Positions 1 through 64,000 of a stretch of DNA of 64,000 bases are shown here, one piece after another. The notes below the pieces were generated by a model. That model searched no databases and was not told the origin of the DNA. It saw only the letters and a program-made list of their open reading frames with translations. How positions within the stretch are numbered: the stretch's first letter is position 1; each line of letters starts with the position of its first letter. Origin of the DNA: an uncultured delta proteobacterium (GTDB taxonomy: Bacteria > Desulfobacterota > WTBG01 > CAIYCZ01 > CAIRTM01); contig CAWDSQ010000016.1 in the NCBI GenBank assembly GCA_963804955.1, positions 96,001 through 160,000 on the forward strand, written 5' to 3'. A program made the translations under genes and the position numbers.

Positions 1-1353
1 AGGCTGGCTCCTACTGTCCAGCCGGCCGTGTGATCGGCGCCCATGGGGCACATGGCATAGGTCACGCCCATACCCTGCACGGCGCGGGGATCATAGCCGG
101 CAATCGACTGATTTTTAACAACCGGCACGCGCGCAATGCCGTACCGTGCGCCAACAGCCGCAGGGCCATGGCCGATCAGCTTGCCGATCTCCGAGCCTTT
201 GCCGATTTCCGCTACAAGCTCAAGAGCGCCGGCGGCATCGCCGAATTTTTTTATGCCAGCCTCCATTGCCACGGCAATGGCGCAGCCCGTGTTCATGGTG
301 TCCACTCCCAGATCATCACAAAGATAGTCAAACCGCGCAATGGCATCCAGATCGGGCACATCGCACATGCCCCCGAGCGCCCAGATGGTCTCGTATTCAA
401 GGCCCGAGGTTACATACTTTTTGTTTGCGTCGACAAAAACATTCGAGCACCGGATAATGCAGGTGCTGCAGCCCGCATGGGCTGTTTTGCCGCCGCGCGA
501 TCCGATAAGCTCGGCCATCTTCTCGCCGCTTATCTGCTCCCACTTTTCATAGACGCCTACCCGCGCATTGAGCGCCGGGAATCCTCCGACGGCATTCATA
601 ACAGCCACGATCATTGCCGTACCGAGGGCCGGCATGCCCTGGCCGGTAAACGGATGGGCAAGGATTGCGTCGGCAACCTTCTTCTGGCCTGTTTTGAACA
701 ACCCGGCATCAAGCACTGAGGGGGCGGCACCGTCGGTATCATCGACTATAATAGCCTTGAGCCCCTTTGAGCCCATGAGCGCGCCCAGGCCACCTCTACC
801 GGCTGCCCTGCACGGAAACCCGTCAGGATCGGTAACCTGAATCGAGGCCGATTGCAGCTGCATCTCACCTGCCGGCCCAATGCAGAACACAGCATGCCGG
901 GCGCCAAACCGGGAGGCGATTGCCTGTACCGCTGCATAGGTGCCCTGGCCTTTTAAATCATCGGCCGGAAGAATCTCTGCTGCTCCTTTTTTGATGCTGA
1001 GCACATGCAGGCCGCCCCCTGAGGGCATGCCTTCAATAATAATCACCGCAAGCCCGACGCGCGCTATTTTGAACGCGCCATTGCCACCGACATTGCTTTC
1101 CTTTATCCCGCCGGTGAGCGGACTTTTGCCGCCAAGAGACACCCTGCCCGAATTGGGGCAGGCTGTGCCGGAGAGCATGCCCGGAGCTATAACAAGCTTG
1201 TTCTCCGGACCCAGCGCATCGCACTTCGGTGGCACCTCAAGCCCCACCAGCGACGAAGTAAGGCCGCGTCCGCCAAGCCCCTGCAAGTTGTTCCGGAAGA
1301 GTTTCATAGGTGCAGCTCATATCTGTCATATTAACGCGAAGCACGGTATTCAT
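1..1353 (-). CDS. aor: Aldehyde:ferredoxin oxidoreductase (tungsten AOR family), runs off the left edge, frameshifted
   Basis: Manual minus-strand translation: MNTVLRVNMTD..GLGGRGL..GPENKLVIAPG..KSPLTGGIKESNVGG..RAAGRGGLGALMGSKGLKAI..GLEYETIWALG..LCDDLGVDTM; SD AAGGAG before ATG at 1353. Confidence 0.9.
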
Positions 1354-1437
1354 GGCATATCTCCTTCAAGTGTGGTCGGTCTAGTAAAATAAGTCTTTTT
1401 CAGCCGGCGGGAATCCTGCAGCTGCGCCCACAACAAA

Positions 1438-1466
1438 ACTATGATCGCCGGCTGGATATTTGTCAA
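1438..1466 (-). promoter_or_regulatory. sigma70-type promoter upstream of aor
   Basis: TTGACA-N17-CATAGT on the minus strand, about 85 nt upstream of the aor start. Confidence 0.5.
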
Positions 1467-1591
1467 GATGCTGCCGGGCTCTCCAGCGTGTGCCTGCCGA
1501 CCGACTCAGAAAGCGGGAAAATGAGAAAACAGGTCACCTGTTACGTACTGTACCATATCGATTATAGGCATAACAAGGGGGCATTTATTTT

Positions 1592-1939
1592 CTAGTGCTT
1601 CACCCCAAGAACATCGAAAACTTTTAAAATTTCCGGCAAATGCGCAAACGCAGGGCCGCCGCCCATGAGCACGCCGACGGATGCGGCTTCAAGAATTTCC
1701 TGGGCCCCTGCGCCTGCCTGCACGGCAGTCTGTGTATGAAGATATATACATGCTGAGCAATGCGTTGCAACGGCGATACCTACGGCAATAAGCTCTTTGT
1801 GTTTTTTATCAAGAGCGCCGGGCGCCGTTATTTTTTCATGCATCGCCATAAAGGTTTTGACAGTTTCGGGTATGTGTTTGGCGATTTTTTGATTTGTCTT
1901 CATGAAATCTTTAAAAAAACCCTGAACATCATTTTCCAT
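1592..1939 (-). CDS. Carboxymuconolactone decarboxylase / AhpD-like protein
   Basis: GALDKKHKELIAVGIAVATHCSACIYLH (CxxC), EILEA..VLMGGGP. Confidence 0.85.
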   Translation of the reverse strand: MENDVQGFFKDFMKTNQKIAKHIPETVKTFMAMHEKITAPGALDKKHKELIAVGIAVATHCSACIYLHTQTAVQAGAGAQEILEAASVGVLMGGGPAFAHLPEILKVFDVLGVKH

Positions 1940-1974
1940 TGCAAACCTCCTTCTCAATTATATTTTTCAATCTT

Positions 1975-2844
1975 TTATGAAAGATCCACAACGCTCCCCG
2001 CATTTGCAAAAAAGAACTTTTTTCCGAAAGCCTGCATGAGTTTCATGGCAGGCGCAAGGCCGGTACAGTGGGAAGCACCAAAGCGCTTTAGGTCAAACTG
2101 TTTCAGCTGCTCGATTGTTTTTTTAAGCTGCGCCCCGCTGAGAAAACCAATATGCGTACCGCCGATAACGGTATGAATGGGTTTGCCCGGCAGCTGTGCG
2201 GTGATGTGGTTCAGGGTATTAATGACGCCGGAGTGAGCGCAGCCGAGTATGACTGCAAGTCCGCCTGCTGATTCAATGACCAGCGACTGATCATCGAGAA
2301 TAATATCCTGCGCAGAGCGCCCATCTTGTTGAATCACCAGGCGGCGATCATTTTTTTCAAAAACGGTTATACGCGGCACTTCACCGGTCAAATATATTCC
2401 CGTATCAATTTCCGTAAAGGACGTATTAAAAACAAACCGGGCTCCCAAAGCTTCAAGCCCGGCCTGCTCAACAGCTATGCCGACATTTCGGTATGCCGTT
2501 TCAGTATCTTTTTTAATAGCCGCAAACCTCTCGGTAAAAATGGCGGGATGGGCGTAAACATTAACCGGTCCGGTTAACTGCAGCACATGCTTCAGTCCGC
2601 CCGTATGGTCATAGTGCCCATGGCTTAAAGCTACCCTGCCGGTCCGGCTGAGATCCTTTTTCAAGCAGGCAGCGTTATGAACGATGGTGTGGCCCTGGCC
2701 GGTGTCAAACAGAATGCTTTCGCTTCCCCGCTCGATCAGCACGGCAAAACCGTGTTCGCCCAGTACGCCCAAAGCCGGCCCGGCGGTGTTTTCACATAAA
2801 ACAATTACTCGTTCCATGATCTCTTCGCTTTGTTCGCTTGCCAA
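1975..2844 (-). CDS. MBL-fold metallo-hydrolase (COG1237-like)
   Basis: EHGFAVL, LFDTG, LSHGHYDHTGG, GCAHSG, GGTH, SHCTG motifs. Confidence 0.85.
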   Translation of the reverse strand: MASEQSEEIMERVIVLCENTAGPALGVLGEHGFAVLIERGSESILFDTGQGHTIVHNAACLKKDLSRTGRVALSHGHYDHTGGLKHVLQLTGPVNVYAHPAIFTERFAAIKKDTETAYRNVGIAVEQAGLEALGARFVFNTSFTEIDTGIYLTGEVPRITVFEKNDRRLVIQQDGRSAQDIILDDQSLVIESAGGLAVILGCAHSGVINTLNHITAQLPGKPIHTVIGGTHIGFLSGAQLKKTIEQLKQFDLKRFGASHCTGLAPAMKLMQAFGKKFFFANAGSVVDLS

Positions 2845-2853
2845 TAAGGCCTT

Positions 2854-3612
2854 TTATTGTGCCCGTGCAGTCACGATAATAACCGGCTCGGGGCAGGCAA
2901 AACCCTCAGCAGTGATATAATCGCTCAGTTCTGACTCCATATCCATGCAGACTTGCTCAAACATTTCCCCCGTAAGCCCCGCAACAGCTTTGCTCCAGTC
3001 CTTCATCAATTCAACAGACTGTCTGAGGGATGCATAGCGGGACGGTGTGGATTCTTTTTTCAGGCTGCTGATCTCGAACCCTGCTTGCTCAACGAGTGTG
3101 CGGAGCCAATCCGGATTACCCCAGCCCCAGATGGCAAAATCTTTTTCATCAGGCTCAATGTGTCTGCTCAGAGCCTTCCTCAAGGCCAGGTCATACGGCC
3201 CGGGGGCAAACACGCTTAAACCAAGTCTGCCCCCGGGGGCTACTACACGCCTCATTTCATGCACGGCCGCAGATTTGTCTGCCATGAACATCAACGCGAA
3301 CTGACAAAGAACCACCTCGAATTGTGCGTTTTCAAAAGGCATTCCAGCTGCATTAGCCTCCACCCAGTCAACGGTTATTCCCGGAGGCATAGACACCAAA
3401 CGCGCTACCTCAAGCATTTCAGGGCTCATATCAAGGCCGACAATGCTGCCGCCCGCCCCGACGATTTCGGCAGCGCGTCGGGAAACGGCGCCGGTGCCGC
3501 AGCCAATATCCAGGACGCGATCCCCGGGCTCGACGAGCTGCACCATTTTTTTTGCCCAATGATCCATAATTATGGGAACAAGATACTTTTCGTAATTTTC
3601 CGCCAGGCCCAT
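2854..3612 (-). CDS. Class I SAM-dependent methyltransferase (UbiE-like)
   Basis: VLDIGCGTG motif I; GLDMSPEML; EMRRVVAPGG. Confidence 0.85.
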   Translation of the reverse strand: MGLAENYEKYLVPIIMDHWAKKMVQLVEPGDRVLDIGCGTGAVSRRAAEIVGAGGSIVGLDMSPEMLEVARLVSMPPGITVDWVEANAAGMPFENAQFEVVLCQFALMFMADKSAAVHEMRRVVAPGGRLGLSVFAPGPYDLALRKALSRHIEPDEKDFAIWGWGNPDWLRTLVEQAGFEISSLKKESTPSRYASLRQSVELMKDWSKAVAGLTGEMFEQVCMDMESELSDYITAEGFACPEPVIIVTARAQ

Positions 3613-3813
3613 AACTGCTTTTCCCCTATGTGTGTGTTAAGTTGCTGTGCCCGGGAGGGCATGCAGGTTTCAGCCTATCAACAGCTTGCCGTCAAGCTAT
3701 TATTCCATGCCAGGCATGTTCATCATGTACGTTCGGCCGGAGCTTTCTCTGCCAAAAACTCTTCTACTGCGTGCGTCGGCACGGCAAGAGGGTGCAACTG
3801 CCTGGCATGCTAT

Positions 3814-4974
3814 TCACAGGCTTGATACCTCCCGCAGTTTTTTAACAATGCCGGCAAGGGCTTCTCCCGCCGCATCGATCTCTGCCTGCGTGGTGGTTCT
3901 GCCGAAAGAAAAACGCACCGCGCCCTGGGCCTGCACGCTTGAAAGGCCCAGGGCCCGAAGCACATGAGAGGGCTCGGGCTCGCCCGTGGTGCAGGCCGAG
4001 CCTGCCGAAGCGCAGATCCCGAGCAGATCAAGATGCAGCAGTACCGATTCGCTTTCAATGCCGGCAAAGCAGATGCTCGACGTATTTGGCGCCCGCGGCG
4101 CGCCGCGGCTGTTAATGGATACACTGGGTATGCTCTGTAGCAGCGTTTGCTCAAAACGGTCGCGAAGCGCAGCGATGCGGTCAGCCTCGCTGCCAAGCTT
4201 TGCCACAGCCTGCTCTGCCGCTGCGGCAAAACCGGCAATTGCGGCGGTATTTTCCGTGCCGGGCCGCAGCCCTTGCTCATGATGCCCGCCCGTCATAATC
4301 GGCGCAAGGTGCGTGCCCCGCCGGACCAGCAAGGCTCCGGCGCCCCGGGGGCCATATGCTTTGTGCGCTGTCACCGTCACCATATCGGCATAATCAAAAA
4401 CTGCGCCCAGCGTTATTTTTCCGAAGGCCTGCACGGCATCAATATGAAAAAGTATCCTTCGCTGCCGGGCTATGCTCCCGATTTCCTCCACGGGCTGCAG
4501 CGCGCCCGTCTCATTGTTGGCGTGCATAACGCTTATAAGAATTGTATCGGGCCGGATGGCCTCTGCCACCGACTGCGGATCGACCACGCCCTGGCTGTCA
4601 ACGGGCAAAAAGGTTATGTCAAAGCCATCGCGGCCAAGCGCTTCGGCAGTCTTCAAAACGCTGTGATGCTCAATGGCCGAAGTGATGATATGGCGGCCCC
4701 GCTCCTTCAGAGCGGCGGCTGCGCCGCGCAGGGCCAGATTATTGGCCTCGGTTCCGCCGGCTGTGAAAACGACTTCAGCCGGGCTGCAGTCGAAAATATC
4801 TGCAATGGTACGGCGCGCCGTTTCCACGGCGCTGCGGGCCTGCCTTCCGAGCCGGTGGTAGGAAGACGGATTGCCATACGAGCCGTCAAGAAACGGCAGC
4901 ATGGCCTCGCGCGCCTCCGGGCACAGAGGGGTCGTTGCATTATGATCAAAATAGATAAGCGGCTGCTGGCTCAT
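3814..4974 (-). CDS. nifS: Cysteine desulfurase (NifS/IscS)
   Basis: YFDHNATTP, FTAGGTEANN, HIDAVQ, TAHKAYGP (PLP Lys), SAGSACT catalytic Cys. Confidence 0.92.
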   Translation of the reverse strand: MSQQPLIYFDHNATTPLCPEAREAMLPFLDGSYGNPSSYHRLGRQARSAVETARRTIADIFDCSPAEVVFTAGGTEANNLALRGAAAALKERGRHIITSAIEHHSVLKTAEALGRDGFDITFLPVDSQGVVDPQSVAEAIRPDTILISVMHANNETGALQPVEEIGSIARQRRILFHIDAVQAFGKITLGAVFDYADMVTVTAHKAYGPRGAGALLVRRGTHLAPIMTGGHHEQGLRPGTENTAAIAGFAAAAEQAVAKLGSEADRIAALRDRFEQTLLQSIPSVSINSRGAPRAPNTSSICFAGIESESVLLHLDLLGICASAGSACTTGEPEPSHVLRALGLSSVQAQGAVRFSFGRTTTQAEIDAAGEALAGIVKKLREVSSL

Positions 4975-5441
4975 AGCTTCTGCGAGGCCCGGTGTTCATA
5001 GTCTTTGATCGCTGCCAGCAGCGCGCCGACGCCCATGAGCGAGCAATGCTCTTTATTTACGGGAATGCCGCCCAGTGCACGGATGATATCGTCATCGGTC
5101 AGCTGTTTTGCATCCTCAAGGTGCATACCCATGGCAAGGGTTGTCGCCATGCTGCTGGTGGCGATAGCGCCGGGGCAGCCAAAGGATTTGAACTTGATAT
5201 CGATAATATGGCCTGCTACCACCTTGATCCAGAGCTTCATCTGGTCGCCACAGGAGGGGTCCCCGACCAGAGCAAAGCCGTCGGCGTCGTCTATCTCGCC
5301 CACATTGCGCGGATTGGTGAAATGATCAATGACGGTTTCATTGTAAAACAGAACAGGCTCTTCCGGGTTTTTTTCAACAGGCTCAGCTGTTTTTTTGTAG
5401 AGTTCCTTCCAGGCGTCATCATCCGGGATACCGGGCTTCAT
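4971..5441 (-). CDS. iscU: Fe-S scaffold protein (IscU/NifU N-terminal domain)
   Basis: VIDHFTNPRNVG, GDPSCGD, FKSFGCPGAIA, KEHCS; overlaps nifS start. Confidence 0.9.
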   Translation of the reverse strand: MKPGIPDDDAWKELYKKTAEPVEKNPEEPVLFYNETVIDHFTNPRNVGEIDDADGFALVGDPSCGDQMKLWIKVVAGHIIDIKFKSFGCPGAIATSSMATTLAMGMHLEDAKQLTDDDIIRALGGIPVNKEHCSLMGVGALLAAIKDYEHRASQKL

Positions 5442-6388
5442 AGTCTTTCCTTTCCTGTATCAACTAAAAAAACGGGACGGGCCTGCGGGCGCGTCCCACT
5501 CTGCTTCGATAAACATCCGGCGGCAGTCTGTACGCTGGCGCCTCGGCTCTTTTCCGTCTGCTCCCGGTCGTCGCGGGGATTTGAGCCAGACTCGGCCCAG
5601 AACAGGTTGGCCCCGGCAAGGGCGCCCGCGACATTGGGCTCATGCGTGCAATTGCCCGGAACGCCAAAGCCCATGGCCAGCCGCACCGCGGCAAGAATAT
5701 GCGCCATTCTTGCCTCGGAAACAATGCCGTACGCAGCAAGCTTTGTCCCGGCAATGGGAATGCGGCGGGCTGCGCCGCAGTAGACAGGAGCGGCGTCACG
5801 GGCGATCAGGGTCTTTTCAACCAGTTCGGCAACCGTGTGCTCGGGCCCGACAGGCTCCAGGCAAGTGCCGAGCAGAAGACCTTCCTCCCGCGCCGGCTGA
5901 AAGGTTTGCAGCCGACGCTCAGGGGCAATGACGCGTGTCGCGGCCTGTGAGCACATGATCTCAAACTGCGGCGAAAGAGCTGCAATTAGCTCCAGCACTG
6001 CCCGGCGAAGTTCGCCATCTGACGCAGCGGTGCGGTTAAAGTCGAGCACAAGATAGACGGCATTAGCGCCGTCTTTTTCAAAGCCGGTACAGCGGGCTAT
6101 GACATCCTCAAGCGCGGTTTCCGTTTGCTGCGAAAATACGCCGTTCACACGCGCAAACGAGCAGAACAGACAGTCATTAAAGCAGGGTGCTATGTTAAGC
6201 CCGACCTGCGCATGCACTTCGGCCCTGCCCTGCGAAACCTGGTCGCTTATTGACCTCCCGGCCCACTGAATATAAAAGCTTTCTTCTTTTTTGAGAGGAA
6301 CCGACAGCAGCATGCCGATCTCATCTCCGGTCAGAAGCCTGCCGTCCAGTGCTTTTGCCACAATGTCTGAAATATGTCCGTATTTCAT
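5438..6388 (-). CDS. Radical SAM protein, biotin-synthase-like fold; central segment looks garbled or shortened
   Basis: CFNDCLFC CxxxCxxC; GTCLEPVGPEH, CTHEP, GANLFWAE..NPRD. Confidence 0.75.
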   Translation of the reverse strand: MKYGHISDIVAKALDGRLLTGDEIGMLLSVPLKKEESFYIQWAGRSISDQVSQGRAEVHAQVGLNIAPCFNDCLFCSFARVNGVFSQQTETALEDVIARCTGFEKDGANAVYLVLDFNRTAASDGELRRAVLELIAALSPQFEIMCSQAATRVIAPERRLQTFQPAREEGLLLGTCLEPVGPEHTVAELVEKTLIARDAAPVYCGAARRIPIAGTKLAAYGIVSEARMAHILAAVRLAMGFGVPGNCTHEPNVAGALAGANLFWAESGSNPRDDREQTEKSRGASVQTAAGCLSKQSGTRPQARPVFLVDTGKERL

Positions 6389-6466
6389 TCTTGTCCAGTT
6401 CCCGCTGGTATGTTTACAGAACGGCGCTTCAGGAGCGCCGCTTGTTCATGCCAGCCGAGTTGCTGT

Positions 6467-6694
6467 TTATCTGCCGCAGCAGGAAGGGCCGCCGCCGCAT
6501 TTTTCATCCCTGCCGCAGCAGGTTTTGCCTGCAGGCCGCGCAGGCATTTTGGGCAGAGCGGCGGCGGACATTTTTTTCTCAAGCTTCGTGCCGCCACAGT
6601 TTTTACACACCACTTCATTACCAGAGGAACTTCCCACGGTTATGGATTCCGTTGTTTCTCCGCAGGAAATGCAATGGTATTCATAAATCGGCAT
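6467..6694 (-). CDS. FmdB-family zinc-ribbon protein
   Basis: MPIYEYHCISCG...CKNCGG with a Cys-rich tail. Confidence 0.85.
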   Translation of the reverse strand: MPIYEYHCISCGETTESITVGSSSGNEVVCKNCGGTKLEKKMSAAALPKMPARPAGKTCCGRDEKCGGGPSCCGR

Positions 6695-6776
6695 ACGCTG
6701 TCCTTTCTACTTTATTATGGCTCAATGCAAACCATTCATCACCTGTTTGCCAGGCCCGACCCTGATGATTCTTTTT

Positions 6777-7616
6777 TTAGGGCAGATACACGACCGTCTC
6801 GCATGTTTCCCCGAAGTCTTTCACCCGCTGAGCAAGCCCTGCCGCCATCGAAGTGAAATCAGCCTGCAGAGCCTGCTCGGGGCAGGCTCGCAGGCAATTA
6901 TAGCAGGCAATGCAGCAGTCTTTAAACACCGGGCCGTCGGCAAGCTCGACAGCCTCAGCCGGGCAGGCCATGACGCAGTCGCCGCATAAGGTGCACAGAT
7001 CGCGCTTAACACTGATCTGCGGCAAATTCTTCCGCACGGCGCTTAGCACCAGGCCGGCCATGACTTTCTGTAAAGCCTCGGGCTGATAGTTTAATGCGGC
7101 AGCCGGGAGGGGCTGTGCCGTACCGGCGTCAACAGCGGCAACAACCTTTTTCACCATATCCCGTATTCTGCGATCATCATCGGCATCGGGCCTGCCTTTT
7201 CCCAAAGGCTTGTCGGACTGCCACAGCAGAGAATGCTCGGCAACTATTTTTGCCGCTGCTATCGCAGCATAGCCTTTTGCCGCAAGCGCTCCGGCCATAT
7301 CCGCAAGCGCCATGCCGCTGGTAACCGCGCCCCAGGTTGCAAAGGGTACGCTGCAGCAGCCGGTACCGGCGGGCAGGCTTGTGATAAAATCCATGACCGC
7401 TGGAACAGGATGGCTGGCATAGACCGGCGAGCCGATAAACAGGCATGAATCACGGGCTCCCGCGGCCAGAACTGTCTTGAGTGTAGCCCTGCACGCGCTG
7501 CCCCCCAGATCAAGGGCGCTGCACTGCTGGCCGAGGGCGGTAAGCTCCTCGCCTATCACCTGCGCAGCATGCCGCGTAGTTCCTGCCGGAGAGATATACA
7601 CAACAAAAAATTTCAT
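6777..7616 (-). CDS. Flavodoxin-fold + 2x[4Fe-4S] ferredoxin fusion (EFR1-like)
   Basis: YISPAGTT flavodoxin loop, IGSPVYA; CTLCGDCVMACP and CIACYNCLRACP; start reset to ATG 7616 after SD. Confidence 0.85.
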   Translation of the reverse strand: MKFFVVYISPAGTTRHAAQVIGEELTALGQQCSALDLGGSACRATLKTVLAAGARDSCLFIGSPVYASHPVPAVMDFITSLPAGTGCCSVPFATWGAVTSGMALADMAGALAAKGYAAIAAAKIVAEHSLLWQSDKPLGKGRPDADDDRRIRDMVKKVVAAVDAGTAQPLPAAALNYQPEALQKVMAGLVLSAVRKNLPQISVKRDLCTLCGDCVMACPAEAVELADGPVFKDCCIACYNCLRACPEQALQADFTSMAAGLAQRVKDFGETCETVVYLP

Positions 7617-7627
7617 GGGGGCCTCCT

Positions 7628-8398
7628 TTAATTGCTGAGAATAAGATTTATCTTTTTCGACCATTTCATAAAAAACCGGGTGCCCCCGGCCTCGCTGACC
7701 ACGCGAAGAATCGCCGCCGTATCGGCACCGATGACGCCGGAGAGGTGCGTTACCCCGTAGTCTTTGAAAACGCCAGGCGCCATCGGGGTGGACGGCCCCA
7801 GCACAGCCTTGATACGGCAATTGACTGCTGCGGCCGCGATATGCTCGAAGCTGTTATTAATAATAGAGGTTGCCGTTATTATGACGACCGAGCATGACGG
7901 CAGGAGCCCGGCTTCCCTGCTTCCCGGGCAGAGGCCGGCGGCGCGGGCCATGTTCTCCTCGAAGATAACCAACTCCCCTGCTCGCTGCTTAATGACAGGC
8001 ACCAGGGGCCCGAAAAACCCCACCATGCCGACCTTATCGTCTTTTGTCAGCGCAAGCACATCCAAAAGATCGCCTTCGGTGCGGCTGCATCCCGGCAGGC
8101 TGTCAGTTGCATCAGGGGTATTGAACAGGGCATTTGCCGCTGCCAGGCCGAGCGTGCGCTCCAGTAGCTCCCCTGAGGATAGGTACTGCAGTACATCCCG
8201 CACCGGCGATCCCGCAAGGGGTCTTTTACCCTGAAAAACCGAACAGCCCGAGTCAGCCTTATCGCGAAAAGTGTAGGCAAGGCCAACTGAACCCGTGTCA
8301 AGCTGCACAGCCGTATATCCCAACCCGATCCTGACATCGGTTACTTTTATATCCTCAGCCCTTTCAAGAGCTGCTTTTTTTAAAGCTTCAGGAAGCAT
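7628..8398 (-). CDS. DUF364/DUF4213 Rossmann-like protein
   Basis: DVRIGLGYTAV..GLAAANA..VGMVGFFGP..IITATSIINNS..LGPSTP. Confidence 0.75.
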   Translation of the reverse strand: MLPEALKKAALERAEDIKVTDVRIGLGYTAVQLDTGSVGLAYTFRDKADSGCSVFQGKRPLAGSPVRDVLQYLSSGELLERTLGLAAANALFNTPDATDSLPGCSRTEGDLLDVLALTKDDKVGMVGFFGPLVPVIKQRAGELVIFEENMARAAGLCPGSREAGLLPSCSVVIITATSIINNSFEHIAAAAVNCRIKAVLGPSTPMAPGVFKDYGVTHLSGVIGADTAAILRVVSEAGGTRFFMKWSKKINLILSN

Positions 8399-8413
8399 GG
8401 CTTTGTTCTCCTC

Positions 8414-8908
8414 TCATTTTTTTTCCTCATTATTAACAAAACGGTCATCTGCAACCGTTTGCTGTTTATTGCCCGCATGCTCATACCAGCCTGTTTTGAC
8501 CTGCTGCCGCTCATCAAAATCCGGGACATAGGGCTTGATGTCTAAAAGGGGCGCGCCGTCGACGATATCAACGCCGCCTATGGTCAGAGTGCAGCCGTCA
8601 ATACCCAGAAGCTTCACCACTGACAAGCCTATGGGGTTTGGCCGCCGGGGCGCCCGTGTTGCAAAAATACCGCGGTCATGCACATCAAGAAAAGGCCGGC
8701 ACATGAGAGAATAGCCCTGCACCCGATGAAAACGGTACAACAGAATTATATGGGAAAAGCCGTCAAGATCGGTGAGCCCCTCGGCAAATTCCGGGAACAC
8801 CTCAACCGTGCCGACAGCGCCGTTTGCGAAAACACCCTGAATGGGAACCCCGGCGGGTTCAGCATAGGGTGAGTGGATAATACCAATGGGAGAAAATTCA
8901 ATCTTCAT
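8414..8908 (-). CDS. tsaA: TsaA/TrmO-family tRNA m6t6A37 methyltransferase-like protein
   Basis: PIGIIHSPY, GIFATRAPRRPNPIGLSVV, DGAPLLDIKPY. Confidence 0.88.
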   Translation of the reverse strand: MKIEFSPIGIIHSPYAEPAGVPIQGVFANGAVGTVEVFPEFAEGLTDLDGFSHIILLYRFHRVQGYSLMCRPFLDVHDRGIFATRAPRRPNPIGLSVVKLLGIDGCTLTIGGVDIVDGAPLLDIKPYVPDFDERQQVKTGWYEHAGNKQQTVADDRFVNNEEKK

Positions 8909-8926
8909 GGTAGCGCCTGAGCAATC

Positions 8927-9472
8927 CTATAAAATGAATACCGCAGCAGCAAGCACGGTCGTATAGCCTCTCGTTGACACAATGGCTGACTGGGTTATTT
9001 CCGTTGTTTTGTAAATTTTATTGCTGATCCGGTACACCTCTTTTTTTTCATCCCAGCTTGTATTCTCATCAAATTCAATGCCGAGCGTGGAAGCGAGCAT
9101 GGCTGCTGCCATATCCTCGGCATGATCGCCTGCCTGCTTTTCCGTCATGCCGAAGGCATGAAATTCAGACAGATAGCCATACCCCTTTTTGTCCGCCGGC
9201 ACGGCGAAGCCCACCGATGCAACAATCAGCCGCCGCGGCTCATTGCTTGCGCACCGGCTGATAACAGTGAAGGTGATTTCGCCGTCGCTGAGCTTTTTAA
9301 GCCCCTGGACCCGGGGTATTATTTTGCAGCCCGGCGGCAGAATGCTGGAAACCGGCACCAGGTTCTGCTTCTCGATGCCTGCATCCCGCAGTGCAAGCTC
9401 AAAGGAGCGCAGCTCATCCTTGTGCGTGCCAGCTCCTTTTGTAAAAAAAACCTGCCGTGGTGTAATGTTCAT
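8927..9472 (-). CDS. pdaD: Pyruvoyl-dependent arginine decarboxylase
   Basis: SFELALRDAGIEKQNLVPVSSILPP (S-S self-cleavage site), YGYLSE. Confidence 0.88.
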   Translation of the reverse strand: MNITPRQVFFTKGAGTHKDELRSFELALRDAGIEKQNLVPVSSILPPGCKIIPRVQGLKKLSDGEITFTVISRCASNEPRRLIVASVGFAVPADKKGYGYLSEFHAFGMTEKQAGDHAEDMAAAMLASTLGIEFDENTSWDEKKEVYRISNKIYKTTEITQSAIVSTRGYTTVLAAAVFIL

Positions 9473-9490
9473 CCTGTTCGCCTGCGCGTG

Positions 9491-10447
9491 TTAATGATCT
9501 TTCTGCAGCTTGAATCTGCAGTCCTGGCTTGCGCTGTAAAAGGTGCGGTTGTGCCGTGGCGCTGCACTGATGCGGCCTGACGCGAGAAGATGGTCAATCT
9601 GCTTGACCGCGAGGTTCCAGTTGATGCCGAGACCCCCAACGATATCGCTCAGCGTACAGGGCCTCCGCCGCAGCAGAACAAGAATATCTTCCTGCGTGCC
9701 GGATAAAAGATGCTGCTTCCCCGCAGGGGAAAACCCGGCAATCACTTCTGCGTTCTTTCCGAGCAGAGCCGCCAGTTTTTTCAACTGCGCCGGCGGAACC
9801 ATATAGGCAAAATCCTCCGACGGCGGCCTGACAACGGTATTGACCTGCACTTTATCTGGCCGTATGTCGCTGATTATTTTCGCTATCTTCTTTACTTCCG
9901 TCATAATGCCCGTCGAGCCTCCGACCAGAAGCACTTCAAGCCATACTTTGTTTTTAAAAACCGTGCGGAACTCAACCAGCCCCTTCACCATCAGCTCAAA
10001 AGAAATAGCGGAATGGGGCCTGTTCACATGCTGAAACAGCCCTGCATCACCGGCATCAAGCGACGGGATAACAAGATCGGCGTTTTTCAGCTCTGTCTGA
10101 ACCGCCGTATCCCATAACAAAGAGCCATTGGTTATAACCGCTATGGGCGTACGGCTCTTTTCTTTTATAGCGGCTATGAGTTCGCCAAGGCGAGAATAGA
10201 GCGTTGGTTCGCCAGAGCCGGCTATGGTAATATAGTCGGCAGCATCCAGCAGATCCCGCTTGCGAGCCAGTTCATCAACAATTTGACTGAACGGCGCATA
10301 CTCTTTTCGTTCCAGCGTTTTGACCGTCGTGCGGCCCAGATGACAGTAGATACAGTCATACGTGCATGTTTTGTAGGGAACCACATCTATGCCCAGCGAT
10401 CTGCCCAGCCGGCGTGAGGGCACCGGTCCATAAAGAAAATTTTTCAT
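9491..10447 (-). CDS. Radical SAM protein (COG0731-like) with C-terminal winged helix
   Basis: YGPVPSRRLGRSLG, CTYDCIYC, SGEPTL, ITNGSLL, PSLDAG. Confidence 0.85.
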   Translation of the reverse strand: MKNFLYGPVPSRRLGRSLGIDVVPYKTCTYDCIYCHLGRTTVKTLERKEYAPFSQIVDELARKRDLLDAADYITIAGSGEPTLYSRLGELIAAIKEKSRTPIAVITNGSLLWDTAVQTELKNADLVIPSLDAGDAGLFQHVNRPHSAISFELMVKGLVEFRTVFKNKVWLEVLLVGGSTGIMTEVKKIAKIISDIRPDKVQVNTVVRPPSEDFAYMVPPAQLKKLAALLGKNAEVIAGFSPAGKQHLLSGTQEDILVLLRRRPCTLSDIVGGLGINWNLAVKQIDHLLASGRISAAPRHNRTFYSASQDCRFKLQKDH

Positions 10448-10538
10448 GTCCGCCGCTCCCACAGGCTGCACCCTGTAATGCCCCACACCAAAAAATCAGC
10501 AGGGCCTGCGGCACCACCTGTTCTGCAACCAAGGAGCT

Positions 10539-10888
10539 TCATCGTTTTCGCAGTATCTCCTGCCATATCCCCATGCCCCCGCAGCCGCCGCGACCCATGC
10601 CCCGGCCTCTTCCTCTGCAGCCGCCGAACGGCCTGCCCTGCTGTGCTGTCTGTCCGTGGGGTTGCCCGCGGGGCACGGTTCCGTACAGATCATAGAGCTG
10701 TCTTTGCTCCGGATCAGCCAATACGGAATAAGCCTGATTCAGGTTTTTAATATGTTCTTCCGCTGCTTCCTCCGGATTAATATCCGGATGATACTGCAGC
10801 GCCAGTGCGCGGTATGCTTTTTTTATTTCATCCGGGGTTGCGCTTTTTTCAATCTGCAGGAGCTCATAATAATCGTCGTCGCGTTCAT
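10539..10888 (-). CDS. J-domain (DnaJ) protein with Gly/Arg/Cys-rich tail; 5' frameshift
   Basis: [36 protein letters not shown]; tail [17 protein letters not shown]. Confidence 0.8.
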
Positions 10889-10935
10889 GCTGCAGCCTGT
10901 GCCTTTTAATAAGGATGATCTGGGAAAATGCCTTA

Positions 10936-11836
10936 TTAATGTGTCCAGTCCAGTATTTTGACGCCCTGGGGAATTTTTTGCCCGAGCATGCCGCGGAAGG
11001 CATCCCACATCCGGCTGATTTCCGCCGACACCTCGCCGCAGGGATGCTCGAACACCGTGTTTTTTTGCATCAGCGCAGCGACAACGCTTCGGTCATAGGG
11101 TACTTTGCCCACAACCCGTACCGATTGCTGTCGCGCAAAAATCTTCTATGATTTGAGTATTCTCGGGATTAATGTCGAACTTATTGACGCACACAGCCGC
11201 AGGTATATTGAAATGCCCGGCTGTTGCCAGCACTCGCTTGAGATCATGCAGGCCCGACAGCGTGGGCTCGGTCACTACCAGCACCAGGTCGACGCCGGTG
11301 ATCGACGCGATTACCGGGCAGCCGATGCCCGGAGGGCCGTCGATAATGACATATTCAAGACTTTTTTCTTCGGCGACCCGCCGCGCCTCCTGCCGCACGA
11401 CGCTGACCAGCTTGCCGGAATTATCTTCGGCAATGCCCAGCCGGGCATGCACCATGGGCCCGTTACGGGTCTCTGAGACAAACCAGTGGCCGGAAAGCTT
11501 ATTCACCATGGTAATGGCTTTCTCCGGACACAGGGCCGCGCAGACCCCGCAGCCCTCGCAGGAAACCGGGTCGATTTCAAGGCCGTGAATTGCGCCGAAC
11601 CGGCACAGCTCCCGGCAGGCGCCGCACTGCGTGCACAGAGATTTCTGAATAACCGCTGTTTTACCGCCGGAGAACTCTTCCGTACGCTGCACCGCCGGAT
11701 CAAGAAGAATATGCAGATCAGCGGCGTCAACATCGCAGTCGGCAAGCACCGCCTTTTCCGCAAGAGAGGACAGTGCCGCCGTGATAGTTGTTTTACCGGT
11801 TCCGCCTTTACCGCTGATAATGGTAATTTGTTTCAT
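10936..11836 (-). CDS. MinD/ParA-type P-loop ATPase with inserted ferredoxin domain (ORP ATPase); frameshift near 11100
   Basis: [60 protein letters not shown]. Confidence 0.88.
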
Positions 11837-12467
11837 CAGGCCTCCGCCGCAGTCTTTGTCCAGATATTTTTCTCGGTGCCTTCGGTTGGGTGAATTCTGA
11901 GATACACGATTTCATCGGGCTCGATTCTAATAAGGTTAAAGCGCCTGAGCGCCTTCACTAACTCTTCCTGCAGTTTGTCGGCCGGCTTCCCCCGGCGGCG
12001 AACATTTCTCCCATGACCTTCAGGGATGCGTCGTACACGCCCATGTGTTTGAGACGGTCCATAAACTCCTGCTCATGGCCGGCATAGGGCAGAAGCGTTG
12101 CCGTACCGCTTATCTGGAGGCTGCGGTTGAGCACGCTGTGATCGATGGGATGATACATGCCGACCGCCACTTTGGGATTGGAACGGATATTGCGGATTTT
12201 CAGGCCCGGTTCTCCGGCATGCCACAAAGTGAGCCCATCGGCAAAAAAATCTATGGGCGTGGCCCGCGGCAGGCCCTCGTGCACCGTGCACAGCACGCAG
12301 GCAAGGCCGTGCTTCAGGCAGCAGCCGGGCTTGTCGGTCGTGCCGGGCCTGCTGCGCGCCTCGTCGAGAAATGCGAGAATCTGCTTTTCCAGCTCCTGCC
12401 GCGGCATCGTGTTTTTATTGATATGATTGGCCAGCAGCGATTTTTCCTTCTGTGCGCTTTCGTTCAT
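11836..12467 (-). CDS. Pyridoxamine-5'-phosphate-oxidase-like split-barrel protein; frameshift near 11970
   Basis: VLCTVHEGLPRATPI..KIRNIRSNPKVAV..SLQISG; C-terminus LIRIEPDEI continues in another frame. Confidence 0.75.
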
Positions 12468-12469
12468 GC

Positions 12470-13327
12470 TCAAGTCTCCCGGGAAGATGATGTTGGGCCG
12501 CAGGCGGCGGTAATTGTTGCATGCAGTTTCAAAAATTCCTGTTTCAGCTCCGGCATGACTGCCATGACCGGCTCGCCCCGGGAATAGCCCTCGGCAATGC
12601 GGCGGTCCCAGGGAATTTTCATCAACAGGGGTATGCCCTCCTGACTGCAGTAGTTCTCCACCGCATCATCGCCGATGCCCGCGCTGTTGACGATCACGCC
12701 GAAAGGAACTTTCAGCTCGCGCACGGTTTCAACCGCCAGCTGCAAATCGTGCAGGCCAAACGGCGTGGGCTCGGTGACCAGTATGCAGTAATCGCTACCA
12801 CGAACGGTTTCGATCACCGGGCAGGAGGTTCCGGGCGGCGAGTCGAGAATAACGGTTTTAGTGCGGTCAAGGCGGCTGTGCAGCTGCCGGATAATCGGCG
12901 TTGCCATGGGATCGCCCACATTCAGAATGCCCTGCATGAAGGCCATTGACTGCGCCATGCCGCTTTCGATAACGCCGATATCCCGGGGCTTTTCCGTAAT
13001 GGCCCGCTCGGGGCAGATAATCGTGCAGCCGCCACAGCCATGGCACATGTTAGGAAACACCAGCACCCGCGTGCCGATCACAACCAGAGCATTGTAGGCG
13101 CACAGGTCGGAGCATTTGCCGCAGCCGCTGCATTTTGTTTCGTCTACTTCAGGCACCAGCATGGTCACCGGTGTTTTTTCAGCGATCGCGGGACGCAGAA
13201 AAATAGCGGCATTGGGCTCCTCGACATCGCAGTCGGCAAACTGAACCCCGTCAAGCGAAAGAGCAAGGCTGACCGCCACGGTCGTTTTGCCCGTTCCGCC
13301 CTTGCCGCTGGCAACTGCAATAATCAT
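12470..13327 (-). CDS. MinD/ParA-type P-loop ATPase with inserted ferredoxin domain (ORP ATPase)
   Basis: [59 protein letters not shown]. Confidence 0.9.
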   Translation of the reverse strand: MIIAVASGKGGTGKTTVAVSLALSLDGVQFADCDVEEPNAAIFLRPAIAEKTPVTMLVPEVDETKCSGCGKCSDLCAYNALVVIGTRVLVFPNMCHGCGGCTIICPERAITEKPRDIGVIESGMAQSMAFMQGILNVGDPMATPIIRQLHSRLDRTKTVILDSPPGTSCPVIETVRGSDYCILVTEPTPFGLHDLQLAVETVRELKVPFGVIVNSAGIGDDAVENYCSQEGIPLLMKIPWDRRIAEGYSRGEPVMAVMPELKQEFLKLHATITAACGPTSSSRET

Positions 13328-13722
13328 GCACAGCCCCCCTTGCCGCTGCAGGAGCCGGAGCTGCTGCCGGCATGGGCCTCTGCCGTTGGCGCGCCCACTG
13401 CCTGAAGTTTTCCGCCCTTGAACAGATCGACAGCATTCTGAGCGGTTCCGGAAATACCGGTATATATTTTAATGCCTGCGGCATTAAGTACGGCAAAAGC
13501 ATTAGGACCGATATTTCCGGTCAAAACAGCCTGCACCCCCTTGTTAATGACAAGCTGCGCCGCTTTGGTGCCGGCGCCGCCCCCGGCTGTTGCCGCCGGA
13601 TTCACGGCGCACTCAAAAGCACCGGTATCGCTGTCGATAATAATATAGTTCGTCGCCCTGCCGAACCGCGGATCAATATCCGCGTTAAGGTTCTGTCCAG
13701 TTGAAGAAATGCACAGTTTCAT
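13324..13722 (-). CDS. NifB/NifX (MTH1175) family protein, Orange-protein-like
   Basis: IDPRFGRA, GGGAGTKAAQ, LTGNIGPNAF, AEAHAG tail. Confidence 0.88.
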   Translation of the reverse strand: MKLCISSTGQNLNADIDPRFGRATNYIIIDSDTGAFECAVNPAATAGGGAGTKAAQLVINKGVQAVLTGNIGPNAFAVLNAAGIKIYTGISGTAQNAVDLFKGGKLQAVGAPTAEAHAGSSSGSCSGKGGCA

Positions 13723-13747
13723 AGCCTACCACCTTTCAGTTTGTGCC

Positions 13748-14328
13748 CTATATATTCCATTCGTAGCTGCGCATGGAAAAATCAGGCAGATATTCTTTAA
13801 GGATTATTTTATCCGGGATAATTTTTATAAAGCTGCAGGCATGAGTGTTTTTGACGATAAACTGCTCGGCAGCCTCTGCCCGCAAATTCTGCTCGCGTAC
13901 CAGCGGAGTGAGCAGGCTTCGCATAACAGTATCGAGGTTCCACTTTTTCAGCTTGGCCCTGAACAGGCGCGGATCGGAGCGCATGGTGATCAGCTCTGCC
14001 TCGCCGAATATCTGAAGGCTGGGCTGCGTTTTGCGGTGATCAAGGGGCTGCTCATAGATGAATGCCGACACGCGGGGGTTGCGCTTGATATTGGCGATCT
14101 TGGCGCCCGGGCCGCCCAGAATATAGAGCGTGAGCCCTTCGTTAAAAAATTCCAGGGCAGTGGCTCGCGGCATGTCCTTATAGGAGGTTGCCAGCACCAG
14201 GGCGTTGCGGTGAATCATGCCGCAACCGTGTTTGCCCGGCTTCGGGTCAGGCAGGCCCGAGGTAGCTTCAGCACGTCAAGAATCTTTTTTTTCACCAAAG
14301 CCTTCGACGGCTGTTTTTGATTTTTCAT
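13748..14328 (-). CDS. Pyridoxamine-5'-phosphate-oxidase-like split-barrel protein; 5' frameshift
   Basis: LVLATSYKDMPRATALEF..KIANIKRNPRVS..SLQIFG..IKIIPDKI; start MKNQKQ at 14328. Confidence 0.75.
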
Positions 14329-14390
14329 ACGTGGTTGTCTCCTTCAATTGTTGTAAGGTGTGCGTTCGCCCCAAGGGCGTCCCCTGCGCC

Positions 14391-15472
14391 TTATTCCGAA
14401 AAAAAATGCATCTGATCGCTGCAGATTTGAACATGGCGCAATATATCGTCCAGACTTTCCGTGTAATATTGCAGCGCATCGCCTCCTTCACGCAGCGCGC
14501 GCGCTATTGCCGCACCACAGCGGTAGCCTGAATCCATCGCAACGTCGATAGATGCATCGTTGAGGTATCTGAAACCACCTGCTTCGCCCGCCAGCAGCAC
14601 CCTGCCGCTGCCTGGATTCGGCGGCCACATCTTGATGATGCACCCCTCCACGCGCTCCTGAGGCCCGAGCTACACCTTGAAGTTTTCCCGGAGAAAACCC
14701 TTGAAGGCCTCCATGCGGCCGCGCACATCATCGCCCCTGAAGCCTCCGACGCAGGGCACAAGCCAAGCATCCTTGCGGTGCACGCAGCAGAGCAGTCGGC
14801 AACGCTTTTTTCAAAAAACACATGCCAGCAGCCGTCGCGCAGGTCGCCACTATCGACAATCGGACAATACTCCTGATAGTAACTCACCTCGGGCGTTGCC
14901 TCCCACACCTCCGGCGCGAGCGCCCTGCGCACTGCTGAGGCGCTGCCGTCGGCGCCGACCAGATAGTCACACTGTATCGTCCGGTTCGGATCACCCTTTC
15001 CGCCGGGGTTCAGTAGCTTGGGATCGCGCAGAAAAAGGTCGACATTGACCTGTTCCCTGTCGGCAGCACAGCCGCGAAACACGCTGTTTTCCCTGAGCGC
15101 GGCTCCGGACTGCTTCACCAGCCAGTGGTCAAATGTGCTGCGCCAGGCATTAAGATAGGTCTGCGGGAATGCATGGCCGTCTTTGGGTATCTCCCAGAAA
15201 TATTGAACAAAGCCTTTATCATGCTTCCATTCGATAATCTGCGACGCATGGATTATTTTCGGCTCACAGTAAACATCCTCCGGCGGCATTGCACCGAAGT
15301 ATTTCGGCAGCAGCTCCTGGGTTTGCCCGAACAAAACACCCGAACAGTTTTTATGCCGCGGCAGCGATTCCTTTTCGATAAGAAGCGCCTGAATACCCGC
15401 GTCATGCAAAGCCTTTGCGCACGATGCGCCTGCAGGCCCGGCGCCGATAATGACAACCTGCTGCTTTTCCAT
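14391..15472 (-). CDS. FAD-dependent oxidoreductase, geranylgeranyl-reductase family; frameshifted
   Basis: IIGAGPAG Rossmann motif, RHKNCSG, LVGADG, VLLAGEAGG. Confidence 0.8.
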
Positions 15473-15538
15473 AGAGCCTCCTTTATGGCCTACTTCCGGT
15501 AATGTCCAATCTGCATTTTTAGACTGAAGAAAGATGCC

Positions 15539-15582
15539 AGATCATATTCCCCCCGTAACCGGAGTCCGGGGGAATATGATCT
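15539..15582. terminator. 15-bp inverted repeat hairpin between genes (terminator or mRNA stabiliser)
   Basis: AGATCATATTCCCCC ... GGGGGAATATGATCT; no clear U-tract. Confidence 0.5.
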
Positions 15583-15596
15583 CCCGGCATGCTTTT

Positions 15597-15945
15597 TCAA
15601 AATCTTCGCACTTCGTTTTTTGGAAGGCTGCCTGCCTTGAATTTTTCAAGGGCCTCCTGCACTGAAAGACCTGGAGGAGCACTGTACATTGTAACTCCGG
15701 CTGCCTTCAGCACTTCATAGGCATTCGGGCCCACCTTGCCGCTTATCACAGCCTTGACCCCATGATTAAACAGGGCCTGCGCGCAGGCCGTGCCGGCGCC
15801 GGTGGCAGCCTCAGCCGAGTCATTTTTTATGGCAGACGCTTTCGCCCGTTTCCGTATCAACAAGAACAAAATAATCGCATCTGCCGAAAAGCCCGTGGGT
15901 CTGCGCAGCCAGGCTGTCGCCGCATGCTGAAATTGCAATTTTCAT
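15597..15945 (-). CDS. NifB/NifX family protein; frameshifted
   Basis: MKIAIS..GLFGRCDYFVLVD joined to GAGTACAQ..ISGKVGPNAY. Confidence 0.85.
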
Positions 15946-15958
15946 AGAGCCGCCTTTC

Positions 15959-16357
15959 TCAGTGTCCGCCGCAGCTGTCGCCATGGTCATGGGCGCAGGC
16001 AGAGGTTCCGCTGACTTTTCCCGCAAGATAGGCTTTCAGAACATTGCCAACCTGGCCGCCGACACCCGTTGCAACCTCGATACCAAAGCCATTGAACATA
16101 TCGATAGCCTTGGGTCCCATGCCGCCGGCTATCATGACATTGACATTCTGTTTTTTAATAAACTCGGGAACTGCACCGGGCACATGGCCGTTGAAAAACG
16201 GATTGGCAACCGGGTCGACCTTCTTCACTTCCGTGCCCTCGACATCCACCATCATAAAATACGGGCAGCGGCCAAAGTGCCCGCTCATTTCAGACTCAAG
16301 ACCCTTGTTTTCTTCGCAGGCAAAAGCTATTTTTTTCATGTTCCAGTTCTCCTTCAT
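15959..16357 (-). CDS. NifB/NifX family protein with His/Cys tail
   Basis: SGHFGRCPYF, IAGGMGPKA, tail CAHDHGDSCGGH. Confidence 0.88.
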   Translation of the reverse strand: MKENWNMKKIAFACEENKGLESEMSGHFGRCPYFMMVDVEGTEVKKVDPVANPFFNGHVPGAVPEFIKKQNVNVMIAGGMGPKAIDMFNGFGIEVATGVGGQVGNVLKAYLAGKVSGTSACAHDHGDSCGGH

Positions 16358-16381
16358 GATTAAATAAGTGTGTATCTTGTT

Positions 16382-17284
16382 TTATTGCTTATTAATAATT
16401 TCCAGCCACGCATCGGTAATGCCGTTAAATGCTGCTGTGGCCGGCGACTCGGGATGAGCAGAGACAAAAGGCTTGCCCTCGTCTCCGCACAGAACCATGG
16501 CCGGGTCAAGCGGAACGCGCCCCAGAAACGGCACTTTCATCTTTTTTGCTATCTTCTCGCCGCCGCCGGTTTTAAATAAATCTATGGTCTTGCCGCAGTG
16601 CGGGCACAGCATGCCGCTCATGTTTTCCACAACGCCGATTGTGGGAATTTTAAGCTCCTTGCAGAATGAGATGCTCTTTTTCGAATCAAGCAGGGCTACG
16701 TCCTGCGGCGTAGTGACAATGACCGCTCCGTCGACCTTGCCGATCAGGTGGGAAATGCTCAGCGCCTCATCGCCCGTGCCCGGCGGCAGATCAATAATAA
16801 GATAATCAAGAGCGCCCCAGTGCACTTCGCCCAGAAACTGCTTCATCACGCCATGCTTCATGGGGCCCCGCCAGATGACGGCGTGATCTTCATTCTGCAG
16901 AAAAAAACCGATCGACATAACATGTAGATTTTCCGCTGCGGCGATGGGCAGGATGCCGTCAACCGGGCCCGGCGCTGACTCAGGCCGCTCAGCATCAATG
17001 CCAAGCATCTTGGGGATATTCGGCCCGTGGATGTCGGCATCAAGAATTCCCACTTTTTTGCCCCTCAGGGCAAGAATTGCCGCGAGGTTCACCGCTACCG
17101 AGCTTTTGCCCACGCCGCCCTTGCCGCTTAAAACCATAAACTTTTTACCGATGGACCCCATGGCCGTGTCGATCAGACGCTGTGCGCGGCGTTCTTTTTC
17201 ATCCTGCGAGCAGGTGGCTGCCGTATCGCAGGACTGGCATCCGGTAGTGCTTGTGCATTCTGTACTCATTCCTTCGTTCTCCAT
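16382..17284 (-). CDS. mrp: Mrp/NBP35 (ApbC) Fe-S carrier ATPase
   Basis: SGKGGVGKS, DADIHGP, IWRGP, DLPPGTGD, ENMS..CPHC; N-terminal Cys cluster. Confidence 0.92.
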   Translation of the reverse strand: MENEGMSTECTSTTGCQSCDTAATCSQDEKERRAQRLIDTAMGSIGKKFMVLSGKGGVGKSSVAVNLAAILALRGKKVGILDADIHGPNIPKMLGIDAERPESAPGPVDGILPIAAAENLHVMSIGFFLQNEDHAVIWRGPMKHGVMKQFLGEVHWGALDYLIIDLPPGTGDEALSISHLIGKVDGAVIVTTPQDVALLDSKKSISFCKELKIPTIGVVENMSGMLCPHCGKTIDLFKTGGGEKIAKKMKVPFLGRVPLDPAMVLCGDEGKPFVSAHPESPATAAFNGITDAWLEIINKQ

Positions 17285-17285
17285 T

Positions 17286-17900
17286 CTATTTGGTATTGTG
17301 TGAAACAGATTTTTCCATTTCAGAAAAATTTCTTTTAATGATGCTTTTTGTTTCATCGACTATTTCAGCCTCCGTTCTGCCGCGCGTGAGCACGGCGCCA
17401 TATCCTTTAAGGTGCATGCCCTGAGCCGCCAGAAAGTGCCTGACGGCCTGCTCGTCTTTTTCGCCGTAGTTGCCCTGATGCGTTACGATTGCATAGACAT
17501 CCTTTCCCGCCAGGCGCCGGTGATCCAGAAATGTGCGCATGGGCGAGGCCAGCCGGTGTATCCAGATAGGGCTGGCTATGATAATCGGGTTATACTGCGA
17601 GGCATCAAGCGTTCACCGGCCCGGGCAGGTCATCGCGGTCAAACAGCTGATCGATGACGCAGTTGACTTTCCAGAGGCCCGTGCGCTCCCGTCTTCGACG
17701 TGAGTTCCAGCCGCTCGCAGCCAAAAGCGCTGCCAAGCTCCGCAGCAACAATGCTGGTGTTGCCCGTGAGGGAATAAAAAATAATCAGCGGACGCCAGGT
17801 CGCTTCCGGATCTGCCCCTGCGCCAATGCTGGAGCCGGGCCAACACATATACGCGAGAAGTGCCGTAAAAAACAGAAGCAGGATACAGCTGTTTTTTCAT
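17286..17900 (-). CDS. Exported flavodoxin-like protein, multiply frameshifted
   Basis: Signal-like N-terminus; IFYSLTGNT flavodoxin loop; ..PMRTFL.. Confidence 0.55.
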
Positions 17901-18942
17901 GCAGCGTCTCTCTTGATATGCGGTCGCGGTTCAAACGGAATCTCGCCCAGGGCCATCCGGGCAAGATCAGTAATAAAAATCGGCGCAAGACCTGCGGCCA
18001 TGCACGCCTGGCTCATGAAAGCATAGCAGCTCGGGCATCCAAAAACCATGGCTTCGGCGCCATGCTGCAGCGCATCGGCAATATTTTCAGCGACCATGTC
18101 GGTGCTTGTTTCGGGAAATTTTTCCGTAAGGCCGATACCGCAGCACAAAGCGTTCATGCCGTCATAGCGCCGTTGCACCCGTTCTGACTCCTGCCAGCCT
18201 GAAAAAACATCTTACAAACCGCATCGGTCCAGGGCGCAAGCCTGGAGATGCACGGCCGCTGAAAGGCGATTTTTTTGCCGAGCCTTTTAAGTGAAGCTCT
18301 TTTCTCGCCAGCAGCACGGCCAAGCCAGTCGGCAAGGTGCACCGCGCGTGAAGGGCACCTCAATGCCATAGCCGGGAGCGAGCACCGCGGCCATGACATA
18401 GCAGTCGTCATGGGCAAAAACTATCTCCTGCCTGCCAAGGCCGGCAAGGTTTTCGATAAAACCAGCGGCATGCTTCCCGTGTCAGCGACGGCATGCCCGT
18501 ATGCAGATGCACGACGCGGGAATAATACGGACTGCCGCTTATAATAGTGAGGTTTTCAAAGAGCTGGCTGGCGGCCATATTCGGCGGCAGCGCATGTTCC
18601 ATGACACAGAGCGACAGCGGCAGGCAGTGCTGTGTCACCGACGACAATGCGCTTAGGCACACTGTCAAGCATGGCTTCGATCATTTCGGCCCGGCCTCGG
18701 ACAGCAACTCTGACGCCGTAACGCTCCTGCAGGCGGCTGATCAGATCGAAAGGGTCTGCCTCGTTGGGGCAGTATTCATTGCAGGCCATGCAGGTAATGC
18801 AGACCGACAGAATATCGGCGTTATCGCCCTGTTTCAGCGCCCTGATTTCAGCAATCGCCTTTTCCGACGTATACTGAACAGTCGGGCACTGCGTAAGGCA
18901 TACGCCGCATTCCGTACAGCTGTCCGTATCAAACATGAGCAA
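17897..18942 (-). CDS. Fe-S oxidoreductase (ferredoxin + cysteine-rich CCG domain, HdrB/GlcF-like); frameshifted
   Basis: CTECGVCLTQCP, CITCMACNEYCP, QRPC, LCCG, CPSC across successive ORFs. Confidence 0.75.
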
Positions 18943-19376
18943 TCCCGTTTCTTTAATGACGCAGCCTGCTCCATGCGGCCTTTACCAAACCCGTGACCTT
19001 CGCCACCTGTTCCATCACGCACATCGGGCTGTATCACAAAAGCAAACAAAAAATAAAATGCACAGCACCAAAAAAATGACTGCGGTAATTTGTGCTCTTC
19101 TATCCGTGATCATGGTGCGGGCCATGTTTAAAATCCAGCCCAGATGAAGCACATAGGCACCGCCAGCAGCACAATCAGCGCAAAGGCAACCCACAGATGC
19201 AGCGTTCTCCATTCGTGCCGTTCAAGGCCAAGAAAAAACAGATCATCATTTCTGCCCATTAAACGGCAAAGCTATCCTTGCCGGGGAGAGCACAAATTTC
19301 ATCAAGAGATGCCTGTTCCGGCGAACCGCCAGCATCAGGCGTCAACAATGCAATTGGTTTGCGCTTTTCCCGCCAT
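18930..19376 (-). CDS. DUF4405-like membrane protein (His-rich, cytochrome-b-like); frameshifted
   Basis: SD GGAGG + MAGKAQTNCIVDA; stitched frames give FFLGLERHEWRTLHLW..VLHLGWI..; ends approximate. Confidence 0.5.
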
Positions 19377-19539
19377 GATCGCCTCCACAAAAAAAAGGAT
19401 TGGGGAGCCTGCAACCGGCTACCAGCAGGGTGGGCAATGAAATCAATATTGTTGAAACATGGAGGATGTTCAAATCCCGATTAATCTCATTGTATATGCG
19501 CCGCTAATCTAAATGCAGGCTCCCCGGGTGAGGGAATCG

Positions 19540-19827
19540 TCAGCCGTTTTTCGCGATGCATGCCTCAATGCGGTTGCGCACCTCGGCAAGCTCCTGCTCA
19601 AGAGCAGCGGCTCTGTTTTTCAGGTTCTGCTCTGTGGCGTTCTTCACCGGCCCACGGCCGCCACCGAACGCACGGCCTCTGCCGCCGCCCCGGGGCGCAT
19701 AGCCGCGGCCTGCGCCGCGCACGTCATCTGCACTGCCCGCTGGTGTCGCGCCGGTAAAGCACGGTCCTCTGCGTCCGCCTGTTCCCGGGCCTGCGCCCTG
19801 TGGTCCTTTTCCATCTCTTCCCGGCAT
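19540..19827 (-). CDS. DUF5320-like Gly/Arg-rich protein with C-terminal coiled coil
   Basis: MPGRDGKGPQGAGPGTGGRRGPC..GRGRAFGGGRG..LKNRAAALEQELAEVRNRI. Confidence 0.75.
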   Translation of the reverse strand: MPGRDGKGPQGAGPGTGGRRGPCFTGATPAGSADDVRGAGRGYAPRGGGRGRAFGGGRGPVKNATEQNLKNRAAALEQELAEVRNRIEACIAKNG

Positions 19828-19840
19828 AGTATGCCTCCTT

Positions 19841-20231
19841 TCAGGAATAGGTGACTGTTTTTTTGCTTTTGCCCGGCCCGCGGCGGCAGCGATGCCGCTT
19901 GGGGCACAGCCAGGTGCCCGGCGCCAGTCGTTTGCTTAAAAACTGCTCCAGCGCGTCACGGGCCTCTCCCGTCACCCAGGAGATGACATTGACTGCCTGC
20001 TCGGCAAGCATGCGCTCGGCAATATTTGATATGCCGCCGCAGATGAGCGTATCGATCTCAAGGGATTTGAGATACTGTATGCGCTGCAGCTCATCGGTCT
20101 GCCCCAGCGCTATTTCCCGCGACTGAGCAACTTCGCCGTTTTCAATTTCAACCAGCAGCGCCATAGTCGGCATATGTGAAATGCGGCGATATACGCGTTC
20201 CGAACAGGGGAATAGCGATCTTTCTTTTCAT
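19841..20231 (-). CDS. NifB/NifX family protein, first gene after the sigma54 promoter; 5' frameshift
   Basis: MKRKIAIPLFGTRISPHF joined to LLVEIENGEV..IDTLICGGI. Confidence 0.8.
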
Positions 20232-20244
20232 GCTATTCAATAAT

Positions 20245-20261
20245 TGCAATAGGCGTGCCAA
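20245..20261 (-). promoter_or_regulatory. sigma54 -24/-12 promoter of the ORP-like operon
   Basis: TTGGCACGCCTATTGCA matches the TGGCAC-N5-TTGC consensus. Confidence 0.85.
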
Positions 20262-20345
20262 GAGACTTTCAGTGAAAATGATGTGGATTTGTAGAAGGTT
20301 GGAAAAAGGGACTTGCAAAAGTCAGGCTTGAGACTATTGCATTAG

Positions 20346-20380
20346 TGCATTATTGCAATGCAATGTATTGCAATAATGCA
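20346..20380. promoter_or_regulatory. 35-bp near-perfect palindrome, candidate upstream activator site
   Basis: TGCATTATTGCAATGCA-A-TGTATTGCAATAATGCA (1 mismatch), about 85-120 bp upstream of the sigma54 site. Confidence 0.65.
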
Positions 20381-20381
20381 A

Positions 20382-21763
20382 TTATGGCGCCGGTATCCCG
20401 AGCCGCTTCATTTTGCGCCACAGCGTTGCCTTGTCGATGCCCAGTTCACGGGCCGTATTGCCACGGTGATTATCATGTTTCTTGAGAGTATCAAGAATCA
20501 CCTGTGCTTCGGCTTTTTTAAAGCATGGAGGCATCTTCAGAGCCGGGAGCGGCCGCCGGAGAAACGCTTTTTTCCAGTATGTCGGCAGGCAGGTGTTCAA
20601 TAGTGATGATCGTGTCGCGGCAAAGCACAAAGGCATGCTCAATGATGTTTTCAAGCTCTCTGATATTGCCCGGGAAACTCATACCGCATGAACAGGCGCA
20701 AGCACCTCTGGCGAAACGCCGGTTATACGCCTGCCGGTGCGCACATTGAACCGGTTGATAAAATGCTCGACCAATAAGAGGTATGTCTTCGCGCCGCTCA
20801 GCCAGGCGGCGGCAGGGTCAATTTTATGACATTAATGCGGTAGTACAGATCTTCGCGAAATTTTCCTTCGGCCATAAGGGCGGCAAGATCGCTATTGGTT
20901 GCGGCAATAATTCGCGCATCGGATTTAATGGGTTTAGTTGACCCCAGAGGCTCATATTCTCCCTCCTGCAGCACGCGCAGCAGCTTTACCTGCAGGGGCA
21001 GGGGCAGGTCTCCGATTTCATCCAGAAACAGGGTGCCGCCTTGAGCTCGGGCAAACCTTCCCAGCTTATCCGCCTTTGCATCGGTGAAGGCGCCCTTGCA
21101 GTAGCCGAACAGCTCAGATTCAAGCAGCGTACCGGGCAGAGCGCCGCAGTTGACCGCCACATACGGGCCTGCGGCCCGGCTGCTGCAGTTATGAATGGCA
21201 CGCGCAAACAGCTCTTTGCCCGTGCCGCTGGCGCCCCTGTATGAGGACGGTGCTTGAGCTTTGGGCGATATCGGGCAGCACGCCGAACAGCTTTACGATC
21301 TCATGGTTTTTGCTGATGATATCGCCGAAGCAATACTGGCGGCTCAGTTCCCGGCGCATATCCTCGATGGCCGACAGGTCGCGGAATGTTTCCACGCCGC
21401 CCACGATATCGCCCGCGATCGTTTTTCAGCACGGCCGTGCTCACGCTTATGGGCACGGTTTTCCCCTTTGATGTTCAAAATAGAAACCGGCAGATCGATC
21501 ATCGATTTGCCGGTTTTGAGGGTCTTCTCCATGGCGCAGCGGCCCTGGCAGATATTGGCGTGAAACACGTCAAAGCATTTCCGCCCGATGGCCTGCTCGC
21601 GTTTGACGCCCGTGATCTGCTCTGCGGCACGGTTGAACGAGGTGATATCACGGTCAAGGTTTATGGTAAAAACACCATCCGCGATACTGTTGAGAATCGT
21701 TTCAAGCTGCGGGTTTTTTCGTGCGCATAGTCTTTTAATGGCAACCGTGCGACGCGCAGGCAT
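20382..21763 (-). CDS. orpR: OrpR-like PAS-AAA+-Fis sigma54 activator; several frameshifts
   Basis: PAS with C-x8-C-x3-C ([14 protein letters not shown]); [37 protein letters not shown]. Confidence 0.8.
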
Positions 21764-21772
21764 TGTTTACGG

Positions 21773-22101
21773 TCAGCTCTTCAAGGTCCTGTGCGCCGAA
21801 GGTGCTGATGATATTATCAACCGTGCCGGGCACGGCTCTGAACACCTTGATGCCTGTAGGCATTGAGCATCATGACGGCCCGAGCGCCCATGCCGCCGGT
21901 GACAACGACATCGACGGCTCTGCCCTGCAGGGCGGCAATGGGATTGCAAGCTGCCATGCTCATGGTGGCTGTTGGCGTTATCGACGATTTCGAGGGCCTG
22001 CGCGTCGGTATCGTAAATCGTAAAATACGGCGCGCTGCCGAAATGGCCGTACACCTGGCGGTTTTTCCTTCGCCTGTTTCCGTGGGAATACAAATTTTCA
22101 T
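21773..22101 (-). CDS. NifB/NifX family protein; frameshifted
   Basis: MKICIPT..YGHFGSAPYF..HHEHG..CNP..VVTGGMGARA. Confidence 0.8.
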
Positions 22102-22425
22102 GCTCTGTTCCTTTCCTGGGTTTGATTATTGTTTCTTGTTTTCGGGGAAGCCCCCATGATTTTCAATGCTTTGCCATGCACCAGCGCATCGGCTACTTTA
22201 CGGCGCGCTTCATGCACGATATTGGCAAATGTCTGGCGCGAAATGCCCATGCGCCCGGCTGCATCTTCCTGATACAGACCCTTCAAGGTCAGCCAGCCGC
22301 AGGGCTTCAAATTCATCCAGGCTGAGCGCTGTTTCCTCAAGCTCGCACAGGGGCACGGCCCGCGGTTTGAAATACCTGATTGCGGGTGTGCTTTCAATAT
22401 GTCTGCATTTACAGGGTCGGGACAT
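22098..22425 (-). CDS. DUF134 (UPF0251) HTH protein; frameshifted
   Basis: [25 protein letters not shown] + [29 protein letters not shown]. Confidence 0.85.
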
Positions 22426-22440
22426 GACTCTTCATTCGAT

Positions 22441-22487
22441 TTATTAGCATATGCTAATAATATAAACCGTTACGCTCTGTTTGTCAA
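22441..22487 (-). promoter_or_regulatory. sigma70 promoter with overlapping perfect 20-bp operator
   Basis: TTGACA(22482-87)-N17-TATATT(22459-64); palindrome TTATTAGCATATGCTAATAA at 22441-22460. Confidence 0.8.
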
Positions 22488-22515
22488 GAGCAATGCGGGA
22501 AGTTCCCTTGGCGGG

Positions 22516-23117
22516 CTATTTTTTCATAACGGCCCACAGGCCGCCTTCCTGGGTCAGGTCTGCAGAGAGCGCAGTGCGCGCAATAAGGGACTGAAACTTC
22601 TGCGGGGACACTACGCGTTTGCCGAGCGCGTAATTGAGCCTTCGTGACTCTTCAGCTATTCGTTCGATCACCGAGGCCGGCGTGTGGCTGCCGAACCCTC
22701 CGCCGGCAAAGCAGACGCCGCCGGCGCCAGAACCCGGTTCATTTCCGCAAGCAGCTTTCCCTGTTCATCGAGGAAAAAGAAAACACCGCGGCAGACTATC
22801 AGATCAAGGAGGTCATCGGGCAGGGCGAGCGGAACAAGAGGGGTCGGAAATATTTCAATCGGGGTAGATCGGCGCGTTCGATCCGCCAGTCATCAAAAAA
22901 GGTGCGCGCAAGCTCGGGTATGTCAAGGGCGATCGTTAAGGTGCTGTGTCGGAAATATTTTTAACAGTTCAAGGCCGGTGCCGCCGGAAAAACAGCCGAC
23001 CTCGAGTATCCTGCGGCAGGGCTGTTGCGGGGCGCATGCTCTGCCACCTGCCGCGCAAGGCCGGGATAGACGCGGACCCCAGAGGCGGTTGATGGCGCGG
23101 ATGACGTCTGTATCCAT
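22516..23117 (-). CDS. Class I SAM-dependent methyltransferase; frameshifted
   Basis: ILEVGCFSGG; LIVCRGVFFF..EMNRVLAP..FAGGGFG in stitched frames. Confidence 0.65.
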
Positions 23118-23135
23118 ACGGCTTCTCCTCCGCTC

Positions 23136-23681
23136 TCAGTCGATCCTGATCGCTTCACCGCAATTGAGCGTCTTTTTCGGGCTGCCGTTTTCATCAAACT
23201 GCTCGTAGGAGAGCATGCGGCCCTCTTTAAAATCGGCTTTAATTTCAATCTTGCCGTTCAGGTGATAGGTAATGCCGACACCTTCGCGCACATTATTCAC
23301 GAAATTTACCTCTTCCCGGATGCCGCCCTCTTCATAATAGACTTTATACGGGCCTTCAAGCCTGCCCTGTTTGTACACCGCCTCGGTCTGTTTGATGCCC
23401 TCTTCATAATAGGCTGTAAAGCTGGCCTTCGCGGATATTGGCTACATAGAAAAATTCCGCTTTCAGGTTGCCGTTTTCATGAAAGTGGCGCGTGGGGCCG
23501 TCAGCAGTTTGTCGTCTTTGTACGTCATTTCGGCGGAGATAGTTCCGTTTGGGTAAAATGTTTTTGTTACGCCGTTCTGCTTGCCGTCATAGGTGTAGCT
23601 GAGCTCGGCCCGCAGGGTTCCGTCGGGGTAATTTTCGCGGCGTATTGCATACTTCGTTCTTCCATCAGCGTTTCCTTTCAC
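23136..23681 (-). CDS. MORN-variant repeat (YwqK-like) protein; frameshifted
   Basis: Repeated YPDGT/YPNGT/YEEGG..E..YK.G units. Confidence 0.7.
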
Positions 23682-24254
23682 GAGTATGAGTCTTCATATT
23701 CTTCCGGTGTGTCAATATCAATGCCGGCATCCGCGTCTGGCATGTCGATGCAGCGCACCATCTCCGGCGCCTGCTCGATGACGGCCCGTCCGCCTGTGTC
23801 GCCTTCCAGGGCAAGCAGGTGCTCCCGGAAACGGGCGGGGAAAACAACCGGGCTGCCGCGCCTGCCGCCATAGACCGGGATGATAATATGTCTCTTATGG
23901 GTCCTGCCAGGCATCGATAAGCAAATTAATTGCCGCGGCATCGAGTCCGGGGTTGATCGCCGGTTAAAAACATATAGGCCTGCGGTCTGCGGCAGGCTGC
24001 TGCACGCACGCCGCTTTTACCGACGCGCTCTGACCAAGGGCTGCATCGGGATTATAGACCGCCGGATGCGGTAGCGCTCCGGCAAGCTAGCGCACGGCAG
24101 GATTTTGATAGCAAGAATAATATCATCAAGCCGCGAGGCGTCGGCCGCCTGCATGACGCGCTCGACAAGGGCGATGCCGTCCACGGGCAGCAGCAGCTTG
24201 TCTGCTGCCCATGCGGCGGGAAAGGCCTGAAGCCAGTATAATACCGGTGATCAT
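23678..24254 (-). CDS. mocA: Molybdenum cofactor cytidylyltransferase (MocA/YgfJ-like); frameshifted
   Basis: MITGIILASGLSRRMG..LLLP; GRRGSPVVF..LEGDTGGR..DIDTPEEY. Confidence 0.8.
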
Positions 24255-24259
24255 TGGTG

Positions 24260-24440
24260 CAAGATTTCTCCCTGCGATCGCAATGACAACGTTTTACGTG
24301 CGCCCAATATGATCGAGACTTACTACGTGAAGAAACATCCTTCTTGCATTGAGGGGAGAAGCCAGGATGAGGGGTTTGAAAACTTAGCAAAACATGCCCC
24401 CTCACCTCAATGCCTCTGCCCCTGCAGGGGGCGAGGAAGT
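24260..24440. repeat. Degenerate REP-like palindromic fragments
   Basis: AGATTTCTCCCTGCGATCGCAATGAC resembles 52412-52438; GATGAGGGG..CCCCTCACC arms. Confidence 0.4.
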
Positions 24441-24468
24441 GATTTACTTAATTCAAAAGCTGCCAGCT

Positions 24469-25229
24469 TTAAACCTGCCCCGACAAAACGCATATAGCTG
24501 CCCTGCTGCAACGAAGCGCGATGCAACCGACGGTTGTCTGTTGCGGGCAAGCTCCCGGGCGATCAGCTCGGCCTGCAGTCTGCAGTTCTGCGGTATCAGC
24601 TTTGTTGAGCAGAACAATTTTCCGGCTTGCTGCAGGGGCGCTTTTAAAAAGACCGTTTTCAGCCATAATAAGCCGAATAATGCTTTCCCGGTCAATCATC
24701 TCGCCGGGCTTTCTGCCGGTGCAGGCGCAGAAAAGTCCGCAGCGGTGAATGTTTTCTTCTGAAACGGCTTTCCCGAGACAGTCAAGACCGATAACGCCAA
24801 TGACCGCGGTCGTTGATTTCGGAATGACCGGCTCATAGTCGGCCGGAGCTTTGATAGGCTTGCGCTTTGCGCCGTCGGCTTCGACCAGGATGCAATCAAA
24901 CCAGCCGCTGGCGTACAGCTCGTCGATAAAGGCCGGCTCAACGCTCTTGCACCTTGCAGATTTCGCCGTGCACCAGGCCGCCTCCCAGGCACACAATCGT
25001 ACCGGGCGTGACATGCGGCAAACACCGCCGGATCCGTGCAGCCTTCAAGCATAGCAATATCGCACTGCCCCGGCTCGGGCACGCCGATATTGGTCGTGGT
25101 GGTGACCAGCACCTTTTTCCCGAGCGCTTTGAGTTCATGGGCGAGCAGGAACATGGCCGTGGTCTTGCCTCCGCCGCCGACAAAGGCAATGACTGCGGGC
25201 TTATGCAGGCGATAGATCCAGAGCCTCAT
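24469..25229 (-). CDS. yqeC: Selenium-dependent hydroxylase accessory protein YqeC; frameshifted
   Basis: FVGGGGKTT..VLVTTTT; ILVEADGAKRKPIKAP..EPVIP. Confidence 0.85.
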
Positions 25230-25235
25230 GCAGCA

Positions 25236-26047
25236 TCACGCAAACCTCAGGTGCGCGGGTTGCAGCCATGCTGCGCCTGCTGTGGCCTCAGCGCCGGCGG
25301 AACTGCGCACCTGAATGATTTCGGCAAGAATCGAAATGGCGATTTCCGCCGGCGTATTTGCGCCGATCTTTATGCCCACGGGCGAATGAATCTGCGCAAT
25401 GATCTCCTCTGCTACGCCATTGTCCCGCAGCTGCTGAAGCACCTTGGCGACTTTTGCCTTGCTGCCGATCATGCCCAGATAGCGGTTTTTTTATCAGGCA
25501 CTTTTCAAGCACTTCGAAGTCATGGACATGCTTATGGGTAAGAATGACGACGTAGGTCCTTTCATTGAAAGCAACCTTGTCAATGGCCGTTGCATACTCC
25601 TCGGCAATGACCGTATCAGCCCAGGGCAGGCGATCGGCATTGGCAAACTCAGGCCGGCTGTCAACAACCGTCACATTGAACTCAAGCATTTTGCCTATCT
25701 GGGCAAGGCAGGCGCCGATATGGCCGGCGCCGAAGATGACCAGCTGCGGGGCCGGCACCAGGGGCTCGATAAAAACGCTCATGCCGCCGCCGCAGGTCAT
25801 GCCGATGTCCTTCAGGTCATGGGTAGATCAGGCGCGCTGTGCCGCCGCCATGAGCTTCATCGCTTCATCGATTATTATCTTCTCAATAGCTCCGCCGCCG
25901 ACAGTGCCGGCTATCGTAGCCGTCAGCCCGCACGAGCATGCGGGCACCTTCCTCGCGGGGGGCAGAGCCTCGCGATTCAATGACGGTGGCAAGCACCACG
26001 GGCTGATTGCTTTTTCTGGCCGCAACGATTTCTTCAAAAATATCCAT
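25236..26047 (-). CDS. xdhC: XdhC/CoxF-family Moco chaperone; frameshifted
   Basis: GSAPRE.GARM, GTVGGGAIE, MTCGGG, IFGAGHIG, MIGSKAK, PVG..IGANTPAEIAISILAE. Confidence 0.88.
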
Positions 26048-26260
26048 GATGATTCTCCTGTAAATCTGTTTGTTGCAGGGCATAACCTGTTTTGCCCCAT
26101 GCAAGCACTTAACTTTAGCACAGTAGAAGCCAGAATCTCAGGAGCCATGCAATCCAGGAATAAAAATTTTGACTTTCTATGTCACGATACTCACTTGTTA
26201 GCGATGCACAATTGTGTGTTCATCTTCATGGCGGCATGAAGCCTGTTCTGGAATCTGCCC

Positions 26261-26709
26261 CTACTTCTTCTCATAATCCTCAATCGCCATCTGCAGGGCC
26301 CTGATGCCCGCCAAGGGGGCAGCCGGTCTGCAGCTCAATGCCGCCCTCAAAAGCTTTTTCTATATCAGCATTGCTGAGCAGCTTTGCCTCGGCAACGGTT
26401 TTCCCGAGGGCAAGCTCCGTGAGCATGCTGTTCACCGCAATGGTTGATGGCGCAGCCGTTTGATTTAAAGCGGATATCAAAAACGCGGCCGTCTTCAATC
26501 ATAATCCACAGCTCGATTTTATCGCCGCAGGCAGGATCATCAAGCAGGGCATACCCATCGGCAAGCCCGTCGCTCATCTCGCCGAAATTGCGGGGCTGCA
26601 CAGCATGCTCGCGCACCAGCGCCGGGCAGTCTTCACCCGGATCGTCTAATTTCGGAGCGCCTTCTGCGCCTCCCCAGGCGCATGAATCTTCATAAAACGG
26701 ATCATCCAT
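26261..26709 (-). CDS. Divergent IscU/NifU-like protein; frameshifted
   Basis: EHAVQPRNFG, DPACGD, FKSNGCA, LALGKTV.EA, TGCPL..ALQMAIEDYEKK. Confidence 0.75.
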
Positions 26710-27955
26710 TTGAAAATTCCTTTCAAATATTTTTTACGCAGCTCTATAAACTGCTCAAGTGTTTTCAGATTATGGCAGGGCAGAAAATGATCTACATACG
26801 GCATGGCTGTTGACATGCCCAGGCACAAAGGCTCATACCGGTCATATTTCAGGTTCGGATTAAGCCAGATAATTTTGCGGAATCCGCGCTTGAAAAGAAC
26901 CATCTGTTTTTTTAGCAGATCCGCATCGCCCTTGTCCCAGCCATCGCTCAAAACGACCAGTATGCGGTTGCGCTTGCGGAGCTTGCCGCCGTACAGTTTA
27001 TTGAATTCTGCAAAGCAGCCGCCGATATCCGTGCCGCCCGACCAGAACTGCACTTTTTTCGACAGAATCGTCATGGCCGATTCAAGCGTACGGTTGCTGA
27101 GTATATCGCTGATGCACATGAGCTGTGTGCCGAAGACAAATGTTTCAGTATCGCGCAAATATTTCTGCAGGCTGTAGATGAATTTTATGAGAAAGCGGCT
27201 GTAGATATCCATGGAGCCGCTCACGTCGGCAAGCAGCACGAGCTTTGACTCCCGGGGCTTGCGCTGTTTGGTCAGTATCTGCATAATTTCGCCGCCCCGC
27301 TGCGTCGACTGGCGGATCGAGCGGCGCAGATCGATCATTTTGCCCTTATTGCTGGGTTTGAACCGGCGGCCGAGCTTTTCTTTCACCTTAATCCTGAAGT
27401 TGCGAAAAATTTCATCAAACAGGGCAATCTCATAGGGCGCGATCAGCTCAAAATCCTTCTCCCGCAGGGACTGGCCGAGCGAATAGGTCGGAACATTAAC
27501 CTCATCATACTGGTTGCAGAGCTTTTTAGAATCTTTTTTCGGATTTCCCTCTTCATCCTCGGGAGATTTGCTCTGTCTTATTGACGGATGAGTCCTTATC
27601 ATCGGGCTCTTCATTGCTGCCGCCCTGGCTCTTGGGAATAGTGACCCCGGTGCGCCAGAACTGCAGAAACAGGATATCAAAAGCCGCCCGGTATTTCTGG
27701 CTCATGATCATATTGGTCCGCAGAGCCAGATAGAACTCAAAGCGGCTGTTGATATCGATATGGGCAAGGGCTGCAGATGGCATCCCGCTCATTTGAGGTA
27801 TGCACGGGGATTTTATTTACGCGCAGCAGCTTGGCAAACCGGATAATGCGCTGGATAAGGGACGCCGTGCGCTGCTCAAGGGTTACGCTGTCCTGCTTCT
27901 TTTTCTGCTCTTCGAGCTTTTTCTGCGCTTCAACCGGGACAAGAAGAACTTTCAT
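26706..27955 (-). CDS. coxE: CoxE-like VWA-domain protein; frameshifted, 3' end approximate
   Basis: IDLRRSIR, LADVSGSM (MIDAS), FVFGT, WSGGTDIG, LSDGWD, IWLNP. Confidence 0.85.
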
Positions 27956-28836
27956 TCGATCTTAGCCTCTGCATGCACCAGCACCGTGGTTGACAAGTCC
28001 TTGAATTTTTTCACATCTTCCTTGAATTTGAACAGGCAGCCCGCGGTCATATCCATGGTGGTCTCATCTATCTCGTCTTTATCAAGAATGGTGAGCGCCT
28101 GCGACCAGTCAAGCGTTTCAGCAACGCCGGGCCGCTTGTAAAATTCCTGATCCCTGAGCGATGCCATGATGCGGGAGATTTTTTTGGCAAGGGTTGCTTC
28201 GATATTGGGCACCTTTGCGAGTATTATTTCCATCTCGCGCTCGGGCGTCGGGTAGTCGATAAAATGGTACAGGCAGCGCCGCTTGAGCGCGTCGTGCAGC
28301 TCCCGGACGCGGTTTGAGGTAATGATAACCAGCGGCTTGTGCTTGGCCTTCACCGTGCCCATTTCAGGAATGGTGACCTGGAAATCAGAGAGTATCTCAA
28401 GCAGAAAAGCCTCGAATTCCTCATCTGCCCGGTCGACCTCGTCAATGAGCAGAACTGCCTTATCCTGACCCCGCACGGCCTGGAGAAGGGGCCTGGGGAT
28501 GAGAAACTCCTCGGTAAAAACATTTTCAACATGCCCGGCAGCGCCTGCGCTGTCAAGGGCTTTAATTTTTAAAAGCTGCTTGGCATAGTTCCACTCATAA
28601 ATCGCTGAAGTTGCATCAAGGCCTTCATAGCACTGCAGGCGAATAAGCTTTCTGCCCAGAACATTTGCCAGCACTTTGGCAACCTCTGTTTTCCCCACGC
28701 CCGGCTCGCCTTCCAGCAGCAGCGGCTTTTCCATTTGCATCGACAGATACAGCGTAAATGCAAGGGGATCATCGCAGATATAATTCTCCTTTTTCATGGA
28801 TTCCTTGATTTTGTCAACCGAGTCGAGCTTTTTCAT
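27952..28836 (-). CDS. coxD: MoxR-family AAA+ ATPase (CoxD-like)
   Basis: LLEGEPGVGKTE, RLQCYEGLD, YEWNY, LLIDEVDRADEEFE, ELHDALKRRC. Confidence 0.9.
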   Translation of the reverse strand: MKKLDSVDKIKESMKKENYICDDPLAFTLYLSMQMEKPLLLEGEPGVGKTEVAKVLANVLGRKLIRLQCYEGLDATSAIYEWNYAKQLLKIKALDSAGAAGHVENVFTEEFLIPRPLLQAVRGQDKAVLLIDEVDRADEEFEAFLLEILSDFQVTIPEMGTVKAKHKPLVIITSNRVRELHDALKRRCLYHFIDYPTPEREMEIILAKVPNIEATLAKKISRIMASLRDQEFYKRPGVAETLDWSQALTILDKDEIDETTMDMTAGCLFKFKEDVKKFKDLSTTVLVHAEAKIE

Positions 28837-28959
28837 GGCAGCCTCATAATTATCTTGAAGTATATAACCTTTATCAGTAAAAGAAAAGGAACCTGGCAAT
28901 AGGGAAAGGAGGGTAACAGATCAGGAAACACTTCCAGAACCTACTGCCAGGCTTTTTAT

Positions 28960-29776
28960 TTAAGCTGTTTGATTGTTCCAGTATAAAATCGCTTCGAGCA
29001 CCGAACCGCCTAGAGCGCGGGCCTTGTCGGAAATCGTGTAGCAGTGCTCGCGGACCGGTCGCGGATCGACATCGCCGATCTTGAGCCCCTTGCGGCACCT
29101 CGCGGCCGTTCATGATAAGGCCCCGCACCACGCCGTCAAACTGGGCACGCACGGGCTTGTCCTCAACATAGCAAATTATGTCGTCCTTTTTTACCGGGCG
29201 CCGATATCAAGCACATGCCTGACCGCTGCCTGCGCAGGGCGAGCGCAGCACCCGCTCGGCAGCATAGCCCATCACCGGATCGGGCGTGCCCGTGTCGGGC
29301 TCTGCCGCAGCCCTTGAAAAACAGCCGGCCCAGATCATGGCCGCGGCATTGTCTCAATGACCACATGCACCTGTTTGCCCGCTTCAAAGCCCGGACCCAG
29401 GGCAATTGTAAGCGGCGCCATGTCCATGCGCATGCCCGTATCGCGCTTGGCAAGGGTGGCATCAACGACGACATCTGCCTTATAGTCTTTCAGAACAGCA
29501 GCCGCAGGATCGACCAGCACCGGGATTTGACCCGCTGCCAGGCTCTCTTGAATTTCATGATATTGAGTGCGCATTTCGTGCGCGGTACATCTCTTCAACC
29601 AGCAGTTTCCCCGTCGATAACCGCCTGGGCAAAAGACACGGTCCGCCGCACGACCAGCGGCTGGCAACTTCAAGCAGCAGCACCTTAAACCCGCTGCGGA
29701 ACAGACGGTGCGCAACACCGGTGGCCAGATCGCCACCGCCGCGAATAATGACGCACATGTCTTTAATCTCTTTCAT
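28960..29776 (-). CDS. yqeB: Selenium-dependent molybdenum hydroxylase system protein YqeB (EF2563 family); frameshifted
   Basis: IIRGGGDLATGVAHRL, VVDATLAK, IALGPGF, IETM.GHDLG, KIGDVDPR, ISDKARALGGSVLEA. Confidence 0.88.
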
Positions 29777-29777
29777 A

Positions 29778-29956
29778 AAAAGCCTTTATGATGAGGCTTT
29801 TAGAGCACCTTTGCCGAAGTGCATTCCAAGACCTCCGGCAAAAGCGCTTAAAGGGTATTTGAGGAAACGAACCGAACGAAGTCGTTCGGGTTCGATGAAC
29901 AGCCTGAGCGGTCAAACTGTTCGGTCATGGCAGGACGCTTCTATCTGCCATCACCG
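29778..29956. other. Run of five adjacent hairpins in the yqeB leader (candidate structured RNA or MITE-like element)
   Basis: Stems at about 29778-801, 29800-851, 29869-893, 29897-922, 29922-956. Confidence 0.45.
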
Positions 29957-30010
29957 GAAAGCTGGACAGTGTCTGAACCAACAAGGCGGATTAACATCCC
30001 GAAACTTAAT

Positions 30011-30044
30011 AAAAGCAGGCGCCCCTTTCGGGGCGCCTGCTTTT
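30011..30044 (-). terminator. Rho-independent terminator after the XDH-family large subunit
   Basis: AAAAGCAGGCGCCCC-TTTC-GGGGCGCCTGCTTTT. Confidence 0.9.
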
Positions 30045-30055
30045 GTACAGCACTT

Positions 30056-32443
30056 TTACTTAATACCCTGTTCCTTGATAGCCTTCAGCACCTTCTCAGC
30101 GGTGATGGGGGCTTCGTTAAACTGGATGCCGATGGCGTCGTAAATTGCATTTGCAACCGAGCCGATCGGACCCATGAGTGCCGATTCACCGCAGCTCTTT
30201 GCTCCCATCGGGCCGATGGGATCAGGAGCGCTTTCAACCAGAATGATTGTAGCATCGGGCATATCAGACGGTCCGAGCATCTTGTAGTCGGTAAAGTCAG
30301 TGTTCAGCACGCGGCCCTGCTTGTCATAGGCGTACTCTTCCGTGAGCACAAACCCGAGACCCTGGTGCGCGCCGCCTTCCAGCTGACCTTCGACTGAAGG
30401 CGGATGGATGGCTTTGCCGATATCGTGAGCATTCACCAGCTTAAGCACTTTCACCTCGCCGGTCTCGGTGTCCACTTCGACTTCGGAGATGCAGGCGCCG
30501 AAGGGCGGTGAGCAGTGCTTGGCAAAGTAGCTTGAATAGCCCTGGATCTGGCCCGGGATACCAATGGTCTTGCCGGTGGCTGCATCAATGTAGTTATAGA
30601 CGCCTTCCTTGGCGATCTTCACGGCGCTGATCGACTTCTGGGGATTGCCCTTAACGCTTATGATCTTGTCTTTCATTTCAAGATCTTTCACATTGGCTTC
30701 CAGAAGCTGGGCAGCCCGCTCAAGCAGCTGCTTCTTGACGCTTTCGCAGGCTTCGATGGTGGCAGGTCCTGCGCAGTATACGGTACGGCTTGCATGAGCG
30801 CCGATGTCAAAACCGCACATATCGGAGTCGCCGGACCGCAGATGGATATCCTCCATCGGGAAACCCAGCGTTTCAGCCGCCATCTGCGTTATGGCGGTAT
30901 GGCCGCCGGTGCCGAGATCGGATATCTGCTGAATCAGCTCGACCGTGCAGTCTTCATTGAGCTTGGCCGTGCAGACGGAATGCTCAAGCAGCATGGGAAA
31001 AGCGCCTGAGGTGTGCTGCATGACGGCAACGCCCAGACCGCGGCGCTTGATGCCGGTCTGCTTGGCATACTTTTTCTTCTTTTCATACCAGCCGATCTCT
31101 TTGGCTGCAAGATCGATGCAGTCATTGAGACCGTCGGAGGCGTAGGTCACGCCCTTCAGCCATGTCTCATCGCCGATACGACTTGTGCCACTTCTTGCGC
31201 CACTCGAGCTCGTCCAGACCGAGCTCCTTGCACATCCGCGTGATCATCTGCTCGCCGGCAGAAGGTCAGCTGCGGGTTGCCGTAGCCGCGGTAGGCGCCG
31301 GTGGGCACTTCATTGGTGAAGTAGCCTTCGGTCTGGCAGCCCATGGCCTGCCATTTGTACATGCCGTGAAGAAAAGCGGCGCGCAGAATGGCGGCCCGGA
31401 GCCATGGGTATAGTAGCCGCCTTTGCGGGCCATGATACATGGCATCGAGTGCGACGGGGGTGCCGTCTTTTTTGAAGCCGCATCTTGAACCAGCAATGGC
31501 CGGGATAGCGGGTTTCAGAGGCTACCCAGTCTTCCTCGCGCAGGAACTCCATGCGCACGGGGTGGCCGGGCACTGCCATGGCCATGGCGCAGGCATGGGG
31601 CTCGCCGATCATGCCCAGGCGAACGCCGAAACCGCCGCCCACAATGGTCTGCACCAGGCGAACGCGGGTCAGGGGCAGCTCGAACAGCTCGGCAATCAGC
31701 ACCTGCACGGGCTTGGGCATCTGGGTTGATGTCCAGATGTTCAGGCGGCCGCGCTCATCATAATGGGCCACATAGGAGTGGTTTTCCATCTGGCACTGCT
31801 TCTGCTTGGGAACATAAAAGCGTGTCTTCGATTACATAATCGCACTTGTCAAACAGCTGGACCGCGCGTTTTGCCGTTCTTGTCGTTCCAGCCATAGCGC
31901 TTGCCCGGGAAGAACGATTCGGGCAGATCAAAAGCCATGTTGCCGGGCTTGAGCGGGCGTGAACAGATAGCCGTTCTTCTTGTCGCCTTCGGCCTTTGAT
32001 GCCTCGCAGGTCATAAAAACGGGCAGGGGCTCATAGGTGACCTTGATCTTGTCTGCTGCGCGCTCGGCTGCTTCTTCGGTTCTTGCGATAACGCCGCAAA
32101 TGGCATCGCCCTGATGCTTGACGACCTTGTTGAAGATGTTCAGGTCGGCGATTTCGCCGAATACTTCGCCGAAAATTTCAGGCACGAGCAGCTTCATAAC
32201 CGTCGTGTTGTAGGGTTTTTTCGTGACATCATCGGGGCCGATGATTTTTACGACGCCGGGCACCTTCAATGCTTCGGTAAAATCAAGCTTTTTGACTTTA
32301 GCGTGAGCATATTCCCAGCAGCGCACGACTTTGCCGTAGTACATGCCGGGCATGCGCATGTCGCCGGCATAGATGGACTGACCGGTTACCTTCTCACGGG
32401 AGTCAACTTTGGGGATTCGTTTTCCAATAACGGATTCTGCCAT
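30056..32443 (-). CDS. Xanthine-dehydrogenase-family molybdopterin-binding large subunit; split by several frameshifts
   Basis: VIGKRIPKVD..KVTG, QMENH, GGGFG, GAYRGYGNPQ, DLGTG, HASRT, GQLEGG, AKSCGE. Confidence 0.9.
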
Positions 32444-32458
32444 GCTGTTCCTCCTTTC

Positions 32459-33010
32459 CTATCGCTTGCCGGCGGCTGTTTTTTTACTAGCCACCTGAAC
32501 AGCTTTGACAATTTTTACATATCCGGTGCAGCGGCAGATATTGCCTTCCAGACCGCGCCGGATTTCCTCTTCCGTGGGCTTTGGGTTCTTCTCAAGAATG
32601 GAAACTGCCTTGAGAACCATGCCCGGCGTGCAGAAGCCGCATTGTATGGCGCTTTCATCGACAAAGGCCTTCTGAACGGGATGCAGCTCGCCATCTTTTG
32701 CAAGACCGGCAGCGGTGATGATATGCTTGCCGTCCATGGTGGCTGCCAGTGCTATACAGGCAAGAATGGGTTTCTTCTTCGCCTTTTCGATGGAGCAGTA
32801 GGTTGTGTGGGCGTCGACGGTCTTGCATTTCATGCCGCCTTCTTCCACCAGCAGCACGGTGCAGGCGCCGCATTCGCCGCGGCCGCAGCCGTATTTAACG
32901 TCAGTCAGGTTCAGCTGATCCCTGATGACCTGAAGAAGGGTATGATGAACGGGTACGTTCAGATTATACTCCTCCCCATTTATATACAGGGTTATTGCAC
33001 GTTTTTTCAT
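32459..33010 (-). CDS. XDH-family 2x[2Fe-2S] small subunit (CoxS-like)
   Basis: KYGCGRGECGACTV, QCGFCTPG, GNICRCTGY. Confidence 0.92.
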   Translation of the reverse strand: MKKRAITLYINGEEYNLNVPVHHTLLQVIRDQLNLTDVKYGCGRGECGACTVLLVEEGGMKCKTVDAHTTYCSIEKAKKKPILACIALAATMDGKHIITAAGLAKDGELHPVQKAFVDESAIQCGFCTPGMVLKAVSILEKNPKPTEEEIRRGLEGNICRCTGYVKIVKAVQVASKKTAAGKR

Positions 33011-33053
33011 GATTAAATCTCCTTAAAGATAATGTTGTGAAATAGTCCTGTAA

Positions 33054-33924
33054 TTACTTTCCAAGTGCTTCAACAATTATGCGCTTGACCATGACGCCCG
33101 CTACATCGCGCCGATACTCTGCCGTGGAGCGAACATCATCAATGGGCTTAATTTCCGTGGGGACTGTTTCAACAATCTTCTGGAGAACATCGTCGGTAAT
33201 CTGGCTGCCTTTCAGGAGCGCCTCGACTTTTTTCAGCCGAATGGTGGTCGGCGCCACTGCGCCGATGGCAACGCGTGCTTCCTTGCAGGTCTTGCCTGAC
33301 ATGTCCAGACGCACGGCAACATTGACCTTGGAAAGGTCAAGGGTGGTGCGGGTCATGCGGGCAAACGCATTGCAGGAGCCGGTTGTCACCGGGGGCAGCT
33401 TTATTTCGACGGCAAGTTCATCGCTTTTGCAGGCCGTTTCTTTATACTTCACGATAAAAGTCATCGATGCTGACTTCCCGCTTGCCCTTGGGGCCGCGCA
33501 GGACCAATTTGCCGCCAATCGCAAGGATCGCGCAGCAGCAGTCCCCTGAGGGGGAAGCGCGCATGATATTACCAACAACGGTGCCCATATTGCGTGTCTG
33601 GGGCGTACCGTTAATGGCTGCTGATTTCCACAGAGCAGGATATCTCTTCTGCACGTCGGCATTGTCGGCAACCTGTTGCAGCGTTGCCATGGCGCCGATG
33701 CGCAGCCCGTTTTTGCTGTCGTACTCGACATAGTCAAGACCGGGAATTTCGGCAAGACTGATAACATTGGGGCTGCCAAATCCCTTGGTCAACGAGATCA
33801 CTACGTCGGTGCCGCCAGCCATGACGGAAGCCTTGTTTTTCAGCTTGCCAAGCAAGTCAACGGCTTCCTTGATGCTCTGGGGCATCAGCAGCTCGAATTC
33901 CGGCAGTATTCGACTACTGGCCAT
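33054..33924 (-). CDS. XDH-family FAD-binding medium subunit (CoxM-like); one frameshift
   Basis: MAGGTD, LRIGAMATL, QTRNMGTVVGN..ASPSGD, IGAVAPT, PIDDVRSTAEYR. Confidence 0.9.
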
Positions 33925-34101
33925 AAGTTAAACCTCCTTATTCAATTAGTTTAAACGTGTACGTGGGTTTCTACCAAATATAAAGGCTTTCTGTTCCAGC
34001 CACCTCCTTTCGAAACTGATTTGTATAAAATAAAAAGAACTGAATGATTCTTGCGTCGTGCTGCTATCGCTTCCGCAACAGCGGCATACTCAGACTGCTG
34101 C

Positions 34102-34256
34102 CAATAAAAAACCGGTCCCGTGACGTCAAGGACCGGCTCGCTTACAATCGCGAACCGTATCTCCTTTCCGCCACGGGAGGCATGACCTTTCGGGCCATGC
34201 CCTGTCGTCCGTCTGTTCACAAGCTTGGGCTTTTAGAATGCGGCCGGCTTGGAGAT
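34102..34256 (-). ncRNA. Moco/Tuco riboswitch (P3-less) with intrinsic terminator, upstream of the XDH-family operon
   Basis: P1 AUCUCC/GGAGAU; UCUAA-AAGC/GCUU-GUGA in P2; P4 GGGCAUGGCC-CGAAA-GGUCAUGCCU; CCCGUGGCGGAAAGGAG; terminator AGCCGGUCC..GGACCGGUUUUUU. Confidence 0.8.
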
Positions 34257-34298
34257 CCCTGCTGTTCCGAATCTCTGCCGCGTATGCCTGCTCTGCCG

Positions 34299-35696
34299 CT
34301 ACGAGACTTTACACTCTACCCTTACGCACCCGGGAGCGTCAACGCGTCGCCGGTAAAAAATGCGGCAACATAAAAATGTCACCCCAGCGGGCTCAGTCAC
34401 ACGCGCTGCCATGGGCCAGCACCGCATAGGCCCAGGTCGAATTTCCCGGCTCGCTGCGCGGTTTGGAGCTATTTGCCGGTCACCGGCTCGCGCACCGGCG
34501 TGGGACCATGGCCGGCAATAACAGTCATTGCCATAATAGACCCGCCACGAGCCGTCCAGAAGCTGCCGCACCTCGACCGGCGCTTTTGCATATGATATGC
34601 GCTTGCGGCCGGGCGGCACATCGATTCGGATATCCCCGAGCACGACCTTATTATCATGCTGCACGGTTGCGGGATAATAAAAGCTGCAGACCCGCTCAAG
34701 ATCAACGCCTTCGGGCAGCTTCCGCCATGCAGGCTCGGGCTGTTCGGGCTCGCAGGCATGGCTGCGGTTGAATGCCGCTATAAGGCCATGATCAAGCAGC
34801 TTATTGGCCTTGTCAGTTCTGCTATATCTCTGCCTTCAAACTGGCCGGCAAGAAATGTTTCAAACAGAAGCCGTAATGCTCATGATCCGGCGCTTGCTTT
34901 CAAGATAATGCGCGATGCCCAGCGCCTGCAGCGCCCGCTCGACCTGGCTCGGGTCCCGCTCGCCGCGCAGCTCCTCTTCAAGAGTCCAGGAGCGGTCGCT
35001 GCGGCGCACGGCGCTGCGGCTGTGCTGGCAGAATGCCGGTGGCACGCCGCAGGTGCGCACAACCTCACGCATCAGCCAGAGATACGCCTCTGCTTGTTTG
35101 TGCCGGGAAAAAGCGCGCCGCAAGACAGCTCAGCGTGGCCGTGTCGACCGCTGCCATAAAGCAGCTTTCGTGCTCGCCAAACCATTTTTTCGTAATGCCG
35201 CCCCACAGCACCATCATGCCTTCACTGGCATAGCAGGCTGACCGCGGGTCGCCGCTGCCTGTCCTTCCGGCCTGGTTCGCTTGATGCCCTCGGCGCGCAG
35301 AATTCTTCGAATTGTTTCACGGCTGAGGCTGATGCCGTGCTCGGCCTGCAGCCGCAGCGTTAGCTGCGTATCATTTAGAGCCGCGTACCGCGTGCGGGCA
35401 AGATGCAGAATGCGCGTGCGCACATGATCACTTAAGGCCCTGTGCGAGCGCCTGCCGATATTGCCGTGCAGCACGCCGCGCGCGCCGTTGCGGACAAATG
35501 CCTGCTTGAGCCGTTTTGCCTGCCGGTAGCTGACGCCTATTTTACCTGCGCGCCTCTCGCAGCGTAATATAGCCGTCAAGCACCATCTGCAGAAAATGGA
35601 TGCGCTGGAGCTGACCGGGGCTGAACGCGAGCAACTGCGTTTGCAGGCCGGCGCATCGGCGGCTATCTTCTTGTTGAGCTGTTCTGCATGGCTCAA
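34299..35696 (-). mobile_element. ISNCY (IS1202-group)-like transposase derivative, DDE residues substituted, frameshifted
   Basis: GVSYRQAKRLK..HGN, ISLSRETIRRIL, WTLEEELRG, EVRQLLDGSWRVYY; end-like GGGGTGACATTTTTATG near 34370-34385. Confidence 0.75.
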
Positions 35697-35771
35697 AAAA
35701 ACCCCTTCTGCATCATATAGGAAAAAAACAGCGGGGTTTCGCAGTCGGCCATGGTCTGCTCATTGAATATT

Positions 35772-36432
35772 TCACGCGGGGTGCCCATGTCCACGTTCTT
35801 TGCCGTCGGCATATACAATGACTCTATCTGCCAGGCAGTAGGCCTCGAAAATATCATGGGTCACCAAAACAACCGGTATGCGGTAAAGTTGTGCCTGATG
35901 TCGCGCAGAAAGTCGCGCATCTCCGTGCGCAGATGCTGAGTCGAGGGCTGAGAAGGGCTCGTCAAGCAGCAGCAGATCGGGCTGCCGGATAAGTGCCCGG
36001 GCAAATGCCACACGCTGTTTCTGCCCACCTGAAATTTCGCAGGGCAATTTATACTCAAGTCCTTCAAGGTGAAAAAGATCCATGATGTCCCGCAGACGCC
36101 GGTTGCGATCCTGCGGGCTGATGCCTGCGGCGCCGTACAGAATATTTTTTTCAACGGTCATATGGGGGAACAGGGCAAGATCCTGAAACACATAGCCGAT
36201 GCGGCGCTTCTGAGGGGGCAGACATATATTCGCTGACGGTATCAAGCAGCACGGTGTCACCAAGCGTTATGAAGCCCTTGTCGGGCTTCATGTGGCCCGC
36301 AATCAGCTGCAGGGTCAGTGACTTGCCTGCTCCGGATGGCCCGAAAATGACGGCGAGCTCATCCCCGACCTCCCAGGAAACAGCAAGATGAAATCCTTTT
36401 ACTTTTTTATCGACCGTGACTTTAAAACCCAT
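35772..36432 (-). CDS. modC: Molybdate ABC transporter ATPase; frameshifted
   Basis: [39 protein letters not shown]. Confidence 0.88.
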
Positions 36433-37186
36433 ATCGATATCCTTGCATTCCGGGCTACATGCTCTGTTGCGTGTTTTTTAAAACGGCGACAGGCCGTTTC
36501 TGCCGCATTTGCGAAACCGCGCGGTCAGGCTGTTTGCGATCAGGAGCAGCCCGCCGGATACGACTGTAAAAACCGCGACCATGACATGCGCCCGCGGCCA
36601 GTCGCCGCTTGCAGCGCTTGTGTAAATGGCAAGGGGCATGGTGTCGGTTCGGCCGGGAATATTGCCGGCCATCATGAGGGTTGCCCCGAATTCGCCCATA
36701 GCACGGCAAAAGAGAGCAGAAGCGCGCCGGCAATGATTCCCGGTTTTGCCAGGGGCAGTATCACTTTGAAAAAAGTTTCAAGCTCGGAGCGGCCCAGGGA
36801 ATATGATGCATTTACTAAATTGACATCGACCGACTTCAATGGCGGCCCGTGATGTCTTGACCATCAGCGGCAGAGACACGACAAACGAGGCCAGCACAGC
36901 GGCATACCAGGTAAACATGATGCTCAGGCCCTGTACTCTCGTATATCCAGCTGCCCAGAAAGCCGTTTCTGCCAAAAAAGATAATCAGGTAGTACCCTGT
37001 CACGCTCGGCGGCAGCACCAGCGGCAGGGTGCAGAGCATGTCAAGCAGCTGCCTGCCGCGAAAGTCACATCGCGCAAGAACATAGGCAGCTGCCATACCA
37101 ATAACGATCACAAAGCAGGTTGCGGTCAGTGCGACCTGCAGCGACAATCGGAGTGAAAAAAGTGTTGTGCCGTCAAGACCGCTCAT
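36429..37186 (-). CDS. modB: Molybdate ABC transporter permease; frameshifted, 3' end approximate
   Basis: LPLVLPPSVTGYYL, GEFGATLMMAGNIPGRT. Confidence 0.88.
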
Positions 37187-37960
37187 GGTTTTGCAAAACC
37201 GTATTTTTCAAGAATGCTGCGTGCTGCGGTGTCACCGGCAACAAACTCGCACAAACGTTCTTGCCGCTTGTGGGCTTTTCGTGTTTTTTATAACCGCTGC
37301 CGGATACAGCACCGGGCTGTGAGCTGCTTGCGGGACACGCAAAAAAAATGCTCGCCCCGGTCGGCTGCGTGAGCGCATCGGTTTTGTACACAATGCCCGC
37401 ATCGACTTCTCCGCGAACCACATAATCGAGCACCTGTCGCACATTTTCACCCATAATGAGTTTTTCTTTGAGCACATCGCTCAACTTGAAAAAAGCAAGC
37501 ACTTCCCCTGCATACCGTCCGGCGGGAACGGTCTGCGGATTGCCGATACCGATTCTGCGAACTTCGGGTTTTTTTAAATCGTCCATGCCTGCAAGCTTCA
37601 GGCTCGACTGGGAGGGTTTCACAAGGACGATACTGTTGCCGGCAAACACAGCCCGGGTTTCGGGGATCGAGTAGATGTTTGCTTTCTATGTCATTCATGT
37701 CTTTGGGCGATGCCGAGGCAAACACATCAACCGGCGCGCCCGCTTCGATCTGCCGGGCAAGGTCGCCGGAACCGCCGAAATTGAAAAGCACTTTAACCGT
37801 CGGGTTTATTGCTTCAAAGCTCTTGCCAATCTCTTAAAAAGCGTTTTTCAGGCTGATGGCGGCGGACACGGTTATCTCGGCCTGTCCGGAAGCATTGAAA
37901 CGGGTAGACAGAGAAAAAGCAAAGGGCTGCGGCGGCAAACAGGAAACGTTGACGATTCAT
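37173..37960 (-). CDS. modA: Molybdate-binding periplasmic protein; frameshifted
   Basis: SD AGGAGG; AAISL, FGGSGDLARQIEAGAP.DVFASA, VPAGRY, NVRQVL..GEVDAGIVY. Confidence 0.88.
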
Positions 37961-37983
37961 GGTCCTCCTTCATGAAAAACGGG

Positions 37984-38139
37984 CAATAAAAAAAGCCGCT
38001 CCCGTGGCGACACGAGACCGGCTCATTGGAGCAATCGACCAATCTCCTTTCCGCCACGGGAGGCATGACGTCTTTCGGCATAAGCCCTATCGGTCGAACA
38101 TCCATTGTTTTTTTACGGTAGGACTTTCGACTCGGAGAT
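37984..38139 (-). ncRNA. Moco/Tuco riboswitch (P3-less) with intrinsic terminator, upstream of modABC
   Basis: AUCUCCGAG..CCUAC..AUGG..AGGG..GAAA..AUGCCUCCCGUGGCGGAAAGGAGAU; terminator AGCCG..CACGGGAGCGGCUUUUUUU. Confidence 0.88.
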
Positions 38140-38159
38140 ATAGTTTGTAATTATTAGTA

Positions 38160-38188
38160 ATAATAATGATTTTGTCTATGTGCGTCAA
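38160..38188 (-). promoter_or_regulatory. sigma70 promoter for riboswitch-modABC
   Basis: TTGACG-N17-TATTAT about 20 nt upstream of the aptamer. Confidence 0.65.
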
Positions 38189-38354
38189 GGGTTGAATAGA
38201 AAAAACTAATTGCAGAATTATTTTGTCCCCATGGCCGGATGACCTTGTAGCTTCCCTCATGCGCCCTGCCCCCGCTGGGTTGTGGCTTTGATGCTGCGCG
38301 TACTCTATTGTTCCCATATTTTGTCCCTAGCAAGCTCCCTGCTGCAAGGATTCT

Positions 38355-38371
38355 TTCAATAGTCGTGCCAA
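38355..38371 (-). promoter_or_regulatory. sigma54-like promoter facing modABC
   Basis: TTGGCACGACTATTGAA (GG-N10-GA variant). Confidence 0.6.
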
Positions 38372-38443
38372 GATAAACGGTGGGTAATTGCAATGAAAAA
38401 ACGGCCCTTTTTACGGGAAAAACTTGACACGGGGTAGGAATTG

Positions 38444-38478
38444 TGTCCAAATATGGACAGCGTGACCATTTGTGGTCA
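38444..38478. promoter_or_regulatory. Tandem palindromes, candidate activator binding sites
   Basis: TGTCCA-AATA-TGGACA and TGACCA-TTTG-TGGTCA, 75-110 bp from the sigma54 site. Confidence 0.55.
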
Positions 38479-38580
38479 GAAGACGGGCACATCGCCGACA
38501 AAATGATGTGGCAGAAACAGGGGCAGACAAAAGACCTGCGGCTGCTGGCCGTACAGGCCTGTCCTATGAAAGAAACCCGC

Positions 38581-40083
38581 ATGGATGAGCTGCAAAACTA
38601 TCAGACTCTTCTGCAAATCACCAACGCCACCATCAATGAGCGCACGCGGGAGGGTCTATTCCGGGAGATTGCGACCGTGCTCAGCCCTGTCTTGCTTTGA
38701 CCGCATCGAGCATTCTGATCAACAACCCCGGTAAATCCCACTGGGAATATTTCACACCCGCTCTGGGTGCTACCATCCCGGACTTAAAAATAACACCATA
38801 CCCCCGGAGCGGGCGGCGGTGCCCGTGCGCGTCATGACGGAAAAACGAACCATCATCACTGATCTTGACCGGGACAGCGGCCTTCCGGAAGCCGCGCTTT
38901 TGCGGCGGGCCCGGATTCGCTCTTTTGTCTGCACGCCGCTGCTCATGCGCGACCAGGTGCTCGGATCGGTACAGTTTTTTACCGCGACGCCCGCCCCTAT
39001 GCGCCGAGGAGATCGAGCTGTGCGAAAAAGCATGTCGGCAGATCGCCCTTGCCATCGACAATATGCTCGCCTACGAGTCCCTCGAACAGATGCGGGACCA
39101 GCTCTCTAGGAAACAGCCTTCCTCCGACGGGAAATGGCCAGCATCGACTGCGCCGAGATCGGTATGCAAGCCCTGCATGGAGCGTATCATCGAAATCATT
39201 AAGGCCGTTGCCGACGCCGACACGACCGTGCTCGTCACCGGCGAAACCGGCACAGGCAAAGACCTCGTCGCACGCAAGATCCATGAATGGAGCTCCCGCC
39301 GGGCAATTCTTCATAAGGTCAATTGCGCCGCCCTGGTGCCCACGCTGATAGAAAGTGAACTGTTCGGCCATGAAAAAGGCGCCTTTACCGGCGCTGCGGC
39401 ACGCAAAATTGGACGGTTTGAGCTTGCCCAGAACAGCACGCTGTTTCTTGATGAAATCGGCGAGCTGCCGCTGCAACGCAGGCAAAGCTGCTGCAGGTTC
39501 TGCAGGAGCACGAGTTCGAGCGCGTGGGCGGCACGGAAACCATTCGTACCGATGCTCGCATCATCGCGGCAACCAATCACAACCTCAGCGCGATGGTGGT
39601 GGAGGCAAGGTTTCGTGAGGACCTGTTCTACCGGCTCAATATCTTCCCCGTGCCGTGCCGCCCCTGCGGGAACGGCGCGAGGATATAGCAGTTCTGGGCA
39701 GGTACTTCGCGCCGCTGTAGCACAAAGCTTCGACGGCCGCAGCCCCGCTTCAACAAAAGCGCGTTGACGTGCTGTTGCGTTACGACTGGCCCGGCAATGT
39801 GCGGGAGCTTCAGAACTTCATGGAAAGGGTGATCATACTGAAATCGAACCAAACCATGACCGGCGACGATATAGCACCATGCTCAACAGTTCAGCGACGC
39901 AGCGCGACGGCGCGTGACCCTTGAAGACGCCGAACGACGCCACATCGAAACATGCTCTGAAAAATGCAACGGTGTCATTGCAGGCCCGCGGGGCGCTGCC
40001 GAGCAGTTGAACATGAAACGAGCACGCTGCAGCACCGCATGAAAAAGCTGGGGGTTCAGGCAGACACGTACAGAAAGGCTTGA
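38581..40083 (+). CDS. GAF-AAA+-HTH sigma54 activator (FhlA/HyfR-like); several frameshifts
   Basis: [50 protein letters not shown]. Confidence 0.85.
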
Positions 40084-40106
40084 TCTCTTCCGGCAGCAGG
40101 GCACAC

Positions 40107-40142
40107 AAAAAGCTCCGGCTGTACGTACAGCCGGAGCTTTTT
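40107..40142. terminator. Bidirectional terminator between convergent genes
   Basis: Perfect 36-bp palindrome AAAAAGCTCCGGCTGTAC|GTACAGCCGGAGCTTTTT. Confidence 0.85.
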
Positions 40143-40207
40143 ATAGAGAGCATATCTTCATTAAAAAAGTTCCCGGCAGACCTTGAAATACAGATAAAGC
40201 TCTAAAA

Positions 40208-41536
40208 CTACTGTGGCATCGGAGTGCCTGATGGTGGGTCGGGGGGTTTCTTGTGCGTGCATGAGTCTGCATCGCCATCAAGGTTGAATAGTTTTCTCGC
40301 CGCCTCAACATAGAGGCTGCCGTCATGATTTTCCGACTGCTTTTTCAGCACAACCACGGGAGCATGCAGGAGCTTGTTAACGATTGCCGCGGTCAGGCCC
40401 TCTATGGCATCGATGTGTTCAGGGGTGAGGCCCTTTGTTTTGGCAAGCATTTTTTCCATTTCAGCTGTTTTTATACGCTCGCCTTTTTCCCGAATCGCAA
40501 CAATCGTCGGCACAACCTCAAGGGATTTCATCCAGGTTGCCGCCTCGGCAACCTCGGCCTCGACAACCGACTCGGCCTGTCGGGCCTGCAGCGTGCGCTC
40601 TTTCATGTTTTCCCGGACAATGGTGTTCAGGTCATCAACATCAAAAAGGAAAACATTGTCAATCTCATTGACGCCGGGGTCGATGTTGCGGGGCACTGAA
40701 ATATCGATCATGAACATGGGCCTGTTTTTACGCTCTTTTTCCAGCGCGGCAATGTCCCCGGGCTTAATGAGATAATGAGGCGCTCCGGTTGAGCAGATAA
40801 CAATATCGGCGCGGTGGAGCTGGGAGAGAAAGCCTTCAAACGGTACGGCCGTTCCCCTGAATTCAGCGGCCAGGGCTTCGGCCTTCGCAAAATCCCGGGT
40901 GGTGATCAGCACCTCGCTGGCGCCGCTTCCCACCAGGTGCTTGAGGGCAAGCTCTGCCATTTCCCCGGCGCCGACGATAAAAACTATCTTTTTTGCAAGC
41001 GAGCCGAAAATTTTTTCCGCAAGCTCGACGGCAACGGAACTTACGGAAACGCGCAGCTGGGAGATGGCCGTTTCGGTCCGTACTTTTTTCGCCACCGAAA
41101 TCGCTTTTTTGTAAATGCTGTTCAGCACGACGGCCGTGGACTTTTGGGCAAGGGCCGCCTCGAAGGCGTCCTTGACCTGCCCCAGGATCTGAGCCTCGCC
41201 GACAACAAGGGAGTCGAGGCTTGAGGCGACCCGGAAGATGTGCTTGATGGCATCGGTGGCACAGTAGCGGTACAGGTGGGGAAGCAGCTGGCTTCTGTCG
41301 ATGCCGAATTTCTCGACAAGAAAACCGACGATTTTTTCAAAGCCTTCTTCGGTGTCTTTTACTGCAGCGGCAATTTCAACGCGGTTGCAGGTCGAAAGGA
41401 TGAGGGACTCATCAACCGTGGGCAGGTTCAAAAGGCTGCAGAGGGCCTCGGGCAGCTCTTCCGCTTTGAACGCCAGCTTTTCGCGAAGCGCAACATCTGC
41501 GGTCTTATGATTGAGCCCTACCAGAATTAAGTTCAT
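40208..41536 (-). CDS. hemA: Glutamyl-tRNA reductase
   Basis: GLNHKTA, STCNRVE, SLVVGEAQILGQ, GAGEM, DISVPRNI. Confidence 0.95.
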   Translation of the reverse strand: MNLILVGLNHKTADVALREKLAFKAEELPEALCSLLNLPTVDESLILSTCNRVEIAAAVKDTEEGFEKIVGFLVEKFGIDRSQLLPHLYRYCATDAIKHIFRVASSLDSLVVGEAQILGQVKDAFEAALAQKSTAVVLNSIYKKAISVAKKVRTETAISQLRVSVSSVAVELAEKIFGSLAKKIVFIVGAGEMAELALKHLVGSGASEVLITTRDFAKAEALAAEFRGTAVPFEGFLSQLHRADIVICSTGAPHYLIKPGDIAALEKERKNRPMFMIDISVPRNIDPGVNEIDNVFLFDVDDLNTIVRENMKERTLQARQAESVVEAEVAEAATWMKSLEVVPTIVAIREKGERIKTAEMEKMLAKTKGLTPEHIDAIEGLTAAIVNKLLHAPVVVLKKQSENHDGSLYVEAARKLFNLDGDADSCTHKKPPDPPSGTPMPQ

Positions 41537-41572
41537 ACAGGAAGTTTCATGCCGTGTAAAACACGTTCGGGT

Positions 41573-42391
41573 TTAAAAAAATGCATGCCATTCATTTTGC
41601 GAAAAATACGTCGTTGCCGCAAATGCGGCCATGACAAGCACAAAGCCAAGGACCGACAGGAAAGCCCCCTTTTTCGCCCGCCAGCCCAAACTGTATCTGC
41701 CGTGAAAAATCACGAGATAGAAAACCCATGAAAGCATGGCAAACAGCATTTTTGTATCGGTAATCGAGATGCTGCCGAATGCTGTTTTTGCCCAGAAAAA
41801 ACCCGCCATAATGCCTATGGTCAAAAGAAAAAAACCGATGGACAGTACTTTTATGCTGATATCATCAAGCATATTCAGGGGCGGCAGCTTGTAGAAGAAG
41901 TTGGTAAGCCGCTTTTGTTTCAGAAGCCTGTCCTGAATAAGGTACATGATGCCCACAGAAAAAGAGATGCCGAAAAAAACAAAGCCCGTGACCGAAAAAA
42001 TGGTATGGATTAAAAACCAGTTGCTGTGCAGCAGGGGATCAAAGGGGGTTATACTCTTGGGCAGCAGCAGGGCGCCGCACAGGCTGGCAACAGCAACAGG
42101 AAGAATAAAAGCTCCCAGGGCATATATTTTATACCAGCGCCCTAAAACCAGAGAGATAATCACCAGGGCCCAGCTGAAAAATGCTATTGATTCATATACC
42201 TTGCTGAACGGGAAATAGCCGCTCTCGATCATGCGGGAGCACAGGGACAGCGTATGCAGTATCAGGCCGATACAGCACAGAGCAACTGAGCTGAAGGCCA
42301 GTTTTTCTGTTTTATTGTATACATAGAACCAGCAGGAAATGGTCCCGAAAAAATAAAGCAGGAGAGCTGCGTACATGAATGAAATGTTCAT
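41573..42391 (-). CDS. Cytochrome c assembly / HemX-CcsA family membrane protein
   Basis: Many TM helices, W..IH, YLIQDRLLKQK, GFFWA; upstream of hemA. Confidence 0.8.
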   Translation of the reverse strand: MNISFMYAALLLYFFGTISCWFYVYNKTEKLAFSSVALCCIGLILHTLSLCSRMIESGYFPFSKVYESIAFFSWALVIISLVLGRWYKIYALGAFILPVAVASLCGALLLPKSITPFDPLLHSNWFLIHTIFSVTGFVFFGISFSVGIMYLIQDRLLKQKRLTNFFYKLPPLNMLDDISIKVLSIGFFLLTIGIMAGFFWAKTAFGSISITDTKMLFAMLSWVFYLVIFHGRYSLGWRAKKGAFLSVLGFVLVMAAFAATTYFSQNEWHAFF

Positions 42392-42556
42392 AGTTCGTGC
42401 CCGTGCGAGTTTTTTATGTGGCTGAGGGGAACAATGAATATATCGAATTGTTCATACTATCATTTTAATTGACAGGCAACAATTAGAAATATAAATTGCT
42501 GTTCTTTGTTGTCTTTTTCAAACACGCTCACTATGGCTGCTCCAGGGGACAACTCC

Positions 42557-43459
42557 ATGAAAATAAGAATCGGCACCAGAGGCAGCGACCTGGCACTGTG
42601 GCAGGCTGACTATGTTTCAGAGCTGATCGGCAGGCAGCAGACCGAAATAATTATCATCAAGACGCAGGGCGACATAATTCAGAATGTCTCCTTTGAAAAA
42701 ATGGAGGGCAAGGGATTTTTCACCAAGGAAATTGAAAATGCCCTGCTTGAAAAAAGCATTGATGTTGCCGTTCACTCCCTCAAAGACCTCCCGACCGACA
42801 GCCTTCCCGAGCTGTGCATTGCGGCAATCCCCGTGCGGGAAGAGCCGTCGGATGTTTTGCTTATCCGGCCCGAAGCGCTTGATACAGCCCGTATCCTGCA
42901 TCTGCGTGAGCATGCCATTGTGGGCACCAGCTCTGTACGCAGGCTCGCTCAGCTCAAGCATGCTGATCCGACACTGGAGGTACAGCCCCTGCGGGGCAAT
43001 GTAAATACCCGCCTGCGCAAGCTGCGCGAAGGCCGCTATGATGCAATTATGCTGGCCCAGGCCGGCATTGCGCGCCTGAAGCTTGATATATCATCGTTGC
43101 ACAGGTATATACTCCCCTTTGACATCTTTCTGCCGGCTCCCGCCCAGGGAGCGCTCGGGCTCCAGGTACGAACAGATGATGAGCAGACCCGCAGCGTGAT
43201 ACGGAAGCTAAACCACGAGGACACAGAGCTGGCGGTAACAGCGGAGCGGGAGTTTTTAAAGCATTTTGGCGGCGGCTGCCATATCCCCCTGGGGGCTCTT
43301 GCGACCATTGAGGCGGGCAGCATTCATCTGACCGGAGTTATTGCCGCCACAGACGGATCAAAAACCATGCGGCAGTCCGTTTCCGGCACTGACCCCGGAC
43401 AGATCGGGGCTGAGCTTGCCCGCATACTAAAAGAACAGGGAGCTGCGGAGCTTGTATGA
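42557..43459 (+). CDS. hemC: Porphobilinogen deaminase
   Basis: IGTRGSDLALWQ, AVHSLKD, GTSSVRR, LRGNV.TR, GGGCHIP. Confidence 0.95.
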   Translation: MKIRIGTRGSDLALWQADYVSELIGRQQTEIIIIKTQGDIIQNVSFEKMEGKGFFTKEIENALLEKSIDVAVHSLKDLPTDSLPELCIAAIPVREEPSDVLLIRPEALDTARILHLREHAIVGTSSVRRLAQLKHADPTLEVQPLRGNVNTRLRKLREGRYDAIMLAQAGIARLKLDISSLHRYILPFDIFLPAPAQGALGLQVRTDDEQTRSVIRKLNHEDTELAVTAEREFLKHFGGGCHIPLGALATIEAGSIHLTGVIAATDGSKTMRQSVSGTDPGQIGAELARILKEQGAAELV

Positions 43460-44958
43460 AAAAAGGTTTTGTGTATCTGGCCGGCGCCGGCCCGGGCGAC
43501 CCTGAGCTGATAACGGTAAAGGCGCTCAATGCCCTTGCTCAGGCCGATTGTATTATCTATGATTTTCTCGCCAACCCCGCCCTTGTTGAGGGATATGCCT
43601 GCGAAAAGATCTATGTCGGGAAAAAGGGTGGCGATCACACCCTGCCGCAGGAGGGGATCAATGAGCTTATCATTCAGAAAGCCCGGGAAGGCAAGACCGT
43701 GGTGCGCCTCAAGGGCGGCGACCCTTTTATTTTCGGCCGCGGCGGCGAAGAGGCTGAAGACCTTGCTGCGTCTGGCATCCCCTTTGCAATAATTCCGGGC
43801 ATATCTTCATTTTACGGAGCGCCTGCCTATGCAGGCATACCGGTGACGCATCGCGATTTTGCCCATGCCATGGAAATTATTACCGGGCACCGGCGTGAGG
43901 ATGCGGCCGAAGGAGAGGATGTAAATTTTCCGGAATATGACAGCGACCGGACTTTTGTTTTTCTCATGGGTGTTAAAAACCTGCCCCATATTACCGACTC
44001 TCTGATCAATAAAAAACATTTCCCGCAGGAAACGCCCGTTGCTCTCATCTCCTGGGGCACCAGGCCCGAGCAGCGTGTTGTGACCGGCACACTGCAGGAC
44101 ATTGTCGCCAAAAGGTGAAAAGGAAAAGATCAAGCCTCCTTCCATTATTATTGTCGGCGGCGTTGTCACGCTGCGGGAAAAGCTTCGCTGGTTTGACAAT
44201 CAGCCTCTGTTCGGAAAAAAAATTGTCGTTACCCGGACGCGCAAGCAGTCTTCAAAACTTTCGCAGCAGTTGAGCAGGCTTGGTGCTGCTGTTATCGAAT
44301 TTCCCACAATAGAGATACGGCCGCAGCAGGACCTCAGCCGGGCTTGAGACAGCTATCAGGAACCTGCGGGAGTTTCGCGTGGCTGTTTTTCACCTCGCAG
44401 AATGCGGTGGGCATCTTTTTTGACAAGCTCTTCAGCCTGGGCCTTGATGTGCGCGCTCTGGGCTCTGTAAAGATTGCCGCCATAGGACCTGCAACGGGAG
44501 ATGAACTCATCAAATACGGATTGAAGCCTGATCTTGTTCCCAAAGAATTTGTTGCCGAGAGCCTGCTTGAGGAAGCCCGCAGCCTGAAGCTTGCCGGCAG
44601 CAAAGTGCTGCTGCCCTGCGCCCGGGAAGCCCGCTCCGTGCTTGCCGAGGGCCTTCAGAAGCTTGGCGCCACGGTTGAGCGCATTCATATGTATGAGACA
44701 GTCAAGCCGGAGAACATAGGGCCTGAAACCATTGCCCACGTGCAGGAGGCTGACCTCATTACCTTTACCAGCTCATCAACGGCACGGAATTTCTTCTCCC
44801 TCGTGCCTTCGGTGAAGGCAGAGCTTGCCTCCATCGGCCCGGTCACCTCGCAAACCATCCGAGAGCTGGGCCACAGCCTGACCATTGAGGCTTCTGAATA
44901 CACGATTGACGGGCTGGTGCAGGCAATCATGGAACATTACGCCAATAGGCGGGGATAA
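43456..44958 (+). CDS. cobA: Uroporphyrinogen-III methyltransferase / synthase fusion (CobA-HemD); two frameshifts
   Basis: GAGPGDPEL, RLKGGDPFIFGRGGEE; GKKIVVTR; FTSQNAV, IGPAT, FTSSST. Confidence 0.9.
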
Positions 44959-44961
44959 GTC

Positions 44962-45124
44962 GTCACCCCGGTGAAAACCGGGGGCCAGATGTAGGGGCAG
45001 ATCAGCGTGTCTGTCCGGCACAAGGGCGCACACACAAATGCGCCCCTACATGAAAATCCCGGATACCGGCTTGTCGCCGGTATGACGATAAAACGACATT
45101 GTTAGACTTTTTACGGGACCATCA
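44962..45124. repeat. Nested palindromic repeat: GTAG-type REP doublet inside a GTCA-type element
   Basis: Outer GTCACCCCGGTGAAAACCGGGG..ATACCGGC..GCCGGTATGAC; inner TGTAGGGGC..GCCCCTACA (44990-45050). Confidence 0.7.
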
Positions 45125-45159
45125 TACCGTTGCCTTAATAACCGCTCCGGAGAAATTTC

Positions 45160-46132
45160 ATGGACTTAATTAAAAGACCGCGGCGCCTGCGCAGCGCACC
45201 CTGCATACGCAACCTCTCTGCTGAAACCATTGTCAGTTCGGAGAAGTTGATCATGCCCTACTTTGTCTGCGAGGGGTCAGGGATCAGGGTGCCCATTGAA
45301 TCCATGCCGGGCATCGACCGGGTATCGGTTGACAATCTGCTGGCTGATCTTGAAAAAGATTCCGCCCTTGGCATAGCAGCAATCATTCTCTTTGGCATTC
45401 CCGACACAAAAGATGAAAAAGGCTCCGGGGCCTATGCCGATAGACGGCATTGTGCAAAAAGCCGTCCGCGCAATTAAAAAAAAGTTCCCCGACCTGTATG
45501 TCATAACCGATGTCTGCCTGTGCGAATTTACCAGCCACGGCCACTGCGGCATGGTTGACAAAGGAAAAATTTTAAATGACCCTAGCCTTGAGCTGCTGGC
45601 AAAGACCGCTGTGTCGCATGCCGCAGCCGGGGCTGATATGGTGGCGCCGTCAGACATGATGGATGGCCGCGTGGCAGCCATCAGGCAGGGCCTTGACAGC
45701 AATGGCTTTTCAGATATTCCCATACTGGCCTATGCGGCAAAATATGCGTCCGCCTTTTACGGCCCCTTTCGCGATGCCGCGGGCAGCGCGCCCCAGTTCG
45801 GCGACCGGCGCAGCTATCAGATGGATTTTCGCAATGCCGCTGAGGCGGAGCGCGAAGTGCTGCTTGATATCGAAGAGGGCGCGGATATCGTCATGGTCAA
45901 GCCGGCCCTTTCTTATCTTGATATCATTCATCGGATTAAAAACATCGTGAAAGTTCCCGTCTGCGCCTATAATGTGAGCGGCGAATATGCCATGGTCAAA
46001 GCAGCCGGCCGCTTCGGGTTCGGCGATGAGCAGCGCCTGACCACCGAGATTCTGACCTCAATCTTCCGCGCCGGCGCCGACATGATTATTTCGTATCACA
46101 CCCGCGATGTTTTGAAGAACAAGTGGTTTTAA
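45160..46132 (+). CDS. hemB: Porphobilinogen synthase; one frameshift near 45440
   Basis: [49 protein letters not shown]. Confidence 0.95.
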
Positions 46133-46149
46133 CTGCCGGAGCGCATTGC

Positions 46150-47440
46150 ATGAACACAGAAAAATCAGCGGCCCTTTTCAGCGAGGCCTTACAGTATCTG
46201 CCCGGCGGCGTCGACTCTCCGGTGCGGGCTTTCCGCTCCGTGGGGGGAACCCCGCTTTTTATGAAAACAGGGCGCGGGCTCGCGTATTATTGATGAGGAT
46301 GACAATGAGTATATCGATTACTGCATGTCCTGGGGCCCCCTGATTCTCGGGCATGCCGACGCTGATGTACTCCGCGCCATTCAGGAAACCGCCGCGAGCG
46401 GCACAAGCTTTGGAACGCCTCACCGCTTTGAGGTGGAAATGGCAAAGCTGGTGACAGGCGCGTACCCATCAATTGAAAAGGTGCGGTTTGTCAATTCCGG
46501 CACGGAAGCTGTCATGAGCGCTGTGCGCCTTGCGCGGGGCTTTACGGGCCGGGATAAAATCATTAAATGCGACGGCTGCTATCACGGCCATGCCGATTTT
46601 ATGCTTGTTGCCTCGGGCTCGGGCCTTGCAACCTTCGGAACCCCGGACTCAGCCGGCGTTACCCCCGGCAATGCGCAGGACACCCTGGTCGTGCCTTACA
46701 ATGATCCTGAGCAGCTGGAAGCCTGCCTGAAAAAAAATGAGGGCTCTGTTGCCGCCGTCATTATGGAGCCTGTTCCCTGCAACTATGCCCTGCTGCTGCC
46801 GGGTGATGATTATTTGAAGACCGTGCGCGGCCTCTGCGACCGCTACGGCGTGCTGCTCATCTTTGATGAAGTGATCAACGGCTTCCGCCTGGCATGGGGC
46901 GGCGCGCAGGAGTATTACGGCGTCAGGGCCGATCTGACAACGCTTGGCAAGATTATCGGCGGCGGGCTGCCGGTGGGCGCCTATGGCGGCCGCAGGGACA
47001 TTATGAGCAAAATTGCGCCCGATGGGCCGGTGTATCAGGCGGGCACCCTGTCGGGCAACCCCCTTGCCATGGCTGCGGGTATTGCAACCCTGAAAAAACT
47101 TGCGGGAACAAAAGCCTATGCAGCATTGCGGGAAAAGGCGGAGCTCCTGCGCCACAAGCTGCAGCCTGTGCTGCAGCAGTATGCAGGAAGGGTTCTTGTC
47201 CAGCAGCTTGAATCAATATTCTGTTTCTATTTCACCGATGCCGAAAAAATCAAAACCCTTGATGCAGTAAAAAAATGCGACATGCAGCTTTTTGCGCGCT
47301 ATCACCGGGAGATGCTGAACCGGGGAATCTATCTTGCCCCCTCAGGCTATGAAGTCGGCTTTCTTTCCCTTGCTCATACGGAGGCCGATCTTGACCGCAC
47401 GGTTGCAGCGGTCGGGGCATCGCTGAAGGCAATTCTATAA
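46150..47440 (+). CDS. hemL: Glutamate-1-semialdehyde aminotransferase; 5' frameshifts
   Basis: [45 protein letters not shown]. Confidence 0.95.
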
Positions 47441-47475
47441 ACACTACTCGACTCTCTTGAAGAAATGCTGCTGAA

Positions 47476-47628
47476 ATGAAAATGCCGAACATACCCCGCC
47501 TGATATTCTGGGAGCTCACCAAGCGCTGCAATCTGGCTTGCGCGCACTGCCGGGCGCAGTACGTTGCAGGCGATTATCTGGCGGAGGAGCCCTCCTGCGT
47601 CTATCAGCCGAAAAGGACTGCCCTGTGA
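47476..47628 (+). pseudogene. ahbD: ahbD (heme synthase radical SAM) remnant: 50-aa in-frame fusion of N- and C-termini
   Basis: MKMPNIPRLIFWELTKRCNLACAHCRA|QYVAGDYLAEEPSCVYQPKRTAL; not in the ORF track. Confidence 0.75.
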
Positions 47629-48656
47629 CGGAGTTCAGCAAAAACGAAGCAGCGGTGCTCAACTACATACAGCGCTCAATCCCCCTGGTCGAACGCCCTT
47701 TTCAAAAAATAGGAGCTGATACCGGTCTGTCAGAGGAAGCGGTGCTTGAAATTATCTTCCGCCTGAAACAGCAGGGGATAATCAGAAATATCGCCGCTAT
47801 TTTTAATGGCGAAAGCCTCGGGTATCAGCTGAGCCTTATTGCCTGTGAAGTGCCGGAAGCATCCCTTGAAAAAGCGACCGCCGCCATTAATGCCCATCCG
47901 GGCATAAGCCATAACTATCTGCGGGGGCATCGCTACAATATCTGGTTTACCCTTGCCCTTGAAAAATCTCTTCCTTTTGACGATGCGGTGCGGCATATCG
48001 CGCACAGGGCAGGCGCCAGGGATTTTTTAATTCTTCGCAATGAAAAGCTGCTGAAAATCGGCTTAAAGCTCCCTATCGGAGATGACTGTCATGAAGCAGA
48101 AGAGGCGGCTTCGGGCCTTGCCCCCCAGCGGGCTGAGGCTCGCGCCTTTACCGAAGAAGAACGCATGGCTGTACTCCTTCTGCAGACCGATCTGCCCATT
48201 GTTGCGCGGCCGTTTCTTGAGATGGTGAACAGCACCGGACAGCAGCTCTCAGAGGCGCGGCTCATTGAGCTTGCCTGCCTGTTTGAGAAGCAGTCTGTCA
48301 TGCGCCGCTTTGCCGCTGTGCTGCGGCATATGCAGGCAGGGTTTAATCACAATGCCATGACCGCATGGAAGCCAAAAGCAGACATACCTATCGAAGAGCA
48401 GGTCAAGCCCTTTCTTGACGCCATGGCGGTAACCCATCTGTACCTGCGCACTGTGTATCCGGGCCGATGGGAGCATCCCCTGTTTGCCATGGTGCATGCG
48501 CGCACAGAAGCTGAGCTGGACGAGCTTATAAAAAATTTATCGGCAGCCTCCGGGCTGACTGACTTTCTGGTGCTGAAAAGTCTTAAGGAATTAAAAAAAC
48601 AAAGGGTCTTGTATTTTTCACCCGATTTCATGGAATGGGAGCGGCGCAACCAATGA
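47625..48656 (+). CDS. ahbAB: Siroheme decarboxylase, AhbA-AhbB (NirDL-type) fusion
   Basis: Two AsnC/Lrp-like halves: PLVERPF..HPGISHNYLR..YNIWFT and LPIVARPF..AGFNHNAM..VTHLYLR..LFAMVH; GTG start. Confidence 0.85.
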   Translation: MTEFSKNEAAVLNYIQRSIPLVERPFQKIGADTGLSEEAVLEIIFRLKQQGIIRNIAAIFNGESLGYQLSLIACEVPEASLEKATAAINAHPGISHNYLRGHRYNIWFTLALEKSLPFDDAVRHIAHRAGARDFLILRNEKLLKIGLKLPIGDDCHEAEEAASGLAPQRAEARAFTEEERMAVLLLQTDLPIVARPFLEMVNSTGQQLSEARLIELACLFEKQSVMRRFAAVLRHMQAGFNHNAMTAWKPKADIPIEEQVKPFLDAMAVTHLYLRTVYPGRWEHPLFAMVHARTEAELDELIKNLSAASGLTDFLVLKSLKELKKQRVLYFSPDFMEWERRNQ

Positions 48657-49042
48657 TTGATATAGGAAAAATATACTGCGGGAGAAGCTCAACCGGTGTG
48701 GGAATCGGCAATATGCACCCCGACCAGTTCTGGCAGGACTACGCGTTCGGAAATATCCGCGAGCGCCGCTGTGGCGATATCTGGCTTGATGAAAGCGAAC
48801 AGCTCATGCACGGCCTGAAGCACAAGGCCGACTATATCAAGGGCCGGTGCCGCCACTGCCAGTACCGCGCCATGTGCACGGGCTCCATGCGGGTGCGGGG
48901 ATACCGCACCTATGGAGATTTCTGGGCGCCTGAACCCCAGTGCTATATAACAGATGAGAGAATAGGTCTTGGTGCGGCAAAAAAGCTGGACCTTATTGAA
49001 AACAACGAGGCATTACCCATGCCAAAGGAGCTTATGGCCTGA
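48653..49042 (+). pseudogene. ahbC: ahbC (NirJ1-like radical SAM) remnant: N-terminal decapeptide fused to SPASM domain
   Basis: MIDIGKIYCG then GVGIGN-MHPDQFW..FGNIRER..KGRCRHC..C..RVR..GDFWAPEPQCY; no CxxxCxxC or barrel. Confidence 0.75.
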
Positions 49043-49710
49043 TGCAGCTCTATCCCGTCATGATAAATCTTGAAAACAAACAGGTCGTCATTATCGGCGG
49101 CGGCGATGTGGCCCTGCGCAAAGCCAGCGATCTGCTTGAAGCCGGCGCCCGGGTGCTCGTCATTGCACCCGATGTGCATCAGGATTTTAAACCACTTGCC
49201 GGCTCTTCTGGCGCAAGCCTTGAAATTTTTCAGCGGCCCTATCAGCCGGGGGACCTTGCCGGTGCGGCCCTTGTTTTTGCAGCAACCAGTACTGCAGAAG
49301 TCAACAAAGCTGTGTTCAAAGAGGCTCAGGAACGGAATATTTTTATTAATGCTGTCGATGACCCGCCCAACTGTTCGTTTTTTATTCCCTCTTTTATAAA
49401 AAAGGGCGACCTGATTCTGGCGCTGTCAACCAGCGGAAAATCGCCAGCCCTGGCTGCCCGGCTCAGAAGAGAAATCGAGAAACATATCCCTGAGGACATT
49501 GAGCAGACGCTCACCGCTTTGAGTGAAATTCGCCACATTTTCAAGTCACATAAAAATTTTACCGAAATCAGCTCTTCGGACAGGGGCAGAATTCTCAAGC
49601 TCATTGCAAACAGCGACACCCTGCTGCAGGAAGCGGTTGCTGCTTCAGCCTCCGGCCGCCTCTACCAGTTCCTGCTGCGTCTTTTGAAAATCCCGCCCGC
49701 AGATGCGTAA
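49042..49710 (+). CDS. Precorrin-2 dehydrogenase / sirohydrochlorin ferrochelatase (SirC/CysG-N/Met8-like)
   Basis: YPV..VIIGGGDVALRK, INAVDDP..C.F..P, STSGKSPALA. Confidence 0.9.
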   Translation: MQLYPVMINLENKQVVIIGGGDVALRKASDLLEAGARVLVIAPDVHQDFKPLAGSSGASLEIFQRPYQPGDLAGAALVFAATSTAEVNKAVFKEAQERNIFINAVDDPPNCSFFIPSFIKKGDLILALSTSGKSPALAARLRREIEKHIPEDIEQTLTALSEIRHIFKSHKNFTEISSSDRGRILKLIANSDTLLQEAVAASASGRLYQFLLRLLKIPPADA

Positions 49711-49856
49711 TCTTTTTTTCTCTCATAAATGAAAAGGGGCGGGGGGCGTATTTCCCCAGGCCTTTCACGCCACGGCCGGCATGAAATGAAACGGGCGGCT
49801 GTGTGAAGTACCCACACGCCGCCCGTTAAACAAAAATGCAATACGCTGTCGTTTTT

Positions 49857-50041
49857 TAGAGCATTTTTCAAAATAGTATAGCCCTCTGCGCACAGGTGAG
49901 CTTTTGGTGAAGGCAGCCCGTGCGGTTCGAGCGATAGCTTTTCCATCATTGCCGGTTGCTCGTGCGAGAATAGAGCACGGGCAAACGAATCAAAAGCTCA
50001 TCACCTGTGCGCATGGTTACAACAAAAAGAAAAATGCTCTA
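49857..50041. mobile_element. MITE-like element, copy 1
   Basis: TIR TAGAGCATTTTTC..GAAAAATGCTCTA; internal IR TGCGCACAGGTGA..TCACCTGTGCGCA. Confidence 0.65.
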
Positions 50042-51332
50042 GAACTTGAAATTCAGGTCAAGCTGCAGCTTTTTTTCATCAAGCGACTCTCCGCTGATAC
50101 GTTCATGGTCAAAATAGGCCACGGCAAAATCGATATTCTCGAACAGCCCATAGGTAAATGCGGCCTTATAGCCCTTGATATTTGTTTCGCCGTCATAATT
50201 GTCGGCATCCGTCAGGGCATCAACCCAGGCATCGCGCTCGAGCTTCATATACCGCGTCATGAACTGCCAGTCATGGCGCTTTTTGACTTTATCCGAACCT
50301 ACCCGGAAACCTGCGGCATAACCCGTGTCGCCCTGGCCCGCCGAGGTATTCTTCACGGCTTCGCCGAACAGCGCGACAAACGGCATGCGGGCATACGGCG
50401 TCTTCCACCCCAGCTCGCCGGTAAAGGCCAGCGCATCGTAATCATATTTCAATGTGTTCTCGAACTTACGCAGGGTATTTGACTTGCTGGTGTAGTCAAG
50501 CGTGGTAGTTTTTCACATTGTCGAACTGATAGTAGGTAATGGCATTTTTGAAATACACATATTTGCCAAGCTTGATCTTGGTGCCGGGCTGCACCACGTA
50601 CATGGTCGGGTCATTTTCATCATCCTTGCGCTCGTCAACCACCCAGTAGCCCGTTGTGGCGAATACGTCCAGCCAGTCATAGACCGGGTGGTTAAACACT
50701 ACCGATGCGCCTTCGGGACGGATATCGCTGTCCCACAGCATATCGGTGGTGACAAACAGGGGGTTTTCAAACTTGCCGCCCACAAGGGACATCCAGCTGT
50801 AGGGCTTGTAGCGGGCATAGGCATAGTCAAGGCGCAAATCACCGCGCTCAAATGTATTGTTCATGTCTTCATTGGTCGAGCGGGGATTGGAATCACCGCT
50901 GGCAACGCCGAAGCCCACGTCGACCTTATCGTTGAGCTGGGTAACAACGCCCAGGCGCAGGCGGTAGCGGCCCTGGTTGCGCTCTGCTTTTTCATCGCGG
51001 TCTGTGTGTTGATAGCGGAGGCGCAAATCGCCCTTGAGCTGCATTTTGCGAATCCACTGGGGCAGCGCTTCAGCAAAAACCTTCGGGTCCTTCTTGATAT
51101 CCTCGCGCACCGCTTCTTTGGTGCTGCGAATAAGCTCCTGCCGCTCCGCGTCTTTCTCCTGTGCCGCCTCCTCTTTGACATCTTTGATAATTTCGGCGGC
51201 ATCCTGTTTGGTGAGAATGCCCTTCTTCACCAGCTTCTCAACCAGGATGTCGACCTCGCCGGCTTGCGCCGAAGCGAGAAAAAGGCCGGCGGTAAAAAGA
51301 CAGCCTGCAAGTAGTACGAGTAACCGTTTCAT
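50039..51332 (-). CDS. Putative outer-membrane porin; one frameshift near 50500
   Basis: Signal peptide, LVEKLVKKGIL, KGDLRLRYQ, RYRLRLG, C-terminal DLNFKF. Confidence 0.8.
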
Positions 51333-51357
51333 AGACGCTCCTTTCCGGTACGGCAGG

Positions 51358-51843
51358 TTATTTGCCGACTGCCCAGCTGAAGGTTATGGAAAACTGGGCC
51401 GGAAGCAGGACATCGCCGTCGATGTTCTTGATGAAGGCGACCGCCAGCACCAGGCCGTACGCGGCGCTCATCTTCACGGTTTTGGTAAGCGTCAGCGGAG
51501 CTGCTGATTTCACATTAATAAATGCGGGCTTGCCGCCCAGCGGATAGGCCAGCCCAAGCAGGCTGTACTCGAGCACGGCGCCGAAATCCTTGGTGACCGT
51601 GGGCTTAAGCGTAATGGTCAGATCACCCAGTTTGGTTTCATTGTCGCCCGTGCCGATAAGCAGGTATGTTTCCATCGGGCCAAACGTGCGGCTGTCGAAC
51701 TCATCATACAAATAAAATTCCCGGATCGTGCTTTCGCCGGGGTCGAGGGTCAGCAGGCTGCCAGCCTGCACCTGCACAGCTGCCATGCTCATCGCACAGA
51801 CGAGAACGGCACTTGTAAAAAATTTTTTCCATCCCTTTTTCAT
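51358..51843 (-). CDS. Secreted hypothetical protein
   Basis: SD GGGAGG, Sec signal ending VQA, beta-rich mature part. Confidence 0.7.
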   Translation of the reverse strand: MKKGWKKFFTSAVLVCAMSMAAVQVQAGSLLTLDPGESTIREFYLYDEFDSRTFGPMETYLLIGTGDNETKLGDLTITLKPTVTKDFGAVLEYSLLGLAYPLGGKPAFINVKSAAPLTLTKTVKMSAAYGLVLAVAFIKNIDGDVLLPAQFSITFSWAVGK

Positions 51844-52320
51844 GCAAACCTCCCTTTATATGTGTTTTTCCGATATCGGGAACCAGATAGCAGCCCCCGG
51901 CATTATTGTCTTTCGAAAACCATCGTCTTGGCGATGATTCCTCAAGAAGGCAACTCAAACACGCCGTGTTTTTTGACTTCATAATCGCTTGCACTTTGCG
52001 GGCCCACTGCAGTTTCACAGACAAAAGCCCGTATCTGATGCTTTATTAGCCTTGTTAAAAAATGAAGCTGGCAGAATTATAGTATCAAAAGCCAAAAAAC
52101 ACCGTACAATTTGCCAACTAAAAACTTTGCCTATTATAGCACTACAATTAGAGCCTAGTCTAGCATATTTTTGCGTGTTTTTTTGCTTCACAGACAGTGG
52201 CGAAAAAAATTTCTTCCAGCAAGTCTCTTTTAAACAAAAAATGGTCTATTTTTATAATTAATTAAATTATATAATAAACATGCTGGTTAATCCTGTCAAA
52301 AGACGTCGAAACCTGCATGC

Positions 52321-52479
52321 TAGAGCATTTTTCTAAAAGGTGTAGCCCCATTGTCATTTCGAATCTGCCGTAGGCGGTGAGAAATCCGGAACCATGGTTG
52401 TTCTTCGGCCAAAGATCTCTCCCTGCGGTCGAGATGACAGAAAAGTCAAAGCGTCTATAGTAAAAAGAAAAATGCTCTG
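52321..52479. mobile_element. MITE-like element, copy 2 (same ends, different interior)
   Basis: TAGAGCATTTTTCT..AGAAAAATGCTCT; interior GTCATTTCGA..TCGAGATGAC palindrome. Confidence 0.65.
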
Positions 52480-52705
52480 AGTTTTTTATCAATGCTGCAT
52501 CGAACCGCCGCGTTCTGCAGGTATGAATTGTCTTTTTAGCCATAAAAAAGCCGGCTCATGTACCCGTTCATTCAAACGAGCACACTGCCGGCTTGTCTTC
52601 AGAATCAGATCAGCAGAAGGCGACGTAAACCAGCGCACTGTGTCAGCAAAAAGGAAAGCTTTTTCCATGACAGGGCAAATCCGCTGTACGGAAAATCTCT
52701 CCGGC

Positions 52706-53440
52706 TCAAGACGCCTCTTCATTGATCAGATATTTTGCGGCTACAGCTTCAAGCGAGCAGGGGGCCGTCTGCCCTTTTGCCAGCAGGCGCAGGGCCGCAA
52801 GGTCGGATGCCCAGGCAACATTACCGGGCGCCAGCAGGCAGACGCTGCCGGGTTCATAGGCGGTAAAAAGTTTTCCATCTTTATAGTAATAATGTTCATT
52901 GCTGGCTTGAGTAGAGTAAATGCGCATGGCCGGCGGCAGATCGCTGGGCTTGAACCACAGCTTGACCTCGCGCTCGGCATCTGCGGCATTGGCCGATGCG
53001 TGAATAAGGTTGTCCATGCGCTCGTCAAGCACTTTGCCCGAGGCGTCCTTGACCGGGAAAAGCGTACCCAGGGCGCGAATGCAGCCCGGCCGCTTTTCCC
53101 GCGCATCATGCGGGTTGGTGGGACCGGCAATGTTGCGTATTTTCTGTATGGCGTCCGGGCCCATGTACACCAGCGCGATCACGCGGCGCTTCCAGGCCTC
53201 ATCGGGATAGTGGGACGCGCCCATGATATACTCAAGCAGCGATTCAAAAAACACCTTCCCCTTATGCTCGGCATAATGCTCTTCGGCCAGCATGCGGTGT
53301 ACTTTCACGATCTTTGTCGCGGCAAAACGCAGTCCCGTGTGAAATTCGGAAAGCTGCGAGAGCACATATCCGGTCAGCGAATGCCTGAGCGCATCGGGCT
53401 TAATGAGCACAAGCGTCTGTTCAAAATCTTTCGTTTCCAT
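52706..53440 (-). CDS. ndk: Nucleoside diphosphate kinase, long form
   Basis: EQTLVLIKPDA, EHYAEH.GK.FF, GPTNP..PGCIR, NLIHAS (catalytic His). Confidence 0.9.
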   Translation of the reverse strand: METKDFEQTLVLIKPDALRHSLTGYVLSQLSEFHTGLRFAATKIVKVHRMLAEEHYAEHKGKVFFESLLEYIMGASHYPDEAWKRRVIALVYMGPDAIQKIRNIAGPTNPHDAREKRPGCIRALGTLFPVKDASGKVLDERMDNLIHASANAADAEREVKLWFKPSDLPPAMRIYSTQASNEHYYYKDGKLFTAYEPGSVCLLAPGNVAWASDLAALRLLAKGQTAPCSLEAVAAKYLINEEAS

Positions 53441-53714
53441 GCGGAAATCTCCTTTATTTAAACATTTTGTATTTTTGTGCACGGAGAAAAAATAAAGGGC
53501 CGGCTCATGTGCCCCGCCCTTTACATCTGGTCTTCATGCGGTTTTTTTGAGGTGCTGATTTTAGCATGCTTTTATATTTAATTCAATTCTTGTGAGGCCC
53601 CGGGCATCGCTTCGCCGAAAGCCCCCGGCGGAAAAGGCTTGCAAAAAAGGCTTATTTTCTTAATAATAGTCGGGTTTTACTAAACGCATCATTTTTTCTA
53701 CAGAAGGAGGAAGT

Positions 53715-54362
53715 ATGAGAATTATCCTGTTAGGCCCCCCCGGCGCCGGCAAAGGAACCGTGGCTAACCAGCTGAAGGCCACTGATGGCTCCGTGCACAT
53801 TTCCACGGGCGACATTCTGCGCAATAATGTCAAGGCTGGCACAGACCTTGGCAAAAAGGCAAAAGAGTACATGGACAAGGGCGAGCTGGTGCCCGATCAG
53901 CTCATCATGGACATGATGGAAGTGAGGCTCCAGGAAGCCGACTGCGCCAAAGGCTTTATGCTTGACGGTTTCCCGCGCACCATTCCCCAGGCTGATGCCC
54001 TCGGCAAGCTGCTTGAGAAAATAAAAATAAAGCTCGATGCAGCCATCAACCTCGACATTCCACGCGAAGTGGTGCTGGATCGCCTGACCACGCGGCGCAC
54101 CTGCAACAACTCCGCCTGCCAGACCATTTACAATGTGAAGACCAACCCGCCCAAGGTCGAAGGAAAATGCGACAAGTGCGGCAGCCCGGTCATTCAGCGC
54201 AGCGATGAAACCGAAGAGGCCATACTCAACCGCCTTGAAGTCTACAACAAGCAGACTTCGCCCCTCATCGAGTATTATGCCAACAAGGGCATGCTCAAAA
54301 GCGCCTCCAAGCTCAAGCTCGACGAGCTCGTGCAGGAGGTTCTTGCAAGCCTGAAAAATTAA
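53715..54362 (+). CDS. adk: Adenylate kinase with zinc-type LID
   Basis: GPPGAGKGT, HISTGD, LDGFPRT, C..C..CDKC, QRSD. Confidence 0.97.
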   Translation: MRIILLGPPGAGKGTVANQLKATDGSVHISTGDILRNNVKAGTDLGKKAKEYMDKGELVPDQLIMDMMEVRLQEADCAKGFMLDGFPRTIPQADALGKLLEKIKIKLDAAINLDIPREVVLDRLTTRRTCNNSACQTIYNVKTNPPKVEGKCDKCGSPVIQRSDETEEAILNRLEVYNKQTSPLIEYYANKGMLKSASKLKLDELVQEVLASLKN

Positions 54363-54390
54363 GTGTAGTCTTCGGGCATGACGACACGAT

Positions 54391-56244
54391 ATGCCCAACA
54401 AACAGACACCGGCTGAAAAGGCCGCAGAGCTACCGACGAACCCTGGCGTGTACCTGATGAAGGACCGCCAGGGTTCTGTTATTTATGTGGGCAAGGCAAA
54501 GGCGCTGCGCAGCCGCGTGCGCTCTTATTTCCAGCGCCCGCAGGAGGCTACGACCAAGACCCGCTTTATGGTTTCAAAAATAGCCGATATTGAAACCATC
54601 GTCACCTCCACGGAAAAAGACGCCCTCATTCTTGAAAACAATCTCATTAAAAAGTACCGCCCCCGCTACAATGTCGTCTTTCGCGACGACAAGGAATACC
54701 CCTACCTGCGCCTGGCCGCGGGCGAACTGTACCCCAACCTTACCATCGTGCGCAGAACCCGGAAAGACGGCTCAACCTATTTCGGCCCTTTTGCCTCGGT
54801 GCAGGCCTTGCGGGAAACCTTAAAGGCGATCAATGCTGATATTTCCCCTGCGTAAGTGCTCGGGCAAGCGGTTTGAAAAAAAGCGGCCCTGCATCTATCA
54901 TCAGCTCGGGCAGTGCCCGGCGCCGTGCTGCTGCATGGTTGAGCCGGCGCAGTACCAGAAAACGGTCATGGACGTGAAGCTCTTTCTGCAGGGCAGAAGC
55001 ACCGAGGTGCTTGACGGCCTGCGAAAACGCATGGATGAGGCAGCCGGCAGAGCTCAACTTCGAGCTTGCCGCGCAGCTGCGGGACCGCATCACGGCCATT
55101 GAAACCACGCTTGAGAAAACCACGCTGGTGAATCTCGACCTCATCGACCGCGACGTATTTGCGTTCTGGCGCGAGGATACTCAGCTGGCCGTAGCGATTC
55201 TGTTTGTTCGCAATGGCCGCATGATGGGCAGCCGTACCGTGCTGCTGCGAAAAATTCAGATAGAAGATGACGAGGCCATCTCTTCCTTTATCTCCCAGTA
55301 CTACGCGGCAGGGGAATACATCCCTCAGGAGGTTGATCGCGCCTCTGCCGTTTGAAGAAATGGATGTGTTGGAGGACTTCCTGCGCGAACAGAAAGGCGG
55401 GCCGGTAACGCTTACCTGGCCGCAGCGGGGCCCGAAAATGGACTTGCTGCGCATGGCAACGCAGAATGCGGAGATCTTCTTTAAGCGCAACCGCGAGATT
55501 GAGCAAAAAGACGAAAACCTTTTAAAAGATTTACAGGAGCGGCTCCATTTGTGCAGGTATCCTGCCCGCATCTGCTGTTTTGATATTTCAAATATCCAGG
55601 GAACCTCGGCCGTTGGCTCCATGGTCTATTTCGAGGACGGCAGGTCTGTCAAAGACGGCTACCGCCGCTTTCGAATCAAAAGCGTGCATCAGCCCGATGA
55701 CTATGCCATGATGCATGAGGTGCTCACTCGCTATCTTGCACAGGCAAAAGAGCTTGAAAGCCTGCCCGATCTCATCATGGTCGACGGCGGCAAGGGGCAG
55801 CTGAATGTGCTGGGTCAGGCTTTCATCGATACCGGCGTCACCTCTGTCGATGCCGTTGCACTTGCCAAGGGACGCCTTGATGAAAAAACTAATGAAAAAG
55901 AAGAAGATAAGGTCTTTCTCCCCCATCGCAAAAACCCTGTGGTCTTTCCCAAACAGTCGCAGACGCTCTATCTGCTGCAGCGCATCCGCGATGAGGCACA
56001 CCGCTTTGCCATCGCCTATCACAGGGCTCTGAAGAAGAAAAAGGACTTCACCTCGGCCCTTGAAGCCGTGCCGGGCCTTGGCGCAAAAACCAGCCGCGGG
56101 GTCTTAAAACATTTCGGGAGCATCGAGGCAGCCCGCCAGGCCGGGTTGGAGCAGCTTATTGAAGTGCCGGGCATGACCCGGCCACGGGCAGAAGCGCTGT
56201 TTGATTTTTTTAAAAAAAATTTAATTGATGAAAAACCGCTTTGA
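54391..56244 (+). CDS. uvrC: Excinuclease ABC subunit C; frameshifted
   Basis: PGVYLM..IYVGKAK, C.FDIS, DDYAMM, DGGKGQ, RDEAHRFA, HhH PGLG. Confidence 0.93.
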
Positions 56245-56600
56245 GATGGGCTGGCAGCGTCCCGGAAAACAATCAGACATACGCTTTAAAAAGGCGCCGG
56301 TCTGCAATGCCGTTTATAGCGGCGTTGTGTCAGCAGTACGGATTTTTTGTGCGCACCTCGATCGCTTCACAGCAAAGGCTCGAAAAATTAAGCCCCTGCT
56401 CACAAAGGACCCCTTCTATAACCTCCGTTGTTTTCTCTGTGTACCGCCCCAGCAATCGCTCTGTGCAATCAGAAACAAGCTATAAAAACAGCCCTGCGGA
56501 CTGCGACAGGGTTTGTTGGTATCTTCCTTGACATTCCCCGGTTTTAAATCTTATATATACAGTTGTAAACAGAGTGTCCTTTTATTTTCAAATTGATACT

Positions 56601-57167
56601 ATGACGGCCGGTCAAATAATAATGGTCTGGATATCTGCGGCTTGCGTCGTGATTCTCCTTGGAGGATTTGCCTGGTTTCGACTGCGCGGGCACACAACCG
56701 GAAAGGGAAATACCGGCAAGCAGCGCCAACAAGCCTGCGATGCACCTGAAAAAATCCGGGCTTTCCTGATCCCCCTGACCGATAAAGCGTGGCGGGCCTC
56801 TTTGGAAAAGAATATCCCGATCAGGCAGTATCCTTTCCGGGTGGGGCGGGAGTGCCGTATGCACATTGAAGACGGCAACCAGGTCTCAGCCGAGCGCCGC
56901 AGGACAGGAGCAGCCCCGAACAATGATCTGTACCTGCAGGACAGCGCGGAAAAAATGCAAATATCAAGGGAGCATTTCCAGATCGAGCAGCGGGCGGACG
57001 GCGGCTTCGAACTCGTCGATCGCGGCAGCGCCTGCGGAACGCGTGTCGGCAAAAGGACTATTCCCGGCGGCGACAGGGGCGGCAGGTGCGAACTCAAGCA
57101 TGGTGATACCATAGCCATCGGCTTAAATGCATCGCCCTATGTATTCCGTTTTGTTGTGCAGGACTGA
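56601..57167 (+). CDS. Membrane-anchored FHA-domain protein
   Basis: N-terminal TM; FRVGR, ISREH, DRGSACGT, LKHGDTIAIG. Confidence 0.8.
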   Translation: MTAGQIIMVWISAACVVILLGGFAWFRLRGHTTGKGNTGKQRQQACDAPEKIRAFLIPLTDKAWRASLEKNIPIRQYPFRVGRECRMHIEDGNQVSAERRRTGAAPNNDLYLQDSAEKMQISREHFQIEQRADGGFELVDRGSACGTRVGKRTIPGGDRGGRCELKHGDTIAIGLNASPYVFRFVVQD

Positions 57168-57322
57168 TATTCCGTCAAAAGGTGAAGCCCGACGCATCTT
57201 CCTGCAGGACGTATTCAGTCTGCTGCCGGCAGAGCACTACTCCTGCAGTATCTCGATGATTTTTTTGAGCGGTTTTTCGTTGAATAAAAAATTTCAGGAG
57301 CCAACAACTAAGGAGAACCCTC

Positions 57323-57871
57323 ATGCCAAAAATAATCCAGCACCCGGTTCCGGATTTTGTGAAGCCGTACTTCAAGGCCGCCGGTATCAAAATCAAAAAG
57401 CACGCAACGGTCGCGGCCTTTGAAAAGGATCTGAAAAAATTTCTGGCGCGCAATCACGTTCTTCATCTCGGCACCTGCAAGGGCAGGGTGCCCCGCGTAA
57501 CGCCCCTTGAATACCGGCTCAATGGACTGACTTTCTTCATTCTTTCCGAGGGCGGCGGCAAATTCGCCAATCTTAAAGAGAACAGACGGGTCTCTTTCGG
57601 CATTGCCGAGCCCTATGACTCGCAGGCTGATTTTTTCAGCAACAAGGGCGTTCAGGCCTGGGGCACGGCGGCCGTGTACAGCCTGCGGGATGAACCGGCA
57701 AAATTTCGCACCGCTCTCGCGATGATGAATGCGGCAAGGGGATACCACAAAATTGAAATAAAGAACCTTCTGCCGCAGTTTAACTATCGCATTATTGAAA
57801 TTGCTCCCGACAAGATCAAGTACGGCAATCCCCGGGAGGGAGTGTTTCAGATTACCTGGGCAAAAAAATAG
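57323..57871 (+). CDS. Pyridoxamine-5'-phosphate-oxidase-like protein
   Basis: LGTC..PRVTPLEY..KFANLKENRRVS..IEIAPDKI. Confidence 0.75.
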   Translation: MPKIIQHPVPDFVKPYFKAAGIKIKKHATVAAFEKDLKKFLARNHVLHLGTCKGRVPRVTPLEYRLNGLTFFILSEGGGKFANLKENRRVSFGIAEPYDSQADFFSNKGVQAWGTAAVYSLRDEPAKFRTALAMMNAARGYHKIEIKNLLPQFNYRIIEIAPDKIKYGNPREGVFQITWAKK

Positions 57872-57920
57872 CTTTGGCGCCCTGCATAGCATGAGTGGCT
57901 GCTGTCGTATCAGGGTAGCC

Positions 57921-58286
57921 CTAGAAAATAATCTTCTTCTGATCCTGCTGGCCAGGCACCACAATACGCGAGGCGGCCTCCCGCTGCATGCGTTTTGCCT
58001 CTTCGATCAGCTCCTCGACAGCCTTATTGACTGCCGCGGGAAATACTGCTATGGCCTCGTTAAGATTATTCGCTTCAAGCATGCACTGGATCGGCAGCGG
58101 GCCTCCCCCCGACATAATCTGCGTCTGGCCCATGTACACGGCCGTGCGGCTCGTATCTTCTGATCCGTCCGGCTTGATCGGAATAAAACGTTTGATCGTT
58201 CCTGCATGCAGGTCGGTAAATGTTTCTTCCCGGTACAGGCCGTTTTTATCAATGCTTACATCAAGAAGCGGTTTCTGGTCAGTCAT
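57921..58286 (-). CDS. Conserved hypothetical protein
   Basis: SD AGGAG; LYREETFTD..G.I..P..PDGS.D..R; C-terminal SRIVVPG. Confidence 0.7.
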   Translation of the reverse strand: MTDQKPLLDVSIDKNGLYREETFTDLHAGTIKRFIPIKPDGSEDTSRTAVYMGQTQIMSGGGPLPIQCMLEANNLNEAIAVFPAAVNKAVEELIEEAKRMQREAASRIVVPGQQDQKKIIF

Positions 58287-58519
58287 GCTCGGGTCTCCTT
58301 ATTGGTAAGTGCTCATGTTGCCGGTTTATATGTATCTGGCGCGTATGGTATACTATGTACCAAATTATGAACAAAAAATCTAACCTCTATTTTGTTCAAA
58401 CAATGCTGCATAGTGGTCAAAAAGCTGCTCATCCTCTGGCCGACCGGCAGCTGCAGACAGGGGAGCGCGTGTAGAAATGGCCGTTCGAAATTAAAAATGC
58501 ACCAGCAAAGGAGCTTTTT

Positions 58520-58892
58520 ATGAAATACTGTGTTTTTTTGCTGGCAGCCGTGATCGTGCTGACCAGCGGCTGTATCCGCATGAAAGCAGGGTTCTATCCG
58601 GAGTCGTACAAGGCTGATTTCCAGGGCTGGTTTAAGGGCTATGCAAGCTACAAAGAGATGCCCAAATGGGACGGCACCTTTTTGAAAATCGCCACTTTTG
58701 ATGATAGCGAGAGGCCGGGAGAGCTGCTGACCCTGGACATACCGTTTCTTGCCGGTGTGGGTATCGGTCCCATAGGCGCGCAGGATTCGCATTCTGCCTT
58801 TTGCCTTGGGCGTGGGAACCATAGCCTATGACCCAAAGCCTCATTGTGGCCGGGCTGAAAAAAAAGAGCTTAAAAAAGAACAAAAAAAATAA
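58520..58892 (+). CDS. Putative lipoprotein; 3' frameshift
   Basis: SD AAGGAG; lipobox LTSG-C. Confidence 0.6.
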
Positions 58893-58969
58893 ATCCGCGC
58901 TCTGAACTGTTACTGAGCCCGCGGAAGCAAGCTGCGGGCCCATATTTTCCATTTGAAAAGGTATGCGCT

Positions 58970-59404
58970 TTGCCAGATATGCTCCACATACTCTGTCCGG
59001 CCTGCGATATCGCAAACCGGGCGCCCGCCGACAGGCCGATTGTAAAAGGCAGCTGCGGCAAATGCCACAGGCCGCTTTTTACCGGTATGCCGCTGGAGCT
59101 GAATGCCGCGCGGTTTCTGCGGCACCTGCATGAAAGCGGCATTCCGCTGCTGGTTGATTTCTGGGCTTCCTGGTGCGGACCCTGCAAAATGATGGCGCCC
59201 GTATTCGCGCAGGCAGCGCGCAAGCTTGAGCCTCAGGTGCGCCTTGCAAAGGTGGATACCGAGGCAGAGCAGGCTCTTTCCGCAAGCTTTGGCATCTCGG
59301 CCATCCCGACGCTTATACTTTTCAGCAATGGTGTTGAAATTGCACGGCAGTCAGGAGCCCTCGACCTGCCGCGCCTGCTGACCTGGACAAGACTGCATGT
59401 CTGA
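58970..59404 (+). CDS. trxC: Thioredoxin 2
   Basis: CPAC..CGKC zinc domain; DFWASWCGPC. Confidence 0.93.
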   Translation: MPDMLHILCPACDIANRAPADRPIVKGSCGKCHRPLFTGMPLELNAARFLRHLHESGIPLLVDFWASWCGPCKMMAPVFAQAARKLEPQVRLAKVDTEAEQALSASFGISAIPTLILFSNGVEIARQSGALDLPRLLTWTRLHV

Positions 59405-59516
59405 TCCTTCCTCCTGATGCTCGTGTTTGGCAGATTTTTGAAATAGCCCTCGGTTGAAAAAGATGGGGCTGGCCGTGCAGGGTTTTCTCAGGAGCTTCAG
59501 GCGGGATGCTCTCGCG

Positions 59517-59855
59517 TTACGTTTCTAAATTTAATCTGGCAAACAACTCTTCCGGCAGCAGAGAAATAAAATGAATGCCGCCGATAAGGCTGTCTCCGTG
59601 TTTATATATTGTTTTCACTTCACCCTTGAGGCTCAACTGCTCAAGTGTTTTTGGCACAAACAGCTCCAGAAAAACCTGAGCTCCTATGGTAAGCAGCTCA
59701 TTCAGGGGGAACAGCACCCCCGCACCGCTGCGGCTCAGATTAATAATAGTTCCCTCCTTGTATCGCGTGCTTTCACCCTTTATGAAATATTGAACCGGGA
59801 TCTGAACGGTTTCCCTGCTCCATTTTCGCCGATTGACTTTAAGATCATTCAACAT
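59517..59855 (-). CDS. PilZ-domain protein
   Basis: RKWSR (RxxxR), NLSRSG ([D/N]xSxxG). Confidence 0.85.
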   Translation of the reverse strand: MLNDLKVNRRKWSRETVQIPVQYFIKGESTRYKEGTIINLSRSGAGVLFPLNELLTIGAQVFLELFVPKTLEQLSLKGEVKTIYKHGDSLIGGIHFISLLPEELFARLNLET

Positions 59856-60289
59856 TTCTCAAACCTCAATAATAAAAATCCCTTCTCGGCTTATCGGACA
59901 AATATCGACCGGCTTTAGTCCAAAATCGCATGGCTCTACCCGGCTCCCGATGAGCTCAGACCCGGCTCCTTATAAATGAATTATACCCGGGGTATTGTGC
60001 CGATAACTCCCGATATCACCAGGAAACCGTATAACGGGGCTGGGGCTCATGCTGTCGCCGATCAAAGAAGGAACACGGCCATACTTCAAAGCAGGAGGAC
60101 CGGGGTTCCCTCGGGGCTGTGTTTCTTGACTTTATGCAGCGGCAGTGATACCCGCAGCCAGACTCAGCGCGAAACCAGCCTGTTTCTTACGGGGCAAGCA
60201 GAGAGTCTTTTCGAATAAAAATAATAGGGGGGTGCGTACGGCCTTTTTTTGCTGGTGAGTTGGAGACAGGGTAATCCTTTGTTCTTTTT

Positions 60290-60622
60290 CTAAGCGAGCT
60301 TGGCAAACATTTCTTCGGGCAACAGAGATACAAATTCAACACCGCCAACCAAACCGTCATGTCTTGTGTTTTTATTTTTGAGCTCTCCCCTGACTGTCAC
60401 CTGCTCGAAAGTTTTGGGTACAATAAGCTCGAAAAAAACAGAGGATTTTGCTTTGAGCTGCTCGCTCACCGGGAACAGCACTCCGGCTCCGCTGCGGCTG
60501 AGATTTATAATAGTGCAATCCATATACCGTGAACTTTGCCCCTTGATGAAATACTGAGCAGGTAATTGCACAGCTGCCCTGTGCCATTTCCGTGGGTTAA
60601 AATTAAATCTTGTGTCCAGCAT
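60290..60622 (-). CDS. PilZ-domain protein (paralog of 59517-59855)
   Basis: RKWHR, NLSRSG. Confidence 0.85.
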   Translation of the reverse strand: MLDTRFNFNPRKWHRAAVQLPAQYFIKGQSSRYMDCTIINLSRSGAGVLFPVSEQLKAKSSVFFELIVPKTFEQVTVRGELKNKNTRHDGLVGGVEFVSLLPEEMFAKLA

Positions 60623-60841
60623 GCATCAAGTCCCCATGATAAAAATTAGCCCTGTTAATAAATTTTTTTTTCGGCTCTACTCCAATCGTAATTTAATTAT
60701 AACCAATGGATAATAAAAAATAAAGGTCTTAATAATTTTAGCACTAAACAATTATACCATAGCCGGGAACACTCATAAAAAAACACCTCAAAAATGTCTT
60801 ATTTTGAATGCTTAATAAACCCTGTTCCTGGCAAACAAGGG

Positions 60842-61699
60842 CTACGAGGTCCTTTTTCCTATTCGAAACTTATTTTGAGCAAATTTGACTATCCGCTTAA
60901 GCAGCTTCAAGAATCTTTGTACCGGTCTTAGCATCGTGGACCGGACAAATGCGTTGACGGCTGCACGTGTTTTAATTTTTCGAATTATCCCCTGTTGCTT
61001 ATTCACTTCCTCCGAAGTAAATGCATGTTTACATGCTTTTAGTATCAGAACAAATTCGATGGCGGTAAGGGGGGTGTTTTTATAATCGACAACAGAGTAT
61101 TGAACACCCTGGCTGTCCTTCATATAGCTGACAATGTCCAGAATATCATCGATGGTCCACACGTGATTATGAACGCAATACCCTTTGCGGATTTGATTAT
61201 CGACCCAGGCATTCCATTGAGGTGATTTTTCCGGCAATTTTTCTACATACGTTGCCCATTCATATAAATGTTTTAGGTTGCGCTGCTGTTCGGGCACAAC
61301 ACTTTGATGGTCTTCAATAAGGTGTGCGAGCAGTGTCCTTGGTCTGCCGTGATCAAACGTATACCGTTTGTCAGGAAGTGTAAGAAATAGAATGCCGCTG
61401 TTTTTAAGTATTCGATGCCATTCACCAAGGGCTCGAATTGGATCAGTAACATGTTCAAGCACATGATTGGCGACAACAAAATCAAAAGTATTCGTTGGCG
61501 TGTCCGGATATTCTTCGCTGTTGCTGATAATGTCCGGATATTTAGATCCCGGATAGGAACGGTCAAGCTGTTCAGGGGTTAGAATATCCGAATAGATTGC
61601 CTTTGCGTTTTTTGGTAAAGGCAGAGGATTATTGAGCGCACCAATTTCCAGGCCAAACCCATTAAGATACCGGGTAAAAAGCAAGCGGTGATTGATCAT
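60842..61699 (-). CDS. SAM-dependent methyltransferase (type 11), AT-rich
   Basis: GLEIGA, FDFVVANHVLEH, EWHRILK..G, LPDKRYTFD. Confidence 0.8.
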   Translation of the reverse strand: MINHRLLFTRYLNGFGLEIGALNNPLPLPKNAKAIYSDILTPEQLDRSYPGSKYPDIISNSEEYPDTPTNTFDFVVANHVLEHVTDPIRALGEWHRILKNSGILFLTLPDKRYTFDHGRPRTLLAHLIEDHQSVVPEQQRNLKHLYEWATYVEKLPEKSPQWNAWVDNQIRKGYCVHNHVWTIDDILDIVSYMKDSQGVQYSVVDYKNTPLTAIEFVLILKACKHAFTSEEVNKQQGIIRKIKTRAAVNAFVRSTMLRPVQRFLKLLKRIVKFAQNKFRIGKRTS

Positions 61700-61732
61700 T
61701 TTTTTAATAAAAAGCGGTTTTTTAGTAAAAGA

Positions 61733-61761
61733 AGTATAACTATGGGGCGATAGCGTGTCAA
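61733..61761 (-). promoter_or_regulatory. Near-consensus sigma70 promoter
   Basis: TTGACA-N17-TATACT. Confidence 0.7.
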
Positions 61762-61884
61762 GGAATAACCTGCCGCAGGCAGAATATGACGTGGCCGAGG
61801 GGAATCTGACCCTGGAAACGGCTGTCAGATTTGCCATGTCCGGAAAAGCTGCGCCCCGGCGTTCAGGGCCGAGGGAAGAAATCT

Positions 61885-62532
61885 TTATGCCGGTTGGGCT
61901 GAGGGGGCGCTTTTCAGGCAGATGCCCTGTACGACCTCGTGCACCATAGCGGTAATAACCTCGACATCATCATTAATCTGGCCGGTGAGGAGCCGGTACC
62001 AGCTGTAGCCGAACAGAATATCAACCACCGTCTCGAGCTGGATGCCGGGGCGCAGCTCGCCGCGGTCGGCGGCGCGCTGCAGAGCAAAAAGAAGCCGCCG
62101 CCTCCGTTCGGGAAGAAATCGCAACCGCCAATGCTCGAATGCCTCAGGATCGCCCTGAAGTTCGGCTATCATCGACTTAAAGGCCTGCCCGCTGGGGGTC
62201 TCGCGCCATAGTTTCCATATGGCGCGGGTGAGAAAAATAATTTCCTGCTCGATATTGCCGAAATCGGGAACCACTATCATCTTTTCGACATCACCGCCGT
62301 AGATATCAAGCAGCAGAAGCATTTTGCTTGACCACCACCGGTATATGGTGCTTTTTGATGCCCCCGAGCGGCGCGCAACCTCCTCGATCGTGAAATTAGC
62401 ATAGCCCTTTTCCTGCAGGAGCGACGAAGCCGCATCAAGAATAGCTTTGCTGGTTTCGGCATTGCGCCTGCAGCCGGTTGATTTCTTGGCCTTGTCCTGC
62501 CCGGGTCTTTTTGTCTCTGGATCCTTCTGCAT
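61885..62532 (-). CDS. TetR-family regulator
   Basis: AILDAA..GY..FTIEEVARRSGASKSTIYRWW.SK. Confidence 0.92.
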   Translation of the reverse strand: MQKDPETKRPGQDKAKKSTGCRRNAETSKAILDAASSLLQEKGYANFTIEEVARRSGASKSTIYRWWSSKMLLLLDIYGGDVEKMIVVPDFGNIEQEIIFLTRAIWKLWRETPSGQAFKSMIAELQGDPEAFEHWRLRFLPERRRRLLFALQRAADRGELRPGIQLETVVDILFGYSWYRLLTGQINDDVEVITAMVHEVVQGICLKSAPSAQPA

Positions 62533-62567
62533 AGTTTCCCTTTTGCGGCATAGCCGCAACGTGTCAT

Positions 62568-63992
62568 TTAGTACAGACGGGCTTCATCGGTATTGTCCCG
62601 CCAGCCGCCGCCCAGGGTCCTGCACAGGGCAAGGACCGAGTCAAGCTGGCCCTGGCGTGCAGCCGAAAGTACAAACTCGGCCTCAAGCGATCGGCGCTGG
62701 ATATCAAGCACATCGATAATGCTGATATACCCGCGGGCATGCTGCTTCCGGGAAAGCTCGAAGCTCCGGCGCATGGCCCGTACTCGCTCAATGGATGCCG
62801 CAAGCACCTGCGAAGTTTTAGTTCCGGAAACAAGGGCGTCGCGGGTTTCCCTGAACGCGCTCTGCACCGTTTGCTCATAGTGCGCAAGCATCTGCTCCTG
62901 GCGGGCCCTGGCAGCCTTTTCCCGGGCAAACAATTTGCCGCCTTCAAAAATGGGCTGGGATAGCCCAGCCGCTATATGCCAGACATTGGCGCCGCCCGCG
63001 AACAGATCCTGCAGCTCGGAGCTTGCAAACCCGTACTGGCCGGTGAGCGTAATCGACGGAAAAAATGCCGCCCGCGCAGCGCCGATGCGGGCATTGGCCG
63101 CTATCAGCATTTCTTCATCGCGGCGTATATCGGGTCTGCGGGCGAGAAGGTCGGAAGGTATGTTTTCAGGAATGAGCGGAAACGTATTCAGCTCTTCAAG
63201 CGTTTTACCCTCTTCGGTAAAGCCCTGCACGATTCCGCGCGGGCTGCGCCCGAGCAGCATGGCAAGCGCGGTTTCGGCCTTTGACTGTTCATTTTCCCGC
63301 TGATACAGCAGGGCTTCGGTCGCAAGCCGGTCTGCTTCTATCCGGCGCAGGTCAAGCTCCTGCGTATAGCCCCAGCGGTACCGTTTGCGATAGATCTCGC
63401 AGGTTTTATCATAGGTGGCGAGCTGGTCCCGGGCTATGCGCGTCTGGGCCTGCAGCGTGCGCAGGCGGAAATACATGGCCGCCACATCCGCCGTGAGAGA
63501 CAGCTGCACCGCATCGCGGCCGGCCGCGGTCGCCAGCAGCTCTGCGCGCGCCGCTTCATCAAGGCGGCGATATTTGCCCCACAGGTCAAGTTCAAATGAT
63601 GCAAAGCCGAGCGCGTCATAGGATTCATACATTCTGCTTTCACCCTGCGGCGTGCCGTCCTTTGTCGAGCGGCCCCGCGCAGCATCGCCGCCAATCCCCG
63701 CAGCAGGAAGCCTGTCGGCAAAAGCAATGCGCGCAAGGGCGCGCGCTTCCTCGACCCGCGCCATGGCGATTTTCAGATCACGGTTACAGGCAAGCGCTTC
63801 AACCTCGATTCTGTCAAGCGTCGAGTCATTAAACAGCTTCCACCAGTTAATGGCGGTAAACGGAGCGCTCTGGGCTGTAGCATTATCTGGTGCAGCGGGC
63901 AGCACAAGCTCTGGCCGGATATAATCAGGGCCCATGGCGCAGCCTGCAAGCAGTAGGGGAATCAGCAGATAAAAAAGCCTGTAGCGCGGCAT
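62568..63992 (-). CDS. RND efflux outer-membrane lipoprotein (NodT/OprM family)
   Basis: Lipobox LAG-C, WW..F.D..L, FELDLWG, PSDLLARRPDIR, IGAARAAFFP, LGGGW. Confidence 0.93.
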   Translation of the reverse strand: MPRYRLFYLLIPLLLAGCAMGPDYIRPELVLPAAPDNATAQSAPFTAINWWKLFNDSTLDRIEVEALACNRDLKIAMARVEEARALARIAFADRLPAAGIGGDAARGRSTKDGTPQGESRMYESYDALGFASFELDLWGKYRRLDEAARAELLATAAGRDAVQLSLTADVAAMYFRLRTLQAQTRIARDQLATYDKTCEIYRKRYRWGYTQELDLRRIEADRLATEALLYQRENEQSKAETALAMLLGRSPRGIVQGFTEEGKTLEELNTFPLIPENIPSDLLARRPDIRRDEEMLIAANARIGAARAAFFPSITLTGQYGFASSELQDLFAGGANVWHIAAGLSQPIFEGGKLFAREKAARARQEQMLAHYEQTVQSAFRETRDALVSGTKTSQVLAASIERVRAMRRSFELSRKQHARGYISIIDVLDIQRRSLEAEFVLSAARQGQLDSVLALCRTLGGGWRDNTDEARLY

Positions 63993-64000
63993 ATCAGCCT

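Follow-up and report, generated by a model that had tools for sequence, protein, structure and literature searches.

Two RNAs of the Moco RNA family lie close together in the genome of an uncultured delta proteobacterium, one ahead of genes for molybdenum uptake and the other ahead of an operon for a molybdenum enzyme. This arrangement raises the question of whether the two RNAs act as genetic switches and, if so, which metal form of the cofactor they would sense. We addressed this question in a window of 64,000 nt, i.e. the whole stretch of DNA analysed (contig CAWDSQ010000016.1, assembly GCA_963804955.1, 4.26 Mb), and in a survey of 122 RF01055 aptamers from 35 related genomes, which are not independent samples.

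Two P3-less aptamers and the genes behind them

A cmscan search of the whole window against Rfam gave just two matches above the gathering score (36 bits for RF01055), both to RF01055 (Moco RNA) and both on the minus strand: riboswitch B (38149..38028; 54.8 bits, E 2.3e-10), which was the same match in genome-wide searches, and riboswitch A (34266..34145; 44.0 bits, E 3.3e-07), with both E-values taken over all of Rfam. A sequence-only reading of this DNA had proposed two 98-nt aptamers (34159-34256 and 38042-38139) and had named this model search as a check; both aptamers lie inside the matches, and both copies score over the cut-off. The P3 positions of the model are deleted in the alignments of A and B, leaving a joint of ~5 nt between P2 and P4, in agreement with the proposed lack of P3. 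The conserved core (CUCCGAG, CUA, AUG, CCGA.AGGG, CCUCCCG and GGAAAGGAG) is present in both copies, as are P1, P2, P4, P5 and the GAAA loop on P4, with the outer P2 weakened in A; a tetraloop receptor within P2 was assessed only by eye. The aptamers are identical in 86 of 132 aligned columns, and the longest run that they have in common is indeed the identical core of 28 nt described earlier (34159-34186 and 38042-38069), which is found nowhere else in the assembly. For the compensated pair (UC/GA versus CC/GG) that had also been described, no specific matching pair was identified in A or B. Judged by sequence, both RNAs are genuine P3-less aptamers of the Moco/Tuco class. A third RF01055 match, outside the window, precedes moaA and has a terminator.

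All genes behind the two riboswitches are on the minus strand. Copy B is followed, 68 nt downstream of the match, by the start of modA (37173..37960, frameshifted in the assembly; ATG at 37960, SD-like site at 37963-37969), which matches PF13531 on two fragments and TIGR01256 on two pieces (84.1 and 61.2 bits). The intact modA orthologue on the relative contig L034 scores 200.4 bits with TIGR01256 (cut-off 62.5) and 42-47 bits with the WtpA models, far under their cut-offs; the binding protein matches the ModA equivalog rather than TupA or WtpA, a class assignment from which a preference for molybdate or tungstate is not readable. Then follow fragments of modB (36455..37186), which have zero Pfam matches and are placed by synteny with L034 and L035 (the modB cluster representative matches TIGR02141/TIGR01581), modC in two fragments (35772..36432), both with PF00005 (the L034 orthologue scores 222.8 bits with TIGR02142, under the model cut-off of 285), and, last, fragments of an ISNCY-type transposase-like gene (34299..35696; NF033594, 177 bits, under the cut-off of 250). 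The latter has one copy in the assembly and occupies the same place in G003, with synteny across it. Searches of G000 recovered neither TupA nor WtpA; that ModABC is the sole Mo/W importer was considered and dropped, given that G000 is 87% complete and that a TupA-like gene is present in 4/4 same-genus relatives.

Copy A precedes an operon of the XDH family. The FAD-binding subunit (33054..33924, one frameshift; PF00941, 127 bits, and PF03450, 98.5 bits, on two overlapping frames) starts ~220 nt past the match and is followed by the 2Fe-2S subunit (32459..33010; PF01799, PF00111) and, in three fragments, by the molybdopterin-binding large subunit (30056..32443; PF01315, PF02738, PF20256); no other PF02738 locus is present in the assembly. 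Window positions 26253-34012 align with L034 2841-10577 at 92%, and it is by this synteny that yqeB (selenium-dependent Moco maturation; 28957..29766) is placed: its window fragments have zero Pfam matches, and L034:5545-6354 matches TIGR03309 (YqeB) with 356 bits. Further downstream are genes for a CoxD/MadB-like AAA ATPase (27952..28899; NF047784, 290.8 bits, under its cut-off), a CoxE-like VWA protein (26646..27680; PF05762, 158.8 bits), a NifU-N-like protein (26365..26709), an xdhC-type maturation factor (25288..26181, approximate limits; PF13478, with PF02625 and PF13478 in the L034 orthologue), YqeC in two fragments (24469..25229; PF19842, 85.7 and 58.3 bits) and a fragmentary MobA/MocA-like nucleotidyl transferase (23681..24447; a weak PF12804 match of 29.8 bits on 23681-24016). 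YqeB and YqeC mark selenium-dependent molybdenum hydroxylase systems. With three subunits and adjoining YqeB and YqeC, the copy A operon bears the marks of a putative selenium-dependent molybdenum hydroxylase, and the earlier claim that the two RNAs precede molybdenum uptake and a molybdenum enzyme is borne out.

The genes downstream of both riboswitches are frameshifted in the assembly. At 12 listed indel places short-read contigs of relatives, from 3-4 runs, agree against the window; these contigs share at most 0.16 of words and are informative for indels, not transcripts. In G002 the frames of modA, modB and modC are open at full length. Because the relatives' contigs contradict the window indels and the G002 frames are open, we read the frameshifts as probable, not proven, assembly errors.

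The terminator platform and its predicted action

Both aptamers are followed by predicted intrinsic terminators on the minus strand: terminator B (37984..38024) consists of a hairpin at 37993-38024 and a U-tract, and terminator A (34103..34139) of a hairpin at 34109-34139 and a U-tract, with energies of -21.5 and -17.7 kcal/mol, respectively, for the hairpin alone. Upstream of B, 11 nt from the Rfam match, is a promoter-like site (38160..38188, minus strand; TTGACG, 17 nt, TATTAT) that is a consensus match only (10/12), and leader A has a weak one (34313..34342, minus strand; 9/12).

Both arms of terminator B are complementary to the 3' half of the aptamer. The sequence-only reading had proposed that the 3' arm of each terminator can instead pair with the aptamer, and this pairing was recovered: the 3' arm forms 12 pairs with the aptamer segment CUCCCGUGGCG in B (G-U allowed) and 8 in A, and the pairing dominates the minimum-energy fold. 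That fold is the antiterminator in both leaders, at -64.5 kcal/mol in B against -53.4 kcal/mol for aptamer plus terminator (gap 11.1) and at -73.2 against -56.6 kcal/mol in A (gap 16.6), energies that leave co-transcriptional kinetics out of account. A terminator with a mutually exclusive antiterminator that is 11-17 kcal/mol stabler than aptamer plus terminator supports the proposed layout of a transcriptional OFF switch.

The leaders of relatives point in the same direction. With a crude terminator finder, a terminator was found within 40 nt of the aptamer in 12/15 leaders of XDH genes, 8/9 of modA, 10/10 of tupA and 7/7 of MoeA-like/XdhC/ModA operons. In 70 terminator-bearing leaders the mean longest run of complementarity between the P5 segment and the leader's own terminator 3' half is 6.84, against 5.43 +/- 0.14 for shuffled partners, none of 500 shuffles attaining 6.84; likewise, 25/59 leaders contain the exact reverse complement of their own variable GNNN, against 40/708 for other variants. 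RNAalifold recovered P2 and P4 from 116 aptamers, with compensatory changes in 15 of the 18 pairs and just 5 columns between P2 and P4. Covariation across homologs, the second check that had been named, came out positive for the aptamer, and the antiterminator matches its own terminator above shuffles. Three genomes of the same genus share the layout in synteny, with ~80-92% identity across both riboswitches. Taken together, the predicted folds and the comparisons support a terminator/antiterminator platform of the transcriptional OFF type in A and B.

Combining these data, we suggest, with a probability of roughly 0.8, that the two P3-less RF01055 members work as OFF switches by terminating transcription, where both the binding of a ligand and the direction in which expression responds are inferred. 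In this model, (i) when cofactor is scarce, the 3' half of the aptamer (P5, the A-rich joiner, the P1 3' strand and the linker) would pair with both terminator arms and RNA polymerase would read through, and (ii) when the metal-pterin cofactor is bound, P1 and P5 would be locked in the aptamer, the terminator hairpin would form and transcription would stop. Termination at copy B would occur ahead of modABC and the conserved transposase-like gene, and at copy A ahead of the assembly's only XDH-family operon with its own cofactor-tailoring genes (yqeB, yqeC, xdhC, mobA-like and coxD/E-like). The third copy would act in the same way ahead of moaA. To our knowledge, there is no agreed rationale for turning off an enzyme gene by its own cofactor.

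Metal form of the ligand and integrity of copy A

The sequence-only reading had proposed that the RNAs sense the tungsten cofactor. Among the 122 surveyed aptamers P3 is absent from all (0/122 with an insertion of at least 4 nt between P2 and P4), and the genes behind them are of both kinds: molybdenum-type (XDH 15, MOP 5, modA 9) and tungsten-type (tupA 10, AOR 9), with both kinds behind P3-less aptamers in nine genomes. We also looked for metal-specific aptamer subtypes, and no alignment column met a strict criterion for separating tungsten-type (tupA and AOR, n=19) from molybdenum-type leaders (XDH, MOP, modA and MoeA-like, n=36); the best single column classified 85%. The end of the P5 loop tends to be UUUGG in tungsten-type leaders and is more variable in molybdenum-type ones, but UUUGG is also present in XDH leaders from G018 and G020. 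Because all 122 aptamers lack P3, both gene sets are fronted and no column separates them, a tungsten-versus-molybdenum switch is neither shown nor excluded. Our first, tentative choice is that either metal form of the cofactor is the ligand; Moco, in plain end-product feedback, comes second as a possibility, the tungsten cofactor alone is a rather doubtful third, and another ligand is improbable.

The third of these possibilities holds that P3-less aptamers bind the tungsten cofactor only, such that cells with enough tungsten would turn off both the uptake of molybdate and the molybdenum enzyme through cross-metal repression or isoenzyme switching. Cobalamin riboswitches, which repress B12-independent isoenzymes, provide an analogy. 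The available part of Regulski et al. 2008 (PMC2408646) confirms the stated link in that absence of P3 correlated with tungsten-cofactor genes, and the same logic is proposed there for Syntrophomonas wolfei; in Eubacterium limosum, P3-less leaders of the terminator type respond to tungsten limitation (PMC11725836, as far as available). The assembly itself has ~20 AOR-family loci and one XDH-family locus. On the other hand, a tungsten-only ligand would leave the 35 genomes without any Moco sensor, and for the OFF platforms on modA and on the MoeA-like/XdhC/ModA operons Moco end-product feedback is the simpler logic. Moreover, in the available text on E. coli, deletion of P3 left the specificity unswitched (PMC2408646). 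The genes adjoining A and B (modA and the XDH-family operon) are not tungsten-specific or MPT-synthesis genes.

An extension would make such tungsten-selective aptamers work with opposite polarities, as terminator-based OFF switches on molybdate uptake and molybdenum-only enzymes (XDH family, MOP) and as SD-releasing ON switches on tungsten AORs, giving an RNA-only hierarchy of tungsten before molybdenum. Leaders of tungsten AORs in relatives have no terminators (0/9), and when folded to minimum energy their SD is paired with the P1 5' strand in 4/9 and with the CCUCCC core in 2/9, which would fit ON switches; however, any SD is inherently complementary to CUCC, which makes the case for ON switches a weak one, and we consider this hierarchy unlikely. 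The particular claim that an AOR at the left end of the region takes over when tungsten is available stands only in that the gene exists (6-1316, minus strand; PF02730 and PF01314): it is 33 kb from the riboswitches, the whole-window cmscan gave no RF01055 match ahead of it, and it is one of the ~20 AOR-family loci. Given the YqeB/YqeC marks behind copy A, nothing indicates substrates common to the XDH-family enzyme and AOR.

For copy A alone, we consider it quite improbable that the RNA is a decaying relic in which the 3' half and terminator are kept and ligand binding is poor, leaving the XDH operon constitutively attenuated or read through. Its score is well below the 64-67 bits of the orthologues in G001-G003, the outer P2 is mispaired with six non-standard P2 positions, and the aptamer folded alone lacks the consensus P2; in addition, what precedes this operon in the close relatives L137 (91% protein identity) and L139 is the visibly decayed remains of an aptamer, which give zero Rfam matches at E <= 0.01. 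Nevertheless, copy A still exceeds the gathering score, its P1, P4, P5 and antiterminator pairing are all intact, and the region is rich in indels contradicted by the relatives' contigs, including two within leader A (34128 and 34157), so that part of the damage may be sequencing error. Finally, chance resemblance to RF01055, or plain terminators without sensing, is hardly credible in view of the E-values, the compensatory changes in P2 and P4 and the position of the aptamers directly 5' of Mo/W cofactor genes in 35 genomes.

Relation to known riboswitches

As described in the available part of PMC2408646, the Escherichia coli moaA Moco riboswitch has the same RF01055 core (P1, P2, P4, P5 and GAAA loop) and is an OFF switch on cofactor-pathway genes, the direction suggested here for A and B; unlike the P3-less A and B with their intrinsic terminators, it has P3, hides the ribosome-binding site in P1 and shows no tungstate response. 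Closer parallels in the same source are P3-less RNAs of Pelobacter carbinolicus, before a predicted molybdate transporter as for copy B, and of S. wolfei, before putative Moco enzymes as for copy A; terminators and tandem copies occur among them. Regulski et al. 2008 suggest there that a Moco enzyme is repressed by the tungsten cofactor, and the cross-metal idea of the sequence-only reading is thus not new. Their target is sulfite-oxidase-like, whereas copy A precedes an XDH-family operon that includes YqeB/YqeC, an arrangement found in 11/35 surveyed genomes, together with MOP-type aldehyde oxidoreductases in 4.

The reach of the XDH link was followed by Rfam scans of 40 of 80 loci encoding relatives of the FAD subunit: RF01055 precedes 9 of the 20 closest loci, a rescan of 9 of the remaining 11 at E <= 0.01 gave zero RF01055 matches, and 20 more distant loci (34-42% identity) gave 0/20. 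In the literature we found nothing specific on a P3-less riboswitch before an XDH-family gene. The Tuco riboswitches of E. limosum (PNAS 2024, PMC11725836) are P3-less RF01055 members like A and B, and two of five use terminators; the genes of the terminator type, focA and fetABC1, go up on tungsten limitation. The targets named in the available part of that paper are WOR1, tupABC, iron transporters and focA, with no molybdenum-only enzyme among them, unlike copy A.

As an annotation, the locus is an otherwise ordinary further case of a known riboswitch class. Its interest lies in the rule that absence of P3 means tungsten cofactor, which is treated in the literature as if it were settled, the E. 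limosum paper, in its available part, taking it as confirmation (PMC11725836). In this lineage a class that lacks P3 throughout fronts molybdenum-only enzymes (XDH family and MOP), the tungsten AOR family and uptake by both tupA and modA. Either the rule oversimplifies and the aptamers are blind to the metal, or the tungsten cofactor really is used by the cells to repress functions that depend on molybdenum; A and B provide a clean, conserved pair of leaders for deciding between these two readings.

Two P3-less aptamers with a predicted OFF platform

A window-wide Rfam scan returned two matches above the gathering score, each to RF01055 (the Moco RNA motif) and each on the minus strand: aptamer B (38149..38028; 54.8 bits, E 2.3e-10) in front of modABC and aptamer A (34266..34145; 44.0 bits, E 3.3e-07) in front of an operon for an enzyme of the XDH family. 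In both alignments the P3 stem of the model is deleted and P2 and P4 are joined by approximately 5 nt. The two aptamers are identical at 86 of 132 aligned columns; their longest identical stretch is 28 nt (34159-34186 and 38042-38069), and this 28-mer is absent from the rest of the 4.26-Mb assembly. Downstream of each aptamer, on the same strand, come a G+C-rich hairpin (37993-38024 for B and 34109-34139 for A) and then a U-tract. The pair of P3-less aptamers, far above chance in the scan, the identical core and the intrinsic terminators described in the sequence-only reading are thus all confirmed, and the strand alone needs correcting, to minus for both. A third RF01055 match (38.5 bits), also with a terminator, is located 25 kb to the left of the window before moaA.

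When each full leader was folded from P1 through the U-tract, the minimum-energy fold of both A and B was not aptamer plus terminator; instead, the 3' half of the aptamer, comprising CUCCCGUGGCG in P5, the A-rich joiner, the 3' strand of P1 and the linker, forms an extended alternative helix with the two arms of the terminator, at -64.5 versus -53.4 kcal/mol for aptamer plus terminator in leader B and -73.2 versus -56.6 kcal/mol in leader A. In the absence of ligand, the alternative helix would form and disable the terminator, and a ligand locking P1 and P5 would free it; the predicted competition therefore supports the transcriptional OFF layout that had been proposed. Covariation across homologs, suggested as a check, points the same way: among 70 leaders with a terminator, the P5 segment and the 3' half of the same leader's terminator share a longest complementary run of 6.84 nt on average, compared to 5.43 +/- 0.14 nt with shuffled partners (the observed value being reached by 0 of 500 shuffles), and the exact reverse complement of the variable GNNN is found in a leader's own terminator in 25/59 cases compared to 40/708 for other variants, figures that are somewhat overstated because the related genomes are not independent. 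The P5-terminator pairing is conserved and co-varying in the relatives, and an OFF platform shared by both riboswitches and conserved in this uncultured lineage is well supported.

The genes behind each copy and the state of copy A

Aptamer B is followed by modA, modB and modC (PF13531 and PF00005, with TIGR01256 on the window's fragments). Behind aptamer A lie the genes for the FAD, 2Fe-2S and molybdopterin-binding subunits of the XDH-family enzyme, continuing with yqeB, a CoxD/MadB-like ATPase, a CoxE-like VWA protein, a NifU-N-like protein, xdhC, yqeC and a MobA-like transferase; this is the sole PF02738 locus of the assembly. YqeB was scored in the syntenic relative (TIGR03309, 356 bits), and YqeB together with YqeC are what we take to be markers of selenium-dependent molybdenum hydroxylases.

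After the mod genes comes an ISNCY-type transposase-like gene (34299-35696, minus strand) with HTH domains and a sub-cut-off match to NF033594 (177 bits). The gene is single-copy in the window's assembly and has counterparts in relatives (L034:11074-12363, minus strand, in the syntenic locus; G016:C18:30357-32161). The slot between modC and the XDH riboswitch is also filled by it in the related genome G003; the G016 copy carries a P3-less aptamer of its own and stands before riboswitch and XDH genes, and the G012 copy comes after a MoeA-like gene. The gene looks more like a resident under riboswitch control than like a mobile element.

Between approximately 17.6 and 39.8 kb many genes, including sigma-54 activators and the mod, XDH and maturation genes, are broken by frameshifts; on either side, long frames are intact. 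G002, of the same genus, shows open frames as long as complete modA, modB and modC (275, 234 and 270 aa) and as XDH subunits (289 and 183 aa). Across 3-4 independent metagenome runs the contigs concur with one another and contradict the window at a minimum of 12 indel places of 1-2 nt (12 listed, plus 47 more); given these intact frames and concordant contigs, we read the frameshifts as probable errors specific to the window's assembly. Copy A scores 20 bits below its orthologues, with outer P2 mispaired, and the contradicted indels at 34128 and 34157 fall within leader A. Copy A may be weakened or may have been damaged by assembly errors. In two close relatives with FAD subunits of 91% and 85% identity (L137:1150-1400 and L139:1150-1400, respectively), mutated but recognisable aptamer remnants and a terminator precede the XDH operon, the remnants having no Rfam match at E <= 0.01; part of the lineage seems to be losing this operon's switch through decay.

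Distribution among related genomes

The closest public loci are metagenome-derived and labelled as uncultured deltaproteobacterial or Thermodesulfobacteriota genomes. The stretch 26-38.1 kb, including both riboswitches, is syntenic with three same-genus genomes at ~80-92% identity, and before modA these three carry a tandem aptamer pair compared to one copy in the window's genome. RF01055 was found in 35 of the 41 genomes searched (the window's and 40 relatives), giving 122 matches over the cut-off after 6 rows below it were dropped, for which the surroundings were fetched. P3 is missing in 122/122 (no insertion of at least 4 nt at its position), and RNAalifold on 116 of the aptamers recovered P2 and P4, 15/18 of whose pairs show compensatory changes.

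First downstream genes were grouped in BLASTP clusters, each named from one representative, and terminators were sought within 40 nt. MoaA follows 24 aptamers in 24 genomes (terminator in 18/24), a Porin_O_P-type porin, usually with a GEGP dihaem protein, 22 in 18 (15/22), the XDH FAD subunit 15 in 11 (12/15), TupA 10 in 10 (10/10), ModA 9 in 6 (8/9), an AOR-family enzyme 9 in 9 (0/9), a MoeA-like/XdhC/ModA operon 7 in 5 (7/7), a MOP-type molybdenum aldehyde oxidoreductase (NF045668, 1692 bits) 5 in 4 (1/5), and other genes 21 in 12 (12/21). The riboswitch-XDH link is therefore recurrent in the lineage, and it does not reach far: in a species collection the RNA lies upstream of 9/20 of the closest FAD-subunit homologues and 0/20 of more distant ones.

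The porin (460-490 aa), the commonest non-MoaA target in the lineage (e.g. L053:386-1858, plus strand; L125, L129, L134), usually has the dihaem protein gene directly after it and often tupA in the vicinity, and may offer tungstate or molybdate a way in across the outer membrane. At L134 (G040:C34:7911-8430) three tandem P3-less aptamers precede the porin/GEGP operon, resembling the three-copy array reported from S. wolfei. Three genomes also have P3-less aptamers ahead of a NiFe(Se) hydrogenase small subunit gene, at distances of 175-445 nt (L045, G003:C22; L048, G004:C110; L060, G007:C129), a target with no obvious Mo/W link. In G012 (L080) the first gene after a P3-less aptamer encodes a DUF364/DUF4213 protein.

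Which metal is sensed

Regulski et al. 2008 (PMC2408646) describe 58 of 176 Moco RNAs as lacking P3 and going with tungsten-cofactor genes. The exceptions they name are a molybdate transporter of P. carbinolicus and, in S. wolfei, putative sulfite oxidases with Moco, genes that they suggest might be repressed as tungsten cofactor rises; in their E. coli work, removal of P3 did not change the specificity but did away with regulation. A study of E. limosum (PMC11725836) describes two terminator-type P3-less leaders that are de-repressed upon tungsten limitation. Given these precedents, the tungsten switch of the sequence-only reading carries an already known speculation over to a new target.

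It remains speculative that P3-less aptamers sense tungsten cofactor alone and so repress molybdenum uptake and a molybdenum enzyme. The ratio of ~20 AOR-family loci to one XDH-family locus in the window's assembly would fit, as would the terminator-free AOR leaders of relatives, which hint at ON switches; in their minimum-energy folds the SD pairs with the P1 5' strand in 4/9 and with the CCUCCC core in 2/9, a lead only because any SD is complementary to CUCC. However, all aptamers of the lineage lack P3, which would leave it with no Moco sensor whatever; the same class and OFF platform precede modA and Mo-insertion/maturation operons, where end-product feedback is the simpler logic; nine genomes carry the class before tungsten-type and molybdenum-type genes alike; and under a strict criterion no alignment column splits the two types of leader, the best reaching 85%.

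AOR start codons lie 6-24 nt after the aptamer match (e.g. L050, L075, L041, L111), and the AOR leaders of G001, G004 and G010 share a linker (UUUCAAACAC) able to pair with the P5 loop and joiner; by these models the tungsten-type AOR leaders may be ON switches. TupA was not found in the window's assembly and is present in 4/4 same-genus relatives; Tup and Mod very likely exist side by side as distinct systems in the lineage, and the notion of ModABC as its only Mo/W importer was withdrawn on the same count.

The suggestion that a tungsten-type AOR takes over finds no support: its gene (6-1316) lies 33 kb from the riboswitches, has no RF01055 match before it in the window-wide scan and is one of about 20 paralogous loci, and nothing ties it to the locus or to the hydroxylase substrates. 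The AOR-family set (~20 distinct loci, at 20 places on 12 contigs of the 4.26-Mb assembly) is unusually large, its members being presumably tungsten-dependent oxidoreductases. Adjoining the AOR gene is a minus-strand cluster (6780-17359) for Nitro_FeMo-Co (NifX/NifB-like) small proteins, CbiA/ParA-type Fe-S NTPases, a radical SAM protein, NifS, NifU and DUF364/DUF4213 ('heavy-metal chelation').

The overall interpretation is thus partly supported, in that the P3-less class, the OFF platform and the modABC and XDH-family targets stand and the AOR takeover is unsupported. By sequence, A and B are confirmed as two more representatives of an established riboswitch family; what is new is the target, an operon for a putative selenium-dependent XDH-family molybdenum hydroxylase (so called by its YqeB/YqeC markers), joined in relatives by MOP-type enzymes. 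Our literature searches found no report of a P3-less riboswitch before genes for XDH-family or MOP-type enzymes. At L075 (G010:C121) genes for a tungsten-type AOR and a MOP-type molybdenum aldehyde oxidoreductase stand head to head, each with one P3-less aptamer (15584-15709, minus strand; 15840-15958, plus strand; 130 nt apart), a natural test case for metal specificity and polarity. Without answering it, the locus sharpens the question of what the P3-less form senses.
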